Of a stretch of DNA of 64,000 bases, positions 1 through 64,000 are shown in pieces. How positions within the stretch are numbered: position 1 is the first letter of the stretch; each line of letters starts with the position of its first letter. The notes under the pieces were generated by a model, which was not told the origin of the DNA, searched no databases, and saw nothing but the letters and a program-made list of their open reading frames with translations. The translations under genes were made by a program, and so were the position numbers. This stretch comes from a virus, in IMG/VR virus record IMGVR_UViG_3300025131_008220, positions 19,920-83,919 of that record. The stretch is one strand, 5' to 3'.

Positions 1-1
1 A

Positions 2-757
2 CACGTCGCAGTTGTCGTGCACATCAGAGTTTAAGACAAGTTTGAGTTTAGAGTTGCTTTCTCTTAGTTTGTTGCTTACGGTAAGATGTGGAGAAGTAGG
101 ATTATTAGCACTGTCCTTGACGTATTTTCCCATATCTAAAAATACTTTAGAAAACTCATCAATCTGATCTGAACTAGAGAAAAACCAGAGATCGTTTATG
201 CTTGTTGCCACAGTATAGCCGCTGACTCTCGTTTGCCATATAGAAAAGGGCGCATAAAAGTAACTCATGTCGTAGTCAGAAAAAACAAAGTCCTCGAAGG
301 CAAGTAGGTCGTATCTGGTAATGAAGACACAGTCATATTTAAAGTTATTTTCTTCCTCGTATTTCCTTTTTTGCTCTACGGCTTTATAAAAAGAATAAAA
401 TCTACTCCACTGCGCTTTTGAGCATTCGCGCTGATGCTCGATATTTTGATCGCCTTTGCAGAACTCCTCCGTGTCGAAGTCTTTATACTCCTCGGATAAA
501 TATTTTTTAGGTTTGTATAGGTCTAGGAGCTGTTCTTCGTAGTCTAAGTCACGAATATGCAAGAAGGTGTCAACGTTCTCGTTTTTACTAAATATATGGT
601 GATCATATTGTCGGTGCCCTAGTTGGGGGTCGATAGTGTTAAAGGGCGTGGCCGTAAGACCATCTGCCGCAGAGCCTTTGGTTACATCGTGAACACCTCT
701 GCCCCATTTTCCGCTTTCATGGCCTAACATGCCAGCTAAACAAACAGCTATTCTCAT
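2..757 (-). CDS. Putative glycosyltransferase-like protein, partial (runs off the left edge); paralogue of 2158..3018
   Basis: Not in the ORF track. ATG at 757 overlaps the gmd stop (ATGA). Manual translation gives MRIAVCLAGMLG...LYKPKKY...YDCVFITRYDL, matching MKVALCLIGMVG...LYKPKRY...YDLVYIGRYDV of 2158..3018. Confidence 0.7.
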   Translation of the reverse strand, partial: MRIAVCLAGMLGHESGKWGRGVHDVTKGSAADGLTATPFNTIDPQLGHRQYDHHIFSKNENVDTFLHIRDLDYEEQLLDLYKPKKYLSEEYKDFDTEEFCKGDQNIEHQRECSKAQWSRFYSFYKAVEQKRKYEEENNFKYDCVFITRYDLLAFEDFVFSDYDMSYFYAPFSIWQTRVSGYTVATSINDLWFFSSSDQIDEFSKVFLDMGKYVKDSANNPTSPHLTVSNKLRESNSKLKLVLNSDVHDNCDV

Positions 758-1788
758 ATGTAATCCTTAATGTCGTTGTCAACCATATCTTTGACCATCT
801 GATTAAATGAAATTTCTCTTTTCCAGTTAAGCTCTTGCTCCGCAATAGTTGGATCTCCGTGAAGAAGGGTTACTTCTGCTGGTCTGAACCATCTTTCATC
901 AACCTCTGCTAGTACCGTGTTTTCTTGAAACACTCTGAATCTAGCCTCCTTACCTTCCCCGCTCCAAAGGCCTGCGATGCCTGCGTTTTGGAAAGCTAGA
1001 GAAACAAAGTCTCTTACAGAATGAATCTTACCGCTTGCTAAAACATAGTCTTTAGGCTTGTCTTGGTTGAGCATTAGCCAAACGCCTCTCATGAAGTCTC
1101 TGCTGTCGCTCCAGTCTCTTTTAGAGTCAACGTTCCCCAGTTTGAGGGTCTCAAAGCTTTCTTTATTTTTTGTTTTATGGTAAATTTCTGCAACCTTTTG
1201 GGTGATTTTCCTAGTAACAAACTCGGCTCCCCTTCTTGGGCCTTCGTGGTTAAAGAGGATTGAATGAACTGCGTAAAGATTATAAGAGTCCCTGTATACT
1301 TTAACTAAATGCCTAGCAGCAGCTTTAGACGCTCCATAAGGACTCCTTGGTTTGATTGGGTGTTTAATGTCTTGAGGGACGTAGTCTACGTCTCCAAACT
1401 CTTCCGAAGATCCGGCACTATAGAACCTACAGTCGGGCTTAAATTTTCTAATCGCTTCTAGGCATCTTATGACTCCTCCGGAGTTGACATCCATTACGCT
1501 TAGGGGCATGTCCCAGCTAACACCGACATATGAATTAGCTCCAAAGTTAATCAAATAGTCGGGTGTTATTTTTTTGACTAATCTATCTATGCTTGCGCTA
1601 TCAGACAGGTCTCCATCAACAAGCTCGAACCTGTCGTTGTTTTTAAAACTCTCAATGTTATCGTAATTAGGAGTGCCTGAACGGCGCTGCATTCCATATA
1701 CCCGATGATCCGTGCTGGAAAGCAGGTATTCTGCCATGTTGGCTCCGTCTTGCCCTAAGACCCCTGTAATCAATACTTTCTTGCTCAT
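754..1788 (-). CDS. gmd: GDP-mannose 4,6-dehydratase
   Basis: ITGVLGQDG nucleotide-binding motif, SPYGASK catalytic YxxxK, LFNHEGPRRG, FVTRKIT, LGNVDSKRDW, RPAEV. Confidence 0.95.
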   Translation of the reverse strand: MSKKVLITGVLGQDGANMAEYLLSSTDHRVYGMQRRSGTPNYDNIESFKNNDRFELVDGDLSDSASIDRLVKKITPDYLINFGANSYVGVSWDMPLSVMDVNSGGVIRCLEAIRKFKPDCRFYSAGSSEEFGDVDYVPQDIKHPIKPRSPYGASKAAARHLVKVYRDSYNLYAVHSILFNHEGPRRGAEFVTRKITQKVAEIYHKTKNKESFETLKLGNVDSKRDWSDSRDFMRGVWLMLNQDKPKDYVLASGKIHSVRDFVSLAFQNAGIAGLWSGEGKEARFRVFQENTVLAEVDERWFRPAEVTLLHGDPTIAEQELNWKREISFNQMVKDMVDNDIKDYI

Positions 1789-2147
1789 AAATTAAGATCT
1801 CCTATTCCTTCGTTCCTTGTAAGGTTGTGAGCAAATGCTGTTAGTGTCCCGTCGGGTTTCTTGTCATTTACTAAATGCCTAACTCCTCCGCCTACGCCCA
1901 TAATAAGTTGATCGTAAAAGATATTCATATTCGCTAACTGCATTTCCGTAAAAAGCCTAGAGCTTTCTTTCCTTCCGGTCATAAGTACTATGTTATAACC
2001 CTTACCTTCCCATTCGTCTATTTTTTCAATAGTAGATCTTAGGGGCTTCTCGTCTGATTTGTACTCGCTCGTTGCTTTGGATAAAGTACCTCTGTGCTCT
2101 ATCAGGGTTCCGTCAATGTCTAATATGATTGTTTTTACTGGTGTCAT
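1785..2147 (-). CDS. Small HAD-superfamily phosphatase
   Basis: DIDGT motif I, MTGR motif II, YDQLIMG; capless size of 120 aa. Confidence 0.8.
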   Translation of the reverse strand: MTPVKTIILDIDGTLIEHRGTLSKATSEYKSDEKPLRSTIEKIDEWEGKGYNIVLMTGRKESSRLFTEMQLANMNIFYDQLIMGVGGGVRHLVNDKKPDGTLTAFAHNLTRNEGIGDLNL

Positions 2148-2157
2148 TTGAAAATAT

Positions 2158-3018
2158 TTACTTATTTTTAAAAATTAGTCTTCTAACTAAGGGAAAGTCG
2201 TCGTGAGTATGAAACTTAAAGTCTAACTTATCTAACAGGCCTTCTTTTTCAAGGTGAGCGGGAGCTAGCCTGTGATTAGATATGTTACCTGCCCAGTCTG
2301 TAACAGAGTTTTTCTTCTCTCCGTTCCATGATCGACCCGGTCTCGTGTACTCGTTTAAATTGTCGAATAGCCCGCAAAACTTATCCATGTACTCGGGGTT
2401 GCTTATAAACCAACGATCAATTACCCCTTCGTCGTTGTGAGGATAACCTACGAGCCTTGATCTGTAGCCTTTAGCTTTCTGCTCTTCGTTTATCTGGCCT
2501 CTAACTACTAAATCTTTTTCTAGATGGTGCCATTCATGATTACCTACATCTTTTCCATTTTTAGAAATTCTATTCCAATAACCAGCATAAAATTTATTTT
2601 TGTCAAGTTCTTTAAAAATTACGTCAGTCTGCCAAGCAACATCGTACCTACCTATGTATACAAGATCGTATTTCTGCCCAGAGACTTTCTCGTAGTCTTG
2701 TCTAAGGTGGCTAGCTATCTTGTAGCTGAACCACATGTGATAATGCCCCTGTTTTCTTGCTCGATCTCCTGTCACATGGCTCGGTATGTTGAAAGTCGGC
2801 TCAGGTATGAACATATATCTTTTGGGCTTGTAGAGAGAAAGAATCTCCTCCGAAAATTGGACAGATGAAGTGTGGCAGAAAATATCCACATCGTTTTTGT
2901 CCACAATATGTTTTTTATACTGCTTGAAGCCAGACTTAAGGACTTCTAAGGATTGGTTAAGGCCGTATTTACCGTCCTTACCTCCCACCATCCCTATCAA
3001 GCACAGAGCAACTTTCAT
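2158..3018 (-). CDS. Putative glycosyltransferase-like protein of glycan loci
   Basis: N-terminal MKVALCLIG strand, DIFCH, YDLVYIGRYDV, DRWF; cluster context. Confidence 0.55.
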   Translation of the reverse strand: MKVALCLIGMVGGKDGKYGLNQSLEVLKSGFKQYKKHIVDKNDVDIFCHTSSVQFSEEILSLYKPKRYMFIPEPTFNIPSHVTGDRARKQGHYHMWFSYKIASHLRQDYEKVSGQKYDLVYIGRYDVAWQTDVIFKELDKNKFYAGYWNRISKNGKDVGNHEWHHLEKDLVVRGQINEEQKAKGYRSRLVGYPHNDEGVIDRWFISNPEYMDKFCGLFDNLNEYTRPGRSWNGEKKNSVTDWAGNISNHRLAPAHLEKEGLLDKLDFKFHTHDDFPLVRRLIFKNK

Positions 3019-3997
3019 GTAATTCCTTTATTTTGTTCGACAATCTAAGCTTAATTAATTCCTGCAGCCCGCTTAACTCTTTGGTTACATCTCTAAATTT
3101 ATCAGTATTAAAAATATAATGCCCGCAAACCTCAACTAAGAGTCTCTTTTCGTGCAAGTCCCGCGGAGAAAAGCCATCTGGTAACCATTTTAACCAAAAC
3201 CTAGACAAATAGCAAGCTTTAAATAGTCTTTCAAACAAATCTACTCTTTCTTCTTCTTCTATTTTGTGTAAAGTGCATCTAGTTTCTTCTACTCCTGCCT
3301 CTGGTGCTATATTTATGGCGTCTAGGCCTAGTTCGAATCTTCTTCTTATTAAGTCTCCCTTTAGATAGTCACCATTATGTTCTTTGCTCAGTAAGCCAAA
3401 GTCTTTGCAGACAGAAATCATTTCTTCACATCTTTTCTCATTAAATACCCCCGTGTTTGTTGTCCCTGAAAGACCTACGCCAGACTGTATAACGGCAAAC
3501 TTAATTCTATTAAATCTTTCTCCTAAGTCTTTTTTTAATTTATTTAAAAAAACTCCTAACTCGGAAGGGGAATACTCTCTTATCGCTTGCTCGGTTCCTA
3601 CTTCGAATTTACAATTATTATCGCTTGATTCACAGCAGGCATTAATGCTAAGCGTTGTAACTAGAACCGCCGAATCTATATCTTCAAATTTCTTCCAAGG
3701 GTCAACGTGAATTAAATCTAAATTATTTCTGGCGTCATCTTGTAAAGATTCTAACCCGTCGTCATTTGCTTGTCCTTGTGATGGCCCTCCGTGATCTCTT
3801 TGGATTAGGATTTTATCTGTACGCTCCCTTACGTAATTGGTAAATTCTTTAGTGTTCCAATTGTTAACATATCCTCTACTGTTGTCTATTTGTCTTCTAG
3901 AGGGTATGAGTCCTAGGTTCCACCCTTGGGTTGCTAGCTCAATAGTCGTATCGACTATATTCTTGCTCATCGGGCCTATGAATAATTTAGGAAGCAT
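2978..3997 (-). CDS. GatZ/KbaZ-like TIM-barrel protein (tagatose-6-phosphate 4-epimerase / aldolase-subunit family)
   Basis: LIPSRRQID..GY, RDHGGP, IHVDPW, EVGTE, KEHNGDY and NIAPE motifs resemble the GatZ/KbaZ family. Confidence 0.65.
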   Translation of the reverse strand: MLPKLFIGPMSKNIVDTTIELATQGWNLGLIPSRRQIDNSRGYVNNWNTKEFTNYVRERTDKILIQRDHGGPSQGQANDDGLESLQDDARNNLDLIHVDPWKKFEDIDSAVLVTTLSINACCESSDNNCKFEVGTEQAIREYSPSELGVFLNKLKKDLGERFNRIKFAVIQSGVGLSGTTNTGVFNEKRCEEMISVCKDFGLLSKEHNGDYLKGDLIRRRFELGLDAINIAPEAGVEETRCTLHKIEEEERVDLFERLFKACYLSRFWLKWLPDGFSPRDLHEKRLLVEVCGHYIFNTDKFRDVTKELSGLQELIKLRLSNKIKELHESCSVLDRDGGR

Positions 3998-5528
3998 TAT
4001 ATTTATTTAAATAAAATTTACCAAAATAAAACAAAAAGGTTTTAAGCTCTCCTTCATGCAGGGGTGCCATGTTGACCCATATCAAAGAGGTGAGAATCTC
4101 AACCTTCTTTATGTCATACTCGTATCGAGACAAAAAATCATACAAAACTTCCCTGCAACGACCCAGCTTATCGCTTCGGAAAATATCTACCTCCACTCCG
4201 CTAGAAGAAAAATCGACTTTATAATAATTAGAAGAAGCTATGTCAAACGTCAAGCCATGGTTCAATTTGGCAAGGTCATAATAAACGTCGCCAACTTCGC
4301 TGCCTCCGAACTCCTGCCTCCAGTCTATTAAGGTAAATTTTCCATTTTTTTCTATTATATTATCTGGAACACAGTCTCCATGAAACTTACAGGGTATGCC
4401 TTCTGTTAGTTTATAATCAAAATCAAGGTTTGATAAAATTTGTTTTACTGGAATGCAGTGCATCCCATTGATTCGTTCGTTTTTGTCCTCAATTCCTGTG
4501 GCCTCCTCTAATTTATCTATTCTTTCTATAGTCTTTTTGAAATAAAAACTACGGCAGGACTCCATAAAGAGCTGACTTGATTCTCTAGGTTTCCATAGGT
4601 CGTCGGAACACCAGTTAAGAAAAGACCTCATCTTATCTTCGTTTATAGTTTTTGCAAATGCTTGGCCATCTACTTTTTCATATTTATAAAAATTATTTAT
4701 ATGCCCTGTTATTTCTGGCGCTAGTCCTTTTAGTTTGTTCGCTCTAGATACCCTTTTTTTAGATATATTTTCGTCATGAAAGAATTTGACTATAGAGCCG
4801 TCTATTAGATATATATTTTCTTCTGGCTTATCTAGCACTTCTAGCTCTGATTGAACTGAATTTCGAGTCGAGCTTAACTTTCTGGTATTCCCTATGTCTA
4901 GCCAAGTCTTGCTCTCGATGACTTTAAAGTCACAGTCATCTTTAGACATTTCGTTTATAGCGTGGCAGTCTGACTCGCTTTCGGGCTTAAGTTTTTGCCA
5001 AAAGTTTTCAAAGTCTCTTATTCCGCAGAGGCCTATGTAAGATAAGTTCTTAGTGTTTGGTGGTGCGGCTCCTTTATCTCTGAATTTTATAAATTTAGAT
5101 CCCTGTTTCTCTATGGTTCTATATTGGTCGTTGCCAGCCTCGTGGTAGCCGAACACCCAGTTGTGACTTGGTTCGGGTATTCTTTCTTGAGCGATTGTGT
5201 CGCAGGCATTAAATACAAAGGGGCACTGTAGGTGTTTTGAAGCTTCGAGCATTGAGAGCCCGAGACTGCTGCCTTCCCCTTCGAATTTTGAAACCTTTAC
5301 AAAGGTAAAGTTTTTATTTGGGTAGACTAGGTTCAGAAAGTCATGAACATGCTGCCCATAGTGGCCTAAAGTCACGACAATCTCTATATCGTCAGAATAG
5401 TTATCTAATATATGGCTTATGCAGGGCTTATCCCCTACTCTTACTAACGACTTGTTAGTAAAGGTAGTTAGATCTCCGAGTCTACTGCCTATTCCGCTGG
5501 TAGTTAGTAAAACTTTATACTCACTCAT
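3987..5528 (-). CDS. Nucleotidyltransferase fused to an APH/choline-kinase-like phosphotransferase
   Basis: N-terminal GIGSRLG...NKSLV NTP-transferase signature; C-terminal HGD..DN, IDWR, GDVYYDLAKL. Start moved to ATG 5528 (ATGA overlap). Confidence 0.8.
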   Translation of the reverse strand: MSEYKVLLTTSGIGSRLGDLTTFTNKSLVRVGDKPCISHILDNYSDDIEIVVTLGHYGQHVHDFLNLVYPNKNFTFVKVSKFEGEGSSLGLSMLEASKHLQCPFVFNACDTIAQERIPEPSHNWVFGYHEAGNDQYRTIEKQGSKFIKFRDKGAAPPNTKNLSYIGLCGIRDFENFWQKLKPESESDCHAINEMSKDDCDFKVIESKTWLDIGNTRKLSSTRNSVQSELEVLDKPEENIYLIDGSIVKFFHDENISKKRVSRANKLKGLAPEITGHINNFYKYEKVDGQAFAKTINEDKMRSFLNWCSDDLWKPRESSQLFMESCRSFYFKKTIERIDKLEEATGIEDKNERINGMHCIPVKQILSNLDFDYKLTEGIPCKFHGDCVPDNIIEKNGKFTLIDWRQEFGGSEVGDVYYDLAKLNHGLTFDIASSNYYKVDFSSSGVEVDIFRSDKLGRCREVLYDFLSRYEYDIKKVEILTSLIWVNMAPLHEGELKTFLFYFGKFYLNKYNAS

Positions 5529-6742
5529 ATCTTTGGGTTCCAACACATAAATATAACTCTGTATCCAGAAGAGTAGGCGTCATAGGCAAAGAGGAATCTA
5601 ACTCCATGGAAAAACTTACTGAAAAACTCTCTCATTTCTTTTAATGGTATGTTCATTAGTTTATGATTTGCTGTAGACTCAAAGCAAAGATACTCGGTCC
5701 TTCTAGCTATGTCAGCAATAAAGTTTTCTGATCCTTTCGTGTGGGGATATATTTGGTGCAGCACAGACGAGAGGAACGTAAGATGGTATTTGTTTTTATC
5801 ATTCTTTACAAAGTCTACTGCGTCTGCTTCTATATATTCTATATTTTTTAAACCAGTTATCTCGTCTCTGATCTCAGAGGCTAACTCTATGTCGTGGTTG
5901 TATAAATCTATTCCGGTAACAGACTCGGCCCCGGCTAAGCTAGCTTGAGTAGAAAAGAAGCCTTCGTTACAGCCTAAGTCGAGGACTTTCTTGCCTTTAG
6001 CTTTATTCATATAATAGAAATTTAACTTTCTATAACTATCGAAGTTTTTGCCGTCGCTGCTGTACCCTTTGAAAGAGAAGCCGTTGTTGAATGTATGCCC
6101 TTGGTAGATTTTGCCTTTCCATTTGTTGTCTCCTTTGGATAGGTATCTCTTCACTGCGTTATTATAAATTTTCTGACAGTCTTCTTTACTTGCTTCTGTC
6201 GGGATCTCATACCTGTTTTTGTCAACCTTGAAGCGGTGAAAGTCTACTATTTTATCTCCTATAATATTGCCCTCCTTGCACCATTCATCTTCTGGGACTA
6301 TCTTCTCGTCTATGAAGGTGTTGTTTAATTTGTTCAACAAAGGGAGTGGTGCTTGTAGCTCTTTTTTCACGAAGGCGTGATCATTCTCTGGAATCCAACT
6401 TGGTACCCAAGGGGGTAAGTCTTCTTCTTCTAAATGATTCACCTTCATTAGAAGATGATTGCCGTCTATATTGTGCTCTACCACTTCTGGAAAAATATTT
6501 ATTTTTTTATTTTTGAAGTAGCTGATATTCTCAAAAGCCTCTTGTAGTGTCCCATATCTAGCCTCATTATCTTTTATCATCTTGAGTCCTACGCCGTCTT
6601 CCAATTTAACATAGAAGGAGTCGTCCGAATTAATGCAATGGCCTTTGATGGGTACGTCGTCGAGCATAAATTCAACGTCTCCGTGGGGCTTTCCGTTAAT
6701 GCGGCCCGGCTTCTTTTTGAAATTAAAATTATAAAGCTTCAT
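5525..6742 (-). CDS. Kinase-like domain fused to a class I SAM-dependent methyltransferase
   Basis: C-terminal VLDLGCNEGFF, GID, EADA, SVLHQ are clear MTase motifs; N-terminal GLKMI, DEWCKEGN, IVDF are only suggestive of a kinase fold. Confidence 0.7.
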   Translation of the reverse strand: MKLYNFNFKKKPGRINGKPHGDVEFMLDDVPIKGHCINSDDSFYVKLEDGVGLKMIKDNEARYGTLQEAFENISYFKNKKINIFPEVVEHNIDGNHLLMKVNHLEEEDLPPWVPSWIPENDHAFVKKELQAPLPLLNKLNNTFIDEKIVPEDEWCKEGNIIGDKIVDFHRFKVDKNRYEIPTEASKEDCQKIYNNAVKRYLSKGDNKWKGKIYQGHTFNNGFSFKGYSSDGKNFDSYRKLNFYYMNKAKGKKVLDLGCNEGFFSTQASLAGAESVTGIDLYNHDIELASEIRDEITGLKNIEYIEADAVDFVKNDKNKYHLTFLSSVLHQIYPHTKGSENFIADIARRTEYLCFESTANHKLMNIPLKEMREFFSKFFHGVRFLFAYDAYSSGYRVIFMCWNPKI

Positions 6743-7751
6743 AAATATCTTGTGTTAAAGGGAAATGAGTTTTTGTTATGCTTGATGAGATATTATAGTC
6801 TTTTCCTTCTCCTAGGTTATATATCTTAAAGTTAAAAGACTCTTGTAAAGTTTTTATATACTCCCAAAATATAACAAATTGTCTGTCTTGGAATCTGTTT
6901 CCATATTGTAAGTACCAATCCGGGCTTTGTTTGTTGCCGTCGAAAGCATGCTCCATGTTTTCTGATACGAAGCCATCGTTTCCCACTGTATAAATCTCAG
7001 AGGCTCCAGAAAATATAGCTAATACTATGAGTTTATAACCTACCCCTAGGGTTGAGGAGTATCTAGTATAATTATAAGAGCTGTTTTCTTCGAATCTACT
7101 GGTTAGGTTTTCTATTCTACTGAGTTCAATCTTGTCATGTATGTAGTTGGTAACTAAAGGAAAAGTCAGAAGCGCCTCTGTGTTCTCTATGCTCTCGACT
7201 AACTGCTGGCTTTCAAAATCTACTATTGAAGATAGGTAAAGTAAGTCTATTTGCTTTCTTGAAAGATCCTCGTTTTTATAGAACTCGTTGACTGTCCATA
7301 AGTAGTCGTAGTCTATTTTGTCCCAGTTTACTTCTTTGCTTGATGGCCCTCCAGAGACTATCATAACTTTTTTATTCTTGAATTTAGAATATTTCTCAGG
7401 CAGACTTATTACACAGTCATGGTTATTATGAACCAATGTCTCTTGTTTAGAAAAGACTCTTTCTTCTTTTATTTTGGTAATATAATCGCTATGCAAAAAA
7501 ATCGAGGCTCCGTCGGTGGGGGGAAGGAAGAAGTTCTGCTCCTTGCCTGCGTTTCTTGGTAGTGTATATTGATGCTCGCTAAAGACCTTGTCGTTGTTTG
7601 GGGAGTACCAAAGGCTATTGACCTCTACCCCGTGGGGGATGTTACTTAGGTGAGCTTGGACTTTGTCTGGCGTAAGGCCATCTACAGGAATGGTCTCTTT
7701 CCCATTGTAGAATAGAATACAGTTTTTTAATGTTGTTCCTAGCTCGAACAT
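6729..7751 (-). CDS. Maf/DUF115/GT42-like nonulosonate transferase candidate
   Basis: IVSGGPSS, TVNEFY, GASEIYTVGNDGF, KIYNL. Confidence 0.6.
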   Translation of the reverse strand: MFELGTTLKNCILFYNGKETIPVDGLTPDKVQAHLSNIPHGVEVNSLWYSPNNDKVFSEHQYTLPRNAGKEQNFFLPPTDGASIFLHSDYITKIKEERVFSKQETLVHNNHDCVISLPEKYSKFKNKKVMIVSGGPSSKEVNWDKIDYDYLWTVNEFYKNEDLSRKQIDLLYLSSIVDFESQQLVESIENTEALLTFPLVTNYIHDKIELSRIENLTSRFEENSSYNYTRYSSTLGVGYKLIVLAIFSGASEIYTVGNDGFVSENMEHAFDGNKQSPDWYLQYGNRFQDRQFVIFWEYIKTLQESFNFKIYNLGEGKDYNISSSITKTHFPLTQDIYEAL

Positions 7752-9202
7752 AGTATTTTTCTTTCAGAGAGGTCGTAAGAGTTAATGACCGGGTCTTCAT
7801 AAACTGAGTCGTTCGGGTAATGTGTTGTGGAGATCTCTTCTATTACGCACCCTTCTCTGCTGTAAAAAGAATGTTTAACTCCACGGTTGATTAAGACTGG
7901 AGAACCTTTCTTTAGTTGGATCTCTTTGTCGTTTAGAACCAAGGAACAGTCACCAGATAAGAGCTCAAATGCCTCCTCTTTTTTAATGTGGTGGTGACAT
8001 GGGTGGTGCTGCCCTTCTGATACTATGAGTAATTTTTTACAATACTCTCTATTTATTTTATTTATTATTACTACCCCATGCTTATTAAAGTTATCTAAAC
8101 CATAGTGTGCTGATATTTCTATCTCTTCATTAGAATCTAAATTTATATTGGCTTCTTTTAGTCTATTTTTAGCCTCTGTTATTATTTTAGACACTAGCTC
8201 CTCGTCAATTTTTTGTTGAAGGTCTTGTTTTGTTATTGCTGAATTAGATTTTAAATCTCTAGCTAAGGTGTTTCCTACTATATTGTCTACCTGAGAGGCG
8301 TCAAGTTGGTTCTCCTGCAAGGGCATAGCATAAAAAACGTCCTCCTCTCTTATCTTAGATCCTGTTGCAAGGTCAGCCCGCAAGTATGCTCCCCTCTTAA
8401 GGGTTTTTAGCGAAGAGGCTTCTGTCTCGTTTCGCTTTCTGTTGCGTAGGGTTGACTCAACAGATTGAACCTTTCCTATCATTATTCCAATAGCTGATGG
8501 CGTGCAAGAGTAGTCGTTAAGATCATCTCCTATTCCAACATGTTTTTCGATCATAGTGCAGCCCATTGCTCTTGCTATAGGAGCTATTGTCTCGTGAGGG
8601 AGCATTGGACTTTCATGCGTAGATAGCCCTATCTCTATATCTGGAAAATTATTTCTTAACTGATTAATCCTATTTAAGTTGGAGCGCTCTATGGGTGTTG
8701 GGTATTCCGCCACACAATGCATAAAAGCAAAGTCTTTCTTGTTGAATTTAAATAAATCATAAACTTTTTGTAGCTCTGGTATTGTTGCCCCCGCTGTAGA
8801 AATGATTATCTTCTTATTCTTTTTACAAATATCTCTCAATAAAGGCCAGTCGTCTATTGAACAGCTAGCAACTTTTATAGTAGATATGTTTAAATCGTCA
8901 AACCAATCTAGCGACTCGCTATCAAAGGGGGTGGACATAGATATGAAGCCGCTGTCATGAATGTGGTCTACTATTTCTTTGAAATCTTTTTTGTTAAGCT
9001 CCGTGCTTTTAAATCTTTTAACTAATTTTAAATCTGAATCAACGAAGTCTGGGTGGATGAAGGAGTCGAGCTGTCTAAATTGTAGCTTTATAGCCGCTTG
9101 TATGCGGTAGAGATCTTTAACCTCCTTGAATTCATCAATAATCTTTTTGGCATGCTTTACGCTGCCTTGGTGATTATTCGCCATTTCAAATATATATAGC
9201 AT
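7739..9202 (-). CDS. neuB: NeuB-family PEP-dependent nonulosonate synthase with SAF domain and C-terminal cupin (D-lyxose/mannose isomerase-like)
   Basis: EMANNHQG, KLQFR, STPFD, KVAS, HCVAEYP, GLSTHE, IEKH; C-terminal YCKKLL...HPCHHHIKKEEAF...H...EEIST cupin. Start set at ATG 9202 (TAATG overlap). Confidence 0.9.
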   Translation of the reverse strand: MLYIFEMANNHQGSVKHAKKIIDEFKEVKDLYRIQAAIKLQFRQLDSFIHPDFVDSDLKLVKRFKSTELNKKDFKEIVDHIHDSGFISMSTPFDSESLDWFDDLNISTIKVASCSIDDWPLLRDICKKNKKIIISTAGATIPELQKVYDLFKFNKKDFAFMHCVAEYPTPIERSNLNRINQLRNNFPDIEIGLSTHESPMLPHETIAPIARAMGCTMIEKHVGIGDDLNDYSCTPSAIGIMIGKVQSVESTLRNRKRNETEASSLKTLKRGAYLRADLATGSKIREEDVFYAMPLQENQLDASQVDNIVGNTLARDLKSNSAITKQDLQQKIDEELVSKIITEAKNRLKEANINLDSNEEIEISAHYGLDNFNKHGVVIINKINREYCKKLLIVSEGQHHPCHHHIKKEEAFELLSGDCSLVLNDKEIQLKKGSPVLINRGVKHSFYSREGCVIEEISTTHYPNDSVYEDPVINSYDLSERKILCSS

Positions 9203-9888
9203 TATCTTACTCCTGAACCGTAAAGGGCTTCGCACATATCAAATTGCCATTGGTAATCTATATCCAGACACTCTTCCTCTTTCATTGGAAAAAGTTCTAT
9301 GTCTCCCGGTTTATTAAAGTCCCCCATCCAAATACCTTCTCCTATTTTATCCATTCTCCCAGCATATAAACAGTGCGCCGCCTCATATGTTTCTTCCACA
9401 AACTTGGTGTTCATGACAGCTTGTCCTTCTGGCCAAGGTGATATTAGTTTAGAGTCTTTATTCCAAAAGTAGTTCTTTTTTTTCATTACCCCGAACATGC
9501 CTTCTGAATCTGAGTTCACGTAAGCTTCAGTAAAGCGTTCTATTGTCTCTGCTTTCATAAAAGGAGCGCAGGCGTTTATTAAGACACAATATTTAAACGG
9601 CAGCTTATTCCACCACTCGTACATAAGGCTCATAGGCGTACCCTCTGAGTCAGCAGACTCTTTAGATCTGTGAAAAATATTTACATCTTTCCTGTAGCAA
9701 ATAGACTTAAGGTCGTCTTCATAGGCGGAGACGAAAAATTGAGAGCTTGGGATTTTCGAAAATGACATCTTATCTAGAGCTATGTCTAACAGATTGGTTC
9801 CGCAAAAGCTTTTAATCATCTTTTGAGGGACTCTCTGAGAGCCAAGCCTAGCCTGTATTACGAAAACTATATCTTTTATATCTTTCAT
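9202..9888 (-). CDS. neuA: Acylneuraminate (CMP-nonulosonate) cytidylyltransferase family
   Basis: IQARLGSQRVPQKM signature, INACAPF, CLDIDYQWQF. Confidence 0.85.
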   Translation of the reverse strand: MKDIKDIVFVIQARLGSQRVPQKMIKSFCGTNLLDIALDKMSFSKIPSSQFFVSAYEDDLKSICYRKDVNIFHRSKESADSEGTPMSLMYEWWNKLPFKYCVLINACAPFMKAETIERFTEAYVNSDSEGMFGVMKKKNYFWNKDSKLISPWPEGQAVMNTKFVEETYEAAHCLYAGRMDKIGEGIWMGDFNKPGDIELFPMKEEECLDIDYQWQFDMCEALYGSGVR

Positions 9889-10619
9889 TTGTGAAATTTT
9901 TGTCCATCTCCTAGGTTGATGAATTCAGTATCAGGGAAGTGTTCTTTTGTGTATTCCCAAAAATATTTATACTCGGAGTCGTAAAGCTCTTCCGAGAAAA
10001 CAGCTGGTAACAGTTTTTTCCCGGGCTCATGGGCGTGATCTCCTTTGTAAATGGGGTCGTAACCGTCAAGACCCACAAACTTTACCGTTTTGCATCCTAG
10101 GAAAGAGGCGAATAGAATCATTCTGGCGCAAGCGCCAAGCCTGCTATAGAACCTCGTGTGCATAGCAAAATATTTTTCATAATCATCAAACTCATATTCA
10201 AACCAACGGTCATGTACCTCGAACCCTGAGTATGGCTGAAACCTCTCTCTGTATTCGATGAACTCCTTGGATTTTAGGTCAGGTTCCCCCATGAACATTG
10301 CTACATCTATTTTGATTGAAGAGAGCTTGGGGTTTAAATAGAAGTGATTACAAGACCATGTGAAATCTCTTTCTATAGTATCATAGTCAAGTCTATTAGT
10401 TGACGGTCCTCCACCAATTATTAATACTATCTTATCTTTATATTTATTAAAGTGGTCTAAATCAGAATATACAATTTCGTTATTTGCTTTAACTGACTTA
10501 CAAAATTTTTTAAAGCTAGAGCGAAAGTCTCGCACTACCCATTGCGGGAATGGTTCTGTAGCTCGGTCATGTTGAAAACAGCTGTCCATGAATTTGTTTT
10601 CTTTAATCTCTAGTGCCAT
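9885..10619 (-). CDS. Maf/DUF115/GT42-like nonulosonate transferase candidate
   Basis: IIGGGPST, SCNHFY, LGCKTVKFVGLDGY, FINLG. Confidence 0.6.
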   Translation of the reverse strand: MALEIKENKFMDSCFQHDRATEPFPQWVVRDFRSSFKKFCKSVKANNEIVYSDLDHFNKYKDKIVLIIGGGPSTNRLDYDTIERDFTWSCNHFYLNPKLSSIKIDVAMFMGEPDLKSKEFIEYRERFQPYSGFEVHDRWFEYEFDDYEKYFAMHTRFYSRLGACARMILFASFLGCKTVKFVGLDGYDPIYKGDHAHEPGKKLLPAVFSEELYDSEYKYFWEYTKEHFPDTEFINLGDGQKFHK

Positions 10620-10915
10620 ATTTCATAGTTTTCAGTGAACCTATTCGGCCGTGCGTGCCAATGTAAGTGGTCGGGGACTTCCCTTTGGGTTTTATCGATA
10701 TAGAACTTTTCTTTTCCGAATTTTATCTCTCCGACTCTCTCTAGGGCGTTTTGCATGTCGGTTGCGTCCTTTTCGGAGATATCCATCGTGTGCAAAGGCT
10801 CTCCCCTCCAAACCACCATAGGAAGAATACAGCTCATGCAGTCCATAATGATCCATCTAGGATCAGAGTCGTCATAAGTATGAAGAACTGTTTTTAGTTC
10901 ACAAAGCGGGCACAT
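10610..10915 (-). CDS. HIT-like nucleotide hydrolase/transferase
   Basis: N-terminal CPLC and C-terminal HLHWH (HxHxH) triad; start set at ATG 10915. Confidence 0.6.
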   Translation of the reverse strand: MCPLCELKTVLHTYDDSDPRWIIMDCMSCILPMVVWRGEPLHTMDISEKDATDMQNALERVGEIKFGKEKFYIDKTQREVPDHLHWHARPNRFTENYEIWH

Positions 10916-10916
10916 T

Positions 10917-11753
10917 TTATCCTCTAAGTTTTTCTCTAGCTGATTTTTCTGATTCAGCAACCTTGATTTTTCCGTCACCAAACGCTTGCTCTAGTTCTCT
11001 TATTCCGCTGACTAATTTAAACAAACCTTGCGGCTCTATAGAGCTAAGATGGTCTGACCCCCACATTGTTCTATCTAAAGTTATGTGCCTTTCTATAATA
11101 GTAGCTCCAAGATAAACAGCGGCTACAGAAGTTCCTAGCCTAAATTCATGACCACTATAGCCAACTTCGCAAGCGTATTTTTCTTTCATTGTCTTAATGC
11201 AAGATAAATTTAATTCATCTATGGGTGCAGGGTAAGTTGAGTTGCAATGTAGTATGGCGTAGTCGTGCATCTCAGGCCCCGGTTCAAGAACACAGATTGC
11301 TTCATGTATCTCTTCTTCTGTGCTCATCCCCGTGGATAAAATCACCTTCTTGCCGCTTTTAGCAGAGGCTTTTATTAGCTCAAGGTTGGTTAGCATAGCA
11401 GAGGGAATCTTAATAAAGGGGACGTCGTACTGAAGTAAAAACTCTAAGCTGTCTAAGTCCCAAGGCGAGGCACTCCAAGCTATGCCCTGCTGCCTGCAAT
11501 ACTTGTCAATAATGTCGTATTCCTTTTCCCAGAACTCTACTTTATATTTATATTCCAAGTACGTCATTCTGCCCCAAGGGGTATCTCGCGCTAGACTTTT
11601 CTGGTGCTCAGGCACACATACGTCAGGGTTTCTTTTTTGAAATTTAACTGCATCGCATCCAGAAGCGGCAGCTATATCAATCAGTCTTTTGGCTGTATCT
11701 AGGGAGCCGTTATGGTTTATTCCTATTTCTGCTATAATGTAAGTCTTGTTCAT
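10917..11753 (-). CDS. neuB: NeuB-family nonulosonate synthase, short form lacking SAF domain
   Basis: IIAEIGINHNG, VKFQKR, SPWD, KIPSA, STGMS, HCNSTYP, GYSGHE, IERHITLD; start at ATG 11753 (ATGA overlap). Confidence 0.92.
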   Translation of the reverse strand: MNKTYIIAEIGINHNGSLDTAKRLIDIAAASGCDAVKFQKRNPDVCVPEHQKSLARDTPWGRMTYLEYKYKVEFWEKEYDIIDKYCRQQGIAWSASPWDLDSLEFLLQYDVPFIKIPSAMLTNLELIKASAKSGKKVILSTGMSTEEEIHEAICVLEPGPEMHDYAILHCNSTYPAPIDELNLSCIKTMKEKYACEVGYSGHEFRLGTSVAAVYLGATIIERHITLDRTMWGSDHLSSIEPQGLFKLVSGIRELEQAFGDGKIKVAESEKSAREKLRG

Positions 11754-12415
11754 GATAAGATGTTTAATTTTATATTTTTGCTTTCTACCCACTCTTTTAT
11801 ACTTGGCACCGCTTCTGCATTCAAAATTATATCCCAAGGAATCTCGCATCCTTTATTGTCCATGAAGGCTTTATCTTCTTCTTTATAGAAGTGGCTCCCA
11901 TGTTTATCAAGGTCCCACCCTATTGTGGTTATTGACTTAACTCCTACGTGGATTGCGGTATGTAAAACGCTCTCCAACATAATACCGGGGCCTGTTTGCC
12001 TTTTCTCTCCTGTTTTCTTTAATAAAAAATCATCGTAATTTCTTTTAACGGCTAAAGTATTGTCTTTTCCTCCTATTTGTTCTATTAGGGGGACCTGAAA
12101 AAATAAATCAAAATCTTGGTCTAAGCTCCACCTTTGTCCTCTGGGGTAATTGCTGCTTGCTATAACAACATCTGGCCTACTATCTATATACCTGTAAGGT
12201 ATATTCATATAGTCAGGGGGTAGATTGGAGCAGTTCCAAAAATGAAAATCTGTCTCTTCTTTGAATTCATTGTAAGCTTGTTTGATGGAAAAGACTAAGC
12301 TGGTTTTGAGCCTGTCTCTTATTTCTTGGTTATCATACTTAGATAAAGATGGACCACAGGCTAAAATGTAACAGTCTCGGCCTTGTTCTGAATTATGTAA
12401 GTCTTCTATCTTCAT
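11750..12415 (-). CDS. Maf/DUF115-like protein
   Basis: CYILACGPSL, GVKSITTIGWDL, SHFY. Confidence 0.55.
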   Translation of the reverse strand: MKIEDLHNSEQGRDCYILACGPSLSKYDNQEIRDRLKTSLVFSIKQAYNEFKEETDFHFWNCSNLPPDYMNIPYRYIDSRPDVVIASSNYPRGQRWSLDQDFDLFFQVPLIEQIGGKDNTLAVKRNYDDFLLKKTGEKRQTGPGIMLESVLHTAIHVGVKSITTIGWDLDKHGSHFYKEEDKAFMDNKGCEIPWDIILNAEAVPSIKEWVESKNIKLNILS

Positions 12416-13371
12416 TCCTTTACATATAAGAAATCAGCTAACGCGATCTTGTTTAGGGGTAGGTTCTCGAAAGTCTCTCTTTTTATGCTCATCTGCTGCT
12501 TTGCATTCCAGCTATCGGGGTGACAAACGTAGTCAATGGTAAGTAACTCTCTATCATTCCTAATGCATTTCTGGCCTTTGTGAAAACCATTGGTCATGGC
12601 TAGCGCTACATCTCCTTTCTTTCCTGTTATATGTTTGATTTTATCTTTTCCATAAAAGGCTTCTATTTCATCATCTTCCCACCTGTATTTCTGCAATATG
12701 TTGTCTGGTTTATTATCTACGCTGCCTTCTACGTAGGTAAACGGACCGTCCTCAGGCGATAAAACATCTTTTAGGTATACAAAAACTTTAAAAAAGTAAG
12801 GAGAGTTAGGGTCGATATGATACATCGTTGTGTTTTCGCTCTTCAAGTTATTAGCGAAACTTTTTCTTAGATTCAGGGTTCCTATGGCGGGCGCGCATCT
12901 AAAAAAGCTTTTAGCAATAGATGTTAGTCTATTGTCGAATATTATATCGCTTATTTCTGGTATGTTGTAAAGCGGCTCAGGTATAGAGAGGAATAACTCT
13001 GTGTCCCGTGCTTCTTTTTGGGTTAGTTTATTATTATTTTCTCCTACTTGTCTGCCTAGGTTGCTGTCTAATGGCATAGGCCCGCCGTCTAAAAAATAAT
13101 TTAATTTATCACTTATTTTATTTAAAGTGTCGATTTTATGATCTAATCCTCCCTCTATTTTAGCCCATCCTTTTTGGTAAAGTTCTTTAACTATATCTTT
13201 TTCTTTTTCTATATCTTTGTCGAGTATATAATACTTTGACCTCCTGTCCTCTATGCATTTTAAAACAAGGTTAAGGTCTTCTTCTTTGAAGTGAGAAATC
13301 GTTCCGTCCTGCTTGACAGACAAGCCAGAGTTCTTCCTGTTTGGGAGTTTTGGTTTATTATTCGACCACAT
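12412..13371 (-). CDS. PhyH-type 2OG-Fe(II) dioxygenase
   Basis: HID (HxD), KVFVYLKDV..EDGPFTYVEGS, GKKGD..FHKG, distal R. Confidence 0.8.
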   Translation of the reverse strand: MWSNNKPKLPNRKNSGLSVKQDGTISHFKEEDLNLVLKCIEDRRSKYYILDKDIEKEKDIVKELYQKGWAKIEGGLDHKIDTLNKISDKLNYFLDGGPMPLDSNLGRQVGENNNKLTQKEARDTELFLSIPEPLYNIPEISDIIFDNRLTSIAKSFFRCAPAIGTLNLRKSFANNLKSENTTMYHIDPNSPYFFKVFVYLKDVLSPEDGPFTYVEGSVDNKPDNILQKYRWEDDEIEAFYGKDKIKHITGKKGDVALAMTNGFHKGQKCIRNDRELLTIDYVCHPDSWNAKQQMSIKRETFENLPLNKIALADFLYVKE

Positions 13372-14266
13372 ACATAAAATCAATCAAAGGTTCATTTCTT
13401 TGTCCTATTTTTCTGCAGGTCTCTGGTTTGATATCTATATATGATTTCGCACTCCAGTCTTCTGGGCCACAAACGAAGTTCAGGGTTAGCATTGTTCTGT
13501 CTTTGGATACGACTTTCTGCCCTTTATGGTATCCGGTAGTTACAGCCGTTAGAACATCTCCTTTTTTAGCGGTGAGGGGTTTTATTTTTTCTTTGCCGTA
13601 TATTCTCTCTATATCCTCGTCTGGCACTCTATGGTTTTCCAACCATCCTTTAGGTTTCTCATAAGCAGACCCTTCAACATAGGTAAGCGGCCCATCGTCT
13701 ATCTCTTCTACGTCATCTAGATATAGGAAGAACTTAAGCAGGTAAGGGGAGTTCCTATCGCAATGATACAAGGTTGTTTGGGCGTGTGGCAGGGTGTTGG
13801 CGAAGCTTTTTCTAAGATTTAATGTCCCTACCGCTGGCATACATTTAAAATAGCATTTCGCTATATCAATTATTCTGTCATCAAATAGTATGTCTCCTAT
13901 CTCTGGTACGTTATAGAGAGGGTTTACTACGCTCATAAAAAGCTCTTTCTCTCGCGCTTCTGATTGAGGTGGTTTAGTATCTTTAAGTAGGCCATACTTA
14001 CAATGCTCTCCTCCTTTATCTAAATAAAAATCAAGCTTATCTTTAATGCTGTCAATTACGTCGATCTTATCCGAAAACAGAGAGTCTAGTTTGTACCAGC
14101 CTTTGTTGTTAAGAACGTCCACAATGCTTTGTTTTGAGCTCGACTCAGCCTCTGTCAGCGGGTATTTTGCTGCTCTAGTTTGTAGGGATTTTAAAAGAAG
14201 GCTTAAATCTTCCTCGCCTCTCTTCATGCAGAATGAAGAAGGAATCTTAACTGTTTTATTATTCAT
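13358..14266 (-). CDS. PhyH-type 2OG-Fe(II) dioxygenase (close paralogue of 12412..13371)
   Basis: HCD, KFFLYLDDV..DDGPLTYVEGS, AKKGD..YHKG, R; shares GTLNLRKSFAN with the neighbour. Confidence 0.8.
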   Translation of the reverse strand: MNNKTVKIPSSFCMKRGEEDLSLLLKSLQTRAAKYPLTEAESSSKQSIVDVLNNKGWYKLDSLFSDKIDVIDSIKDKLDFYLDKGGEHCKYGLLKDTKPPQSEAREKELFMSVVNPLYNVPEIGDILFDDRIIDIAKCYFKCMPAVGTLNLRKSFANTLPHAQTTLYHCDRNSPYLLKFFLYLDDVEEIDDGPLTYVEGSAYEKPKGWLENHRVPDEDIERIYGKEKIKPLTAKKGDVLTAVTTGYHKGQKVVSKDRTMLTLNFVCGPEDWSAKSYIDIKPETCRKIGQRNEPLIDFMYVVE

Positions 14267-14275
14267 GCTTTTGTA

Positions 14276-14304
14276 ATTATAACAAGAACATGATCAATTG
14301 TCAA
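14276..14304 (-). promoter_or_regulatory. Consensus sigma-70-type promoter, near-leaderless
   Basis: TTGACA-17 nt-TATAAT on minus strand; 9 nt from the -10 to the ATG at 14266. Confidence 0.85.
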
Positions 14305-14358
14305 GGCAGAATAATTATTTACATGCTGCGGTCTCTGCCGTTTTAGCTGCACCTACTC

Positions 14359-15171
14359 CTATACACTAATTTTCTCTGGGTTGGGGTCAACTACTCCAAC
14401 TTTTTCAAAGCTCGTTGTATACTTCTTGTTTATAAAATCTATTCTATTCAGAGAGGGCTTGACTCTTATATTAATTACATCTCGGTAGCCTTCTATGATA
14501 GGGTTAGCTCGATGGCCTATGTTATTATTAAATGAGAATGTAGTACCTTTGGGTCCGGTAATTGTTGTGGGTTCGTGTCCTACGGCTTGAAGCTCTTTTA
14601 CTTCTTTATTTACTCTGGAGCCATTCGGTGCGTTGTTCCATTTACCTGGCCCAACTCTAGTCCCATTGAACAAATAACCTTTACCGTCTGGCTTAACTAG
14701 ATACTCAAAGGGAGAATTTTTTGCAGAAACATTATTTAAATATATAATATTTTTAACTATTTCATCTGGGTTGTTGTCGTAATGCCATATATAAGAAGAG
14801 TCTCTCTCGCATTTGGTAGTTCTATATACATAAATTTTATCAACATATAGGTAGCAGCCGTACATAGTTTTTTCTAAATGAGGAGCAATGAAACTAGACA
14901 TTGTTTCTAGTTGTTCTCTTATACTCCATATGTCTGGATGTTTAAGTATAATGCTTTGCTCGTTGCTATTAGAAAAATAATCAAAGACTCTTTGGGCTGC
15001 GCTGTCTACGGCCAATTGGTAGTCTGCGCTAAAAGTGTTGGTGGGAACGGGTCTGGCGGGGTCATTATAAAAATTTTCAAACTTAGGTGGTATCAGCTCC
15101 CTGTTTTCTTGCCTCCATTTCTCTCGGCATGCTATGAAGTATTCTTTATAGTTCATTATTAATTTTTTCAT
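14359..15171 (-). CDS. PhyH-type 2OG-Fe(II) dioxygenase (divergent)
   Basis: WHYD, KNIIYLNNV, GPKGT.F.FNNNIGHRA, R. Confidence 0.7.
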   Translation of the reverse strand: MKKLIMNYKEYFIACREKWRQENRELIPPKFENFYNDPARPVPTNTFSADYQLAVDSAAQRVFDYFSNSNEQSIILKHPDIWSIREQLETMSSFIAPHLEKTMYGCYLYVDKIYVYRTTKCERDSSYIWHYDNNPDEIVKNIIYLNNVSAKNSPFEYLVKPDGKGYLFNGTRVGPGKWNNAPNGSRVNKEVKELQAVGHEPTTITGPKGTTFSFNNNIGHRANPIIEGYRDVINIRVKPSLNRIDFINKKYTTSFEKVGVVDPNPEKISV

Positions 15172-15178
15172 ACTATTT

Positions 15179-15239
15179 GTCTTGCTTTACTTAAGCTAAC
15201 AAAAACTTATCCACTTGTCAAGTCTTTTTTAAATCTTTT
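15179..15239 (-). repeat. 61-bp dispersed repeat, copy 1 (promoter TTGACA-17-TAGCTT)
   Basis: Reverse complement matches 28326..28386 at 58/61 positions by manual alignment. Confidence 0.9.
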
Positions 15240-15288
15240 ATTGTATTACGCTTATTTGGTTGAAATAGTCGTGTTTTTTGTCCAATTA

Positions 15289-16056
15289 TTACAACATATG
15301 TAGCTTTTGCTTGGCGTGAGCTATCATCCATCTGTCTTTCTTGTCTAGGTGAGCCCTGAGATGGTCGTCTATTTGCTTAAGCATCTCTGGTTTCTCTCCC
15401 ATATGTTGGTCTCTGACCTTTTGTATGCCCTGTACAACCTTCAGCAGAGTGGAGCTAGCTCCTCTGGATGGTATAGCGAAGGGGGCTATGGCTGAAACGA
15501 TCTTCAACCCAATCGATAAAACTACTAAAAATATAACAATTCCAACTATCCAATAGACTTTACCCATTAGACTAGAATACTTAGTAGCGGCAAGGGCGTT
15601 CTCTTGGTTGACGGCTTTAAGTTGTACGTTCGCGGTGTTTAGCTGGCTGCTTAAGACCCTGTTCCGGTTCTGTATAGCTATTAGTTCCTTGTCCATTACT
15701 GCTAGCTCGGCTTGCCCTTTTTCTACTACCTTTGGGTCATCAGAGAGAAGGTCTGTAATCATAGTGTCAGACTTTAACGCGTTTGCTGCTTGAGGTGGCC
15801 CTAGGGCTGTTATGCTGCGAGTAGTCATTGATTTAGCAACGTTAGAATGCTTGGATGGTTCCGGGTCTTTTTGAAGTGCTTGGTCTGCCGCGTATACAAA
15901 AGTCCTACCACTCTCGACTTGCTTGTTTTCGTTCTCGGTCTGCTTTCTCTCTATGCTCTGCACAACCGCCTCCTTCTTGTTGAACTTGCCTAATGGGGTA
16001 GCGCAACCACCTACTACCACTAAGCATAACGCTAGGATATAAAATACATCTTTCAT
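15289..16056 (-). CDS. Lipoprotein with coiled coil and C-terminal transmembrane helix (u-spanin-like)
   Basis: Signal peptide ending VGG-C, heptad-rich middle region, hydrophobic VYWIVGIVIFLVVLSIGL. Confidence 0.55.
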   Translation of the reverse strand: MKDVFYILALCLVVVGGCATPLGKFNKKEAVVQSIERKQTENENKQVESGRTFVYAADQALQKDPEPSKHSNVAKSMTTRSITALGPPQAANALKSDTMITDLLSDDPKVVEKGQAELAVMDKELIAIQNRNRVLSSQLNTANVQLKAVNQENALAATKYSSLMGKVYWIVGIVIFLVVLSIGLKIVSAIAPFAIPSRGASSTLLKVVQGIQKVRDQHMGEKPEMLKQIDDHLRAHLDKKDRWMIAHAKQKLHML

Positions 16057-16601
16057 AAATACTTCTCCTTTATCGTTTTAAGAGCTTTCATGGCCTTATC
16101 CAAATTTAAATCAATATTGCTGCTCTTGAAGCCTTTCTCTATGTAATCTAGGTATTTAACTCTAGATTCTTTATATGATGGTACCGAGGGGTCAGAGTCG
16201 CAGTATTCTTGCACGGCTTCGGAAAAGAATATTATTAAAATTAGACATAGTTTAGATGCTTCTTCTGAAGGCTTATCTGTATTAAAAGATATGTTTTTTA
16301 TATTTTTTAAACAGAAAAAGTATTTATAAAAAGCTCCAGATAGGAATTCACATTCTTTAGTATCTAACCCTTCCTTGGAGCCCTCTTTGAAAACCATCAA
16401 TAAGGCGGACAGTTTAGGGTGTAGCTCTAGAAGCTTTTTTTTATTTAGACGCTTTTTTGCAGCGTGCTGGACGACTAAAAGGACATCTTCATGTTCGTCT
16501 GTGATCTTTTCGACCACTTTTTCTTCGACTTTTAGTAAGTGAGAAATGTAGTTGACTGCTACATTATCTATAATATTATCTTTTGTCCTTTGTTTAGCCA
16601 C
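16053..16601 (-). CDS. Hypothetical protein
   Basis: 182-aa ORF packed between neighbours; no motif recognised. Confidence 0.6.
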   Translation of the reverse strand: MAKQRTKDNIIDNVAVNYISHLLKVEEKVVEKITDEHEDVLLVVQHAAKKRLNKKKLLELHPKLSALLMVFKEGSKEGLDTKECEFLSGAFYKYFFCLKNIKNISFNTDKPSEEASKLCLILIIFFSEAVQEYCDSDPSVPSYKESRVKYLDYIEKGFKSSNIDLNLDKAMKALKTIKEKYL

Positions 16602-16602
16602 C

Positions 16603-16944
16603 TCACATCTTATCTTTATGCTTGATGCCTCGTCTTTTTTTAGAGTATCTCTGCTCTGCTTTTTCTCTGACTGGGTCTACCCCGTTGTTGTCTTTTTTTC
16701 TTTTAGAGCTTAGCTCTGCAGAATAATCCCATATGTCCCCCATTGTCCCTTTCATATTTTTAGTTTTTTCTGTAAACTGCTGAGCAGAAAATGGATCAAC
16801 ATTGCTATCAATAGAAGCATTAGGGACCGTAAAGACCCTGCTAAAGACTTTGCCTTTTTCAGAATAAGCATGCTCTTCGTCTATAGCTTGAATTATAGAT
16901 ATTACTTCTCCTGTCTCGGGGTTTTCAAATAAATATTCAGGCAT
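16603..16944 (-). CDS. FmdB-like small phage protein (Cys-less variant)
   Basis: MPEYLFENPETGE N-terminus resembles MPxYxY FmdB-type proteins; basic C-terminus. Confidence 0.5.
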   Translation of the reverse strand: MPEYLFENPETGEVISIIQAIDEEHAYSEKGKVFSRVFTVPNASIDSNVDPFSAQQFTEKTKNMKGTMGDIWDYSAELSSKRKKDNNGVDPVREKAEQRYSKKRRGIKHKDKM

Positions 16945-18019
16945 TACCTAAAAATTCTAAGATTTTATTAGTAGTCTTTTCGTAGGTAAACTCGTCCTGA
17001 AGTTTAAGTCCAGCCGAATTGAGTCTGTCGAACTCTACCTTTTCTATGGCTTTTTCGCAGCCATTAATAAAAGACTCTTCATCAAAATCAAAGATCCTTC
17101 CTTGGTTATACTCAGCTCCGGCTTTAAAGAAAACTCCATCTTCGGATGGTATTTTGCCAGAAGGTTCAATTAATGTAGAATTTTCTGGATTAGCCCATTC
17201 CTTATACCCAGTAGCATTCATTATGACTGAGTGTTTCCCTATCGCTACTGAATGAAACTCGGGTAGTCCCCAGCCCTCCGCTCCAGACATACCTACAACA
17301 ATATCTCCAGAATTAAGAAAGTCATTGTAGACTAAATTCTTATCCATGAAGTCTAGAAACTGTATATTGAAATAGTTTTTATCACCTAGAATCCTATTTA
17401 TTAAAGCTGGCATCTCTTTTTTTAGGAAAGGATTATGGATGGCGCATTGTAGGTGGTACCTTTTGTCGTTGCCAAACTTCTTAGCCCAAGCCTTGATTAT
17501 CTTGTTGTGTCTTTTTCTTTTTTCTAGCTTGCCACAAAGGTTGAAAACAATCCTGTTGTCATCGTAGTATTTTTTATCTAATCTTTTAAAATGATATTTA
17601 TCAAAGCCAAGAGGTATAAGGTCAGCTTTTAGTCCAAAGTTAGAAAAGACATCTACGGAGTGCTTGCTTGAGAAGATTAATCGATCAGCATTAGAGGCTA
17701 TGTTAACCTCTGATGGCGTAGGCGCATCTAATTCGTAAAAAGAAAAAAGAACTCTTTTAGAGGAAACGCTGTTTAGAGCTGAGGCATTAAGATGCCAGAG
17801 CATAAAGACGGGTTGTTCTTTCTTGTGAAATTTTGGCCCCTTAGCTATGCAGCTTTTAAGCCATTTAAGGAACTCTGGTTCAATGTTGAACGAAGAAACA
17901 TCCTCGTTTATAGGAAAAAGGCTCGGCTCAAGCCCCTTATTGTAAATCTCTCTGAGAAGACAATGGGAAACTTGGCCGAAACTTAAATTGTTAACCGGAA
18001 GCTGTAAGGCAAAATCCAT
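16937..18019 (-). CDS. GT-B glycosyltransferase (GT4-like)
   Basis: IPLGFD, GKLEKRK, EGWGLPEFHS donor-binding motif. Confidence 0.8.
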   Translation of the reverse strand: MDFALQLPVNNLSFGQVSHCLLREIYNKGLEPSLFPINEDVSSFNIEPEFLKWLKSCIAKGPKFHKKEQPVFMLWHLNASALNSVSSKRVLFSFYELDAPTPSEVNIASNADRLIFSSKHSVDVFSNFGLKADLIPLGFDKYHFKRLDKKYYDDNRIVFNLCGKLEKRKRHNKIIKAWAKKFGNDKRYHLQCAIHNPFLKKEMPALINRILGDKNYFNIQFLDFMDKNLVYNDFLNSGDIVVGMSGAEGWGLPEFHSVAIGKHSVIMNATGYKEWANPENSTLIEPSGKIPSEDGVFFKAGAEYNQGRIFDFDEESFINGCEKAIEKVEFDRLNSAGLKLQDEFTYEKTTNKILEFLGNA

Positions 18020-18330
18020 TACAGCAACGTGTCGCCATCTTCATCTGCAACCGCTGTCGCAGGAGCCTCCTTTGTTTGTGGGGTTGTTTCCGTTGACATA
18101 CCGCCTTGCTCTGAAGCCGGACGAGAAATATAAATCCTAAAATCAGGTTGATTCTCAGATTTCTTATCCTTGTTGTAGAAAGCTACAACTTGGACCTTCT
18201 TCTCTTCTCCGAACTCATTCTCCATCTTGAAATGACCAGAGAAATATTTCTTACCGCTACTCTGTGACGTCTTTGTCCAGAGGGCTCCGACTTCTCTCTT
18301 GTCCCAATCGTTATTTGTATTATCTGCCAT
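18019..18330 (-). CDS. DUF736-like protein, possible ssDNA-binding protein
   Basis: VGALWTKTS..GKKYFSG, NKDKKSENQPDFRIY; acidic tail DEDGDTLL. Confidence 0.6.
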   Translation of the reverse strand: MADNTNNDWDKREVGALWTKTSQSSGKKYFSGHFKMENEFGEEKKVQVVAFYNKDKKSENQPDFRIYISRPASEQGGMSTETTPQTKEAPATAVADEDGDTLL

Positions 18331-18340
18331 AACTTCCCTT

Positions 18341-18369
18341 AGTATAGATTAAACTTATCCAGCTGTCAA
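18341..18369 (-). promoter_or_regulatory. Sigma-70-type promoter, near-leaderless
   Basis: TTGACA-17 nt-TATACT; 10 nt to ATG 18330. Confidence 0.8.
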
Positions 18370-18378
18370 GCTTTTTGT

Positions 18379-18933
18379 TTAATGTATTTTTCTTTTTAAA
18401 ATTTCAGCACCTTTTCTATGCAGGTTTATGGCTGTCTGAGAACTGAAGCCTAAGAGATTTCCTATTTTGGCCCAAGTCATCTTGCCTCCCGAGAAGTATC
18501 TAAGAGAGTAGACTTTTTCAACTCTAGGGTCTTTCATTTTTCCTAGCTCGTTAAATATAAAAGACTTCATCTCTTTATTTGAGTAAGGATTTCCTTGCTC
18601 AGTTATTATGGTGTTCTGCCTGACTTTTTCGCTTAGTCTATTTATTTTAGCGGACTTACTTATTAAATGTAGGCATTTATACTTAACATTATTACTAAGC
18701 CAAGTACAAAAACTAGATCCTTTTTCTAAATTAAAACTTTTCGCCGACTCGTAAATAATTAAATCCTTATCTAATAGAATATCATTAGGGTCGGCCCCAG
18801 ATTTAGCCATAGACGACGAGTACTTAGAATACATAGACAAAAAGACAGGAGAATACCTAGATATCACCTTAAGTAGAGACAGGTCACAATCTTTTTCTTG
18901 TATCTTCTTTATTTCCAGATAGAAGTTATTCAT
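18379..18933 (-). CDS. Phage sigma-70-family sigma factor (regions 2 and 4 only)
   Basis: SFNLEKGSSFCTWL resembles region 2.3-2.4; LRYF..MTWAKIGNLLGFSSQTAINLHRKG is a region 4 HTH. Confidence 0.75.
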   Translation of the reverse strand: MNNFYLEIKKIQEKDCDLSLLKVISRYSPVFLSMYSKYSSSMAKSGADPNDILLDKDLIIYESAKSFNLEKGSSFCTWLSNNVKYKCLHLISKSAKINRLSEKVRQNTIITEQGNPYSNKEMKSFIFNELGKMKDPRVEKVYSLRYFSGGKMTWAKIGNLLGFSSQTAINLHRKGAEILKRKIH

Positions 18934-18949
18934 TTTTTTTTAAAATTAA

Positions 18950-19298
18950 TAAAAGAGGATTCCGCAAGCGGAATCGACGTAGCTTTTTTGCTGAGCACAG
19001 TTCACCCAACTTACAAAACACTTAAAACGACTACGAAAGGACGCTTTCGCTTCCACTTTAGTTCTATTCGCAGGGACTTTCTCCTTTTCGGCCCGCACAT
19101 ACGAGCCTAGCTAATGACTTTCGCAACCTATACCAAGTGTGATTAAAAATGGTAGAACTTTTTTAAATGATCACTTCCCTCATACGCCGCCTGCACCCGC
19201 TTGTAGCGTACCTTCCAAGGTTCGAGAAGCCCCTTCGGGGTTGTTGGTCTCTCAAGAGTTACCAGACTCGCTTTCGCTTAGAACCATTCTTCACACTT
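18950..19298 (-). ncRNA. Candidate structured RNA / long 5' leader of the sigma-factor gene
   Basis: Own consensus promoter; long-range helix 19298-19283 with 19153-19135; many GC-rich hairpins with GAAA loops; terminal GATTCCG-CTTG-CGGAATC hairpin followed by a pyrimidine/U run. Confidence 0.7.
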
Positions 19299-19303
19299 TC
19301 TCT

Positions 19304-19332
19304 ATTATAAATTTTACTTGACTTTCTGTCAA
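19304..19332 (-). promoter_or_regulatory. Consensus sigma-70-type promoter for the structured RNA / sigma gene
   Basis: TTGACA (19332-19327)-17 nt-TATAAT (19309-19304). Confidence 0.85.
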
Positions 19333-19346
19333 GTTTTTTTTAAAAT
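19318..19346 (+). promoter_or_regulatory. Sigma-70-type promoter, leaderless, overlapping the divergent promoter
   Basis: TTGACT-17 nt-TAAAAT; 6 nt to ATG 19353. Confidence 0.75.
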
Positions 19347-19352
19347 TTAAAA

Positions 19353-19805
19353 ATGGACAGACTCAGCTGGGTAGACTATGGCATAGAACTAGCAAAAACA
19401 GCGGCCCTAAGAAGCGAAGACCCATTCATTCAGGTTGGCTGCTGCCTTTTTAGGCCAGATAATAGCATCGCATCTCTAGGCTACAATGGGGCACCTCCCG
19501 GAGTTGACATAGACTGGTCAGATAGAGACGAAAGAAGGAAAAGAGTTATTCATGCTGAAACAAACGCCCTAAAGAATATAAAACCCCAAGAAGCAGACAG
19601 AATGTTTGTAACCTTAATGCCCTGTGGGGACTGCATTAAAAACGTAGCTTCTTATGGAATAAAGCAAATATTTTATATTAAAACATACGACCTTGATAAA
19701 ACAGCTATAGACCTAGCATCAGAATTTGGAATAAATTTAACACAACACAATAATGATCTCCGTATATATCAAAAAATTAGAAGAGTCGGCAGTGACGCCG
19801 ACTAG
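19353..19805 (+). CDS. dCMP deaminase
   Basis: RSEDP..QVGC, GYNG, HAE and PCGDC zinc motifs. Confidence 0.9.
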   Translation: MDRLSWVDYGIELAKTAALRSEDPFIQVGCCLFRPDNSIASLGYNGAPPGVDIDWSDRDERRKRVIHAETNALKNIKPQEADRMFVTLMPCGDCIKNVASYGIKQIFYIKTYDLDKTAIDLASEFGINLTQHNNDLRIYQKIRRVGSDAD

Positions 19806-20199
19806 AGCAACAGACCTAGACGCCGGGTACGACCTATATTCAATCAAAGACGGAGTAGTCCCAGCAGGAAGCAGGAAAGTAGTAGGGACAGGAATAGCTA
19901 TAGCCATTCCAAATAGCAGAAATGTTTTTGCTCCATCTTACTACGGAAGAATTGCCCCAAGATCAGGCCTCGCAGTAAAAAAAGGCATTGATGTGCTAGC
20001 GGGAGTTGTAGACGCAGGGTACAGAGGCGAAGTAGGGGTTGTCTTACAGAACCTTTCTGACGAAGACTTTATCTATAAAAAAGGAGACAGAGTAGCTCAG
20101 TTGATACTCGAACAGTGTAATACAATAGGCTGGGTCGAAGTAGAAGAGCTAGAAGATTCAACTAGATCCGATGGAGGCTATGGGAGTACAGGTAATTAA
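19753..20199 (+). CDS. dut: Trimeric dUTPase
   Basis: AGYDL, RIAPRSGLA, GVVDAGYRGE, GDRVAQL, RSDGGYGSTG (motifs I-V). Confidence 0.95.
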   Translation: MISVYIKKLEESAVTPTRATDLDAGYDLYSIKDGVVPAGSRKVVGTGIAIAIPNSRNVFAPSYYGRIAPRSGLAVKKGIDVLAGVVDAGYRGEVGVVLQNLSDEDFIYKKGDRVAQLILEQCNTIGWVEVEELEDSTRSDGGYGSTGN

Positions 20200-20533
20200 T
20201 CTAATAGCAGGCTCTCTGTCTGCTTGCGGGATTATGTTTTTATGGTTCGATACTAGTCTCGCCCTTGACTATCTAAAGCTACTTAGGTTAGAAAAAAAAT
20301 TTATAGAAGAATATGAAAAAGAGTTATTTGAAAATCCCGACATTAAGTTTTTGGAGTTTTCGTATTTTAAGAATCCCACCTTTTTCAATAAGCTCTTCTC
20401 CTGCCCTTACTGCCTTGGGTTTTGGGTGTCAGTATTTTGCACTATGATAGCAACACATAATATTTTTTTAATATTTGTTGGCTATATTTTTACCTTATCT
20501 TTTTATTTTATTTTTAAAAAATGGCAAAGTTAA
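20171..20533 (+). CDS. Small membrane protein (DUF1360-like)
   Basis: Hydrophobic segments and LFSCPYCLGFWVS motif. Confidence 0.55.
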   Translation: MEAMGVQVINLIAGSLSACGIMFLWFDTSLALDYLKLLRLEKKFIEEYEKELFENPDIKFLEFSYFKNPTFFNKLFSCPYCLGFWVSVFCTMIATHNIFLIFVGYIFTLSFYFIFKKWQS

Positions 20534-20826
20534 TAGTAGTTAAAGCCTGTACTGAATTTTGTTCTTTACTTTTAGCCAAGCCTCTGGTAATATTAGATAT
20601 ACCTCAACTGAAAGAGGTTTTAGAAAAGTGCCAAACTTCTAATAGAAGTTGCTGTAGCTCCGCTAAGGACAGTTTAAGAAAGATAGCCGAACAGGATATT
20701 TTTAAACTAATTAAAGAGTTCAGCAATAAAGAAGTCAAACTTTTCAGGAAACATCTTTTAGAAGGTTCTAAGTCAGACGGTATTAATATTATATTCGAAA
20801 AAATAAGCAAAAACATCATTATATGA
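20521..20826 (+). CDS. Hypothetical protein
   Basis: 101-aa ORF overlapping both neighbours in the operon. Confidence 0.55.
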   Translation: MAKLIVVKACTEFCSLLLAKPLVILDIPQLKEVLEKCQTSNRSCCSSAKDSLRKIAEQDIFKLIKEFSNKEVKLFRKHLLEGSKSDGINIIFEKISKNIII

Positions 20827-21020
20827 TTACAGACACAGATCAGAACAAGGTTCTCGAAATACATAAGAGAATGATAGACAAGACCGTGAGAGTGTTAGAG
20901 TCGAACACTAGCTGGATTGGAAGAGTTGTTGACGTTATAGATACTCAAAACTTTTCCGTTCGTAGAAGCAAGGACTCTGCAGCTCAAACTGTAAATATGT
21001 TTAACATAAGGTCTTTATAA
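20823..21020 (+). CDS. Small hypothetical protein
   Basis: 65 aa, translationally coupled at both ends. Confidence 0.55.
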   Translation: MITDTDQNKVLEIHKRMIDKTVRVLESNTSWIGRVVDVIDTQNFSVRRSKDSAAQTVNMFNIRSL

Positions 21021-21604
21021 TGGAAGAAATAAACACACCCCAACAAGCCGCCATGTTTGACCATATTCTCTTCGAAGCAGACCTCCCTAGAAAAGGATTG
21101 CCTAACGAAATAAAAGAGATAGACATGTCTGACACAGAGTTTCAAACCACAGACCTGTCTAAAACCATGGACACTTGGTCTGTATCTAGCGCCGGAGAAC
21201 TTTTCTTCCACGAGAGCGAGCCCTTCTTTGTCAAAGACGAGAACCACTCAATGGGGGGATACTTTAAAGAAAAGCACAAAGGTATAAAAAGGGAAGAAAA
21301 GACAAAGTCAATCCACTTTTATAACGTTTTTGAAGGAAAGGAAAAAGACTATTGGATTTCTTATGACGCTTTATTTAGAAAAGGCAACTTAGTATCTGTT
21401 GATTTAAATGAAGTAGAAGAAGTAGACCAAGAAACAAGGAAAGAAGCAAGAGCAAAAGCAAGGGAAATAGCAGAGAGCTTTAACAAAAAGATGAACAGAA
21501 CCACCCACACCCTACTTAAGCCTATTAAGTTTTGCCTTGGTGTCTTTTTAATCTCCCTGCACTTTTGCGGAAGCAAGCTCTCGGAACTACACTCTAAGCT
21601 ATGA
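21020..21604 (+). CDS. Hypothetical phage protein
   Basis: 194-aa coupled ORF; MFD...EFQTTDL N-terminal pattern. Confidence 0.6.
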   Translation: MEEINTPQQAAMFDHILFEADLPRKGLPNEIKEIDMSDTEFQTTDLSKTMDTWSVSSAGELFFHESEPFFVKDENHSMGGYFKEKHKGIKREEKTKSIHFYNVFEGKEKDYWISYDALFRKGNLVSVDLNEVEEVDQETRKEARAKAREIAESFNKKMNRTTHTLLKPIKFCLGVFLISLHFCGSKLSELHSKL

Positions 21605-22227
21605 TAGGACTAAGCGGAATAGCAGGATCTGGTAAGGATTTATTTTGTAAACTCCTTTTAAAAGAGATAAAAGGAACAAGGATAGCTCTAGCAGACCCCT
21701 TAAAGGAAGAGACTAGAGGATTTATATTACAAAAATATGGAATAGATATTTTAAATTGCACCCTAGAACAAAAGAATAAAGTCAGAGATTTTTTGGTTTT
21801 CTATGGAGGGATAAAGAGATACGAATCTAAAGGAACGTACTGGACAGATAAAGCACAAAAGAAGATTGACGCATCTAAACACATCTCCGTTGTCACTGAT
21901 ATACGCTACGCCGAATATGAGAACGACGAGATACATTGGATTAAAGCTACGAACAAAGGGGTCTTAGTTCATATTAGAAAATATTGCGAAATAGAAACCT
22001 TTGGCCCTCATATGAAAAGAGTTTATTTTGATCCTCCTAACGAAGACGAAAGAAGAAGCGATCCTAAGCTCATGGAAAAAGCAGACTACTCCATTGAATG
22101 GCCCCACGTAGAGGACGCCACCCAAGAGGAAATTAAAGAAACGCTAGCCCCTTACGCAAAAGAATTTGCCGAATGGTACAATAAAAAGAAAAATTATGAA
22201 GCAAGCAAAGCAAAACGCAGCAAGTAA
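21601..22227 (+). CDS. Phage deoxynucleoside monophosphate kinase
   Basis: IGLSGIAGSGKD P-loop, LADPLKE, VTDIRY..E..E. Confidence 0.8.
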   Translation: MIGLSGIAGSGKDLFCKLLLKEIKGTRIALADPLKEETRGFILQKYGIDILNCTLEQKNKVRDFLVFYGGIKRYESKGTYWTDKAQKKIDASKHISVVTDIRYAEYENDEIHWIKATNKGVLVHIRKYCEIETFGPHMKRVYFDPPNEDERRSDPKLMEKADYSIEWPHVEDATQEEIKETLAPYAKEFAEWYNKKKNYEASKAKRSK

Positions 22228-22480
22228 ATGGTTTCCAGAAATAGAATGGTTATCTAATAATCTGGAAAAGTTCAACGCGGATCACCTTAAATTAATAGTC
22301 CACGCTAAAGAAAAAGAAGCTATTGAGCCGAAATCAAACATCAGTAATATTTTGAGAAGCGCCGCAGCAGCGGGAATGATTGAGCCGATGGAATCTTATA
22401 GAAAATCAGACTGGAAAAACTCCACAAGAGTGCCGAGGCAATTCTGGAGAAAAGCAAAAAACAAAGTCAAAGGAAAATAA
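22196..22480 (+). CDS. Basic hypothetical protein
   Basis: ORF in operon, Lys/Arg-rich; start set at ATG 22196. Confidence 0.55.
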   Translation: MKQAKQNAASKWFPEIEWLSNNLEKFNADHLKLIVHAKEKEAIEPKSNISNILRSAAAAGMIEPMESYRKSDWKNSTRVPRQFWRKAKNKVKGK

Positions 22481-22482
22481 TT

Positions 22483-22728
22483 ATGTTTTATAATGCATTA
22501 ACAAAGAAGTACGAAGCGGAGGTTGAAGAATCCCTAGCTACACTCAAGGTGTATATGAGCAGGAGTGTTGGGATAGGCGAGCACTCAGACCTGTTAACAG
22601 AGTTGGATAAATATGTCTCAAAACTAGCGGCAGCAGAGGACAACTTAGAGTCACTAAAGAGACATAAAGGCACACTTACTGAGACGGAAAGTGAGACAGG
22701 CTTTGAGCCTCCCAGTCAAAGTTACTAA
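22483..22728 (+). CDS. Small helical conserved phage protein
   Basis: VGIGEHSDL motif between two amphipathic helices, a pattern familiar from large marine phages. Confidence 0.6.
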   Translation: MFYNALTKKYEAEVEESLATLKVYMSRSVGIGEHSDLLTELDKYVSKLAAAEDNLESLKRHKGTLTETESETGFEPPSQSY

Positions 22729-22757
22729 AAACCTTAATGAATAAGCAAATTTTTAAT

Positions 22758-22773
22758 TGGCACGCTTGCTGCT
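22758..22773 (+). promoter_or_regulatory. Sigma-54 (-24/-12) type promoter upstream of hsp20
   Basis: TGGCACGCTTGCTGCT: TGGCACG plus exact GG-N10-GC spacing; ATG at 22789. Confidence 0.7.
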
Positions 22774-22788
22774 ATTATATATATTAAC

Positions 22789-23193
22789 ATGAGTACATTA
22801 ACATTAACAAATATGGGACTAAGAAACGTGTCGAATCTTTTCGATTATGTAAACAGCAGCCTCGAGGATGACTACAAAGAATGGGCTAGCTCTTGGAAGG
22901 GCTGGAGCTCAGATAACAACACTCACTTTAACGAGGAAGAGGACGGGTATTCTTTTTATCTAGCCCTATCGGGCTTGACTAAAGAGGACGTAAAGATTAA
23001 CGTAGTGGACGACTATATCAGCGTCCACGCCGAAGGAACCTCTGCAGGAAGAGAGGTTAATTACAAGAAGAGCTTTAGCATTCCAACTAAAGCGGACAAA
23101 GAAACTCTAGAAGCAAAAATGGAAAACGGTATGCTGAGTATCACTATCAGTAAAAGGGAAAAGGACAAAAATAAGACTGTCGAAATAAAGTAG
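22789..23193 (+). CDS. Small heat-shock protein (Hsp20/alpha-crystallin)
   Basis: LSGLTKEDVKI, FSIP, AKMENGMLSITI, C-terminal VEI motif. Confidence 0.9.
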   Translation: MSTLTLTNMGLRNVSNLFDYVNSSLEDDYKEWASSWKGWSSDNNTHFNEEEDGYSFYLALSGLTKEDVKINVVDDYISVHAEGTSAGREVNYKKSFSIPTKADKETLEAKMENGMLSITISKREKDKNKTVEIK

Positions 23194-23222
23194 GCAAATA
23201 GCAACCGAATTTTAGCTTCTTT

Positions 23223-23253
23223 AAGCTGCTCATTTTTTTGGGCAGCTTTTTTT
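23223..23253 (+). terminator. Rho-independent terminator after hsp20
   Basis: Stem AAGCTGCTCA / TGGGCAGCTT followed by a T run. Confidence 0.75.
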
Positions 23254-23254
23254 G

Positions 23255-23283
23255 TTGACAAGCGCATAAGACTAAGGTATAAT
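23255..23283 (+). promoter_or_regulatory. Consensus sigma-70-type promoter, near-leaderless
   Basis: TTGACA-17 nt-TATAAT; 9 nt to ATG 23293. Confidence 0.85.
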
Positions 23284-23292
23284 TATTAAAGT

Positions 23293-23838
23293 ATGATTCA
23301 GTTCTATAAAGCAAACCCGAAGGTGTCAGGAACAGCCTGTTCTTTTTCTGTCAACCCTAAAGACAAGTCCGTATACGCCAGCTTAATTAAGCAGAAGAGT
23401 TGGGACGATAAAACGAAGACAGGTAGGTTTGATGCCGACAATAAGTGCATCACTAAGCTAAACACAATGGAGCTAGGCGCTCTAATCAACGCTATTGATA
23501 CGAAGACAGACTGGTCAGCTTATCATGGAACTCAGACAAGAGCGACTAAGATGAATTTTTCCCCATACTCCCAAGGGGGCAATGAAGGCTACAACTTCAG
23601 AGTAACCGCTGACTCTAAAGAAGACTCAGAAAAGAAATCCACCTTCTCGATGGGCTTTAGATACGGAGAAGCAGAGGTTCTGAAGAGATATTTTATCTTT
23701 TCTATGAACGCTATCTTCCAAGCCTCCCTTGAAGAGGTTCAGGCCTCACTAAGCGGAGCCAAGAAAGGCGGCTACAATAAGCCTCAAGCAGCCTCCGCGC
23801 CAAAAACAGAGGACTCGGACGAAGAGGTTGTTTGGTAA
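23293..23838 (+). CDS. Hypothetical protein, possible ssDNA-binding protein
   Basis: Beta/alpha body with flexible linker and acidic-aromatic tail EDSDEEVVW, typical of SSBs; function inferred. Confidence 0.45.
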   Translation: MIQFYKANPKVSGTACSFSVNPKDKSVYASLIKQKSWDDKTKTGRFDADNKCITKLNTMELGALINAIDTKTDWSAYHGTQTRATKMNFSPYSQGGNEGYNFRVTADSKEDSEKKSTFSMGFRYGEAEVLKRYFIFSMNAIFQASLEEVQASLSGAKKGGYNKPQAASAPKTEDSDEEVVW

Positions 23839-24472
23839 AATCTCCGTGATTGACGACTTTGATAAGAAGGTACCTTTTCTAAAGTCCGGCGCTCCAAACA
23901 GAGCGCCGTATTATTATCTTTTCTCCTTAGCTTACGCTAGGAACAAAGGATTGTGGCTAGAGTTTGGTACCCATGACGGCACTACACTAAACCTAATAGC
24001 CGAAATAATGCATAAGTATGGGAAAGCAAAGACACCTATGTACGGTTTCGATTCTTTCGAGGGGCTACCGGAAGCGTGGGGGAGTAAAGCGAAGAAAGGC
24101 CACTTTAATAAACAGGGAAAAATGCCCAACGTTGCATGGGATAACATAAGAATAGTGAAAGGCTGGTTTAACGAGACTATACCTAAGTTTTTAAAAATAG
24201 AAAAAGCAGATGTAGCTATGGTTCATATAGATAGTGACCTTTATATTTCAGCAAAAACAACCCTAGAAGGACTAAAAGAAAGGATAAAACCCGGGACAGT
24301 AATAATGTTTGACCAGTTCCATAACGGTAGCGGGCATTATCCAGAGTATAAAGAACACGAATACAAAGCTTGGAAAGAGTTTTCAGAAGAATATAAAGTA
24401 AAATACGACTGGATAGCTTATGTCAAAGACTCGCTACAAGCCTCATTAATAGTAAGGGACATCCAAGTTTGA
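23828..24472 (+). CDS. TylF/MycF-like sugar O-methyltransferase
   Basis: LEFGT, GFDSFEGLPE, KGWFNETIP, HIDSDLY, MFDQ. Confidence 0.85.
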   Translation: MFGKISVIDDFDKKVPFLKSGAPNRAPYYYLFSLAYARNKGLWLEFGTHDGTTLNLIAEIMHKYGKAKTPMYGFDSFEGLPEAWGSKAKKGHFNKQGKMPNVAWDNIRIVKGWFNETIPKFLKIEKADVAMVHIDSDLYISAKTTLEGLKERIKPGTVIMFDQFHNGSGHYPEYKEHEYKAWKEFSEEYKVKYDWIAYVKDSLQASLIVRDIQV

Positions 24473-26397
24473 GAAAAAAGAAGATTTTATTCCAAAGTGA
24501 TTCTGCCCTAGCAAAGACAGGGTTTGGAAGAAACGCTAAAGAAGTTCTCTCGTACCTGTATGATACAGGTAAGTACGAGATCTTTCACTATTGCTGTGGA
24601 ACAACCAAAGGAGAGCCAGCCCTAGAGAGACCCCCTTGGAAGTGCATTGGGACCATGCCCAAGGACCAAAACCTACTGGTCAAACTAAACCAAGACCCAG
24701 AACAAGGAAGGGACGTCAACTACGGAGGATATTTCGTAAACGAAGTAATAAAAAAAGTCCAACCAGATGTTTTTATAGGTGCTCAAGACATATGGGGAGT
24801 AGAGTCATGCACTAAAAAAGAATGGTACGATAAAATAACCTCAGCCATATGGACAACCTTAGACTCTCTACCCCTTTACCCAAATGCAGTGAAGATAGCC
24901 CCTAAAATAAAAAACTTTTGGGTTTGGAGTAACTTTGCCGAAAAAGAATTCGCTAGGTTAGGTTATGGACACATAAAGACACTACACGGAGCAATTAACC
25001 ATAAAGATTTTTGCAGACTATCGGATGAAAAGAGAGCAGAGCTAAGAAAAAAATTTAAAATAGAAGAGGATGCTTTTGTTATTGGGTTTGTTTTCAGGAA
25101 CCAGTTAAGAAAATCTGTACCTAACCTGCTAGAAGGCTACGCTAAATGGAAAAAGATTGCGCGACTTGGGGACAAAAAGAAGTCTTATTTGCTGCTTCAC
25201 ACCCACTGGAAAGAAGGCTGGAATATCCATAGGCTATGTGAAGAATACGGCATAGACAAATCGGAAATATTAACTACTTATATTTGCAAGAACTGCAAAG
25301 AGTATTGGGTAAAGCCTTATTCTGGACACGGCTTACAATGCGAATCGTGCAAAACAAAAGACTCTCAGGTAACATGTCATGTCTCCATAGGTGTCGAAGA
25401 ACCCCAACTCAACGAAGTGTACAATTTGATGGACACTTATTGTCACCCGTTTACCAGCGGTGGGCAAGAAATTCCTGTTCAAGAAGCCAAATTTACAGAG
25501 TTAATTACCTTAGTCACAAACTACAGTTGTGGAGAAGAGAGCTGCGAAAAAGGCTCAGGATCCCTTCCTCTCAAGTGGTCTGAATACAGAGAGCACGGCA
25601 CTCAATTCAGAAAAGCTTCAACATGCCCAAACTCTATAGCTGAGAACCTAGATAAAGTATTCCACATGCCACTAGAGGAAAGGCTTAAAAAAGGCAAGAA
25701 GGCCAGAGACTGGGCTATCAGCAAATTTTCAACAGAAGTGACAGGCAAGTTTCTGGAAGACTTTATAGACTCCGCCCCTTACGCTACCTTTGACTTCGAT
25801 AAACTAGACTGGAAACCTAGAGACCCTAAAGCAAAAATTCCGGAGATACAAGATGACGCCGAATGGCTGATATATGCATACAAGCATATATTAAATATGC
25901 AGGTAGATAGAGGAAATGACGGGCACAAATATTGGATGAACCAAATGGCCAATAAAACACCCAGAAAAAACATAGAAGACTTCTTTAGAAAAAAAGCTCA
26001 GGAAGAGAACCAACAGAACATACCTTTTAAAATAGAAGACTACCTAGATGAAGAGGACGAAGGTAAACGTATATTAGTAGTCATGCCCGGAAGCATAGGT
26101 GATGTGTTTTTAACTACTTCTATACTAGAGTCTATAGCAGAAACATACCCAAGCCCAAACTACAATATCTATTTTGCAACAGACCCCAAGTATTTTGAGG
26201 TAGTAGAAGGCAACGAGAACATATATAAAATAATCCCCTACAACCAGAAGATGGATGACCTGCTCTGGCTAGAAGGAAGAGGCGACCATAAAGGCTTTTT
26301 TGAAGTAGCCCTGCTACCTCACATAGGAACACAAAGAATGTTTAACTATCAACATAATGGTAAAGATAAGATAGCGTTAGACCTTACTTGGAACTAG
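24469..26397 (+). CDS. GT4-like glycosyltransferase with zinc-ribbon insert and C-terminal GT9-like N-domain
   Basis: TGFG, RNQLRK, CKNC/CESC, GGQEIPVQEA; C-terminal ILVVMPGSIGDVFLTTS. Confidence 0.75.
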   Translation: MRKKKILFQSDSALAKTGFGRNAKEVLSYLYDTGKYEIFHYCCGTTKGEPALERPPWKCIGTMPKDQNLLVKLNQDPEQGRDVNYGGYFVNEVIKKVQPDVFIGAQDIWGVESCTKKEWYDKITSAIWTTLDSLPLYPNAVKIAPKIKNFWVWSNFAEKEFARLGYGHIKTLHGAINHKDFCRLSDEKRAELRKKFKIEEDAFVIGFVFRNQLRKSVPNLLEGYAKWKKIARLGDKKKSYLLLHTHWKEGWNIHRLCEEYGIDKSEILTTYICKNCKEYWVKPYSGHGLQCESCKTKDSQVTCHVSIGVEEPQLNEVYNLMDTYCHPFTSGGQEIPVQEAKFTELITLVTNYSCGEESCEKGSGSLPLKWSEYREHGTQFRKASTCPNSIAENLDKVFHMPLEERLKKGKKARDWAISKFSTEVTGKFLEDFIDSAPYATFDFDKLDWKPRDPKAKIPEIQDDAEWLIYAYKHILNMQVDRGNDGHKYWMNQMANKTPRKNIEDFFRKKAQEENQQNIPFKIEDYLDEEDEGKRILVVMPGSIGDVFLTTSILESIAETYPSPNYNIYFATDPKYFEVVEGNENIYKIIPYNQKMDDLLWLEGRGDHKGFFEVALLPHIGTQRMFNYQHNGKDKIALDLTWN

Positions 26398-26399
26398 TT

Positions 26400-27611
26400 A
26401 TGCACTTAGTAGAACAATACGCACTCTCCTGCGGTGCAAAAATTACTCGGGCAAAGATAAGGGACAAGTACTGCCCCCTGCCAACAGATAGGTACATAAC
26501 CTTCTCTCCTTTCTCTAAACCCTCAAAGAATTACGACTACTGGAAAGAAGTTTTAGCTATGGCTATTCCCCCTTTAAATCAATTGAAGATAGACTTAGTC
26601 CAACTAGGAGAAAAGTCTGACCCAGCCTATGAAGGCTGTATCGACATGAGAGGCAAAACGTCTATAACACAAGCAGCCTATTTAATTAAACGAGGAATAA
26701 TGCACCTTGGCACAGACTCCTTTGCTACTCATATTGCCTCAGCATACGATAAGAAAATGATAAGCCTTTATTCCCATAGCCCCATTCAGAACTGCGGGCC
26801 ATTCTGGTCTAAAAAGGCCGATATCATACTCTTGGAGTCAAACAGAAAAGGACTGAAGCATTCTTACGCTACAGAAGAGAAGCCTAAGACAATCAACACA
26901 ATAGAGCCAGAGAAGGTGGCCTACTCTATCTTTAAAATGCTAGGCATAAGCACTAACATAAAACACAAGACTGTCCACATAGGTCCCAAATGGAACATGG
27001 AATTCCTTGAGGTTGTCCCGTCTGCAGTTGCAAAGTTTAGCCAAAAAGCACCGAAAGACAGGCACGTTATAAGAATGGACTATCACTTCAATGAAGAAGT
27101 TATGATAGAGCAACTAAAGACTAACCCCGGCCTGATTGTCACAGACAAGCCCCTATCCTTAGACAAGTTAATAAAAGTAAAGGATCTAATAGATCAAGTT
27201 ATTTATTTAATAGAGGATGATTCATTTGATGTTGAGTTCTCGAGGGGCTTAGACAGGGCAAATATTAAAAACTCAGTTTATACAAACTTAGAAGGAGAGT
27301 TTTTAAAAAAGCTTAAATATGATTTGTTAAACTTAAACAAACCCATAGCAACATTGGAGAAAAAGAGTAAAGAGTTAATATATAATCACGAAAAGTATGA
27401 TGTAAAGAATCTAAAATTTAGAAGCCGCAAGTTTGTCATAGAGGGAGACAAGATATTCCCCGGGAAAGCAGCTTATTTTAACAACGTAACAATAGATAAT
27501 TTCAACGCAGATCCAATACCAATCATTAACAAAAAAGACTTTTGGGATGAAATGGATTTCTTTTGGATAACAGAAGATCAAAATCTATCCTTGACTCAGA
27601 AGGTAGTTTAG
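26400..27611 (+). CDS. GT9 (heptosyltransferase-like) C-domain protein with extension
   Basis: KNYDYW, LVQLG, IDMRGKTSITQAAYLIK, HLGTDSFATHIASA; start set at ATG 26400. Confidence 0.7.
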   Translation: MHLVEQYALSCGAKITRAKIRDKYCPLPTDRYITFSPFSKPSKNYDYWKEVLAMAIPPLNQLKIDLVQLGEKSDPAYEGCIDMRGKTSITQAAYLIKRGIMHLGTDSFATHIASAYDKKMISLYSHSPIQNCGPFWSKKADIILLESNRKGLKHSYATEEKPKTINTIEPEKVAYSIFKMLGISTNIKHKTVHIGPKWNMEFLEVVPSAVAKFSQKAPKDRHVIRMDYHFNEEVMIEQLKTNPGLIVTDKPLSLDKLIKVKDLIDQVIYLIEDDSFDVEFSRGLDRANIKNSVYTNLEGEFLKKLKYDLLNLNKPIATLEKKSKELIYNHEKYDVKNLKFRSRKFVIEGDKIFPGKAAYFNNVTIDNFNADPIPIINKKDFWDEMDFFWITEDQNLSLTQKVV

Positions 27612-27619
27612 GGTATCAT
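27591..27619 (+). promoter_or_regulatory. Sigma-70-type promoter, leaderless
   Basis: TTGACT-17 nt-TATCAT; 6 nt to ATG 27626. Confidence 0.7.
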
Positions 27620-27625
27620 TAGTAT

Positions 27626-28336
27626 ATGTCTATAGATCAAAAAACGTTTCAAAGAAACGAAGCAGGGCTTTTAGTTAAACCCCCAATTGACTACGTATTC
27701 AACGAAGACGGCTCCGTTGATTGGAGAAAAATGGTCAGGACAAGCTTTTTAGTAGCCAATAAACAAAGGACAAACCAAACCGATGTATCTCAACTGGAAG
27801 ACAAAGACCTACTTATTCTGCTGGGAGGCATTAAAGAGCTGGCTCAAATTAGAGGTTTTACCCAAGTGAGCTACAACGTGGTAGCCGCAAGCCAAGAGTA
27901 TTTTGCGACTAGCTGCACTATTGAATGGTTACCCAACTACGAAACTAATAACCTCTCTTCGACGTTCTCTGCTTTAGCAGACGCACACCAAGATAATACG
28001 TATAGCTTTGCCTGCAACTTCCTAGCAGCAACGGCGGAAAACAGAGCTTTTGTTCGGTGTGTAAGGAACTTTCTCAGGATTAACGTCGTTGGCCAAGAAG
28101 AGATGGGAGGAGGCCAGAAACAATCAACCTTCACTCAAAAATCTTCTGCCGCAAAGACAGACTCCAATCCCGCCACCCTATTAGAAAAAGTTATGGACAC
28201 AAAGGGGGTATCTTTTGATATGGTCAAATCTCGTTTGCTGGAAGAAGGCTTTAAGAAAGCAGAGTCGTATGATTCAATTAAAGACATACCTAAGACTAAA
28301 ACTTTTGAACTCATAGCTAGACTAAAAAAGATTTAA
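27626..28336 (+). CDS. Rad52/Sak-like single-strand annealing protein (putative)
   Basis: GIKELAQ, three-strand core, AATAENRAFVRCVRNFLRI...EEM helix resembling phage Sak AETRAxxRAL...EEM. Confidence 0.5.
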   Translation: MSIDQKTFQRNEAGLLVKPPIDYVFNEDGSVDWRKMVRTSFLVANKQRTNQTDVSQLEDKDLLILLGGIKELAQIRGFTQVSYNVVAASQEYFATSCTIEWLPNYETNNLSSTFSALADAHQDNTYSFACNFLAATAENRAFVRCVRNFLRINVVGQEEMGGGQKQSTFTQKSSAAKTDSNPATLLEKVMDTKGVSFDMVKSRLLEEGFKKAESYDSIKDIPKTKTFELIARLKKI

Positions 28337-28386
28337 AAAAGACTTGACAAGTGAATAAGTTTTTGTTAGAATAAGTAAAGCAAGAC
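28326..28386 (+). repeat. 61-bp dispersed repeat, copy 2 (promoter TTGACA-17-TAGAAT at 28344-28372)
   Basis: 58/61 identical to the reverse complement of 15179..15239. Confidence 0.9.
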
Positions 28387-28585
28387 GAATTTCCTCTCTC
28401 GACGGAGAGAGGTCGGTGTGACGGAACAATCCCTCCCAAAGGGGTAACGTAGCGACTGCGAGAAGTACAGAGACCAATCGGTTGAGAAAAATCGCGGGTG
28501 AGTCCGAAGTAAGTAGATCTGAAACATTTGTTTTCTGGGTACTGAAAAGGTGCGGGTACACAAATACTCCCGCCACCATTTATTT
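28378..28585 (+). ncRNA. Candidate structured RNA / leader
   Basis: Follows promoter; CCTCTCTC-GACG-GAGAGAGG hairpin (28393-28412), further short stems, terminal GGTGCGGG...CCCGCCACC stem then A/T run; GC-richer than flanks. Confidence 0.55.
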
Positions 28586-28589
28586 TAAT

Positions 28590-28853
28590 ATGGATTATGA
28601 AGAGCTGTGCAAAGCATTTAGAGAAGAAGAGAAGATGAAGACAAAACATTTACAAAAGAAGGCCGCGAAGAAAAAGGTCACGCGAAAGGTAAAGCATGAT
28701 AAGATTGTCATGCGGGATCATGTTCGGCGTCAACTGATGAGGGACGTCGAGTATCAAATCAAACACCTTCGGCAAAGAAACGCAGCCGATTGCGATGTTG
28801 TTGCATTCATCAACAAGAAGTACGCGCAGATACGACAAATAATGTCAGAGTAA
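28590..28853 (+). CDS. Small highly basic hypothetical protein
   Basis: ATG 28590 (alternatively the downstream MKTKHL start); K/R-rich; uses CGN Arg codons that look rare in flanking genes. Confidence 0.55.
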   Translation: MDYEELCKAFREEEKMKTKHLQKKAAKKKVTRKVKHDKIVMRDHVRRQLMRDVEYQIKHLRQRNAADCDVVAFINKKYAQIRQIMSE

Positions 28854-29213
28854 CTACCACTTACCAATAGGGCAAGACTCCTCAGCTAAATAAACCTTCA
28901 GTGGAACAACACAACCGCACTCAGCGCATCTTTGGTTTTCTTTAATAAACCAAGCGCACCCGTGGCATATAGCGGTCCTTTTCTCTATTAGGGACATTTC
29001 CGCTTTTATCTTCTTTCCGGCCACTAAAGCCTTTGCAGTTTTAGAGAGACTCTTAGCTAAGTTAGCCGCCATCTCCTTCTTGCTGGGGAGCTTCTTTTTG
29101 TCCAGCTTTATAAAATCTTTTTTTAAAGAACCCCTTTTTCTTCCAGAACTATTCGTTTGAGTAGACCCAATTGGTTCGATATAAGACCCTCCTGAAAAAT
29201 TTTTTAAACTCAT
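28854..29213 (-). CDS. Cys-rich small phage protein (DUF6171-like)
   Basis: ICHGC...CAECGC...K....ESCPIGKW. Confidence 0.65.
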   Translation of the reverse strand: MSLKNFSGGSYIEPIGSTQTNSSGRKRGSLKKDFIKLDKKKLPSKKEMAANLAKSLSKTAKALVAGKKIKAEMSLIEKRTAICHGCAWFIKENQRCAECGCVVPLKVYLAEESCPIGKW

Positions 29214-32200
29214 TTTTTTAAATCAAAAACCAGAGGATCGTTGCTAACTTTTAATGTTTTTATTTGTCCCGGGTAGCAGTAATGAATACAAGGCCCCATG
29301 TATGCCGTCTTTCCGTACCCCTTTATGCCTTTTCTAACGGCATACAGATACTCGTTAGCGCCGTAAACAGCCATAGCCAAGTCAAACTCAGGCTCAACCT
29401 TAAAAGTTCCTTTCGCGGGAACTTGTACAATAGAAGATGACTCCGCATAAGTCTCTTGAGGCCCTATGACATCATCTCCCTCACTTAAATCAAACAAGTC
29501 TTCATAACTATGGGTAACATTGTAGGTGCTTGAAGCTCCACCTTCGCAAAGGCTATGCCTTCCATTTCTTTTATAAACTTCCCCTATTTTAGTCTCTTCA
29601 CATGTAGACCTACCCTCTACAAGGGAGCACCTTAGCTTAGATTCCTCTGGTCTATATTTTTCCTTTAAGCCAACAGGCAGACTCCTAGTGAAATCTGGAG
29701 AAGCAACAACTTCATACTCAGTCCAAACCTTTACTGTTCTTAAAAACGCGGATAAGAAAGGCTTATCTCTGGTCTGACAACCAAAAACTATTTGATTGGA
29801 GTACCCAGCCCTTATATATTCAGAGCCCCTTATATCAACCAACACGCCACCTTCAACCGGATCAAATTGGGTGCCATCAACTGTAGAATTTCCTAAAGAG
29901 GAGTCTTTAACAGGAGGGCGTAGAGGCCAAAGCTCGCTGCTTACATCAAATACCTCACTTTTGTAAACAAGCTCTCCCCCGTAGGCGTAAGCTCTTCTGT
30001 TAATTGGGGTAGGCAAAGGGAGACCTTCTGTTTTAATAGGGTGATCGCCATACTCCATGGGAGGATTACAGTAGACACCCAATTTCTTAGGTATATTTAC
30101 ATTATTTGGCAATCCAATACTCTTAGGAGTTCTAGGGTCATCCTCATCTTTTTTGAATTTCTTGGCCTCTGGAGTATCTCTTAACTCTTCGTCTACATCT
30201 TCCCATATCGGGCTTCCGAGATCAGCGTCGTAGTCTGTTATATTCTTAAGATCCCCTGAATTACCCCCATCACTTTCGAACGCAGAAAAATGAGCCACTT
30301 TAACTTCATTGGAGTCGGGATCAAGATAAACTATATAATTTATTCTAGACTTGTTCTCATAAGTTAAATAATCATATTCATCATCCCCCATACCCCAGCT
30401 GGAATCGGCATCCCCTGCAGAATCGAGATTTGGAAAGGTCAGTCCAGCCATATCTGGATTATTTATATATCTATATTCAACCTGACTGAACCTCCTTACC
30501 TTTGCATATAAAGGAGCTTCTACTCGTATTTTATGCATAAAGTTAACAGCTCTAGCGTAAGTATTGAAAACCTCTGCAGTAATAGCAGCTCCCGGCAATA
30601 TACCAAAAGACTGAGGCAAGGATGGGTTATCCTCCCTAGAGAAAGAACTTATCCAAGGAGTCGTCTTACTAGCTATTTCGTTGTTTACGACCCTATACTC
30701 TACTATAGATGAGTTATTCGCTAAAGCCCAAGCTTCTCCGGGATCAACGTCCGGATAAACCTCATACTGAATGAACGGCTTATCACTTCCGGGCTGATAC
30801 TTAACCTCTACAGACCTGTTGCTAACAGAAGAAGAGTCCGTCTGGTCCTCCTGAAACAAGCCATCTACATACTCATTCTCTGTCCCCTTTATTTCCGAAA
30901 TCTCGTCGGGCATAGATCTTCCATAATTCTGAGAACCCTTTATTTGTTCTATAGAGGAAGTAGCAAAGTTTTTTATTTTTATAATCCTGTCGGCCTGAGC
31001 CTGTATGTCTCCCCATTCTTTATCATCTTCCGAGGAACCCTTCATAAAATCAACAGAGCCCCTGTTGACACTTTCACTCAACTCCTCGTACTCTGTGTAA
31101 TCAGCTATTTTCTCTGTGTCCTCATAAGTCAACCCGAACTCTTCCTGCTCTTCCTTAGGTAGCGAAGACTCGTTTCCTGTTATAGTTGCTTTATACAGCT
31201 GCAAACCGGGCACATCGGTAATTGATATCCGGTCAAGACCCCTTTCTTTATTAGGGGAGCCAGCAAGATTAGCTATCTTTAAGTTATGTATAATGATAGG
31301 AGTCACATCAGATCTATACTGCTCTACTTTAACTGTCTTAAGTCCATCAACATCGGCATAGCCAGTACCAGCATTGATTACTTCTATAAATTTTAATTTT
31401 CCGTTTTCTATTATGGAGCTAGCCTGAGCTTTCCTAAAGTGAGACGGCTTTTTATCTGGTTCTGCTATTGAGATAGTCGGAGGAGTCCTATAATTATCTC
31501 CGGAATCACTTATCATAACCTTAGATATGCCCCCTCGATTAATAGGGTCTTTATAGTTAGCCCTCATATTATGTTCTAAGTTAAACATATACAGCCTCGA
31601 GCAAGGAAGGGTTAAGTCTACGTTCCTATTATGTTTTTTAAAATCAAAGGTTCCGAACTTAACCAAACCACTTTCCGGAAAAGATACCGACTTCTTGATG
31701 TCAGGATTTTCAACCATACTCAAAGAGTGCTGGTATAGATCTATTTCTTCGTTAAGTACACCGTCTCCAGACAAGTCTGAGTCATATATAATAGACCTCC
31801 ACTTGAAAGGTAGCCTCATTGGAGATATTTGTTTTTCTTTAGACTGCCATAACTCTTGGCTATCTTTGTCTTTATAGCTTATGTCTACGCCAGTTATGAC
31901 TATCCTATATTTCTTACTGGCGTCTATGCCCTCCCTTTCTATGGAAAATTTGTTCCCTTTATGGCTTAAACCCTCCTCTACACTGCTCCAACTTACCCCA
32001 TCAGAGCTATTTTCTAAGTCGTAGCGAATGCGAACTGGTTTAGTTCTCTGCTTCTCTTCTAATCCCCCAAAGCCATCTGCAAAGCCATCCCAAAAATCAG
32101 TAATATGAAAATCTAAACTACTGCGCCCCGGAGCGACATTAACATAAGGATATATATATTTACATACCGCAGGCATACCCATATCGAAAAACAAATCTGC

Positions 32201-35200
32201 AGTAAAATCTTTACTAGAAGATATAGGAGCGACATGTTCATCAAGCCTTGAAAGCCCTGAAGCAGTAAGTTGTTCACCCTTCTGGGAGTTAGATAGAAGT
32301 GAGGCGTGACCTTCTGTGTCGTAAGACTCATAGACTTGTTTAAATTGGTCTCTGAACCCCTTATTTAACATAGGTATTTGATAATCAAAGTAAGGGGAGC
32401 CAACTAAATCTTCCCCATTGTCCCCATCTGTCTCGGCAGGATAATCAATGATACAATCCGCTTCCTCAACTATACATAGATTTTCAAAAACTTTATTTCT
32501 CAGAAAGTTTCCGGCTGCCCCCACTGATTTAGATGTTCGGGCCTCTGGCCCAAGCGTTTCTGGTGTATCTTCGGCAACATCATAATTTAAAACAACCTTC
32601 AGATCCTCATTTGTATTAAAGATCACGCCAGAAGTACTAAGGTTAAGCAGAGGATCATCTTCATTGAATATAACGCTACCATTTAAAGTAATAGATTTAA
32701 TATCACTACTCTTCTTATATATGTATCTGTATCCTTGTTTAGTATTTAACTTTATATTCAATGTTACAGTTTTATCAGAATCAGAATTTGTATAGCTAAC
32801 TCTTTCTATTTGAGTATTAGATCTATATAATAAATTTTTCCAAGAAGAGAATATATTAAAACTTTCACTTGTCCAATGAGACGCCGGAATTGCTGTATAA
32901 TCAGGATCCAACCCTGTTACTGTTCCGTAGCCGAGGCCGCCGTAAGTTTCTCCATGCCAGTGCTTAGCTGCGGTAGAGAGTTCTAAATTAGCCCTTATCT
33001 TATTCCCATCTAAGACATTATTAGTTGCCCAAGAGTCTACCCTCTCGCTGGATATTTCACTAAGCGGTGGCTCTAGATAGAAAGTCCTAGACCCTATCAC
33101 AATTGGGGAATTTAATGAGGTTACAGGGCTGTCAGAATCAGGTTGTCCGTAAACGGAGTCATCACCAAGGCAAGATTTTACAGATCTATAAGTCCCATCG
33201 TCTTCTGTTTCTAGATCAAAATAATTTACCACCTTAAATACTTGACCGGGTAATTCATTATTTGGATCAGCAGATGACACAGTATCCTCTATATCCGCAT
33301 CCACCTTATTAAAGGAATCAAGATTTGAGTCTGAGCTAAATATTTTTAATAAAGTTATAGTATTTTTTGTTTCGTTACCGCTAGTGGCCTGACTAGTAAC
33401 CCTAGCAAAATAAGGCTTACCGCCAACTATGGAGCCTTTGCTATTTTTAAATACAATTGCGTCTCCATTTGAAATTGCTCCCCTAATTACAAGCTGGTTA
33501 CTACTTAAATAGGCGTCGCCTTTATCAGAACTAGTAGCACCTATGGTCCTCCAATTTCTATTTTCACCAGAGAACCTCAAAACCCCTCCCGGCCTATATA
33601 TATCGTGGTAAGATATAGAGCTAACCTCTGTGTCTAAATAATATTTTAACCCAGCAGTCTCGCTCTCATTAGTTAGATACGAACCTATCTGATAATCTTT
33701 CTTTAGATTTTCAAATACAAGCTTCCTCTCCGTAAGCTTTTTAAGCCTAAGCCTGATAGCCTTGTAAGCCTGCTTCCCCTTGGATGTGTTATAAGAAAGG
33801 CCAAGTTGCTCCCTCGTGTCACCACCGTTGATGCCGAAAGGAATAAAAGAATAGCCTTGATGATTTTTTAAACTTTTTCTTCTGTCTCTTTCTGCTATAG
33901 CGAGAGTCTTTGTTATACCTGAGTCATGAGTACCCCCACCTTCTCTCATCGCATATTCCTGACCCTCATTAGTGTTAAAATCAAGATTTAAACTGCTTAT
34001 AGTTCCATCTGCTACAAAAGGCAAAGAGTCTCTGGCTCCTAAAGAGATAGACAACACGACTTTACCTGTATTATTAGTAAAAGACAGGCTGCTTTTTATT
34101 TCGTATTCGTATCCGGGGCTATCTATCTTGTTGTCTTCAAACTTTACCCTAAGCACGTAGTCTTTGTCAGTAGAATTATCTTTGTTTGTCCACGTGACGT
34201 CAGAAAAGCTTTCAGAAAAATCCAAGTCTGGATCTTTTGGTATTTTAAATTCAAAATAATCCTTCTTAAAAGCGCCTTCTATATCTTTTAATTTTTTGCC
34301 TTGTATTAGTTCATAAGAGGCTCCATTAGCTACTTTGTTACTAATCCTGCCATTTAAGAAATTCTCTTTTTGATAATCTTCCGACACCTTGGTCCAAGTA
34401 GGATCAACGTAATCATCATCTTCAGTCTTGTTAGCTATCTCCTCGTTTAGAGCTTCAGTCTCTTTTTCTACTATATCTTTTATAGCCAAATCCGACTCAT
34501 CAACTCCTTCTGCTTTAAATAAAGAAGCTTTCACTACTGCGAAATAATTATAATGTATTTGATAGTTTTCCTTACCTGCGACTCCTATAAATTTTTCTCC
34601 GGGCCAGTAGCTTTTGCCATTATACCAAATTACCGGAAAGAATTCCTTAGACACTACATCGGTGTACTTATGTGAGCCGTAAGCAGTGCCGCCCGGTGCA
34701 CCCCTTACGGCTGTTGGAGCAAAGTCGTACTTTACAGGAACAGTCTCATCCCCAATCTGATAATATCCATCGAAATCTTCTAGTATGTAATACTTGCCAC
34801 TCTCTATACCAGAGACGGTAACTAACCCTGTTCTTTCGTTAAACTCCTTGGAGTAACAGATTCTTTCGTGTCCAGTACTAATGGAGTAGCCTATTGTTCT
34901 TGCTGGCATATCCCAAGAGATCTTAAGGCCATTTAATATATAATCAGACGAGTCCTTATCGTAGTAAATCTCCTTGCGTTCGATGCCATAGTCTAATAGA
35001 CTGGAAGCAGAGTCCTTCTTATCTCCATATAAGACCACGCCAAATTTATAGGGATTGTCGAAATTGCTAATAGACTCGTAGCCGGAAAGCCCATCACTCT
35101 CTATAAACGGCGGGGAAGGCCAGTGAAGATTAGTCCTAAATATGTTGGAAAACTTATATCTAGTCCCAACATAGTTAACATTAAAAGACTCTTTCTTTTT

Positions 35201-38200
35201 AATAATCCATTCTGCGTTTTGTTCTTCTTCATTAAAATAATTTGGATCTTTTTGTAAATGAGGAATATGAACATCTTTCAAGCTAATAAACCAATCTCTT
35301 CTATTAAACCTTGGACATAGATTATAGTCAAGCTCCTCTGAATTGGTAAACGCAGTTTTTTCTGATGAGTATATTTTATTGATTTTTCCGCCAGCTGTAA
35401 TATTGACGGCTTTACTGGAGGCATTTATTATCTTTAGCCCATCAACAGTTCCCGTATACTCTATGTCTGCTGGCTGAGTTATTACGGTTACTTTGTTCTT
35501 AGTGCTTATAAAATGTTTTGGCCTAAGCATGTCTATCTGCCGTCCCTCTAGCTCATCTTCAGTTAGATCATCAACCATCAGAGCTCTCATAGATTTATTA
35601 GCAGGCAAAGACCCCACTCCATCGGATTCAAAATCCTCTATTCTTAATTTATTTTCAAATATCCGGCACTGACTATTAGATATGTTACCTATCAGAGTGT
35701 TATCTTTTTTAGCCGAGTATATGATATCAAAGGGATCTTTAAATATTACTATTTTGCCGTCATAAAATGGTTTATTTAAATAAAAGTTTTTATAAAGAGT
35801 CGTCTCTTCAAAGGCTGCATCTCCTCCTTTCGCTACCTCAGTATAGCTTTGTAGTTCTGTTACGGTTGGATCACCTGTTCCTTCCTGAGCGCACGAGATC
35901 ATGATCTTGCATTTAGTGGAGCCAGTTAATAGGTCAACTTCGTAATCGTTTTCATCCCCTCCCATGTCTTTGAAATTATTATCATTTGAATCTAATTTTC
36001 TTAAATTGACAGGGCTCCTGTCTTTATTGTACAGACAAAATTCAGTTCTCTGATCGTGCTTAAAGATATAATCATAATATCTATTAGATAAAACAACCTT
36101 GTCTTTAACAGACTCATCTAATATAAACTCAAACATGTTGCAAACAGGAATCTTTATTTCCATTTTGCTTGATAAAGATGGATCAAATTTTACTGGTTTT
36201 GAATGAGATATATCTATCCTATCATCATACTTATTATATAGAGCATAATTAGTACTCCATTTTTTGAGCCTAGATAGATCCGGAGTAAAACCACCTCTTT
36301 GAAGCTTTGAGTCAACGCTTGACCAAATGATAAGCGGCACAAAAGTAGTAGTAAAATAAGCATCGTCCGTTACGTTGAATGCTTTTACGTTTTCAGCGTC
36401 AAAAAGAACGACTTTATCCTTGTGAATTGAAGCTGATATCTCCACAGCTCCATCTTTTAAAGTGTGCAGCTTCACGTTTCTGTTGTCGCTATCTATAATA
36501 TAATTTTCTGACGAGTCTACTTTAAAATCACAGTAAGCATAAGCAGGTATAGCATAGGTAGATGCCCCTTCTATTGTCTTTGAGGCATTATAGTTTTTAA
36601 CATGGAAAGGGGACTTGCTGTTGTTTATTATTTTTATAGAACCAACATCCTTATGTATAGCTAAAGCCCCTGAAACTGAATTTTGCTTCGAAGTTATGAA
36701 AACCCCAGAGTCAGAGGAGAAAATAGCATTACTTAAAGTAACCACCTCTACACCATCATCGTCACCAGTCACATCACTAAAGGCACCATCGCTATACTTG
36801 ATCTTTTTAGCTGCCCCCGCAGCAATAGTAGCATTAGCAAACACAGAGGCCCCCTCAGGACAAGAGAGAACGGATGAATTTCTAGAAGCATTCACTACCG
36901 TAAAATAGATATTATTAAGTTCGAGCATATCCTGCCTAGAAGGTAAAGAGATGTTTTGTTGATCAGCAAAGACATGTTTAAACGTTGACCCTTCTGCGAC
37001 GCCGATATCCAAAGACACAGACTTCTCTTTTAAAAGACGGACATTAGAGCCTATCTTTCCGTTCTCGTCTTTTGTATCATTTAGCGTTATCTGATACGGG
37101 TTATACTCATTAGCTAGCGGCTGCATCTTATTTTCGTCATCAAAGAAAAACCCAAAAGGCCCGGTAAAGCTACCTAATTCGGAAGTCATAACATCTTGTA
37201 TGCCAAGACTCAAGACTTTATTTTTATTTAAGTAGTTAGCAGTATCAGTCTGCGATATATATGGCGAGCCAATGCCAAAGTCGGCATCCCCATCCAAACT
37301 TAACAAATAGTAACCCTCTTCCTCCGTCTCCTCAGGAAAGTACGATAAAATTTTAGCAGCTATTGAGTTTTTCTTATCGTCACTCAGATTGTTAGAGCCA
37401 GCATCTACAGCAACGACAGAAGATATTTTGATGTTTTCATAAACAGTATTTATTATATTTATGTTGCTAACGTTTTCTGCACCAAACCCAACAATCTTAT
37501 AATATTCACTATCAGAAGTCAAATCTATCTCTTCGTTTTTAGATAGCGTATAGGCTTCTTCAACAAGAGACTTTAGGTTTATCTCTTCTGCATCTGACGA
37601 GGTTATTTTATCATAATAAACATATAAAGATAAAGAGAGCTGCTTTCCGAACACATGATAGTCTATGGAGCTATCTAAAGACGTAGAAGAGTGGTTTATG
37701 TTAAAGACTGACTGTTCGTCGTCTACAGCAGATATATGCCTAAAGTAATAAGGGTTGTCGTCTGGGTAAACACTAAAGTTATCAAGCTCAACAGAATACG
37801 CTACCATGGGGTGAAGCTTGCCGTCCCTATAAAGTTCCGACTCTTCGTTAAGGTCACTAACAATTCCCGGATTATATGAATTATCGTCTCCTTCCACGGA
37901 GATTAACAAAGAAGACGTAGATATATTTGCTATTTGAAAATTAAAATATTCTGAGGCGCTGATTGGCCTAAAGATTTGATTTTCTCCAGTCCCATTTAAA
38001 TAATGCCCTGATCCATCCGCCTTATATAAGTAAGGACGCAAGAAATTAGGCTGGCTATCTACAACTATCTTCTTTCCGTTGTGAGTATCGTAGTCAAGAA
38101 TTATATCTCCCTCTCGGGATATGCTGTACCTATCTCTCTTACTTTTTGTTTTTTCGTAATTACGATATAACTTTCCGTCGCTAACTATAACAGAATCAGA

Positions 38201-41200
38201 ACTTAAATAAAATCTATAGCCAGATACAGAATGGTACAAGCCGTCGTCTTCGTCTTCTTTCAAACTACCGTAAAGGGAGTAGGCAGTATTAGTCGTTGAT
38301 AAGTCAGCATTAGATATAACTAACATAGCGTTAGCGTTAACCACCACAGAAGCCGTTCTAGAGAAGTTCCTTGCCGTTATAGGCATGTTGGTCATGTTAA
38401 CAACAGCAACCTGCTTTAAATTAGTATAAGCGTCAGGCAATATTATTTCTCTATCTTCATTATATTCTTCGTCTTCGTTTGGAGTATAAAATACAAAGTT
38501 TAACGCTTGCTTAGTTCCCCCTGCAGGGGTATACGTGAATTGACTTTGAGCGTTATCTATTCCTAGATTTGCTCTATCTGGAATATGTATTTCGTTTTTA
38601 GGGTAGTATATAACATCTCTATTTGCTACGCTTTGGTCTTGCAAAGTGAAAGCGCCATTACCGTCATGTTTGTAGGCTCTATTTTTAAGTAAAGTATCAG
38701 TGCTGCTATCTTGTGTGTTTTTAATGGTAACTGAATCTAAACCGCCATTAATAAAATAATCATTATCAAAGTCATTGTCTGTTAAAGCAGCTTGAGCAGT
38801 AAACACTCCACTTGTTATAATTTGATTTTTACTAGCTGCCGCAGCTGTTGCTTTATTTATATCCAAACTATCAACTGAGCCATCTAAACCAATCAAAGTA
38901 TGGACCCCAGAGAAAGCTAGACCTCCTTGAGTATAAGAGCCGTCAGAGGCACTGAATAGCTCCACAGACTCTTTGTTGCCTAAAGAGCTGACAATAGTAG
39001 AGTCGTCAGAGTAAGCTTTTATATTTTGAGAACCGCCTAAGTTTATTATTGAAACCTTACCATAGTCTAAGGCATCTGTATAAAAGGTCTCTGAGAAGAA
39101 TGTATAGTCAGAAACACTGGCATAAGTAACTGGGACAGATAGAGCCTTATCTGAGTATAAAAGGAACTCGTTTTCATTTACTACTTTGACAAACAAAGTT
39201 TGAGTCATTAAGTCTGCTTCGTCTACGTCTGCATCCAGAGCCGAGCCAGCAGCAAAAGTAAAAGGTATAGAATTTGATGTAGTCTTTGCAGTAGCGGCGC
39301 TGAGACCATTAGAGTATAAGTCGTATATATTTCCAGCCCCTACAGGAGTTCCCCCCGACTCCTTGTTAGAACCCACTCCAATCCTTATAAACATTTTCCC
39401 AGCTTCTAATGGCCCATTCGTATCCCACTGAAAAGTGTAATAATACTCATTAAAAGTACCAATTAAAGGCTCCGGTATAGTAAAATAGTCCTCGACCAAG
39501 TACCTATAGCTTCCATCGGTCCCATTGTCTACATATCGAAAATATGTATCTGATTGAGTGTCATAAACCAATAAAGTATCCCCTTCTGCTATGCTGTGAG
39601 AGCCTATAGTTCCATTAAAAGTATCCTTCGCTGAGTCCCAATCAGAAGTTTCAAAATAATAATCAACCAAAGTCAACCTATCGCACGGGAAGACCATTTT
39701 ATGATTTGTAACAAGACCATGATTACTTAAATTAAACTTATTGCTCCCAGTAAGAGAAACCTTAGAGAGCTGGAATGCCTCACCTTCTGATGCTGGCGCA
39801 TATTTATTAACCTTACCCTCGGAAAAGAAAGATCGCAAGGCCACGTTACTTAAAGAGCCGTCAAGAACAAGAAAGTCCTCATCACTCAAAGCAGGGGAAG
39901 AGAAGCTTTCAATAGGGGTGGTTCGAAAGTTATCGTAGTTAGTAGCAATCTCTACGTCTTCGTCTTCAAAATAATCATAAGTTGACGCGCTAAAACCCTC
40001 CAAGGAGTCCATGGTAACGCTAGTTATATCACTGTTATCACTTATAGCCGCAGCTGGGTACAATACGTTCGACAGGCTTTCGGCCGCGTTTACAAACGTT
40101 AAAGCAAAGCCCCTGTTGTAGTCAAAATCAGTTAGGTTTGTCTTCAAAGTAGGTAGCTCGACAGCAAATTCTTCATTTCTACTTATCAAAACTCTTTCTT
40201 TTGCATCACTTGGTTGATTAAACTTATATTTATTAGAATTTTTATTCTGTGGGTCGGCCCCAATAAACTCTACATAGAACTTGTTTTCTCCCCCTGATCC
40301 TTGCCCTATGATATGCGAGCTTTTACCAACCCTCACCAAGTCTTTATTAGATAAATTATCTACTACATACCTATGGAAACCCGAGTCCTCTTGGTCATTA
40401 AATTTATATACATTGTCTTCTGACTCTAGGTCATACGCCAAGGTAGTGCTAGGATGAGCAGAGATAAAGAAAAACTCAAAGTTAGTTGGGTAAGTGTCTT
40501 TTTTAAATTTAAGTTGTATTTTTTCTGAAGAGCCAGAGTAGGAAAAGATTTTTCCGTGTGACCGAGAGTCTATTATAATCTGAGAACCAGTTATAGCACT
40601 TATGTTAGTAAAGGACCACCCATAGGATTTCTTTTCCACCCTTACTCCAATAACACCCGGGGGAGCGCTATACTCTAGATGGCCGTCAATAAAAATTCTC
40701 ATTGTAGGGGTCCTTTCGTCCCTTAGAAAATCAAAGCTTATATCGTTAACCTGAGATCTTACGACGCTGAAATTAAAACCCTCGGTAGTGCTATCAGAAT
40801 TTACTCTAACATCCACATCCTCATTATGAATAAATACCTCTTTATTGTCTGATGACTTTACATTTAATTGATTATATCTGATCACCTCTATGTTGCTAGT
40901 TGACCAGTTTCGTATAGTTTTTCCCCCGGACTCAGACTTAGAACAAGTAAATTTTCTAGTAGTTTGCCTAGGTATATAGTCAACTGATTTTGAATCTATT
41001 TTATAGCCCGACTCAGATACAACCTTTATCTCGTCATCTGTAGCGTTTAAAAACGATACATGCTCGCCTCCTGCAAAGCCGCTAGGCAATACAAGAGTGG
41101 AGTTAGTATCTATAACGCCTGTTATGTCGACATCGTTTTCGGTTAATACTATCTTGTCATGATCAATAACTATAACACCAGAATCAATATGATTGAGCCT

Positions 41201-44200
41201 CTGGGCAGACGCATTGTAAGACACTCCAGACAAAGACCCTAGGCCATCACGGCCAGCTATACCATCAACCAATGAGCAATCCCCAGTAGAAATATTTACC
41301 AAAGTGCACGCGCTATCTATATTTGAGTTTGATACAGAAACCTTGCTTACGTCCTCCACTAAGACCAGACTTTCATCAATGTCTTGTCCTACTTTGGCAT
41401 CTGGCAGAACTGTAATAACGCCAGAGACTTCGTCCCCAGATGAATCAAAAGAGCCATCAGAATCAACTCTAATGGTTCTTGCTTTTTCTGTACTAGAAGT
41501 AAGAGCCGGTGAAGAGTAAGCCGCGTCTGGGCTATCAAACAACTTAACAGTTGAGGAACCAATATTTACAATATCAAAATGATAATTGTTCCCAATAAAT
41601 ATGCCGCTAGCATTTGTACCAGAAACTAAAAAGGTCTTACCTATATCATCAGCAGTAACAGTAAATTCGCCAGTCATCACAGGGGAATTTAAGAAGTCGT
41701 AAGCTGGCTTATAGGAAACACCACTGACCCCTGTCTCAATAGACGAGTCTGATAGGCCCGTAGTAAAGGACGAGCAAGTAAAATTGATAAGAGACTCGCT
41801 AGGAGCAGTATCGTTCGCTGTATATATATCAAAATTTTCTAGCTCGTCTAAATGGCTACCTGTTATAGAAGGGTCATAGAGGACCTTCGTCTGCCTCGCA
41901 TCTAAGATTACATTTTCTCCAGTCTTAATTGAACCATGAGATTTCTCGACTCTATTTATTGAAAGACCACTAGGCTTAGGCCCTATAACACTTTTTACAG
42001 TCTCTAAAGAACTAACGCTGCCTCCGTATACCCTCAGGCCGGTCATACCCGCAACCTCATACGGTTTTCTATCTTCTATGTCAGTATAAGTAACCGTAGA
42101 AGTTTTGTCTAGAGCCATAGTTACATTCTCTACTTTAAGCGTGTCACTAACATCGCTGCTAAATAATATACTCTCGTTAGGGTCTTTATATACTACATAT
42201 GTGGTATCAGAGTCTAAATGAACAGCTACTTGGTTAGCTTGGTCATAAACAGAGTAGTGTTGAGAATCTAAAGGCGAATCAATAGCGCCCTCCATCTGCC
42301 CTTTGTCGCCAGCGGCTTTCTGCGTTAAGTCTAGAAGGGTACCAGAAGTAGGTATAGTCACCTCCATGGGCAATAAATTAACCTTTTTTAGCACCTGTGT
42401 ATTAAGAGAGCCATCGGAGATAGATATATTCTGCTTTTTCTTTATTCTAATCTCTATATCCTCAGGCTTATACTTATCCGTTATGTCGGTTTTTATTATT
42501 AAAGTCGGCAGCAGCGTAACATTATCTATGTTGTCGAAAGAGTTTGGTCTTAACCCTTCTAAATCATTATAAAACATTGGATAGCCTACATGGCTTTCTG
42601 TAGAATCTACATCTGTCCAATTAGAACCTTCATCAATTGAATATTGGAGTTGATAGTCCCAACCAGATTGAGATCCCCTTGATTCTTTATGCCCAACATC
42701 GCCGACAACAACAGCGTGTTTTGTATAAAGCCTATAAACATATCTAGTTATCCTGAGCCTAGAGGCGCTAGAGTAGGACGCGCTGTCACTAGATACAAGC
42801 GGAATTGTAGACGTATCTTCTCCGCCCTTTTTAGCGAAGCGCATAGACCTCATACTTTTACCTCTATCTAGGAACTCATACAGATAAGGAGCCCTTCCTT
42901 TATTAAAGTTATCTGTACTACGAGCCTCATCCCTAACGTTGAAAAAATAATTATCCAATACGATTCCGTCAAAAGCTGAGATGTTACCGCTAGAGTCTCT
43001 GAATATAGGCCTACCTTCATAGTTTTTATTTATATGGGGGTTATTAGGCGCTCTATAGGCGTAGCCCTGCAGATAATTAACTAAAGCCCTCGTCCTTGAA
43101 TCTGTCTCAAGTTTTCCATATTCGTTGGTGCCCTCAGCCAGAGCATCTTGCAGCCATTCATATGCATGAAAAGTGGTCTCATCAGACATATCAGCTATAT
43201 GATCCAGATAGTTGTCAGGAGGACCAACGTTATCAAACTGATTCCTGTTAATGATCCAGTCATTTTTAGCAGACTTTGCTCTATTGTATTTTAATTTTAA
43301 AACTCTGTACCTTATCTTTCCGCTATCTACTTTAAAGTCAGTCTTAGAGTCGTCTGTTGTCTTCCCCTTATGCAAAGATTTTCCAACATAGAACCTTACT
43401 TGATAAAGCTCAGCATTCAGCCCTTTTCCTATTGTTAAGGCCTTAGTAGAATCAAAAGAGTAGTCGTCGTAACCGCATTCTATATATTTGAATTTCTCAT
43501 TAGTTTTAGCATCTGTTTTTAAAACTTGAGCTTCTCCATCTACATATAAACACAATCTATATTCATCCTTACCGGACTTAACTTTAGCTAACGCTATATG
43601 CTTCCAGCTAGATGTAGCTCCAATATCATGATCCCCTATGACAACTCCAAACGAGTCCCCCTTAAGCCTGACTGTCAACTTAGCAGAGCTGGGAGTTGAG
43701 GCGTCTATGGATAATTTTATTCCATTTTCTCTCTCAAATATAGTCCCAGTCTCAGATGCCGCCTTTATCCAAAACTCTAAAGAAAACTCTCCGTTCTGTA
43801 TATTAAAAGATCTATGAGAAGGGATAGATAAGTACTGATCATCTTCACCGGGAAAACTAAAAGCTTTTATATCATCATCACCATCCCCATCCCAATCTTC
43901 ATCTATTAAAGCAATGGCTCCTGCTGATTCCGGATTCTTATTTATGGAGTGCTCTGTTTTTGATGCATCATAAATTCTGTCTGTAGTAGTGTTATCTATG
44001 CCACCTGTGCTTTTAAGTACTAAGCTGTCTGGAGATTCATTAGACAATCCTATTCCTTCGTAGTCGTCTACTATAGCTCCCGGAGCCCATTCCACAACCC
44101 TAATTTCAGTGTCCTCTGTTTTATTTGTTATTAAGGTGTCGTGAGTCAACCCAACAGTAATGTTGCCAGTATCATCTCCATGGGCGTCTACAGCATAGGA

Positions 44201-46963
44201 CAAAGTAGTCCAATCTGAAATAGAGTCCGGCCTAACCTGAACCTCATAATAAACATTTCTATCCCGAGGGGTAAAAGTCATAGGCAGCTGTGAATCACTA
44301 GTTAAGCTTCCTGTGCTTATATTATGCCCGGCAGCATGAGCATCGTCATAACCAGAGTTCATTAAAATAGAAAAACCCTCATCTTTATTAGGGCTGTAAC
44401 CGGGGTCAGATAAGGAGCATCTATAAGAGCCGGGAGTATAAGACCTTTCACTACTTACATTTTTGACCTGAAAGTCGTCGATGATGCTTTGCTCACTATT
44501 AACGTAAGTAAACTCCTCCGCTATAGTAGGTTGGTAATTATAATAATCAAAATCCTTGTAAGGGAATTCCGTATTATTATGATATACCTGAGTAAGATAT
44601 AATTTTTCCTCACCCACAGCCTCAGGATTTGGGGTGTTAGGGCTCACAGACAAAGGGCTAAATGTTAAGTCTTCCTCATCAGATCTTCTACTTGGTGAAG
44701 ATGTATTAGCCTGCGTCCTAACATCAGAATCTATATAAATATCTCTTTCTAAATAATAAACTTTTCCATCTTCAATAAATTGCTTTAAAGGTTCTATACT
44801 TTGTTTCTGGCCTGTAGCTAATATAGTCTGCGAGGCTACATAATTCTTTTCAAAAAATAAATTACTTCTTTCCTGAAATTGAAGCTTATTGTTTTTAAAA
44901 TTTGATAATTTTATTGATCCATCTGAGGAATCTATATTTAATATACTAGCATTTTTATACGTAGGAATACTTTTATGCCCGTGCGGGGCCGCGGCTAGAT
45001 CTAGTAGGTATTTTGGGTCTCTACTGTCGGTCACGTCAGGCAAATCTGTAGACGAGTCACCTAAACACAATTCTTGCTTATTTATTCTAACCTCTCTTTC
45101 TTTATTATAAATAAACTCGTCGGTTCTTTCGTGTTGGCTTTCGCTATAATAATTGTTAAAGCTTCTAAATTCGGCAAGAGTATAGTGAGAATCTATATCG
45201 TCGCTCTGCTCTCCATGAAAAAATGTCCTCCTATTCTCTCCCGCAGAGTCGAACTCCAAGTAGGCGTCAGAAAATAACGTAGAATAGCCTCCTTTAGGAA
45301 CTACTAGATACTTTTCTCCAGAAGTAAAATAGGAATAGCCAACCCCACTATGTATTTTATCCGGTATGATTTCTGGTTCTATTTTTCCAGTAATGCCTAT
45401 CTGATAAGATCCTCCTATATTAGAAATGTCAAGTTCCATAGAAGCCTCCCTTAGTGCACCTTTTTCTTCAGGTATAATACTTGGCGTGCCACCAAAAATA
45501 TTCGAAGACACAGGGTTATAGACTCCTCCCTTTTGACCTGTATTGTAAAATACCTCATCACCAACGGAAATGTTACTCGCGTCGCTTGAACTTACCTTCT
45601 CGTAGTGAAGCTTTTGATTATCTTTTACATTTGGTAAGAGTTGGTATTCTAACTGATAAAAATTCTTTTCGTTATTTGCTCCTGTAATGGATCCGCTGAC
45701 ACCCGTTGAATAAGGATTAAAATGTATATCTATTGAAGCATATTGATCATACTGCCTAGGGTAAGACTCCTTATAAGTCGACCTCTGCGCCACTTTTATA
45801 TTTTCCCCACTCCTGAAAACCAATTCATCTGTCTTTTCTCTATTCGAGTGCGTAATTCCTACAGTGGACTTGCCCCAATCTTCTACTATAGGCACCTCAA
45901 AATAATCTCTACCATCGGAGTGGTTACCTGTCGGCTCGACAACATCATAAACGCCACTTACCTCAAAGTTTACATTAGTGTCTATGTAATCACTTAGGTT
46001 CTCTTCGTCTTTATAAGGAAAGCTTACGTTATGTTGTATGTTTTCCCATTCAGCCACATTACTTGTGTTATTGTGACTTTTTCTTGTGATCTTTCTTTCT
46101 AAGCTAAAACTTTTTGACGGGTCAACTCTTACGTTGATAGTTCTGTCTCTAGTTAATTCGCTTTCAGAAGAGGGCGGCTTAACTAATACTCCACTGTCTA
46201 TTATTTTATAGGAAGTGAAAAGCTCATTTTGAAAAGATTCATATCCTGTATAATGTGTTGCACCGTCAGGACTAGACGTAGGCCTCCACGGATAGAACTC
46301 GTCTGAGCCTTGGGTAGCTTCACCTCTATAAACATTATCTAAATGATTATTATTATCAGTAAACCCGATAGCTTTAGCGGAACCTCCGTCTATTGAAGCT
46401 CTAATATCATTATTAGAAAAGCCAGTTATAGGGTACCAACCTGACACTGACTCCATTAACTTCGCGTTTCTACTGCTACCTTTATTGACCGAAGTAGTCT
46501 TCCTGTATACTACGTATCCTTTATCAGATTTTGATAAGTCTACTGGAAAAACTACAGTAGGCGGATGACTCTTGACATAATTTAAATCATTTAAGTTTTT
46601 AGAAGTTACTTCGTATTCCTTGCCATCATTTATTAATTTACATTTTTCAAGAAACAGAAGAGTTTTGGGAACCCTACCGTCATAGAAGGTGCTTGGTAGA
46701 TTTAAACCATTGATATTAATATCTGAATGTACTAAATCATCTATTAATATTTCTTGTTCTCCAAAATATCTGCCAGAAGTGAGTACCCTAGCGCTATATT
46801 GCTCATCAGTCTCCTCAGTAAGACGAGGAGCCTCTGAAATATAAGGCTCAAATTCGGTTAAGCCTGCTAACCTTAGCCGATAATTATAATTTGGATAGCC
46901 TTTGATAGCGTCTTCCCCAAAGATCGTTTCAATAAAAGTAATATTGCTACTATTTTCTGGCAT
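29210..46963 (-). CDS. Giant 5917-aa putative virion/tail-fibre protein with LamG-like domain
   Basis: Uninterrupted ORF, acidic and S/T/N/D-rich; LamG-like FSLEFWIK...WKHIAL...LYVDG (~43380-43860); repeated beta modules; SGDNY/AGTGY motifs near the C-terminus. Confidence 0.7.
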   Translation of the reverse strand: MPENSSNITFIETIFGEDAIKGYPNYNYRLRLAGLTEFEPYISEAPRLTEETDEQYSARVLTSGRYFGEQEILIDDLVHSDININGLNLPSTFYDGRVPKTLLFLEKCKLINDGKEYEVTSKNLNDLNYVKSHPPTVVFPVDLSKSDKGYVVYRKTTSVNKGSSRNAKLMESVSGWYPITGFSNNDIRASIDGGSAKAIGFTDNNNHLDNVYRGEATQGSDEFYPWRPTSSPDGATHYTGYESFQNELFTSYKIIDSGVLVKPPSSESELTRDRTINVRVDPSKSFSLERKITRKSHNNTSNVAEWENIQHNVSFPYKDEENLSDYIDTNVNFEVSGVYDVVEPTGNHSDGRDYFEVPIVEDWGKSTVGITHSNREKTDELVFRSGENIKVAQRSTYKESYPRQYDQYASIDIHFNPYSTGVSGSITGANNEKNFYQLEYQLLPNVKDNQKLHYEKVSSSDASNISVGDEVFYNTGQKGGVYNPVSSNIFGGTPSIIPEEKGALREASMELDISNIGGSYQIGITGKIEPEIIPDKIHSGVGYSYFTSGEKYLVVPKGGYSTLFSDAYLEFDSAGENRRTFFHGEQSDDIDSHYTLAEFRSFNNYYSESQHERTDEFIYNKEREVRINKQELCLGDSSTDLPDVTDSRDPKYLLDLAAAPHGHKSIPTYKNASILNIDSSDGSIKLSNFKNNKLQFQERSNLFFEKNYVASQTILATGQKQSIEPLKQFIEDGKVYYLERDIYIDSDVRTQANTSSPSRRSDEEDLTFSPLSVSPNTPNPEAVGEEKLYLTQVYHNNTEFPYKDFDYYNYQPTIAEEFTYVNSEQSIIDDFQVKNVSSERSYTPGSYRCSLSDPGYSPNKDEGFSILMNSGYDDAHAAGHNISTGSLTSDSQLPMTFTPRDRNVYYEVQVRPDSISDWTTLSYAVDAHGDDTGNITVGLTHDTLITNKTEDTEIRVVEWAPGAIVDDYEGIGLSNESPDSLVLKSTGGIDNTTTDRIYDASKTEHSINKNPESAGAIALIDEDWDGDGDDDIKAFSFPGEDDQYLSIPSHRSFNIQNGEFSLEFWIKAASETGTIFERENGIKLSIDASTPSSAKLTVRLKGDSFGVVIGDHDIGATSSWKHIALAKVKSGKDEYRLCLYVDGEAQVLKTDAKTNEKFKYIECGYDDYSFDSTKALTIGKGLNAELYQVRFYVGKSLHKGKTTDDSKTDFKVDSGKIRYRVLKLKYNRAKSAKNDWIINRNQFDNVGPPDNYLDHIADMSDETTFHAYEWLQDALAEGTNEYGKLETDSRTRALVNYLQGYAYRAPNNPHINKNYEGRPIFRDSSGNISAFDGIVLDNYFFNVRDEARSTDNFNKGRAPYLYEFLDRGKSMRSMRFAKKGGEDTSTIPLVSSDSASYSSASRLRITRYVYRLYTKHAVVVGDVGHKESRGSQSGWDYQLQYSIDEGSNWTDVDSTESHVGYPMFYNDLEGLRPNSFDNIDNVTLLPTLIIKTDITDKYKPEDIEIRIKKKQNISISDGSLNTQVLKKVNLLPMEVTIPTSGTLLDLTQKAAGDKGQMEGAIDSPLDSQHYSVYDQANQVAVHLDSDTTYVVYKDPNESILFSSDVSDTLKVENVTMALDKTSTVTYTDIEDRKPYEVAGMTGLRVYGGSVSSLETVKSVIGPKPSGLSINRVEKSHGSIKTGENVILDARQTKVLYDPSITGSHLDELENFDIYTANDTAPSESLINFTCSSFTTGLSDSSIETGVSGVSYKPAYDFLNSPVMTGEFTVTADDIGKTFLVSGTNASGIFIGNNYHFDIVNIGSSTVKLFDSPDAAYSSPALTSSTEKARTIRVDSDGSFDSSGDEVSGVITVLPDAKVGQDIDESLVLVEDVSKVSVSNSNIDSACTLVNISTGDCSLVDGIAGRDGLGSLSGVSYNASAQRLNHIDSGVIVIDHDKIVLTENDVDITGVIDTNSTLVLPSGFAGGEHVSFLNATDDEIKVVSESGYKIDSKSVDYIPRQTTRKFTCSKSESGGKTIRNWSTSNIEVIRYNQLNVKSSDNKEVFIHNEDVDVRVNSDSTTEGFNFSVVRSQVNDISFDFLRDERTPTMRIFIDGHLEYSAPPGVIGVRVEKKSYGWSFTNISAITGSQIIIDSRSHGKIFSYSGSSEKIQLKFKKDTYPTNFEFFFISAHPSTTLAYDLESEDNVYKFNDQEDSGFHRYVVDNLSNKDLVRVGKSSHIIGQGSGGENKFYVEFIGADPQNKNSNKYKFNQPSDAKERVLISRNEEFAVELPTLKTNLTDFDYNRGFALTFVNAAESLSNVLYPAAAISDNSDITSVTMDSLEGFSASTYDYFEDEDVEIATNYDNFRTTPIESFSSPALSDEDFLVLDGSLSNVALRSFFSEGKVNKYAPASEGEAFQLSKVSLTGSNKFNLSNHGLVTNHKMVFPCDRLTLVDYYFETSDWDSAKDTFNGTIGSHSIAEGDTLLVYDTQSDTYFRYVDNGTDGSYRYLVEDYFTIPEPLIGTFNEYYYTFQWDTNGPLEAGKMFIRIGVGSNKESGGTPVGAGNIYDLYSNGLSAATAKTTSNSIPFTFAAGSALDADVDEADLMTQTLFVKVVNENEFLLYSDKALSVPVTYASVSDYTFFSETFYTDALDYGKVSIINLGGSQNIKAYSDDSTIVSSLGNKESVELFSASDGSYTQGGLAFSGVHTLIGLDGSVDSLDINKATAAAASKNQIITSGVFTAQAALTDNDFDNDYFINGGLDSVTIKNTQDSSTDTLLKNRAYKHDGNGAFTLQDQSVANRDVIYYPKNEIHIPDRANLGIDNAQSQFTYTPAGGTKQALNFVFYTPNEDEEYNEDREIILPDAYTNLKQVAVVNMTNMPITARNFSRTASVVVNANAMLVISNADLSTTNTAYSLYGSLKEDEDDGLYHSVSGYRFYLSSDSVIVSDGKLYRNYEKTKSKRDRYSISREGDIILDYDTHNGKKIVVDSQPNFLRPYLYKADGSGHYLNGTGENQIFRPISASEYFNFQIANISTSSLLISVEGDDNSYNPGIVSDLNEESELYRDGKLHPMVAYSVELDNFSVYPDDNPYYFRHISAVDDEQSVFNINHSSTSLDSSIDYHVFGKQLSLSLYVYYDKITSSDAEEINLKSLVEEAYTLSKNEEIDLTSDSEYYKIVGFGAENVSNINIINTVYENIKISSVVAVDAGSNNLSDDKKNSIAAKILSYFPEETEEEGYYLLSLDGDADFGIGSPYISQTDTANYLNKNKVLSLGIQDVMTSELGSFTGPFGFFFDDENKMQPLANEYNPYQITLNDTKDENGKIGSNVRLLKEKSVSLDIGVAEGSTFKHVFADQQNISLPSRQDMLELNNIYFTVVNASRNSSVLSCPEGASVFANATIAAGAAKKIKYSDGAFSDVTGDDDGVEVVTLSNAIFSSDSGVFITSKQNSVSGALAIHKDVGSIKIINNSKSPFHVKNYNASKTIEGASTYAIPAYAYCDFKVDSSENYIIDSDNRNVKLHTLKDGAVEISASIHKDKVVLFDAENVKAFNVTDDAYFTTTFVPLIIWSSVDSKLQRGGFTPDLSRLKKWSTNYALYNKYDDRIDISHSKPVKFDPSLSSKMEIKIPVCNMFEFILDESVKDKVVLSNRYYDYIFKHDQRTEFCLYNKDRSPVNLRKLDSNDNNFKDMGGDENDYEVDLLTGSTKCKIMISCAQEGTGDPTVTELQSYTEVAKGGDAAFEETTLYKNFYLNKPFYDGKIVIFKDPFDIIYSAKKDNTLIGNISNSQCRIFENKLRIEDFESDGVGSLPANKSMRALMVDDLTEDELEGRQIDMLRPKHFISTKNKVTVITQPADIEYTGTVDGLKIINASSKAVNITAGGKINKIYSSEKTAFTNSEELDYNLCPRFNRRDWFISLKDVHIPHLQKDPNYFNEEEQNAEWIIKKKESFNVNYVGTRYKFSNIFRTNLHWPSPPFIESDGLSGYESISNFDNPYKFGVVLYGDKKDSASSLLDYGIERKEIYYDKDSSDYILNGLKISWDMPARTIGYSISTGHERICYSKEFNERTGLVTVSGIESGKYYILEDFDGYYQIGDETVPVKYDFAPTAVRGAPGGTAYGSHKYTDVVSKEFFPVIWYNGKSYWPGEKFIGVAGKENYQIHYNYFAVVKASLFKAEGVDESDLAIKDIVEKETEALNEEIANKTEDDDYVDPTWTKVSEDYQKENFLNGRISNKVANGASYELIQGKKLKDIEGAFKKDYFEFKIPKDPDLDFSESFSDVTWTNKDNSTDKDYVLRVKFEDNKIDSPGYEYEIKSSLSFTNNTGKVVLSISLGARDSLPFVADGTISSLNLDFNTNEGQEYAMREGGGTHDSGITKTLAIAERDRRKSLKNHQGYSFIPFGINGGDTREQLGLSYNTSKGKQAYKAIRLRLKKLTERKLVFENLKKDYQIGSYLTNESETAGLKYYLDTEVSSISYHDIYRPGGVLRFSGENRNWRTIGATSSDKGDAYLSSNQLVIRGAISNGDAIVFKNSKGSIVGGKPYFARVTSQATSGNETKNTITLLKIFSSDSNLDSFNKVDADIEDTVSSADPNNELPGQVFKVVNYFDLETEDDGTYRSVKSCLGDDSVYGQPDSDSPVTSLNSPIVIGSRTFYLEPPLSEISSERVDSWATNNVLDGNKIRANLELSTAAKHWHGETYGGLGYGTVTGLDPDYTAIPASHWTSESFNIFSSWKNLLYRSNTQIERVSYTNSDSDKTVTLNIKLNTKQGYRYIYKKSSDIKSITLNGSVIFNEDDPLLNLSTSGVIFNTNEDLKVVLNYDVAEDTPETLGPEARTSKSVGAAGNFLRNKVFENLCIVEEADCIIDYPAETDGDNGEDLVGSPYFDYQIPMLNKGFRDQFKQVYESYDTEGHASLLSNSQKGEQLTASGLSRLDEHVAPISSSKDFTADLFFDMGMPAVCKYIYPYVNVAPGRSSLDFHITDFWDGFADGFGGLEEKQRTKPVRIRYDLENSSDGVSWSSVEEGLSHKGNKFSIEREGIDASKKYRIVITGVDISYKDKDSQELWQSKEKQISPMRLPFKWRSIIYDSDLSGDGVLNEEIDLYQHSLSMVENPDIKKSVSFPESGLVKFGTFDFKKHNRNVDLTLPCSRLYMFNLEHNMRANYKDPINRGGISKVMISDSGDNYRTPPTISIAEPDKKPSHFRKAQASSIIENGKLKFIEVINAGTGYADVDGLKTVKVEQYRSDVTPIIIHNLKIANLAGSPNKERGLDRISITDVPGLQLYKATITGNESSLPKEEQEEFGLTYEDTEKIADYTEYEELSESVNRGSVDFMKGSSEDDKEWGDIQAQADRIIKIKNFATSSIEQIKGSQNYGRSMPDEISEIKGTENEYVDGLFQEDQTDSSSVSNRSVEVKYQPGSDKPFIQYEVYPDVDPGEAWALANNSSIVEYRVVNNEIASKTTPWISSFSREDNPSLPQSFGILPGAAITAEVFNTYARAVNFMHKIRVEAPLYAKVRRFSQVEYRYINNPDMAGLTFPNLDSAGDADSSWGMGDDEYDYLTYENKSRINYIVYLDPDSNEVKVAHFSAFESDGGNSGDLKNITDYDADLGSPIWEDVDEELRDTPEAKKFKKDEDDPRTPKSIGLPNNVNIPKKLGVYCNPPMEYGDHPIKTEGLPLPTPINRRAYAYGGELVYKSEVFDVSSELWPLRPPVKDSSLGNSTVDGTQFDPVEGGVLVDIRGSEYIRAGYSNQIVFGCQTRDKPFLSAFLRTVKVWTEYEVVASPDFTRSLPVGLKEKYRPEESKLRCSLVEGRSTCEETKIGEVYKRNGRHSLCEGGASSTYNVTHSYEDLFDLSEGDDVIGPQETYAESSSIVQVPAKGTFKVEPEFDLAMAVYGANEYLYAVRKGIKGYGKTAYMGPCIHYCYPGQIKTLKVSNDPLVFDLKK

Positions 46964-46989
46964 AACCTTAAACCTTACATAATATTACA

Positions 46990-49900
46990 CTAACTTTGAA
47001 CCTCCCTAGGGTCAACATAGTAATATGAGGCAGGATCTTCCTCTGCAGACCTAGAAGCTAGCTCTGTATATTTCCAATTTATAGAGTCTACTTGCCCCGG
47101 CGAGTTATAGTAAGTATAAGGCATGACAAACTGACCACACATAGCCCTCATATAAAAATCCATCTGAGCATAAGGCTCTACGTCTAACAGAGAATCTTGC
47201 CCAACCAACGGGATAAGCTTCAAAAAATAAAACCTAGGGTAACAAGCTCCCCAAGGCCTGTATCCTGAGCCTTCACGAACATAAGACTTCGCTGCGTAGT
47301 CTCCTATCATGTTCCTATTACAGTTATAACTATTATGGGACACTTTGAAATATTCACTTGTATGCGCGTTGTTTTTTGAATCTGTTTTAATACCATATTT
47401 ATGCATTAAATGCTCTACGACTGCATTCTCATCTGTTCTATAGGGTTCAGTTCTTATTCCCCCGGAATATCTGCCGGGATCCATGCCTGCCCAACCACTA
47501 GGACCGACATTGAGCCTTCCTGTGCCTTTCAGCGGCGGATAAATCTCCACTCTTACCACTTGGGCTGCCGGTAAAGTACCGTGCCTTTTTATTGCAGAAG
47601 GATTAAAGTGAGCTCCATACTTTAGTCTACCTCCATAGGGGCTTACTAAGCTGCAACTAGTTATCTTGTATGGCCTGTCTGAGGCTGGAGGACACGAAGT
47701 CCTGTAAGCGTGAATAAAATTACCATGCGAACCGTAAGTGTGTAAATTTCCGTCATGAGGGTTATTAGTATTGAAAATATAATTGTAGTTTTTCGAGCTT
47801 TTGGATAGGAAAATATGTAAACGTGGACCCGGAACAGTAGAAGCGTGATCTGGAACCCTGCATAGCTCAGTTCTTATCATTTGATATTTATCCTCCATGC
47901 CCCTTTCGTATTCATGCGATCTATGATGGCACCTGTTATTAAGAAAACCCATTATATCACTATAGACACTAGGTTTATAGATACTAGCGCTGCCAGTATT
48001 ATAATGATCCGAAGTCATAAACATGACCCATTCGTTTGTAGTTCCACCTTGTATGTCAGAAAGAGACTGATTAGAACTTCTTATACCCTCTTCTTCGAAA
48101 GCCCCCCATTCTGGGAGCATAGTACCGCTACCCAAATTCCAACTTCCGTTCTCTAAATTTTGCTTTCCGGCTACTCCTTTAAAACGCCCACCATGCCCAT
48201 ACGGAAACCCGTTATAGTTGATAGTTCCACCTTTTGGTAAGTATACATAATACCATTTATTTGGTAATATAGGATTGAACTTTGCATGCGAAGCATAATC
48301 TATATCTCCGTTGCCCCCGTACCTACTTGCAATACCCTCAAAAAACCAACCACATGGATCAACGCTTGGCTCCATATTCCTAAGTACGGTTGCCTTGGAT
48401 CTGTTAGCTAAACCCATCCAAGCGAATCTCTTAAAGTAGAATACTCCTCGTCCGTTTTCTATGGTATAATTTAATAGCTGATGCCTGTCTACCATACGCA
48501 TACAAGAACTAACAAATTTTCTCATAGATTCATATATAGGATTAGAACTGACTTTCTGTCTTAATGCAGGCACTACACCTGACCCGAAGACATTAACAGC
48601 CGAACCATATTTAATATAATTACGGAATACCGCATTAGAATCATGAAAAGCGTGACCAACAGTACCCATTCCGGGCAGATCATGACCTATTACACTACTC
48701 ATGCTGTTCATCGGGTTCTGCTTTTCTGTCGCAACCCTAAGCAAAGCGTAGGCGTCATGAAAACTTGGCCTATGATTCAATAATATAGCTGGCTCTATAG
48801 TCGCTGTAAAAAAATTACTTTCTGTATCTATTAATAGATGGGAATCTACATCCAAATTTAATTTAAATAATCTAATGCGTGTATGAGGGATTGTGTTCTT
48901 TGCATTTCCCGGATTTACCCTGCTTTCTAAAGCAGCCTTGATGTCAAACCAATGATCTGCTTCACTAGGACCATATGCAGTTAGCCTACTGTCCTGTCTA
49001 GACGAAAGCCATATTGGTGTCCTACCGCCAGTTGATGTCCCCATTGTTATGAACATCTGTTTTCCTGACATTGCATAACTTATTTTTTCCCCTTCGTTCT
49101 TGTCGTATATTCTATCATACTTATCACTGTATGCAATCCCAGTTTGTATCATTATCGCATCACCATCGCTTAGACCGCTAACTTCGCCATCAGGAACCAA
49201 CAGGTAGCCTTTGCCGATAGTAACTTTGTCATTATCGGAGCCTATAACTATCGCAGAGGTAAAGCTCTTTACTACATTTGAGTAAGGATTACCAAAAGAT
49301 ATGACTCTGTCGTGAGCCTTCTCTTTCTTAATTCTTCCTTCGTAATTTGTTTGTGCGGCTCTCTTTTCTCCACCTTCCCTACGTGGTAATTCTATGAGAT
49401 TGTCTTCAATAACTGGAGCTATTTCAAATCTATATTTGCCAGCCGTAGGGGGGTTTTTAAAATAGAATATTTTATTATATACGTAGGCCCTTCTCCCTTG
49501 CCCAAACTTTGCATTTGCTCTATTTATTGCATAACTATATCTTCTATTTATTATGGTCTCATGTACAATTCTGTTCCTGCCACTCACATGCCTCCATATC
49601 CTAAGCTTGAAAGTTAAGTTAGGATTTTCTACAGCACTTGTTCGTATATAATATCCGGCGAGACAGAAGTTAACCTTCCTAGCATTAGTTTTTACAAACA
49701 GGAACGGGTCGTTCAGCTTAACACCATACCCATGCTCCGGAGCATCTAGATAAGAACACTTAAACAACATGGCTTTATTAGGACTCCTGTCGTTAACATC
49801 AGAAGCAGGAAACCTTAAGGTCTTGCCATACTCAGAACTGTTGGTTGATCCTATTTCTATGTCGTCGTAGTTCTCATAAGCCATAGGGTAATGAGTTACT

Positions 49901-51192
49901 TCTGTTGTTGTGTTGATACTGGGTACACCAGAAGCTAAATTTCTATCACTTGATTTTCTGGGGAAGCCATTAACCCTTCCTAGCCAGTTATTTCTACTTA
50001 CGCCAGACCCTATTGTAAACTTATATGCACATCTAAACTGGTTGAGCCTAGTATTGCCTATTCCATCATGGTACATGTAGCTACTATCTTCCTTATTCTT
50101 GATGCGCCACCCAAGAGAAGGGGCAAGTAAGTTCTGCCTAGTATAGTACTTAAAAAAATCGAAACCAACTTTGCAAATATTTAAAGGACCATGAGTCCTA
50201 ACGCTCTGCAAGCCTATAGTTTGCTCCCCTCTATAGGCCGCTGTAGACTGGTATTCCATGGAAGGAGCATCCCAATCTTTTCTTTCGCAAAACAGACTCC
50301 TTTGATGCTCGCTACCACGAAAGTAAAAAGCGTAAACCCATAGGCCCCATCTTAAAACATCTTTAGCTGCGTTCTTTCTTTTTAGCACTCCATGAGAAGG
50401 GTACACGGTTCCTCGATAGTCTCCAGCATATACAGATTGGTATCCACCTCCGTACACAGAAGGAGCGTAACGAGCATATACCGTATTACTAGCATACTCC
50501 CTAAAATATCTGTCAGAAGAACGCCCTGCAGCAAAAAGACTTTGGCTAACATGGACCGGATCCCACGGAGAGGGAAGGTACGGAGTCTTACTGGAATTTA
50601 AAAAATTACCTGCGTACATGGTATTCACAGGAAACGGTCCCATTGCTTTGTCTCCATCTAGCCATGACTTGTAAGCCCCTTCTGAAAAACTATTATTCGG
50701 GGCTATAGCTCCCCTTTGCCTGAACGAATCTTGCCAATACTGATTATTAGTTAGAACTGCTCTAGAGCTCTGCACCAACCCATCAAACAAGTTGCCCTCT
50801 GCCCAAGGACCCATTTTGGTAATCTGTTTATTCTCAGCGGTTACCCTTCCAAAAATATAAGCGTTCAGGGGGTTCATAACATTAGCCCCCTCTGGGTACC
50901 CAGCGAGAGTAATTGGCCAGTTCCCCTCCCCAGTCTCACCTGTCGGCTGCTCTATGCAGGAATATATTTTCCACCACTCATCCTCAGGGGGGTTGATACC
51001 TAAAGGCATTCCCGGAGTTGCTGTGTTGCGCATGCCAAGAAATATGCTATCAGCATAATAAAATATAGACCACGAGCAACTAGGGCCAGCTAGCTCTAAC
51101 CTATTGTTAAACTGCTTCGCTAAGAAATTATGGTGTGCGGCTTTTGGACATGTAGCTTTATCTACGAGAGGAACGTTCGAATAGAAAAACAT
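46990..51192 (-). CDS. Large putative virion structural protein (1400 aa)
   Basis: Position in tail module; aromatic/Gly-rich; shares a YNG..Y..G..F.GVAGK motif with the giant protein. Confidence 0.55.
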   Translation of the reverse strand: MFFYSNVPLVDKATCPKAAHHNFLAKQFNNRLELAGPSCSWSIFYYADSIFLGMRNTATPGMPLGINPPEDEWWKIYSCIEQPTGETGEGNWPITLAGYPEGANVMNPLNAYIFGRVTAENKQITKMGPWAEGNLFDGLVQSSRAVLTNNQYWQDSFRQRGAIAPNNSFSEGAYKSWLDGDKAMGPFPVNTMYAGNFLNSSKTPYLPSPWDPVHVSQSLFAAGRSSDRYFREYASNTVYARYAPSVYGGGYQSVYAGDYRGTVYPSHGVLKRKNAAKDVLRWGLWVYAFYFRGSEHQRSLFCERKDWDAPSMEYQSTAAYRGEQTIGLQSVRTHGPLNICKVGFDFFKYYTRQNLLAPSLGWRIKNKEDSSYMYHDGIGNTRLNQFRCAYKFTIGSGVSRNNWLGRVNGFPRKSSDRNLASGVPSINTTTEVTHYPMAYENYDDIEIGSTNSSEYGKTLRFPASDVNDRSPNKAMLFKCSYLDAPEHGYGVKLNDPFLFVKTNARKVNFCLAGYYIRTSAVENPNLTFKLRIWRHVSGRNRIVHETIINRRYSYAINRANAKFGQGRRAYVYNKIFYFKNPPTAGKYRFEIAPVIEDNLIELPRREGGEKRAAQTNYEGRIKKEKAHDRVISFGNPYSNVVKSFTSAIVIGSDNDKVTIGKGYLLVPDGEVSGLSDGDAIMIQTGIAYSDKYDRIYDKNEGEKISYAMSGKQMFITMGTSTGGRTPIWLSSRQDSRLTAYGPSEADHWFDIKAALESRVNPGNAKNTIPHTRIRLFKLNLDVDSHLLIDTESNFFTATIEPAILLNHRPSFHDAYALLRVATEKQNPMNSMSSVIGHDLPGMGTVGHAFHDSNAVFRNYIKYGSAVNVFGSGVVPALRQKVSSNPIYESMRKFVSSCMRMVDRHQLLNYTIENGRGVFYFKRFAWMGLANRSKATVLRNMEPSVDPCGWFFEGIASRYGGNGDIDYASHAKFNPILPNKWYYVYLPKGGTINYNGFPYGHGGRFKGVAGKQNLENGSWNLGSGTMLPEWGAFEEEGIRSSNQSLSDIQGGTTNEWVMFMTSDHYNTGSASIYKPSVYSDIMGFLNNRCHHRSHEYERGMEDKYQMIRTELCRVPDHASTVPGPRLHIFLSKSSKNYNYIFNTNNPHDGNLHTYGSHGNFIHAYRTSCPPASDRPYKITSCSLVSPYGGRLKYGAHFNPSAIKRHGTLPAAQVVRVEIYPPLKGTGRLNVGPSGWAGMDPGRYSGGIRTEPYRTDENAVVEHLMHKYGIKTDSKNNAHTSEYFKVSHNSYNCNRNMIGDYAAKSYVREGSGYRPWGACYPRFYFLKLIPLVGQDSLLDVEPYAQMDFYMRAMCGQFVMPYTYYNSPGQVDSINWKYTELASRSAEEDPASYYYVDPREVQS

Positions 51193-51195
51193 ATG

Positions 51196-51702
51196 TTAAC
51201 TCCATTTTGCGCAACCCACCGTTGTTGTGGAATCCCCTCCACCGTTGCCGCCCCTCTCTTGATAATTTAGGTCTATCCAACCTGACTCTTGAACAGCTTC
51301 CGTGCCCGTCCAAAGCACGTGAAGAGTGTCGGTCGATTGATATAATGGCCTAGCTGTAAAATTTCCTTCTGCGTCAAAAAACCCCTCAGGAACATCTATT
51401 AGAAATCTTCCGTCGCCATTATTGGGAATCTTTTTACTGCCAGCATACCTAACCATTAGTACTTTTCTTTTTTGACGAGACGTAAGGCTGTTTTCGCTCA
51501 CTCCTTTTTGCAACCATGGTGGCGGAATTTTCCATTTTGAAGTCTCTGTTTCCTTGGCAGGTGGAACCTTCCACTCCTTACCGTTAAACACCCACTCGGC
51601 TGGCACATCTGGGTTCGGCATTATAGTAGAGTCTTCCGCTGTTCCCACAGGATGAACCTTTAGTATAATTTCTTTCTTTTTAGTTTTTTTAAGATTTGCC
51701 AT
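51196..51702 (-). CDS. Hypothetical protein in tail module
   Basis: 168-aa ORF tightly packed in the operon. Confidence 0.55.
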   Translation of the reverse strand: MANLKKTKKKEIILKVHPVGTAEDSTIMPNPDVPAEWVFNGKEWKVPPAKETETSKWKIPPPWLQKGVSENSLTSRQKRKVLMVRYAGSKKIPNNGDGRFLIDVPEGFFDAEGNFTARPLYQSTDTLHVLWTGTEAVQESGWIDLNYQERGGNGGGDSTTTVGCAKWS

Positions 51703-51704
51703 TT

Positions 51705-53519
51705 TTACGAACTAGCTGTTAATGGATGTATAGGTGTGTATTTTGGTATGCCGTCGAAGTTACCTTTTGCATTAAAAGGACCACTGTCCATTACTGTTCC
51801 CGTTATATTTGTACTTGCTAAGAATCCGTCCGCGCCACTTACAACTAACCTATACACCATAGGGTCTATGTCGACATAATTTTTAGCCATAACAGAGATA
51901 TCTATAAAGTCTGTATTCCCGTCTTTATATTTCCAATACTTCAAAGGAGCTGTATCTGCACCAGTAGCAGTTTGCTCAACAAATTCATCAGCACCAAATT
52001 CTCCAGTAAACAGCCTCCAATCTGACGCAGGTTTTGTATAGTTAAATATTTCTGGTATTCCGCTGGCCAAAGTCTTAGTTGTGGCCGAAACACTATTCGG
52101 CTGCGGTATAACAGTTGATATGTCCACTACTCCTGTATGCCTAGTTATTAAAGTGCCATCGTTCGTCTTAACTAAATGAGAAACGTCTGACCCAGATGAA
52201 CCGTCCTCACCGGTGTATAAGTTAGTGCTTATTGAGGCAAGGTGAGCTTCTACCATTTTGCTACTATTCTCAGTAGTAACAGAGATAAGCCCAACGGCTT
52301 CGTCATTAATAACAGTACCGAAGGAAGCTCCCGCTATGCCAGCAGAACCCGCAGAACTGTCAACACCTAAGGTGTCCAACTCTCCAGTCCTAAAAACTAT
52401 ATCTTTAATAGAGGAGCTTGTTGATGTGTACCCTAAGCCGCTACCACTTAACTTAATACCAGTTATGAAAGAGTATTGTTTCGAATGGTCTCCCTCGACA
52501 TGTTCCAGATATACCTTATAAGGCAGGCCTGCAGAGCTTTCCGGCAAAGACATTCTTTCAGCAGAGTAAACCATAGAGTAGACTCCGCTTACCTTTTCTC
52601 CTTGACCAGCATTAATAAAACCAAAGTCCTGTCTGATACCTCCGCTATTTAAAGGCGCGCCATTACCGAAAAACCCTTCGTCGTCGTCAACCACAGACAA
52701 AGATATCCCACTTGGATTTTCTGGCTTAACTCCCCTAAGGCTACACTCCTTCCTCACTTTTCCAAAAGTAGTATGAAAGTCTATGCCTAATATATATTCA
52801 TGCCGTGAAAGCTCGGTTTTAGCTATTAGCCTTAAATCTTTTTTTGTACTATTACCGTCTACATCACTCAGATATGCTATGTTTGAAGAACTGTTGTCAA
52901 AAGAGAAATTGCGTTTTCCTATTGTAACCTCTCCAGACAAGAGGCTGCCAACCAAGTTTATTCCTGAGTTAAAAGTTAAAGCATTTGTAAATGTTATGGT
53001 ATCCCCAGTCCCCGAGTTGCCACTGCTGCTAGTACTACCGTAACCACTAGTACCAGATGAGCCAGAGGTACCGAAAACCTCAAAAGACATAGTTTCTTCT
53101 AAATCTAAAGACCCTGCCTGTCCGTATAGATCCAAGTTTCTTATATTTATCTCACAACCATCAGAGTCAAAGAAAAAATTCCTTATTTTAAAATCTGTTT
53201 TCGATCCCTTGGTGCATATTAAATTGTTGTCAATAAAGTAGTCATAGCTATTAGGCAGGAAAGTCCCTTTGAGATTTATATCCGCATCTTGCTGATAAGA
53301 ATAAACACATCTGTCTTCCGGGTCAAACACTCTGCCGCTTTTTAAAGTAAATTGTACTTTTTTAGAATTTGAGGGGCTGTTTGATGAGCCAATAAAACCG
53401 GATATACCAAACACAGCTTCTCCAGTAGTGTTTGTGACCGACATATCTAAATTATATGCCAACTTAGAATCACTATCAAAAGTTGAAATTTTTCTATTCC
53501 TATATCCAGATATTTTCAT
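51705..53519 (-). CDS. Putative virion structural protein
   Basis: S/G/T-rich, beta-strand character, LSGSGLGY motif, GS linker. Confidence 0.55.
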   Translation of the reverse strand: MKISGYRNRKISTFDSDSKLAYNLDMSVTNTTGEAVFGISGFIGSSNSPSNSKKVQFTLKSGRVFDPEDRCVYSYQQDADINLKGTFLPNSYDYFIDNNLICTKGSKTDFKIRNFFFDSDGCEINIRNLDLYGQAGSLDLEETMSFEVFGTSGSSGTSGYGSTSSSGNSGTGDTITFTNALTFNSGINLVGSLLSGEVTIGKRNFSFDNSSSNIAYLSDVDGNSTKKDLRLIAKTELSRHEYILGIDFHTTFGKVRKECSLRGVKPENPSGISLSVVDDDEGFFGNGAPLNSGGIRQDFGFINAGQGEKVSGVYSMVYSAERMSLPESSAGLPYKVYLEHVEGDHSKQYSFITGIKLSGSGLGYTSTSSSIKDIVFRTGELDTLGVDSSAGSAGIAGASFGTVINDEAVGLISVTTENSSKMVEAHLASISTNLYTGEDGSSGSDVSHLVKTNDGTLITRHTGVVDISTVIPQPNSVSATTKTLASGIPEIFNYTKPASDWRLFTGEFGADEFVEQTATGADTAPLKYWKYKDGNTDFIDISVMAKNYVDIDPMVYRLVVSGADGFLASTNITGTVMDSGPFNAKGNFDGIPKYTPIHPLTASS

Positions 53520-56500
53520 TACATCGATCTATAAAATGCATTCTTAGGCTGTACTTCCTTGGCTATTGAGCCAACTTTTCTGTATATGGCATCAAGCTCG
53601 GGCTGAGTCGGGGGCCTATTACTAAAGCTGATATTTAAATAGTACCCACTCTCATCACTTGTTATAGTTAAGGAGTCTAGGCCATTTTCTTGTTTTAAAT
53701 ATTCTATCAGACCCTTCATCCCTTGAGCTCCGTCTAAATATATTTTGTAATTAACTTCTTCCCTTACGCTGTCAACTTGCGCGGAGGATATATTATTCTT
53801 TAATAAATTATGATACCTACCAGCCGTTATGTTTTGAAGATTCAAATAGCTTCTATCGCCATCCTGAGTGACCTCTCCTGTTAAGTCCGCCATAATGTCT
53901 ATAGGTATCTCTCCTTCTATTAACTTAGATCTATTATCCTCATCAAAAACAGAGCTTACATCCTGTGTAATATCTTGGACTTGGTATTTAATGGTAGAAA
54001 TCTTAGGGCTGACTGGAACCAAGGTTTTATCTAATCCATCGTAAACCCTACGCACACCAAAATCGGTATAAGTAGAATCTCTATTATATATTATTATGCC
54101 TTTATGGTTATTCTCGCTTGGTGCGGTTATGCTTGTCAGGTTATTGAGCTGTTGGCTTAGGGGCTTTCCTGATCTTCTCCTTTCTATATCAAGGTAAAGA
54201 AGCTCGCCCGTTCCCTTGCCCAAACTTTGCATTATTTTTTTCCTTCTCAACGTAATCCTCTGTCCAGTTATTTTATTACCACCGGAGCCACTAGATCCAC
54301 TAGATCCATTGTTTCCGTCAGGCATCATTTCCAGACTGTACGCTGAGTCCTTTATAGCTTGCGCCTCTCCGCAGCTTAACTCGGTTTGACCGAAAAGACT
54401 TGAATTACAAAGAGACTCCGCTAGATCTTGCTCACAGACCGTTGTGCAGTTTTCCGTATCTTTTGGAGTAACTTCTGCCGACCTATCGCAAATAGAGCTA
54501 AGAGCATTTAATTCTTCTACGATATTTTCCCCATACCCTTTGCTTATGGCTATATCCCCAATCCTCTGAGCATTGAAAGAACCGTCAGAGTTTGATAAAA
54601 CAAGACACAACCGCACGTCTTTCCCTGAAGACTGAGCAGAAGTCATAGCGCTTAGAATCTCAGCGTACTGGCCTCCCGTGGAATAATCCGCCTTAATCCT
54701 CACATCTCCTAAGATCTGCGCCAAAGCAGGCATTTCCTGCGTAAAAGGAACGTAGTCTTTAATTATATTTTTTCTAGCCCTAGGCTGATCTTTGTCACTA
54801 TAATATCCCCCATCTGCAAACAGCTGCGAGTTTTTAGGTGCGAGTGTATACGGGTTAAGTAAATTTTCTACGTCTTCTTTAGAGCCCATCCAAGGAGCTG
54901 TCCTATCGAAATGAAAAAATCCGTACTGCCTTCTGGCCGTAAAAATGTTGTCATCACAAGGGCCACCCTCTACTAAGCTTCTCCTTAGTCTTTTATTATC
55001 ATCTAGTAAATGATTCGTATATGTAGCACCGCCCTTTTCTAAAGAGTTGATAGATAAGTCTTCCATTTTCTGAAGGAACTTTGCCATCGGAGTCTTGTAA
55101 TGTTGGTTCGCTCCGTAAAACTCAGAACTAGGCTTAGTCTCTAAAGCCTCTAATATTTTATAAGCCTTATTGCATTCAAAAAATTCTGCGGCAGGAGCAG
55201 AAAGGACATAGTTCCTCCCGTAGTAGTCGGAGGCAATTTGTTGCTCTACATTATGGCTGTGCTCTTTTACATTTTCATCATAAATACCAAAAAATATATG
55301 ATAACTACTTCCGTTAGGCCCTAATGGAGCGTTCCCATCCTGAGAGGTCTGGTTTTTATGGTTAGTAATTAAGCTGGTTAAGCCAACATGTGCAAGTAAT
55401 TTCTCCTTTAAGCCCCCTGCCGCCCAAGAGTTAACAAAGGTTAAGGGGATTACGCTAGAGAAGCCCAGAGCGTTAAAATACCCATAGGACCTCTTCCATC
55501 CACCCCTAGTCTGAGCAGCAATTGCAGCCCTAGCGTTAAAAGCGTCCCTTAGATCTGGGGCATATTTACCCAAAGTCATGCTAGTAAAAAAATCACCGTA
55601 AGCAGATCTTCCTAATATCTTATTTCTGCCACCAGCTAAAGCTCCTAGCTTCTGACAACTAAAGAAAACCTCCGCTGTCTTTCTTTTGGTTTCTGACTTT
55701 GCAGAGGGGCCTCTATTAAAAGTAGAAGAGTAAGCTTGGGAAAAAGTGCCATCCAAACTGTTGCTGTGGCTTTTTTCATTTATGACTATGTCGGTTCCTT
55801 CATTCATAGTCATACCGTGACCTTTATCCAAAAGATCAATACCAGAAATAGCATTTTCGAATTTAGCTTGAATAGATTTATCCGACAAGTCTACAACAGA
55901 TAAAGTGGGTAGCTGCTTAGTGAAATCCCAATAAAAAGAAATAGCCAAATCGTTACCCCAGTTTTGTAAGACGTCTTTAAGGGTTCCGCTATATTTTTTC
56001 GTCATATGTTGATTGTCTCTTCTTTCGGGATATCTAGATAAATCTACATTAATCTTGAAACTCCTTATAGCGCTGATCAAGTCAGAAAAACTGTAAGAGA
56101 CGTCAGCTAAGTCGCAATTAGAACTAGAAAATTCCTCCTTACCTAAAACAATATATCCGCCTGACCATATACCAAACTCCGAACTTTCGTCCATCCTTTT
56201 GAGCCGGTAGTTTAAGCCCGCTATCCCGGTGGGGTTAGCGAGATACCTGAGAGTTTTTCTTTTTGATAAATTATAATCGGTGGCGCTGCAAACAGTATAA
56301 GCCACCTGAGTGCCTCCTTGCGTGATTATGTGAGACTCGGGCTTGGGGCACTTGACTAACATGTCTATCATGTGAGGTACTTCAAATTTGGATCGCTTGG
56401 TACTAAGCGTGGGGTTGCCATCTGCGTCTAACTGTTTCTCGCCTTGTGACCCAATATGGAAGTGCTCATGGATTAGACCAACAAAAATTCTATCCAATAA

Positions 56501-56839
56501 CACAGCACCATCAGAGTAAGTTAGGTTCAGTAGTTTATTTCCTACTGATGTAGTCGTGTTATAGGAAGTTAAAAACATATTCCTAAACATAGGGCTCCCA
56601 GCAAACTTTATATCAACGGGAGAGGCTAAGTTTAAGTCGTCTTTAGTAATATCAAAATCTCTTTTGTCTACGTTGTTAGTTGAGACCTTGCTGTCTAAGG
56701 CAACGTTTACATTTAGCGTAGTCGCATCCCCATTGTAGCCTACCTGAGAGTCAGCTGAATATATTACTCCCCCGAAAGCTAAGCCCTGCTTGTTGCCTCC
56801 TATCTGAATACTCGGTACACTTACTTTATCTTTTGCCAT
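53519..56839 (-). CDS. Putative tail hub/baseplate protein
   Basis: Position downstream of tape-measure-like gene; YSGTLKDVLQNWGNDLAISFYWD resembles hub-type segments; inference. Confidence 0.45.
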   Translation of the reverse strand: MAKDKVSVPSIQIGGNKQGLAFGGVIYSADSQVGYNGDATTLNVNVALDSKVSTNNVDKRDFDITKDDLNLASPVDIKFAGSPMFRNMFLTSYNTTTSVGNKLLNLTYSDGAVLLDRIFVGLIHEHFHIGSQGEKQLDADGNPTLSTKRSKFEVPHMIDMLVKCPKPESHIITQGGTQVAYTVCSATDYNLSKRKTLRYLANPTGIAGLNYRLKRMDESSEFGIWSGGYIVLGKEEFSSSNCDLADVSYSFSDLISAIRSFKINVDLSRYPERRDNQHMTKKYSGTLKDVLQNWGNDLAISFYWDFTKQLPTLSVVDLSDKSIQAKFENAISGIDLLDKGHGMTMNEGTDIVINEKSHSNSLDGTFSQAYSSTFNRGPSAKSETKRKTAEVFFSCQKLGALAGGRNKILGRSAYGDFFTSMTLGKYAPDLRDAFNARAAIAAQTRGGWKRSYGYFNALGFSSVIPLTFVNSWAAGGLKEKLLAHVGLTSLITNHKNQTSQDGNAPLGPNGSSYHIFFGIYDENVKEHSHNVEQQIASDYYGRNYVLSAPAAEFFECNKAYKILEALETKPSSEFYGANQHYKTPMAKFLQKMEDLSINSLEKGGATYTNHLLDDNKRLRRSLVEGGPCDDNIFTARRQYGFFHFDRTAPWMGSKEDVENLLNPYTLAPKNSQLFADGGYYSDKDQPRARKNIIKDYVPFTQEMPALAQILGDVRIKADYSTGGQYAEILSAMTSAQSSGKDVRLCLVLSNSDGSFNAQRIGDIAISKGYGENIVEELNALSSICDRSAEVTPKDTENCTTVCEQDLAESLCNSSLFGQTELSCGEAQAIKDSAYSLEMMPDGNNGSSGSSGSGGNKITGQRITLRRKKIMQSLGKGTGELLYLDIERRRSGKPLSQQLNNLTSITAPSENNHKGIIIYNRDSTYTDFGVRRVYDGLDKTLVPVSPKISTIKYQVQDITQDVSSVFDEDNRSKLIEGEIPIDIMADLTGEVTQDGDRSYLNLQNITAGRYHNLLKNNISSAQVDSVREEVNYKIYLDGAQGMKGLIEYLKQENGLDSLTITSDESGYYLNISFSNRPPTQPELDAIYRKVGSIAKEVQPKNAFYRSM

Positions 56840-56859
56840 ATCCTTAAATACTTTTACAC

Positions 56860-58980
56860 TTAACTAGTCGAGGTAAATAAATTCCCCTTACCATCAGCAC
56901 TGAAAGAAAACAGTTTGTTTTTACTCTCTGGAATAAAGCTGTCGACAAAGGCGTCTATTTTATGTTGAGATTCTTTAAATTTAAAAGACTCATTTTCATA
57001 ACTAGCGCCGCCTGTTCCTATTAGGCTATTTTTTGGGGCTCTAAAATAATCTATACCCGGAATCTGCCTGACCCCGTTTCTCCATACTTGCTCAAAGAAA
57101 ACGTTATCTACGTTAAAAGCTTCTCCTCCGGAGTCTCCTGTGACCCTAGAAAAACTAGTAGAAGCTTGAGGTAGGAAAAGTAATTCTCCTTTGTTGTCTA
57201 CTCCTATTTCCGTAGCGTCGAGAAGATAAGATGTCTTGCCGCCAGTGGAGCTTTGAGAGTATTCATGGCCAGAAAGAAGCTTCCTGCCATTTAAATACAC
57301 ATCCTTATTTAAATATTCTCCAGTAAAATGAACGTTGGATCCCGGATAGTCCCCAGTAAGAGAAGATCCAGAGACTATATCAAAACTAACAAAGTCATTA
57401 TTTCCAAAACTATCTTCCTGACTGTTTAAAACTATTTCGTATCTGTTGTTTTTTATTCTACCTCCAACCCCAGCAGTCCCTACAGGTCCAGCACTGTTTT
57501 CGTTTATAAAATAATCACCTTTATAAACACCGTGACGATCCCCAACTTCTTTCAGATTACCCCCTACGTTGTTAAATATTTCAGACACGCTATGCAAACC
57601 AGAGACCTCTTGCTGAGCCACTCCGTTTCTGAACACTTGAATAAAGGGCTGCTTAGTTGAGGAATCAAAAGCAAGATTATCGTTCTTTAGTTGATAGCCT
57701 TGTACATCTATTTTTTCATCACTATTAGGTTTAACTGTTTCAAAGAAATATTCAGTTGTAGTATTGTAGTTAATGCTGTTTAAATATTCTGAGTGGGTGT
57801 AAATTTCTAGCATTTCTCCTGCTGCTAAAGCCTCTACAAATTTTATTTGCCCCGGAACAGCGTTCGAATTATTAACATATTCAGTTTTTTCAGTAGGAGA
57901 CTCGCTTGTGTAGTAGCCTGTTATAGATCTTATGTTTCTATCTCCGGTTAAATCTACTAAAATCTCTTTGTATAGCCTACCCACTACACCAGAAAGCGCG
58001 TATACTGGGACAACGTCTCCGTCTTCGTTTTTATGATAGTCTTTATTAACAAGCTTGTAGCCAGTTGGCCCCCAGCCTGTCTGCAAACTTTGGACTTCGA
58101 CTCCTGTGACTTGCTTTGTAAATCTCTCTCCTGTAATTAAACCAGCGTCGCTGTAAGATTCCAGAAAGAAGCTCTCTGCAATCGTATTTCTGCTTACCTC
58201 AGAAACATATTCGTGAAACAAACCTATTGTATTTACATAACCAGAGAAACCCGTATAAAAATCGCTATAAGCATTGCCATGAGCAAACCCTCCCCAAAAA
58301 AGCTCTTCTGATTCCGTATAGTTATTCAAAGGAGATTTAATCGAGGCCGTTTCCTCGTTAGGCTTATGCAAAGAAACCTCAATCATGTTTGGTGTTTTTG
58401 ACACGGACACTAAATTTAATTTTTTTAAATGGGTTGGTAAGGTTTCACTATGTCTATGCCTGTTGTTCCCATCTACCCCAGTAATATATTCGTAGTAAAG
58501 TCTGTTCGACCCATTTATGCCCACGTTGAGGCCGGAGGCGCAGTTAACGCCCGTCATGCTAGACACTAGAACTTGAGATAAACTTGGGTTCTCGGCACTA
58601 TAATTTCCTGAGAAGTCTAAAAAGCATGTCCAAGACCCTCCCGTAATCCTATGAGCACTCATCAGGGAAGACTTCCCGTTAAAATTTCCGCTCCCAGTTA
58701 TGGACGGGGATTCACTATTAATCAACGCAGGATAGTCGTCTCCATTTATAAAAAAGTTACCGTCTCCACTATTGTAGAGCTGATTACCTGAGTCATGGAG
58801 CTGATTGAGAATAACATAAGTATCTAAGTCGTTGGAAGAACCACTAGTTAGTATATAAAAATGATTCCTATCGTTGGCGTCAAGAGTATCAACGGAGCCG
58901 CTTAAATTATAATAGGCAGACAAGGCCCCTGTCTCAAGGCCCGCCTTTTGAACATAATCAAGTAATACTCCTTCTTTCAT
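56860..58980 (-). CDS. Putative virion protein with LamG-like domain
   Basis: GNFNG...LNVGING...LFWGG...FSGYV N-terminal domain; repeated VFRNG/VYLNG/VWRNG motifs. Confidence 0.55.
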   Translation of the reverse strand: MKEGVLLDYVQKAGLETGALSAYYNLSGSVDTLDANDRNHFYILTSGSSNDLDTYVILNQLHDSGNQLYNSGDGNFFINGDDYPALINSESPSITGSGNFNGKSSLMSAHRITGGSWTCFLDFSGNYSAENPSLSQVLVSSMTGVNCASGLNVGINGSNRLYYEYITGVDGNNRHRHSETLPTHLKKLNLVSVSKTPNMIEVSLHKPNEETASIKSPLNNYTESEELFWGGFAHGNAYSDFYTGFSGYVNTIGLFHEYVSEVSRNTIAESFFLESYSDAGLITGERFTKQVTGVEVQSLQTGWGPTGYKLVNKDYHKNEDGDVVPVYALSGVVGRLYKEILVDLTGDRNIRSITGYYTSESPTEKTEYVNNSNAVPGQIKFVEALAAGEMLEIYTHSEYLNSINYNTTTEYFFETVKPNSDEKIDVQGYQLKNDNLAFDSSTKQPFIQVFRNGVAQQEVSGLHSVSEIFNNVGGNLKEVGDRHGVYKGDYFINENSAGPVGTAGVGGRIKNNRYEIVLNSQEDSFGNNDFVSFDIVSGSSLTGDYPGSNVHFTGEYLNKDVYLNGRKLLSGHEYSQSSTGGKTSYLLDATEIGVDNKGELLFLPQASTSFSRVTGDSGGEAFNVDNVFFEQVWRNGVRQIPGIDYFRAPKNSLIGTGGASYENESFKFKESQHKIDAFVDSFIPESKNKLFSFSADGKGNLFTSTS

Positions 58981-58982
58981 CC

Positions 58983-60797
58983 CTAGTTATCCAACCTATT
59001 CAATTCTATTGTCGTTGTTGCCTTTTCTTGGCTAAAGCTCCTATTATATGTTATAGATGATTGTTCTTTGTTTTCTACTTTATTTTGGTTGTCTAATCTT
59101 ATCACGTCGCCATCTAAAAACGAGTCTTTCAAGTAGTTACTCACTGATCTTGCTTCTTCCCTAGCTGCGTCATAAGAAGTCTCGTCTCTTTCGTCAGCAA
59201 CCGCAGAGGTGTTAACTGAGATCGTTTCTCTTTTAGACCCTAGATTGAGATCATATATTAAGTAGTGCCCATTTTCCAAGCAAGAAGGAACAGAGCTGTA
59301 TTGCTGAATAGCAGGGACAATAGACAAACTGTAGTTTAACGTCCTTAACTGGCTGTTCTCAGGGAAATCTTGGTCAGAAAAAGTGGCTTGATACTGTATA
59401 GTTCCATCAAATTCATTCTGAGTAACCGATATGTTCTGAGGCCTAGGCGCTAGAAGATATTGAGTTCTAGTAGGATACATTTTGTAATACAGAAGCTGGG
59501 CTTCGTCTCTAATTTTTTTAGAATAATTAGCAAGTATGATATCAAGTAATAATTTATTGTCTCTATTCTTCTTTATTAATGAGCCTCTGGTCCTTATTGC
59601 TCCACCGCATGTCACCTCTATTATATCTGTAATATTATTGTGATCAAAAGATATAGTATAATCAAAGTAAGATTGCGCGTTCTTTATCTTTGCCTTGCTA
59701 AAGAGTTGATTATTGTCAAAGCTTACTTGAAATTCTATTGTCCTTGCTTCTTCATTTGGGCTCATAGAAAAAGAAACAGGTTCTCTGTGTAAATCGTCAT
59801 TACGTTCAGTGGCTGCGCTCCTGCTGCCATCCGTTCCTTTTATGTGTCTTTTGTAGGCTTTGTTAACTAAATCATAAAAGTTTCTATTTTTGAAATCCGT
59901 TTTTATGTTATCCCAAGTAACCGAGCTGTCCTTGCTGCCCACAACACTACCAGACAGATCCATTGTTATAAAGTCACCACCTTGTTCCTCGCTTATAGCA
60001 ATACCATAAGATAACAATATATTAGCAGTCTGCATTGTTGGCAAACTAGCCTCTTCCTCTTTAGTTTTGCTTGACTCATTAGAAACAAAAGAATAATTTT
60101 CTGTTATAGAGTACGAACCACCAAATCTATCTATGTTCTCGCTTTGACTATTTAATATTAGAGCGCTTCCGGGGTGGGCATTCTGTATAATGCTATTAGT
60201 GACTTGCTTTGACGTACCCTTCCTCCCGTTAACAAAAGCTCTGGCTTTAATAAACCCATCAGGTTTCTCATTACTTGTATTGTAGCCAGTAGCAGCTATT
60301 GTATGAGTAGCAGAGACTACGCCCCCTTGACTTTCTGAGTAGTCCCATGAGTCAGTAGGATTTATGACACCATAATTCGCAGTTAAAAAATCTTTATCAT
60401 TTTTATAACCAGATAAAGATATGCTGTAACCAACAAGACCTACGTAATCTTCACTATCAAATCTCACATCATCTACCGTGCAATTCTTTAAAGTAAAGTC
60501 TGTGCCATGTCCTATCACTTTGAAATCTTGATAGTTTTTTTGAAGCGCTCCTGCAAAAGCTTTAACGATTTTATCCCTTTTATTTTGTAACGCTAGGTAG
60601 TTATTTCCTGACAACTCTTGAGGAGATTCTCTCTTGGGTAACAGAGCTATTTGTCCAGTTAAAGAAATACTTACTTTTGTAGCCCATAGATCTCCTCCTA
60701 TATATTCATTAGAAAAGGTTTTAGAGACATAAGGGGTAGGTACAGGAAACTGAAAGGCTCCGTATTGTACTATGACATCCTGTTTATAGTTCCCCAT
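58983..60797 (-). CDS. Putative tail protein (paralogue-like of 60801..62666)
   Basis: Repeated beta-hairpin modules such as ENIDRFGGSYSITENY and NEFDGTIQYQATFSD. Confidence 0.5.
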   Translation of the reverse strand: MGNYKQDVIVQYGAFQFPVPTPYVSKTFSNEYIGGDLWATKVSISLTGQIALLPKRESPQELSGNNYLALQNKRDKIVKAFAGALQKNYQDFKVIGHGTDFTLKNCTVDDVRFDSEDYVGLVGYSISLSGYKNDKDFLTANYGVINPTDSWDYSESQGGVVSATHTIAATGYNTSNEKPDGFIKARAFVNGRKGTSKQVTNSIIQNAHPGSALILNSQSENIDRFGGSYSITENYSFVSNESSKTKEEEASLPTMQTANILLSYGIAISEEQGGDFITMDLSGSVVGSKDSSVTWDNIKTDFKNRNFYDLVNKAYKRHIKGTDGSRSAATERNDDLHREPVSFSMSPNEEARTIEFQVSFDNNQLFSKAKIKNAQSYFDYTISFDHNNITDIIEVTCGGAIRTRGSLIKKNRDNKLLLDIILANYSKKIRDEAQLLYYKMYPTRTQYLLAPRPQNISVTQNEFDGTIQYQATFSDQDFPENSQLRTLNYSLSIVPAIQQYSSVPSCLENGHYLIYDLNLGSKRETISVNTSAVADERDETSYDAAREEARSVSNYLKDSFLDGDVIRLDNQNKVENKEQSSITYNRSFSQEKATTTIELNRLDN

Positions 60798-60800
60798 GTG

Positions 60801-62666
60801 TTAATATTCCAGAGCTTCAGCTGCGACACCCTTCTTATCCACAAAACTCATGTCAGCCGAGTAGCTAAGATTATAGTCAGAACCAAAATTATAACTCATG
60901 CCATTTAGATACCAAGACAATTCATCTTTTCCGGCCTGTAGAGACGTAACAAAAGCGGAGGTTTGAGTCTCGTTTTTCAAACTAGTCAGAACGCTGTCTG
61001 ATGCAGTTTTCAAATAGTTAGTGTGACTACTATTTATTAAGTTAGAGCTGGGGTTTCTTTTAAAAACGCAATTCATTGATACGCTTTTAGTTCCTTCTGT
61101 GCTTTGATTTGAGTCGTAGTTTGTCTCTTTAACATTTGGAGCTACTACAGAAGACCTCATAGCCACAGGCATCTTATAATCATCTGTTTTTTCCAGCCTT
61201 CTAACATAAGTTTCGTTTCTTAGAGTAGGATCGTCAGAATAAGTAAAGCTGTATGAAGTCTCAACTCCATAAGCAGGGAAAGATATATTAGACCCAGTTA
61301 GATTTTTAGGATAAGTTAAATTTGAGGTTGACGAAAGCACTCTGACTGATTCAAATAAAGGTTTTATCCTTGCTATTACATCATCAGAGGCAGCGAATTT
61401 ATCGTACAAGGTCTTAGGATCGTATTCTGAATTTTTACTTTCTTCATATGGCCTTATAGTACCAGATTCAGTCAGAGAAGTAATATTACTGGCTTGCCTT
61501 GACGCCTGTATAGTATATTCAAAAATTGCGTCTGCATGCATACGTGGGTTGTTTGTGAACGAGATAGTGTACGATATTTGTCCTCCGGTTCTATTTATGT
61601 TTCTACCAAAAGAGATAAGCTTATCCTTTAGGTCATCGGCGTTATTCCACTCTTGATCTCCGGGAACCCAGCTTGGAGGGTCTTTTATAAACGTTGCAAA
61701 TGTAGCCTGACATCTATCATAAGCTCCTGCTTTAATCGACACAAGTCCTGTATATGCATTTTCATAAGTGTCTTGACCTTTGTCTGTTGTAGTCTCTATG
61801 TTTTCAACGCTTCTTCCTTGAATTACTCCACTCTCAGTAACAGAAACGGAGCCTTCTCCTCCTGTTTGTACGGAATGAGTAAAACTAGCTGACCATTTTT
61901 CATCTTTTTGACTAGATTTATATACTCCATTCTTAGAGCTTATTGTGCGGGTTATTGAATATCTATTATTTAAAGAGTCGTAAGATTCAGAAAACAAACC
62001 ACTGCCTTTAACTATTCTTGAAAAATCGGCGTACCTGCTATCTATATAGCCTACTTTAGCCATGGCATTGCCAGTCAAATTAAAAGCCTTTAAAGCTAGC
62101 TCTTTTGCTTTTGCCACTAGATCTACCTCAGTTTCACTATTCTGCCTAAGAGCAAAGGTTATATTTTGAGTAAAGTTATGTTCATAATTGTCATTAATAG
62201 AAAAGCTAAAGTTTTCCCCAAAAGATGAAAAGTACTGAGCATAATCTTTTTTCAAAAATAATGGAGAATCTTTATATATATCTGGGTCGGTTAGCTTTAG
62301 ATCCCCTGTTTGATCAAAGGCTTCATAAAATTCTAAATTTATGTTGACTTTTAATAAATTTATATGATTGTTTAGAGAAGCTGAACTAGTTGGAAATTCA
62401 TAAGATAATATTTTTACATCACTTATTATTTGCCCTCCTATGCTGATGTTCGTAACAAAGCCGCTAGACAGTATTTCATCAAGATGAGCTCTTTCTTCTT
62501 TATCTACTTTTCCAAAGTTAGTAGACTCTATGTTATTGCCCGGATATATAAAAGCGGTGATAGACAAAGAGACCGTTCTGCCATACTGGTAAATACCGCC
62601 ATCTATATAGTTGGCGGTTTGAGAAAAGTCTAAGACTTCAGCGTTTGTTAGATTAATAGTCGACAT
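60801..62666 (-). CDS. Putative distal-tail-type protein
   Basis: Immediately downstream of the tape-measure-like gene; modules ESYDSLNNRYSITRTI, NRTGGQISYTISFTN. Confidence 0.5.
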   Translation of the reverse strand: MSTINLTNAEVLDFSQTANYIDGGIYQYGRTVSLSITAFIYPGNNIESTNFGKVDKEERAHLDEILSSGFVTNISIGGQIISDVKILSYEFPTSSASLNNHINLLKVNINLEFYEAFDQTGDLKLTDPDIYKDSPLFLKKDYAQYFSSFGENFSFSINDNYEHNFTQNITFALRQNSETEVDLVAKAKELALKAFNLTGNAMAKVGYIDSRYADFSRIVKGSGLFSESYDSLNNRYSITRTISSKNGVYKSSQKDEKWSASFTHSVQTGGEGSVSVTESGVIQGRSVENIETTTDKGQDTYENAYTGLVSIKAGAYDRCQATFATFIKDPPSWVPGDQEWNNADDLKDKLISFGRNINRTGGQISYTISFTNNPRMHADAIFEYTIQASRQASNITSLTESGTIRPYEESKNSEYDPKTLYDKFAASDDVIARIKPLFESVRVLSSTSNLTYPKNLTGSNISFPAYGVETSYSFTYSDDPTLRNETYVRRLEKTDDYKMPVAMRSSVVAPNVKETNYDSNQSTEGTKSVSMNCVFKRNPSSNLINSSHTNYLKTASDSVLTSLKNETQTSAFVTSLQAGKDELSWYLNGMSYNFGSDYNLSYSADMSFVDKKGVAAEALEY

Positions 62667-64000
62667 TAGTAACCTTGTCCTGCTGGTATGTTTCCTTGAG
62701 CGATAGCTTGACGTAATCTTGGATCATATCTGCCTGCGTAGTGCATCATCTGCATCATCCTGCGTTGCTGCTCTCTATCTCCTTGCATATTAATTCCGTT
62801 AACATATACATTTGTAGTGTTATTATTTTGGTTGCTCTGCGACATTCTAGAAGCGTTTGCTCTATATGTTCCCACATCTTGCCTACCCCGTGCGCCCCTT
62901 CCGCTGTATTCATAATACATGGCAGCTTCTTTTCCCCATACTCCCCATGCATCTTGATCCTGCTTATTTCCCCTTACGGCTCCTCCATACCCCTGCAATC
63001 CGGCAAATTCTCTTCCTGCCCCTTTTGTTAATTGAAAACGGCTATTCGTCATATATTGCTCACCCTCACTCGCTTGCTGTGCAGCTATCATTTCTTGGTT
63101 ACCCATTGCTATTGTATTATTCTGGGCGGCTCCTAGTAGATTGTTTAGTTCTTTCATCGTGCCGGTTAAAGACTCTAGACCTTTATTGTTTCTATCTATA
63201 GGATTGCCTGACTTAAATAATTCCGCAGCTTGCTCTTTTGCTGTCGATCTCATATCTTTTTCGCTCATGCCCATGCCAAATCTTTTATTCATGACGCGTA
63301 TATCTGCGAGTTTGACTTGAGCAGCGCTTCTTCTTCCTTGAGCTACCATATGCTCAGGCAACTTGCCGCCCATCAATTCCTGCAGACCAGCAAGTCTGTT
63401 AGCGTTACCTCTGTTAAAACCTGTTCTGCTTCCAGCTCTAGCGCCTACTCCCATTGCCATTTCTCCACTAGTAATTTGATTAATTACTCCATTTAAAGAA
63501 CTTGGATCCAGAATAGCTTTGCTTCCACCAAAAGACTTAAGTCTCTGCTGTTGTCTCGCGGCAGCTTTCTGAGCCATTGCAATTGCCCTTGTCTCGTAGA
63601 CTTGTTTTTGATTTTCTTTAAATAGCAATCTACTTGTTCCGTTCAAAGCCTCTAGTTGATTAGCAAGATTCTCAAGAGACGTCTGCTCCTTACCTGTAGC
63701 TTGCTCAGCCGCGGCCCTGAGTTGTTCTGTTTGCCTTTCTACAGCCTGAGTATTCATTGAGCCCACGCCACCAGACGCAGCTGACCTTAGAGTTTGTTGG
63801 ACTGATTGACCGAGAGATGTCCCTGCGAGCTGAGTACCGCCAAAGGCTTTGTTTGTTGCGCTAATAGCGCTTCCAAATTTTTCTGAAGATCCCTGCAACT
63901 GCGTTGCTATTTTAGTTCTAGCGCCTAATTCTATTTTTCCGGTAGCATTTAAGAACGCTCCTGCCGCCTGACTGCTGATTTTTATAGTTTCTTTTCTTAT
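62666..64000 (-). CDS. Probable tape measure protein, C-terminal part (runs off the right edge)
   Basis: Frame stays open from 64000 through 63898 (IRKETIKISSQAAG...); A/G/Q/M-rich helical sequence ending NNTTNVYVNG. Confidence 0.6.
   Translation of the reverse strand: MRKETIKISSQAAGAFLNATGKIELGARTKIATQLQGSSEKFGSAISATNKAFGGTQLAGTSLGQSVQQTLRSAASGGVGSMNTQAVERQTEQLRAAAEQATGKEQTSLENLANQLEALNGTSRLLFKENQKQVYETRAIAMAQKAAARQQQRLKSFGGSKAILDPSSLNGVINQITSGEMAMGVGARAGSRTGFNRGNANRLAGLQELMGGKLPEHMVAQGRRSAAQVKLADIRVMNKRFGMGMSEKDMRSTAKEQAAELFKSGNPIDRNNKGLESLTGTMKELNNLLGAAQNNTIAMGNQEMIAAQQASEGEQYMTNSRFQLTKGAGREFAGLQGYGGAVRGNKQDQDAWGVWGKEAAMYYEYSGRGARGRQDVGTYRANASRMSQSNQNNNTTNVYVNGINMQGDREQQRRMMQMMHYAGRYDPRLRQAIAQGNIPAGQGY

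Follow-up and report, generated by a model that had tools for sequence, protein, structure and literature searches.

A structured RNA upstream of a phage sigma gene

The window, that is, the whole stretch of 64,000 nt of viral DNA that was analysed, carries on its minus strand, at 19298-18950, what is almost certainly a genuine structured RNA that belongs to no Rfam family. On that strand the layout runs from a promoter through a core of ~315 nt and a hairpin with a U-run to the ATG of a sigma gene. The RNA is new in that it matches no catalogued RNA family, and most likely it controls or accompanies expression of the sigma factor. Its conserved core (18987..19300, minus strand; covariance model R1 match of 340.5 bits, alignment A3) consists of two multi-helix domains tied by a pseudoknot.

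Covariation, selection and strand

Thirty distinct homologues were found in viral and metagenome contigs, and a plain alignment of 25, made with MAFFT, served to evaluate 61 proposed pairs in 11 helices. Standard pairs occupy 97.9% of the cells in these 61 pairs, versus 38.7-48.5% in controls with slid partners, and compensatory changes occur in 21 of the 61, the slid controls giving 3-9 compensatory pairs; on none of five measures did any of 500 shuffles reach the observed value. Covariation among homologues, proposed as a check in the preliminary description, is therefore present beyond the controls. An independent prediction by RNAalifold contains 55 pairs, 20 of them compensatory.

The comparison of folding energy with shuffled sequences, proposed at the same time, gave the opposite outcome. 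The minus strand has a minimum free energy (MFE) of -97.3 kcal/mol, whereas its shuffles average -97.24 +/- 5.32 kcal/mol (z = -0.01) and 49 out of 100 fold at least as well; the plus strand reaches -78.5 kcal/mol, and folding energy beyond that of shuffles is absent on either strand. The unconstrained MFE structure includes just 28 of the 61 supported pairs, and enforcing the covariation-supported nested structure on the 314-nt core yields -77.3 kcal/mol versus -85.1 kcal/mol for its free MFE. Energy alone thus neither finds nor supports the fold, and because the single-sequence energy is no better than that of shuffles, it is the comparative evidence that carries the case for structure.

Purifying selection acting more strongly on the RNA than on the synonymous sites of the neighbouring gene is well supported by the alignments: sequence pairs share on average an identity of 0.793 in the RNA core, 0.769 at positions 1 and 2 of the sigma codons and 0.489 at position 3, and in 170 of 171 pairs the core exceeds position 3. 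Regarding the strand, the minus one has the lower MFE of the two, and five pair columns have G-U as their most frequent pair, a dominance that fits the minus strand only, since such pairs would be A-C mismatches on the opposite one. Together with the covariation, the selection and the lack of an Rfam family, this signal bears out the earlier reading as an unrecognised large non-coding RNA. The region could alternatively be a DNA-level element (an origin or an operator array) or a small protein-coding gene, as a palindrome at the promoter (19316-19334) and ORFs of 30-70 aa in the region might suggest. To this view we give hardly any weight, considering that (i) G-U pairs dominate those five columns, (ii) compensatory changes keep pairing and not sequence, and (iii) indels are not multiples of three and the longest sense ORF ranges over 22-66 aa among 24 homologues with none conserved, in agreement with the former statement that no credible ORF is present.

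Architecture of the core

Domain 1 (19135..19298, minus strand) is closed by helix P1, in which AAGTGTGA/AGAATGGT (19298-19283) pair with ACCATTTT/TCACACTT (19153-19135). This long-range 5' helix, already drawn from the single sequence, is an interrupted duplex with an equivalent 3' strand in 24 of 24 homologues; its mean energy is -15.75 kcal/mol for cognate versus -9.16 kcal/mol for non-cognate strands, and 0 of 10000 permutations were as good. On the same strand the domain further contains the hairpin P2 (GC-GAAA-GC), P4 (CCC/GGG), P5 (19230-19224 with 19179-19173, GCTTCTC/GGGAAGT, two of seven pairs compensatory), the hairpin P6 (19221-19210, all five pairs compensatory) and P7 (19209-19205 with 19188-19184, TACGCT/GGCGTA, one-sided changes only). 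The sequence of the predicted CCCC-GAA-GGGG stem is present and invariant in homologues, and the domain also holds the invariant stretch GCGGGTGCAGGCGGCG. A TGGT/ACCA stem that had been proposed is not kept in homologues, where TGTT and TGTC variants occur.

Domain 2 (19029..19128, minus strand) is closed by the 11-bp helix P8 (19128-19118 with 19039-19029, GGTTGCGAAAG/CTTTCGTAGTC), with 6 of 11 pairs compensatory and 98.5% of cells paired. Inside it, also on the minus strand, lie P9 (19107-19102 with 19095-19090, GGCTCG/CGGGCC, 6/6 compensatory), P10 (19084-19082 with 19076-19074, 1/3 compensatory) and P11 (19053-19040, GGAAGC-GAAA-GCGTCC). Among the stems described beforehand, those corresponding to P2, P7, P9 and P11 are backed by covariation or by one-sided compatible changes. 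P5, P6 and P8, which are among the best-supported helices, were absent from that description.

Both domains are linked by a pseudoknot between AGUUCUA (19153..19159, minus strand) and UAGAACU (19060..19066, minus strand) of domain 2, with 99.4% of cells paired, one compensatory change (U-A to C-G in L120) and eight changes from U-A to U-G. TAGAACT had been credited with two possible partners, of which AGTTCTA (19159-19153) stands and GGTTCTA does not, since the latter is not conserved (GGTTTAA in L003); the alternative fold that it would have allowed was accordingly discarded. RNAalifold predicts a candidate second long-range pairing of CCAAC (19243..19247, minus strand) with GUUGG (19010-19006), both strands being identical in 25 of 25 sequences. 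This pairing would compete with a local hairpin, UGGG/YYYA, located at 18991..19011 on the minus strand, where the invariant AGUUGGGUG is followed by UGGG pairing with CUCA; 97% of its cells are paired, with C/U changes on one side only. Such hairpin is what is kept of a formerly proposed GTTGGGT/GCTCAGC stem, the remainder of which is lost in the comparison. A GUCUG/CAGGC pairing has as its sole support one U-to-C change in L104, and it is not claimed.

Promoter and adjoining deaminase gene

The perfect TTGACA-17-TATAAT promoter reported earlier corresponds to a host-type sigma70 promoter on the minus strand (19304..19332) with 12 out of 12 consensus matches, its -35 box TTGACA being at 19332-19327 and its -10 box TATAAT, after a 17-nt spacer, at 19309-19304; the consensus is of the E. 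coli type. All 26 homologues with complete upstream sequence keep TTGACA-17-TATA[A/C]T (23 TATAAT and 3 TATACT), and helix P1 begins 6-8 nt past the -10 box. A second promoter, TTGACT-17-TAAAAT, lies on the plus strand at 19318-19346 and ends 6 nt upstream of the ATG of a dCMP deaminase gene at 19353. The two promoters are thus back to back, the RNA being on the minus and the deaminase on the plus strand, and their -35 boxes are overlapped by the palindrome ACTTGAC-N5-GTCAAGT (19316..19334), which is conserved in homologues and may well act at the DNA level.

Terminator-like hairpin and spacer

An intrinsic-terminator-like hairpin, GAUUCCG-CUUG-CGGAAUC (18975-18958) followed by CUCUUUUAUUAA, occupies 18946..18975 on the minus strand. 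Its stem of 7 bp with 4 GC pairs, its 4-nt loop and its tail CTCTTTTATT are of the terminator type and agree with the preliminary description, as does its end 24 nt from the sigma ATG. The stem covaries among homologues (GAUUCC/GGAAUC, CACUCC/GGAGUG, CACUGC/GCAGUG, GAUUUC/GAAAUC). In the 19 sequences where the hairpin was picked by script it ends 16-27 nt from the ATG, and in 18 of them the 12 nt that follow include 5-8 U. Between the stem and the U-run lie 3 nt (CUC UUUU), a gap that suggests a leaky terminator. There is no hairpin in L141 and no U-run in the L059 clade, and in these phages the sigma mRNA must therefore carry the RNA as its 5' UTR. Core and hairpin are separated by a spacer that shows no conservation and measures 11-52 nt (11 nt in the window), the hairpin holding a fixed distance to the sigma ATG and not to the core.

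The sigma gene and its surroundings

Directly downstream of the RNA, at 18379..18933 on the minus strand, lies a predicted divergent ECF-type sigma-70 family gene of 184 aa. Its product matches TIGR02937 (sigma70-ECF) at E 5.7e-07 over profile positions 16-164 of 165 (149 covered), with a score of 29.3 bits, below the curated cut-off of 42.9; the match to Pfam Sigma70_r2 (E 0.008) is also below cut-off, and no PDB sequence match appears at E up to 1. Several sigma homologues carry PF04542 and the source-given name 'sigma-70 family'. Of 27 homologue loci, 24 have the sigma gene immediately behind the RNA in the same orientation, two others being cut by a contig end and one (L063) running into unrelated DNA. 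A Pfam scan of ten flanking ORFs returned a deaminase, a dUTPase, a glycosyltransferase and a DUF736-like protein; the ORFs that follow sigma are one of 103 aa and then the glycosyltransferase.

Distribution

The RNA is confined to one syntenic clade of uncultured ocean phages, whose carriers are present in many marine metagenomes, 18 runs holding at least half of the sampled words. In the metagenome scan 31 of 96 stretches were true homologues (blastn, E up to 1e-5), all of them ascertained via two domain-1 motifs, the invariance of which is therefore partly by construction. DNA-pattern and protein searches of IMG/VR returned the same eight contigs each time, the window's own record being left out; L053 and L054 in that database were chance matches. 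No cultured phage matches the DNA of 18300-19900 or, by tblastn, the sigma protein. The two-block pattern gave 35 stretches in bacterial and archaeal species genomes, none homologous (0/35, blastn E up to 0.01), and these genomes provided neither a prophage copy nor a host clue. R1 gives one match only in the 83.9-kb record, so no second copy is seen there, and a region at 28395-28583 once considered a paralogue is not matched by it.

Distant relatives of the sigma protein (35-45% identity) were found at 206 loci, 80 of which were searched for the RNA; none of the 80 showed a credible match to the RNA model, nhmmer giving nothing at E up to 10 and cmsearch 9.5 bits (E 0.55) at best. These relatives sit directly behind coding genes, which together with the lack of model matches indicates that the sigma does not need the RNA. 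Upstream of some of them, gaps of 320-1048 nt that seemed free of ORFs proved to be an artefact of the ORF filter: those at L229, L234, L194 and L258 code for a P-loop protein resembling dNMP kinases, and most of the rest can be aligned with these four along their full length.

Traces in RNA libraries

Two RNA runs, found with words from 18300-19500, hold small shares of the stretch. Exact pieces within 17500-20500 are only 18980-19130 and 19253-19403 (X19) and 19006-19156 (X20); they are Logan contigs of 151 nt at a depth of 2-3.7, and the sigma ORF is touched by none of them. One piece extends through the promoter as far as the deaminase gene, as a transcript starting at 19298 could not do, so DNA carry-over is possible. 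These weak traces, too sparse for start, end, strand or level, are not used as evidence.

Functional interpretation

Tentatively, and with somewhat less than even confidence in the reading as a whole, we favour a cis-acting leader or attenuator that sets read-through into the sigma gene. Host RNA polymerase would start at the consensus early promoter, about 19298-19297, and the first ~315 nt fold into two multi-helix domains locked by the pseudoknot and possibly by the second long-range pairing. Since no separate sigma promoter is seen behind the hairpin, most transcripts would end there, giving a discrete RNA of ~345 nt, and only those reading through would yield sigma. Acting in cis, the folded leader would bind a factor or the very polymerase that transcribes it, and might thereby set both polymerase flow into sigma and onset of the phage's own transcription programme. 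The order in which promoter, RNA, hairpin and ATG follow one another, and the lack of any other visible promoter, agree with the earlier proposal that the RNA gates sigma and with it the early-to-late switch. The data establish the fold and its conservation, the motifs of promoter and hairpin and the constant gene order; termination, the need of sigma for read-through and regulation in cis are inferences.

This leader reading is supported by the fold, the selection, the strand signal, the layout and a manA-like precedent in the same phage. Against it, no conserved terminator/antiterminator alternative linking core to hairpin was found, and P1, P8 and the pseudoknot make the core a closed unit, which is the form that an autonomous RNA should have; the unconserved 11-52-nt spacer, the distant sigmas without RNA and the shuffle-level folding energy count in the same direction. 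Moreover, as all homologues come from one syntenic clade, the constant place before sigma perhaps reflects inheritance and not function.

Nearly as likely, and hence also to be regarded as a possibility short of even chances, is an independent RNA gene that has a promoter and a terminator to itself and acts in trans, working as a scaffold, a decoy or an ornate RNA like GOLLD and ROOL, in which case its place upstream of sigma at the strand-switch point would be inherited gene order. The self-contained fold, in which P1 begins where the transcript is predicted to start and the pseudoknot joins two closed domains, agrees with such an RNA, as do its long invariant unpaired runs, more conserved than the neighbouring protein, the canonical hairpin and U-run after the core, the variable length of an unconserved spacer and the lack of RNA-model matches in the 80 distant sigma loci; complete synteny, besides, deprives the linkage to sigma of independent weight. 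On the contrary, with no sigma promoter seen behind the hairpin sigma would still depend on read-through, and L141 and the L059 clade lack hairpin or U-run. The hairpin also keeps its distance to the sigma ATG and not to the core, and no target or partner of a trans RNA is known.

A classical metabolite or ion riboswitch, whose ligand would choose between the terminator hairpin and an antiterminator, appears improbable. The 5' UTR position, the highly conserved core with its pseudoknot, the manA-like candidate riboswitch in the same genome and the choice of the invariant GUUGG between CCAAC and the local hairpin would all suit it, and L029 and L058 have in the spacer an antiterminator-like segment (AGCGGA..) able to pair with the terminator's 5' arm. 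That segment, however, occurs in the L029/L058 sub-clade only, the 11-nt spacer of the window holding none; the Rfam riboswitch families give no match at E up to 10, a sigma gene is no obvious metabolic target, and 315 nt with two closed domains is larger than any aptamer we know of. More improbable still is a ribozyme, for instance one self-cleaving or processing the sigma transcript: size, pseudoknots and near-invariant junction nucleotides resemble those of large ribozymes, but there is no match to an Rfam ribozyme family, no conserved cleavage-site context was identified and exon-like flanks are missing.

A further proposal, which we consider unlikely, is that the RNA founds a new class of large pseudoknotted phage RNAs acting directly on the transcription machinery, so that the host-to-phage transcription switch would be timed by an RNA and not by a protein. 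It might take the form of a cis RNA that makes its own polymerase terminator-resistant, by analogy a much larger and unrelated counterpart of put, or of an RNA that may partner with or antagonise the phage sigma.

To our knowledge, RNAs of more than 300 nt with complex folds and near-invariant junctions are rare. Most of those whose structures have been solved proved to be ribozymes, sophisticated sensors or ribonucleoprotein cores. The one described here heads the phage sigma transcription unit, a control point of the phage gene-expression programme. Should it gate sigma, it would be an RNA-based timer of a type that has not been described in phages; should it act in trans, it would add a new, large orphan RNA on which structural work could well be done. 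Given the E. coli-consensus-type promoter, transcription and termination are testable on synthetic DNA without knowing the host.

Comparison with known systems

Searched with the Rfam 15 covariance models, the window as a whole yields 0 matches that reach a gathering threshold, which upholds the novelty claimed at the outset. At E up to 10 the best match in 18850-19400 is RAGATH-22, with 18.9 bits versus 120.3 and on the other strand, and seven homologue loci (14424 bases) give 0 matches at E up to 1. A full-text literature search returned no description of an RNA preceding a phage sigma gene.

GOLLD and ROOL are large 'ornate' RNAs of phages and prophages, and the sigma-leader RNA is like them in being large, multi-domain, pseudoknotted, phage-borne and under its own promoter. 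At 315 nt it is presumably much smaller than both, and GOLLD gives 9.1 bits versus a gathering score of 150 in a partial match outside the core. In contrast to them, the RNA is always directly before a sigma gene, and the 64-kb window has no tRNA gene (ARAGORN detects no tRNA and no tmRNA). The HK022 put RNA, one of the cis-acting RNAs for processive antitermination, which bind the polymerase and so suppress termination, comprises two stem-loops of ~70 nt; both RNAs are folded, lie in cis between a strong early promoter and a terminator and tolerate variable terminator spacing, and the put-type order of promoter, core, hairpin and sigma is found on one predicted transcript in the window and in homologues. 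6S RNA is a long rod with a central open-promoter-like bubble. It is thematically akin in that it is tied to sigma and polymerase usage, whereas the sigma-leader RNA has two branched domains and a pseudoknot and no Rfam 6S match.

The guides of dCas12f-sigmaE systems, as presented by Hoffmann et al. (PMC13472631), are likewise non-coding RNAs genetically linked to an ECF-type sigma gene. They are described there as 85-105 nt long, downstream of dcas12f and dCas12f-dependent, whereas the Pfam scan detects no Cas12f or TnpB among the ten flanking ORFs here. A survey that screened IMG/VR intergenic regions reports 10,006 candidate structured virus RNAs and lists those within 25 nt upstream of genes (PMC10690425); the sigma-leader RNA may be among these candidates, the lists of which are in the supplements, the main text having 0 occurrences of 'sigma'.

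In their report on structured RNAs, Weinberg et al. (2010, PMC2864571) describe the manA motif in 5' UTRs of marine phage genes, and manA and wcaG resemble the sigma-leader RNA as marine-phage structured RNAs in such a position. They differ in preceding sugar or nucleotide metabolism genes and not a sigma gene, in giving no covariance-model match to the sigma-leader RNA at E up to 10, and in length, the latter being ~1.6 times longer. The same phage carries, at 28395-28583, a manA-like candidate riboswitch (42.1 bits versus a gathering score of 55.2), which shares with the sigma-leader RNA the layout of promoter, RNA, hairpin and ATG.

Locus and homologues

The interval 18934-19352 separates two divergent genes of an 83.9 kb IMG/VR virus record estimated to be 54% complete, namely a dCMP deaminase (19353-19805, plus strand; Pfam, E 9e-17) and a gene for a 184-aa protein (18933-18379, minus strand). 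The latter covers nearly the whole TIGR02937 profile (E 5.7e-07) with a score under the curated cut-off, matches Pfam Sigma70_r2 at E 0.008 and, through its C-terminus, a PHROG 'transcriptional regulator', while one source names its homologues 'sigma-70 family'. On these matches, the most fitting label for it is divergent ECF-type sigma factor. A near-consensus promoter, TTGACA-17-TATACT (18341-18369, minus strand), lies directly 3' of its stop codon, so the genes downstream of sigma would be independent of read-through from the RNA promoter. Elsewhere in the window, 29210-46963 (minus strand) holds a single 5917-aa ORF, followed by same-strand ORFs of 1400, 1106, 706, 621, 604 and 604 aa.

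Searching IMG/VR with the sigma protein yielded 6 loci with upstream regions alignable to the window, DNA motif scans of IMG/VR gave two further contigs, and a two-block motif scan of metagenome contigs returned 96 stretches, 31 of them true homologues; removal of duplicates left 30 distinct homologue sequences. MAFFT alignment of the 25 full or nearly full RNA cores (alignment A3) comprised 353 columns with 77% mean column identity. Gene order is the same at all loci where it is visible (deaminase, RNA, sigma, 103-aa ORF, then glycosyltransferase): in 22 loci 53-54 nt lie between the start of the RNA and the divergent deaminase, and sigma comes next after the RNA in 24 of 27 loci.

Conservation, fold and covariation

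Among 171 pairs from the 19 sequences with a complete sigma gene, mean identity was 0.793 for the RNA core, 0.769 for sigma codon positions 1+2, 0.489 for position 3 and 0.577 for position 3 of identical amino acids, the core being more conserved than sigma position 3 in 170 pairs. In line with the preliminary description, which saw no credible ORF, none is conserved: across 24 homologues the longest sense ORF measures anywhere from 22 to 66 aa, and indels are not multiples of three. ARAGORN found neither tRNA nor tmRNA over the window.

The minimum free energy of the 367-nt transcript (-97.3 kcal/mol) showed no excess stability over shuffles (-97.24 ± 5.32; z = -0.01), an outcome that the preliminary description had itself named as formally counting against its proposal, and the plus strand gave -78.5 (z = -0.42 against shuffles). 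Since folding energy does not separate the RNA from chance, it is the comparative evidence that decides its reality. RNAalifold on A3 predicted 55 pairs, and compensatory changes were seen in 20. With the pseudoknot described below added by hand, together with one hairpin, 61 pairs in 11 helices were counted on the structure-blind A3: standard pairs occupied 97.9% of 1518 cells (shuffles 92.6 ± 0.3%), 21 pairs changed on both sides (shuffles 11.2 ± 1.7), and on none of the five measures did any of 500 shuffles reach the observed value. Sequence relatedness inflates such shuffle and permutation tests; displacing the 3' partners by 1-3 columns retains relatedness and still failed to reproduce the result, with 38.7-48.5% pairing and 3-9 compensatory pairs. 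Covariation among homologues thus upholds the proposed structured RNA beyond both kinds of control. Five pair columns have G-U as their most common pair, and it recurs often in others; the plus-strand equivalents would be A-C mismatches.

The best-supported helices are P6 (5/5 pairs compensatory) and P5 (2/7) in domain 1 (19135-19298, minus strand), and P9 (6/6) and P8 (6/11), the 11-bp helix closing domain 2 (19029-19128, minus strand). P2, P7 and P11 vary on one side only, and P4 and the inner P7 loop are invariant. P1 was tested alignment-free, as MAFFT misaligns it owing to indels: in 24/24 sequences the initial ~25 nt pair, with interruptions, to the segment that comes after AGUUCUA (-11.0 to -24.0 kcal/mol), the mean energy being -15.75 kcal/mol for cognate against -9.16 for non-cognate partners, a cognate mean reached by none of 10000 partner permutations.

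The UAGAACU segment (19066-19060) of domain 2 had been proposed to pair with either of two partners. That with AGUUCUA (19159-19153) is paired in 99.4% of cells, with a U-A to C-G double change in one homologue (L120) and U-A to U-G in eight sequences, and on this comparative basis forms a pseudoknot joining both domains; the GGUUCUA partner is unconserved. A candidate second long-range pairing, from RNAalifold, brings together two invariant segments, CCAAC (19247-19243) and GUUGG (19010-19006), and competes with a local UGGG/YYYA hairpin (97% paired; C/U changes on one side only); this competition hints at possible alternative states. Overall, all coordinates and stems quoted in the preliminary description are present, its observation stands with the helix list corrected, and its interpretation as an unrecognised ncRNA or a leader before sigma is supported as far as testable.

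Promoter, hairpin and proposed function

A consensus scan located the promoter TTGACA-17-TATAAT at 19332..19304 (minus strand, 12/12 matches), and TTGACA-17-TATA[A/C]T is present in 26/26 homologues with complete upstream sequence, P1 starting 6-8 nt past the -10 box. Within the palindrome ACTTGAC-N5-GTCAAGT (19316-19334) lie two -35 boxes, belonging to the back-to-back promoters of the RNA and of the divergent deaminase. The deaminase promoter (TTGACT-17-TAAAAT, plus strand, within 19316-19346) ends only 6 nt from the deaminase ATG, so that its mRNA would be nearly leaderless.

At the other end, the same scan placed a terminator-like hairpin at 18975-18958 (minus strand), followed by CTCTTTTATT. 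A GC-rich hairpin precedes sigma in every sequence except L141 (by script; in L104 and L120 by eye), and its stem covaries (GAUUCC/GGAAUC, CACUCC/GGAGUG, CACUGC/GCAGUG, GAUUUC/GAAAUC). In the 19 sequences with a script-picked hairpin, it ends 16-27 nt from the sigma ATG, and the spacer between core and hairpin is unconserved (11-52 nt). In the L059 clade the hairpin is kept and a U-run is lacking. Part of the spacer of L029 and L058 (AGCGGA..) is a copy of the terminator 3' arm and can pair with the 5' arm, antiterminator-like; it is limited to that sub-clade, the window's own short spacer lacking it.

Comparison of the homologues shows a folded, strongly constrained RNA between a consensus early promoter and the sigma gene; a hairpin and U-run intervene before sigma. 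Most transcripts would stop at the hairpin, and sigma expression would come from read-through, because no other promoter for sigma was found; the U-run of the window hairpin begins 3 nt past the stem, as would fit a leaky terminator. We tentatively favour a cis-acting leader setting this read-through. Were it a classical riboswitch, a corresponding platform would be expected, and none is present; that reading is therefore unlikely, and a spacing-tolerant mechanism becomes the likelier form, e.g., binding of a protein or, as in put RNA, of polymerase itself. An autonomous trans-acting RNA, its position ahead of sigma being inherited, is a somewhat less probable account of the same arrangement. 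A ribozyme appears quite improbable, and a non-RNA element is barely credible beside the covariation.

Distribution

The covariance model of the RNA (R1; 318 positions, 49 pairs) finds a single copy in the record (340.5 bits) and retrieves all 27 homologue sources supplied (179-359 bits). The lowest score belongs to L063, a low-coverage 1196-nt metagenome contig (1-1196) carrying promoter and domain 1 only before entering unrelated DNA, whose opposite strand carries an ORF for a branched-chain amino-acid ABC permease (PF02653, E 1e-20); the contig may be an assembly chimera, or the RNA may lie in another genomic context there. The stretch occurs in DNA runs of many marine studies; on its transcription, RNA-library contigs give an ambiguous hint only. 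In cultured phages neither the DNA nor the sigma protein was matched, and 0/35 motif-pair stretches in bacterial and archaeal species genomes lay in homologous context.

In a profile search, the sigma family falls into close relatives (56-97% identity) and a large second group (32-45%), with a gap between them. In the second group, neither nhmmer nor R1 found the RNA at any of the 80 loci covered, out of 206 in IMG/VR; at loci examined, these sigma genes lie directly behind coding genes. The RNA is thus an addition peculiar to one clade, and the sigma family in general does not require it. At some second-group loci (among L194-L273) a P-loop dNMP-kinase-like gene precedes sigma, and its window counterpart (21601-22227) is on the opposite strand, which suggests a possible inversion in the RNA-bearing clade.

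Comparison with known RNAs

Rfam 15 gave no gathering-threshold match across the window; looser cut-offs produced no credible match in the RNA region (E up to 10) and none at all in 7 homologue loci (E up to 1), bearing out the claim that no described family is involved, and full-text search of the published literature returned no description of this pre-sigma RNA. The locus may be among the 10,006 candidate RNAs catalogued from viruses in PMC10690425, whose text does not mention sigma. Taken together, the element is a new RNA family, its range confined to a single clade of uncultured marine phages.

The dCas12f-sigmaE guide RNAs, of recent description, also tie an RNA to an ECF sigma gene and require a dCas12f gene (PMC13472631); that system differs, since dCas12f is absent from the ten ORFs flanking the RNA. 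Most similar in kind are, on the one hand, GOLLD and ROOL, large orphan RNAs of phages, and on the other manA and wcaG, candidate riboswitches of marine phages. Weinberg et al. 2010 (PMC2864571) described the manA motif. A manA-like RNA is also present in this phage (28395-28583, plus strand; RF01745, 42.1 bits where the gathering score is 55.2, with E about 1e-9), conserved at 82-83% identity in two related phage records; it was rejected as a paralogue, R1 giving one match in the record. With its own TTGACA promoter (cassette 28326-28386) and a terminal GCGGG/CCCGC hairpin and U-run just 5' of the ATG at 28592, it shares the layout of the sigma-leader RNA: promoter, RNA, hairpin, ATG.

What the first reader, a model, noticed from the sequence alone, without database searches (positions are those of the whole stretch)
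28378..28853. Second structured RNA (~200 nt) coupled to a small basic protein
Seen: after the duplicated promoter comes a GC-richer non-coding stretch with an 8-bp CCTCTCTC/GAGAGAGG hairpin, CGGTT/AATCG, CGGG/TCCG and GAAACA/TGTTTT stems, and a closing GGTGCGGG/CCCGCCACC stem before ATTTATTTT. An 87-aa K/R-rich ORF with atypical CGN codons follows. Like the 19-kb RNA it contains GGTAAC...AGAGACCAA flanking a variable insert. Inference: an RNA-plus-protein module (RNP, autoregulatory leader or type III toxin-antitoxin-like), possibly acquired as a unit and structurally related to the first RNA.
Basis: partly seen in the sequence, partly recalled or inferred. Interest (0 to 1): 0.7.

Follow-up and report, generated by a model that had tools for sequence, protein, structure and literature searches.

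The report
Compact manA-type phage RNA with partner gene
The flagged stretch is a real folded RNA, a slimmed-down relative of the known but still unexplained "manA" phage RNA. It ends in a built-in stop signal and is almost always followed by the same tiny, positively charged protein gene, so it gives a handle for testing what manA RNAs do.

Summary
Window 28393-28577 (+) is a conserved, multi-helix RNA with its own sigma-70-like promoter (28344-28372), followed 12 nt later by a conserved 87-aa basic ORF (28590-28853).

It is not a new class. Rfam's manA model (RF01745) aligns end to end at 42.1 bits, E 2e-9 to 6e-11, but below the gathering score of 55.2, so routine annotation misses it.

Seventy-four distinct relatives from viral and metagenome contigs support five helices by compensatory changes.

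It differs from canonical manA in three ways:
- The central junction carries one hairpin, not three.
- An invariant 8-nt insert (GAAAAGGU) lets the last hairpin extend into a terminator-like stem plus U-tract. That stem competes with the manA pseudoknot for the same CACC.
- A small basic protein of no known family follows in 75 of 77 loci, across at least 12 downstream and 6 upstream contexts.

Best reading, inferred: an attenuator-type leader whose fold gates read-through into the partner gene. A stand-alone RNA and an RNA-protein complex remain live rivals.

Not supported: type III toxin-antitoxin, translation from TTG 28482, and homology to the 19-kb RNA.

This scan has already logged many manA-like RNAs on other DNA.

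The parts
28344..28372 (+). Sigma-70-like promoter, TTGACA-17-TAGAAT with TG extension. The predicted start lies about 28379-28381.
   Evidence: 11 of 12 consensus matches. A comparable promoter 18-22 nt before P1 is present in 13 of 90 related loci.
28393..28412 (+). P1 hairpin, CCUCUCUC-GACG-GAGAGAGG. The GACG loop matches the manA consensus loop.
   Evidence: Three of 8 pairs change on both sides. The loop is invariant in 63 distinct rows.
28415..28418 (+). 5' strand of the manA pseudoknot (GGUG). It is followed by the conserved junction UGACGGAACAA (28419-28429).
   Evidence: alignment (model brackets). Invariant in 63 distinct rows, although GGUG was outside the scan pattern.
28421..28450 (+). 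P2: outer AC/GU pairs, inner CUCC/GGGG hairpin, then the conserved UAACGU.
   Evidence: The pairs never vary, so homology supports them but covariation does not.
28453..28500 (+). P3, a 9-bp junction helix (28453-61 with 28492-500). It encloses one hairpin, P3a (28473-75 with 28480-82). Canonical manA has three hairpins here.
   Evidence: Pair 66-109 is CG:70 and UA:4. P3a pair 83-92 is AU:38 and GC:36, with 0 broken of 74.
28501..28511 (+). Invariant single-stranded AGUCCGAAGUA. AAGUA recurs at 28462-28466.
   Evidence: This block was part of the metagenome scan pattern, so its invariance there holds by construction. It is also invariant in the 11 rows.
28512..28543 (+). P4 helix, AGUA/UACU (28512-15 with 28540-43). 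It encloses hairpin P4a, GAAAC-AUUU-GUUUU (28521-34).
   Evidence: Two of the 4 P4 pairs change on both sides (AU:45/GC:16 and AU:44/CG:9/UA:9).
28544..28552 (+). Variant-specific insert GAAAAGGU plus G. The local GGUG (28549-52) can pair with CACC 28574-77, and the A-tract can pair with the U-tract.
   Evidence: the canonical consensus has one U here. Invariant in 63 distinct rows. The alternative stem folds at -12.6 kcal/mol, z -2.8.
28552..28573 (+). P5, the last manA hairpin: GCGGG, a 12-nt loop UACACAAAUACU, CCCGC.
   Evidence: Two pairs change on both sides. The loop core ACAAAUA is invariant.
28574..28589 (+). CACC (3' pseudoknot strand and lower terminator stem), then A and the U-rich tract UUUAUUUU.
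   Evidence: Sixty-one of 63 distinct rows have at least 7 T in the 9 nt after CACCA.
28590..28853 (+). 87-aa basic protein gene. The invariant N-terminal motif is KTKH..KA.K...TR..K. The predicted fold is a helical hairpin.

Best explanation
The stretch encodes a compact, divergent member of the manA class of phage RNAs, joined to a dedicated small basic-protein gene.

Shown:
- The RNA has the manA core: the P1 hairpin with GACG loop, the GUGAC.GAA.AA junction, P2 with UAA.GU, the junction helix, a helix-plus-hairpin arm, the last hairpin, and a possible 4-bp pseudoknot.
- It is under very strong purifying selection.
- It is followed in nearly all relatives by the same ORF.

Inferred mechanism:
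- A variant-specific insert (GAAAAGGU) lets the last hairpin grow into an 8-bp stem that abuts a U-tract, which is an intrinsic-terminator shape. This stem uses the same CACC that the manA pseudoknot needs.
- The two folds therefore exclude each other.
- With the native manA fold (pseudoknot formed), transcription runs on and the U-rich start region of the ORF is free.
- With the local hairpin, transcription stops about 200 nt in, or the start region is occluded.
- So the RNA acts as an attenuator-type leader, and its folding state sets how much of the partner protein is made. What sets that state is unknown: a ligand, the protein itself, or self-assembly.

My odds: manA-class identity about 0.9. 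This gating mechanism about 0.4.
For: Identity:
- RF01745 aligns over model positions 1-192 at 42.1 bits, with E 2.3e-9 and 5.7e-11 on the record that holds the window.
- The same holds in 9 related loci, at 26-47.6 bits.
- In reverse, my model R1 hits the canonical S-CREM1 manA at its exact place, weakly (12.8 bits, E 0.059).
- Eleven viral loci chosen gave manA scores from 124.9 down to 41.5 bits in 10 of them, so the family grades continuously into this score range.

Structure:
- 96.8% of 2829 cells are paired, against 41-51% when partners are slid.
- Nine pairs change on both sides, in 157 cells. No shuffle of 500 reaches the covariation score (11-row version).

Terminator platform:
- The insert, both GGUG sites and CACC are invariant in 63 distinct rows, although none was in the scan pattern.
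- The U-tract is kept in 61 of 63 rows.
- The hairpin folds at -12.6 kcal/mol, z -2.8.
- The canonical consensus and S-CREM1 lack both the insert and the U-tract.
- The U-tract stays fixed to the RNA in the 10 of 75 loci where 147-173 nt are inserted before the ORF. It therefore belongs to the RNA, not to the ORF's start site.

Coupling:
- The ORF family follows in 75 of 77 loci, and in 65 of them it starts 11-17 nt after CACC.
- The flanks fall into 12 and 6 clusters.

Weak: contigs from four RNA libraries of four studies carry the RNA of relatives, and one contig bridges into the ORF.
Against: - The score is below Rfam's gathering cut-off in 10 of 10 variant loci tested.
- The pseudoknot and the competing stem are invariant, so neither has covariation support and the switch is pure inference.
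- No ligand, 3' end or read-through was measured. The RNA-library data are assembled contigs, which can show neither ends nor transcription.
- Whole-RNA folding energy is ordinary, z -0.64.
- RNAalifold prefers other pairings in the P2/P3 region, and these are not excluded.
- Other manA-class RNAs lie inside tRNA arrays (L006, L178, L197) or carry their own promoter and terminator with no ORF between (L222, L233, L207). That speaks for free-standing RNAs.
- A 2026 preprint reports that manA RNAs self-assemble in vitro.
- The alignment was fitted to my own model, and the sequences are related.
Confidence: 0.45

Rival explanations
1. This is a free-standing structural RNA gene. Promoter, manA-class RNA and its own terminator make a stable RNA of about 200 nt that acts on its own, possibly by self-assembly as reported for canonical manA. 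The ORF is only fed by leaky read-through.
For: - manA-class RNAs lie in tRNA arrays.
- Others have promoter plus terminator and no ORF (L222, L233, L207).
- The preprint reports pentamer-based decamers and a 60-mer held by kissing loops L5-L7' and L8-L9' (passages read).
- By my own mapping of loop numbers, the consensus loops ACUGU and ACAGU are complementary. In the variant the homologous loops read AUUU and AAAU, so complementarity is kept through two double changes.
- Single-stranded parts are invariant while the protein drifts to 35% identity.
Against: - It does not explain why the ORF stays attached in 75 of 77 loci across changing flanks.
- The variant lacks two of the three junction hairpins, including by my mapping the GUGGUG loop of the L5-L7' contact.
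- Self-assembly is known only in vitro, and only for other members.
- My loop mapping was made without seeing the figures.
Confidence: 0.25
2. This is an RNA-protein pair. The basic protein binds the RNA by its invariant Lys/Arg-rich N-terminal helix. It either represses or activates its own synthesis (autoregulatory leader, or a lambda N/nut-like antiterminator loop), or it forms a stable RNP.
For: - The pairing is near-obligate.
- The invariant protein residues cluster in the basic motif K17 T18 H20 K24 A25 K27 T31 R32 K35.
- The predicted fold is a long helical hairpin, pLDDT 86.
- The family is confined to 18 representative clusters among 1.84 billion, that is, to the lineage carrying this RNA.
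- AAGUA recurs twice in conserved single strands.
- The analogy with lambda N and nutL upstream of N is recalled knowledge.
Against: - No binding test is possible with these tools.
- The protein matches no RNA-binding family by sequence or fold.
- The RNA is nearly invariant while most of the protein diverges.
- Inserts of 147-173 nt are tolerated between the two.
Confidence: 0.2
3. The two structured RNAs of the window (28.4 kb and 19 kb) are diverged relatives.
For: - The composite word GGTAAC-N(3-30)-AGAGACCAA occurs only at these two places, with 0 of 100 shuffles.
- By eye, the 19-kb RNA also begins with GUGUGA, as does the manA junction.
- Both RNAs end in a hairpin plus a U/A-rich tract directly before an ATG.
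Against: - There is no manA hit at 18800-19450 at E<=10.
- R1 finds only trivial U-runs there with filters off.
- AGAGACCAA is kept in 11 of 63 relatives and lies in the variable hairpin.
- blastn of the 19-kb RNA against all loci hit only L112, at 89% identity.
- The word was chosen after the fact.
Confidence: 0.08
4. This is a type III toxin-antitoxin-like pair.
For: Only the layout: a structured RNA directly before a small ORF, with a terminator between.
Against: - The RNA has no tandem repeats. The only repeat is 2 x 8 nt inside the ORF.
- The protein is an 87-aa helical hairpin with no PADLOC or Pfam hit.
Confidence: 0.02
5. The stretch is coding: the 123-aa frame from TTG 28482.
For: The frame is open in the window. 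One gene caller produced a 123-aa product (P0077).
Against: - Conservation is nucleotide-level, with paired compensatory changes.
- By my reading, 16 of 63 distinct relatives have GGTAAAC, which puts an in-frame TAA there.
- Homologues start at the ATG after the U-tract in 65 of 75 loci.
Confidence: 0.01

Closest known systems
manA RNA motif (Rfam RF01745; Weinberg et al. 2010, PMC2864571, passages read)
   Same: - The model aligns full length with a significant E-value.
- It shares the P1 hairpin with GACG loop, the junction GUGAC.GAA.AA, P2 followed by UAA.GU, the junction helix, a helix-plus-hairpin arm, the last hairpin with a UA..A..A.U loop, and the pseudoknot partners.
- It occurs in phages and is placed before a gene, often just after a sigma-70-like promoter.
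   Different: - It scores 42 bits, below the gathering score of 55.2.
- The junction holds one hairpin instead of three.
- An 8-nt insert plus U-tract creates a terminator-like alternative.
- It has a fixed partner ORF of a novel family.
- The phage lineage has almost no PHROG matches and is not a T4-like cyanophage.
Cage-forming manA RNAs (bioRxiv 10.64898/2026.07.01.735769; abstract, sections 7-8 and passages read, figures not held)
   Same: The core fold is presumably the same. Complementarity between the two 3'-domain loops is retained, by my inference.
   Different: The peripheral hairpins used for one of the reported kissing contacts are absent. No assembly data exist for this variant.
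Transcriptional riboswitches in which a pseudoknot competes with a terminator stem (for example preQ1-I and fluoride classes; recalled, not searched)
   Same: A shared 3' strand can join either a long-range pseudoknot or a local stem that abuts a U-tract.
   Different: No ligand is known. The aptamer is about 190 nt. The competition is inferred from sequence only.
Lambda N / nut antitermination (recalled)
   Same: A small basic protein with an N-terminal Lys/Arg-rich helix is encoded just downstream of a structured RNA and a terminator.
   Different: There is no sequence or fold similarity to N. The RNA is a large multi-helix fold, not a boxB hairpin. Nothing was tested.

Membership tests
manA RNA motif (RF01745) | Score at or above Rfam's gathering cut-off (55.2 bits) | tested here: not met
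   The window scores 42.1 bits. None of 10 variant loci reaches the cut-off: 26 bits for a 5'-cut copy, and 38.1-47.6 bits for the others.
manA RNA motif (RF01745) | Statistically significant, end-to-end match to the covariance model | tested here: met
   Model positions 1-192 align, with E 2.3e-9 and 5.7e-11. The 14 control genomes gave no hit.
manA RNA motif (RF01745) | Conserved core: P1 with GAcg loop, GUGaCUGAAUAA junction, P2 plus UAAgGU, last hairpin | tested here: met
   GACG, GUGACGGAACAA, UAACGU and GCGGG..CCCGC are all present. P1 and the last hairpin covary.
manA RNA motif (RF01745) | Multi-stem junction with three internal hairpins (consensus structure line) | tested here: not met
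   Only one covarying hairpin lies inside the junction helix (compared).
manA RNA motif (RF01745) | Pseudoknot between the strand after P1 and the strand after the last hairpin | tested here: inconclusive
   GGUG and CACC can form 4 pairs, but both never vary in 63 distinct rows. The 2010 paper itself marks this pseudoknot with a question mark.
manA RNA motif (RF01745) | Lies in a potential 5' UTR or in phage RNA-gene regions | tested here: met
   The promoter is 20 nt upstream and the ORF 12 nt downstream.
Riboswitch (general) | Conserved aptamer plus an expression platform with mutually exclusive pairings | tested here: inconclusive
   The alternative stem shares CACC with the pseudoknot. 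There is no covariation, because all the sites are invariant.
Riboswitch (general) | Specific small-molecule ligand | not testable with these tools
   No ligand is reported for manA in the papers seen.
Type III toxin-antitoxin | RNA antitoxin made of tandem repeats | tested here: not met
   There is no repeat in 28378-28589. The only repeat is 2 x 8 nt at 28620-28635.
Type III toxin-antitoxin | ToxN/AbiQ/CptN-type endoribonuclease toxin | tested here: not met
   No PADLOC, Pfam or NCBIfam family matches. The model is a two-helix hairpin.
Ribosomal-protein-type autoregulatory leader | The downstream gene is a ribosomal or known RNA-binding protein | tested here: not met
   Pfam gives nothing below E 0.004. 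No PDB sequence match is below E 0.5. No fold match is at E<=0.001.

The most novel reading that the evidence does not exclude
The compact manA-type RNA and its invariant-motif basic protein are a dedicated ribonucleoprotein pair. The protein reads the RNA's fold and sets read-through of the built-in terminator, or coats an assembled RNA. If so, this would be the first manA-class RNA with an identified partner and a measurable output.
Probability: 0.2. Interest if true: 0.75.

Novelty: new variant of a known kind. Interest (0 to 1): 0.5.

Why it matters
No function has been shown for manA since its description in 2010. It is listed as a riboswitch candidate with no ligand, and a 2026 preprint now reports that it builds RNA-only cages in vitro.

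This subfamily offers three handles:
- A classical-looking terminator that competes with the family's pseudoknot. That gives a simple read-out, termination against read-through, for whatever stabilises the fold.
- A fixed partner protein to test for binding.
- A natural minimal version that shows which peripheral hairpins can be lost.

It also shows that Rfam's cut-off hides whole manA subfamilies. In one search, 4 of the 10 loci with a match scored 41.5-47.3 bits.

The added value is tempered because the class is known and this scan has already met many manA-like RNAs.

Tried and rejected
- Rfam at gathering threshold gave 0 hits in the window. Only the E-value mode showed manA.
- blastn of the RNA and of S-CREM1 manA against isolate phages found nothing useful. 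The RNA gave 13 short chance hits at E 2-8, and S-CREM1 manA gave only a self hit.
- tblastn of the 87-aa and 236-aa proteins found no match.
- The protein stayed unexplained after every test: Pfam, PHROGs, PADLOC and NCBIfam, a PDB profile search with best E 0.56, Foldseek against the PDB with no match at E<=0.001, and the ESM Atlas with no usable hit. My early idea that it resembles ribosomal protein S20 (recalled) found no support.
- The looser viral pattern gave 44 stretches, 12 of them already known. Of the 32 new ones only 2 (L041 and L048, identical) were real. L021, L026, L033 and L046 are chance matches in coding DNA.
- The pattern was too strict and gave 1 stretch.
- I hoped to decide between pseudoknot and terminator by covariation in a wider set. 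All three sites are invariant, so the test has no power.
- A first regex for the upstream hairpin failed and was redone.
- In one search the laid RNA-library contigs leave 28100-28371 and most of 28916-29100 uncovered, and two contigs stop near the RNA's 3' end. As assembled contigs, these are no evidence for transcript ends.
- The small word shares of the runs are no evidence of habitat.
- Supplements were not opened: the additional files of PMC2864571 and Table S7 and Figure S4 of PMC9964418. They may list manA gene contexts or terminators that bear on my claim that the terminator platform is variant-specific.
- My literature searches for manA were only.
Full report
WHAT IS THERE

The window is part of an 83.9-kb viral record. 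Its G+C is 39.4%, and most of its genes lack a Shine-Dalgarno sequence.

A sigma-70-like promoter with a TG extension lies at 28344-28372. About 20 nt downstream a stretch of 48.7% G+C begins. It runs to a U-rich tract at 28579-28586. The ATG of an 87-aa ORF follows at 28590.

IDENTITY

At Rfam's gathering thresholds the window has no hit. In E-value mode the manA model RF01745 aligns over all 192 positions to 28395-28583 (+), at 42.1 bits against a gathering score of 55.2, with E 2.3e-9. A search of the whole record that holds the window gives E 5.7e-11, a single copy, and no hit in 14 control genomes.

The aligned core includes:
- the P1 hairpin with the consensus GACG loop;
- GUGACGGAACAA (consensus GUGaCUGAAUAA);
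- P2 followed by UAACGU (consensus UAAgGU);
- the last hairpin, and the two pseudoknot strands.

Weinberg et al. 2010 described manA as a riboswitch candidate of marine sequences, cyanophages and two gamma-proteobacteria (PMC2864571, passages read). A cyanophage paper annotates one in S-CREM1 (PMC9964418, passages). A 2026 preprint reports pentamer-based decamers and a 60-mer cage, held by kissing loops, for several manA RNAs in vitro (abstract, sections 7-8 and passages).

RELATIVES AND STRUCTURE

The ORF led to 4 viral loci that carry the same RNA, at 39.4-42.7 bits. A DNA pattern taken from the RNA found 12 viral stretches. A looser pattern added 2 true ones among 32 new stretches.

A covariance model built from 11 sequences (R1) matched all 92 sources given, yielding 74 distinct rows.

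On that alignment, which was fitted to my model:
- 96.8% of 2829 cells pair, against 41-51% for slid partners;
- 9 of 40 pairs change on both sides, in 157 cells;
- 0 of 500 shuffles reach the covariation score.

The unfitted 11-row MAFFT alignment gives the same picture: 96.9% paired and 9 pairs with double changes.

Helices with compensatory changes are P1, the 9-bp junction helix P3, its inner hairpin P3a (AU:38, GC:36, none broken), P4, and the last hairpin P5. P2, P4a and the pseudoknot never vary or vary on one side only.

RNAalifold proposes other pairings around P2 and P3. I cannot exclude them, but homology to manA and the strict 66-109 covariation favour mine.

Folding energy alone is unremarkable, with z -0.64.

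HOW IT DIFFERS FROM CANONICAL manA

The S-CREM1 copy scores 96.6 bits. Its structure line shows three hairpins inside the junction, including the GUGGUG loop and a GNRA-type loop. The variant has one hairpin there.

Between P4 and P5 the consensus has a single U. The variant has GAAAAGGU, which is invariant in 63 distinct full-length rows although it was not in the scan pattern.

This insert makes GGUG 28549-52 available to pair with CACC 28574-77, the strand that the pseudoknot also needs. It also sets an A-tract against the U-tract. The resulting 8-bp stem folds at -12.6 kcal/mol (z -2.8) and abuts UUUAUUUU.

Sixty-one of 63 rows keep at least 7 T in the 9 nt after CACCA. S-CREM1 has neither the insert nor a U-tract and runs straight into a tRNA gene.

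THE PARTNER GENE

The protein has 134 close homologues (at least 76% identity) in a word-indexed search, none named informatively. A profile of 19 diverse members found only 18 representative clusters in 1.84 billion proteins.

No library, PDB sequence search, fold search or atlas search names it.

AlphaFold predicts a long helix (residues 3-63) and a short helix (68-86), with mean pLDDT 86.

The invariant residues sit in a basic N-terminal motif. The N-terminal 15 residues are optional: some relatives start at the conserved MKTKH.

An HMM of the family finds the ORF downstream of the RNA in 75 of 77 loci that have at least 150 nt downstream. L057 is disrupted, and L060 is cut after an inserted small ORF.
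- In 65 loci the ORF starts 11-17 nt after CACC.
- In 10 loci it starts 147-173 nt later, behind a 65-aa Cys-rich ORF (3 loci) or a non-coding insert (7 loci).

Flanking DNA falls into 12 downstream clusters (60 loci) and 6 upstream clusters (61 loci).

The ORF's Arg codons are 6 of 9 CGN, against 13.6% elsewhere in the window. The pair therefore behaves as a unit that moves or persists independently of its neighbours.

MECHANISM

What is shown: a manA-class fold, a terminator-shaped alternative that shares one strand with the pseudoknot, a U-tract that stays with the RNA whatever follows it, and a fixed partner ORF.

What is inferred: the two folds compete and gate transcription into the ORF. 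In most loci they would also gate access to the U-rich start region.

I put this at about 0.4.

Against it:
- The decisive sites never vary.
- No ends were measured.
- Other manA-class RNAs look like free-standing genes. Among 11 loci taken from a broad viral scan, 10 had manA matches from 124.9 down to 41.5 bits.
- Those matches lie in tRNA arrays (L178, L197, as S-CREM1), directly before assorted ORFs (L246, L196, L169), or between their own promoter and a terminator with no ORF (L222, L233, L207).

A free-standing, perhaps self-assembling RNA (0.25) and an RNA-protein pair (0.2) are therefore serious rivals, and they are not mutually exclusive with gating.

One observation favours a conserved loop-loop contact. 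The consensus loops of the P4 arm and of the last hairpin read aCUgu and acAgu, which are complementary. The variant has AUUU and AAAU at the aligned places. Mapping these to the preprint's L8-L9' contact is my inference, made without its figures.

EXPRESSION

Contigs assembled from four RNA libraries of four studies hold the RNA of relatives. One contig of 294 nt spans 28388-28654. Assembled contigs can show neither ends nor transcription, and DNA may be present in such libraries, so this is weak.

THE 19-KB RNA

The word pair GGTAAC..AGAGACCAA is indeed found only at the two RNAs. Against kinship:
- manA does not match 18800-19450 at E<=10.
- R1 finds nothing real there with filters off.
- AGAGACCAA is kept in 11 of 63 relatives.
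- The 19-kb RNA has a blastn match in only one locus, L112, at 89% identity.

I leave the shared words unexplained.

EARLIER NOTES OF THIS SCAN

Follow-ups on the 19-kb RNA call it a new large RNA with no family. This agrees with my negative tests.

Many other windows yielded manA-like RNAs, mostly enlarged ones beside tRNA genes: 363 notes hold the search words. I checked the tRNA-array context myself on L006, L178 and L197. A follow-up on this same stretch exists and was withheld.

VERDICT

This is a real feature that belongs to a known class, as a new compact variant with a terminator platform and a fixed partner gene. The function is unproven.

Noticed in passing
L003:2500-2800, L005, L013:10700-11004 and 40-odd other loci (not in the window): In 46 of 90 relatives a conserved 6-bp hairpin with loop GUGGYG lies about 15 nt before the manA-type RNA. 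Twelve of its 13 sequence variants keep 6 of 6 pairs through compensatory changes. It closes a non-coding module of 82-221 nt bounded by GAGUUG...CAACUC. Further pseudoknot-like modules and a promoter lie upstream. No Rfam hit at E<=1 on L003:2300-2810.
   Followed up: partly
L058:1989-2161 (-), L065, L077, L080, L102, L118, L123: Seven loci carry a non-coding insert of about 150 nt between the RNA's U-tract and the ORF. There are two sequence types that share a closing stem and internal blocks (GAGAA, CGUGGCUC.GUC, UAGUG). No Rfam hit at E<=0.1.
   Followed up: partly
L005:2846-3043, L052, L078: Three loci insert a 65-aa Cys-rich (CxxC...CxxC) small ORF between the RNA and the basic-protein gene.
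   Followed up: no
L196, L221, L233, L169, L197, L207 (viral contigs): There are several further manA subtypes with different junction contents, scoring 63.5 down to 41.5 bits. Four of these six are below Rfam's cut-off. L207 shares the GGCC-AAGU-GGC hairpin with this variant.
   Followed up: partly
L178:1705-2735: A viral contig has a canonical manA (100.2 bits) wedged between two tRNA genes, about 500 nt after a cyanobacterial-type tmRNA (116.6 bits), in a long tRNA array.
   Followed up: no
window 19244-19263 (-) and 28443-28477 (+): GGTAAC-N-AGAGACCAA occurs only at the two structured RNAs (0 of 100 shuffles). By eye, the 19-kb RNA also starts with GUGUGA, like the manA junction. No model-based similarity was found, so this stays unexplained.
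   Followed up: partly
window 18958-18975 (-) with 18933, and 28552-28589 (+) with 28590: Both RNA loci share one layout: a strong promoter, a structured RNA, a hairpin plus a U/A-rich tract, then the ATG of the next gene within about 25 nt. The next gene is sigma-like in one case and the basic protein in the other.
   Followed up: no
L003:3674-3748, L013:9440-9513, L065:7166-7239, L123:5568-5641: A tRNA-Cys(GCA) gene lies within 0.4-1.5 kb of the module in 4 of 8 loci scanned.
   Followed up: no
window 28462-28466 and 28507-28511: AAGUA occurs twice in conserved single-stranded junctions of the RNA. It is a candidate paired binding site.
   Followed up: no
window 28854-29213 (-): The convergent 119-aa gene ends one base after the basic ORF. 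Its C-terminal half matches DUF6171 (E 2.4e-7) and phrog_13558 (E 5e-18).
   Followed up: no
window, 45 ORF starts: Only 13 of 45 ORFs have even a weak Shine-Dalgarno-like word upstream. A/U-rich leaders dominate.
   Followed up: no
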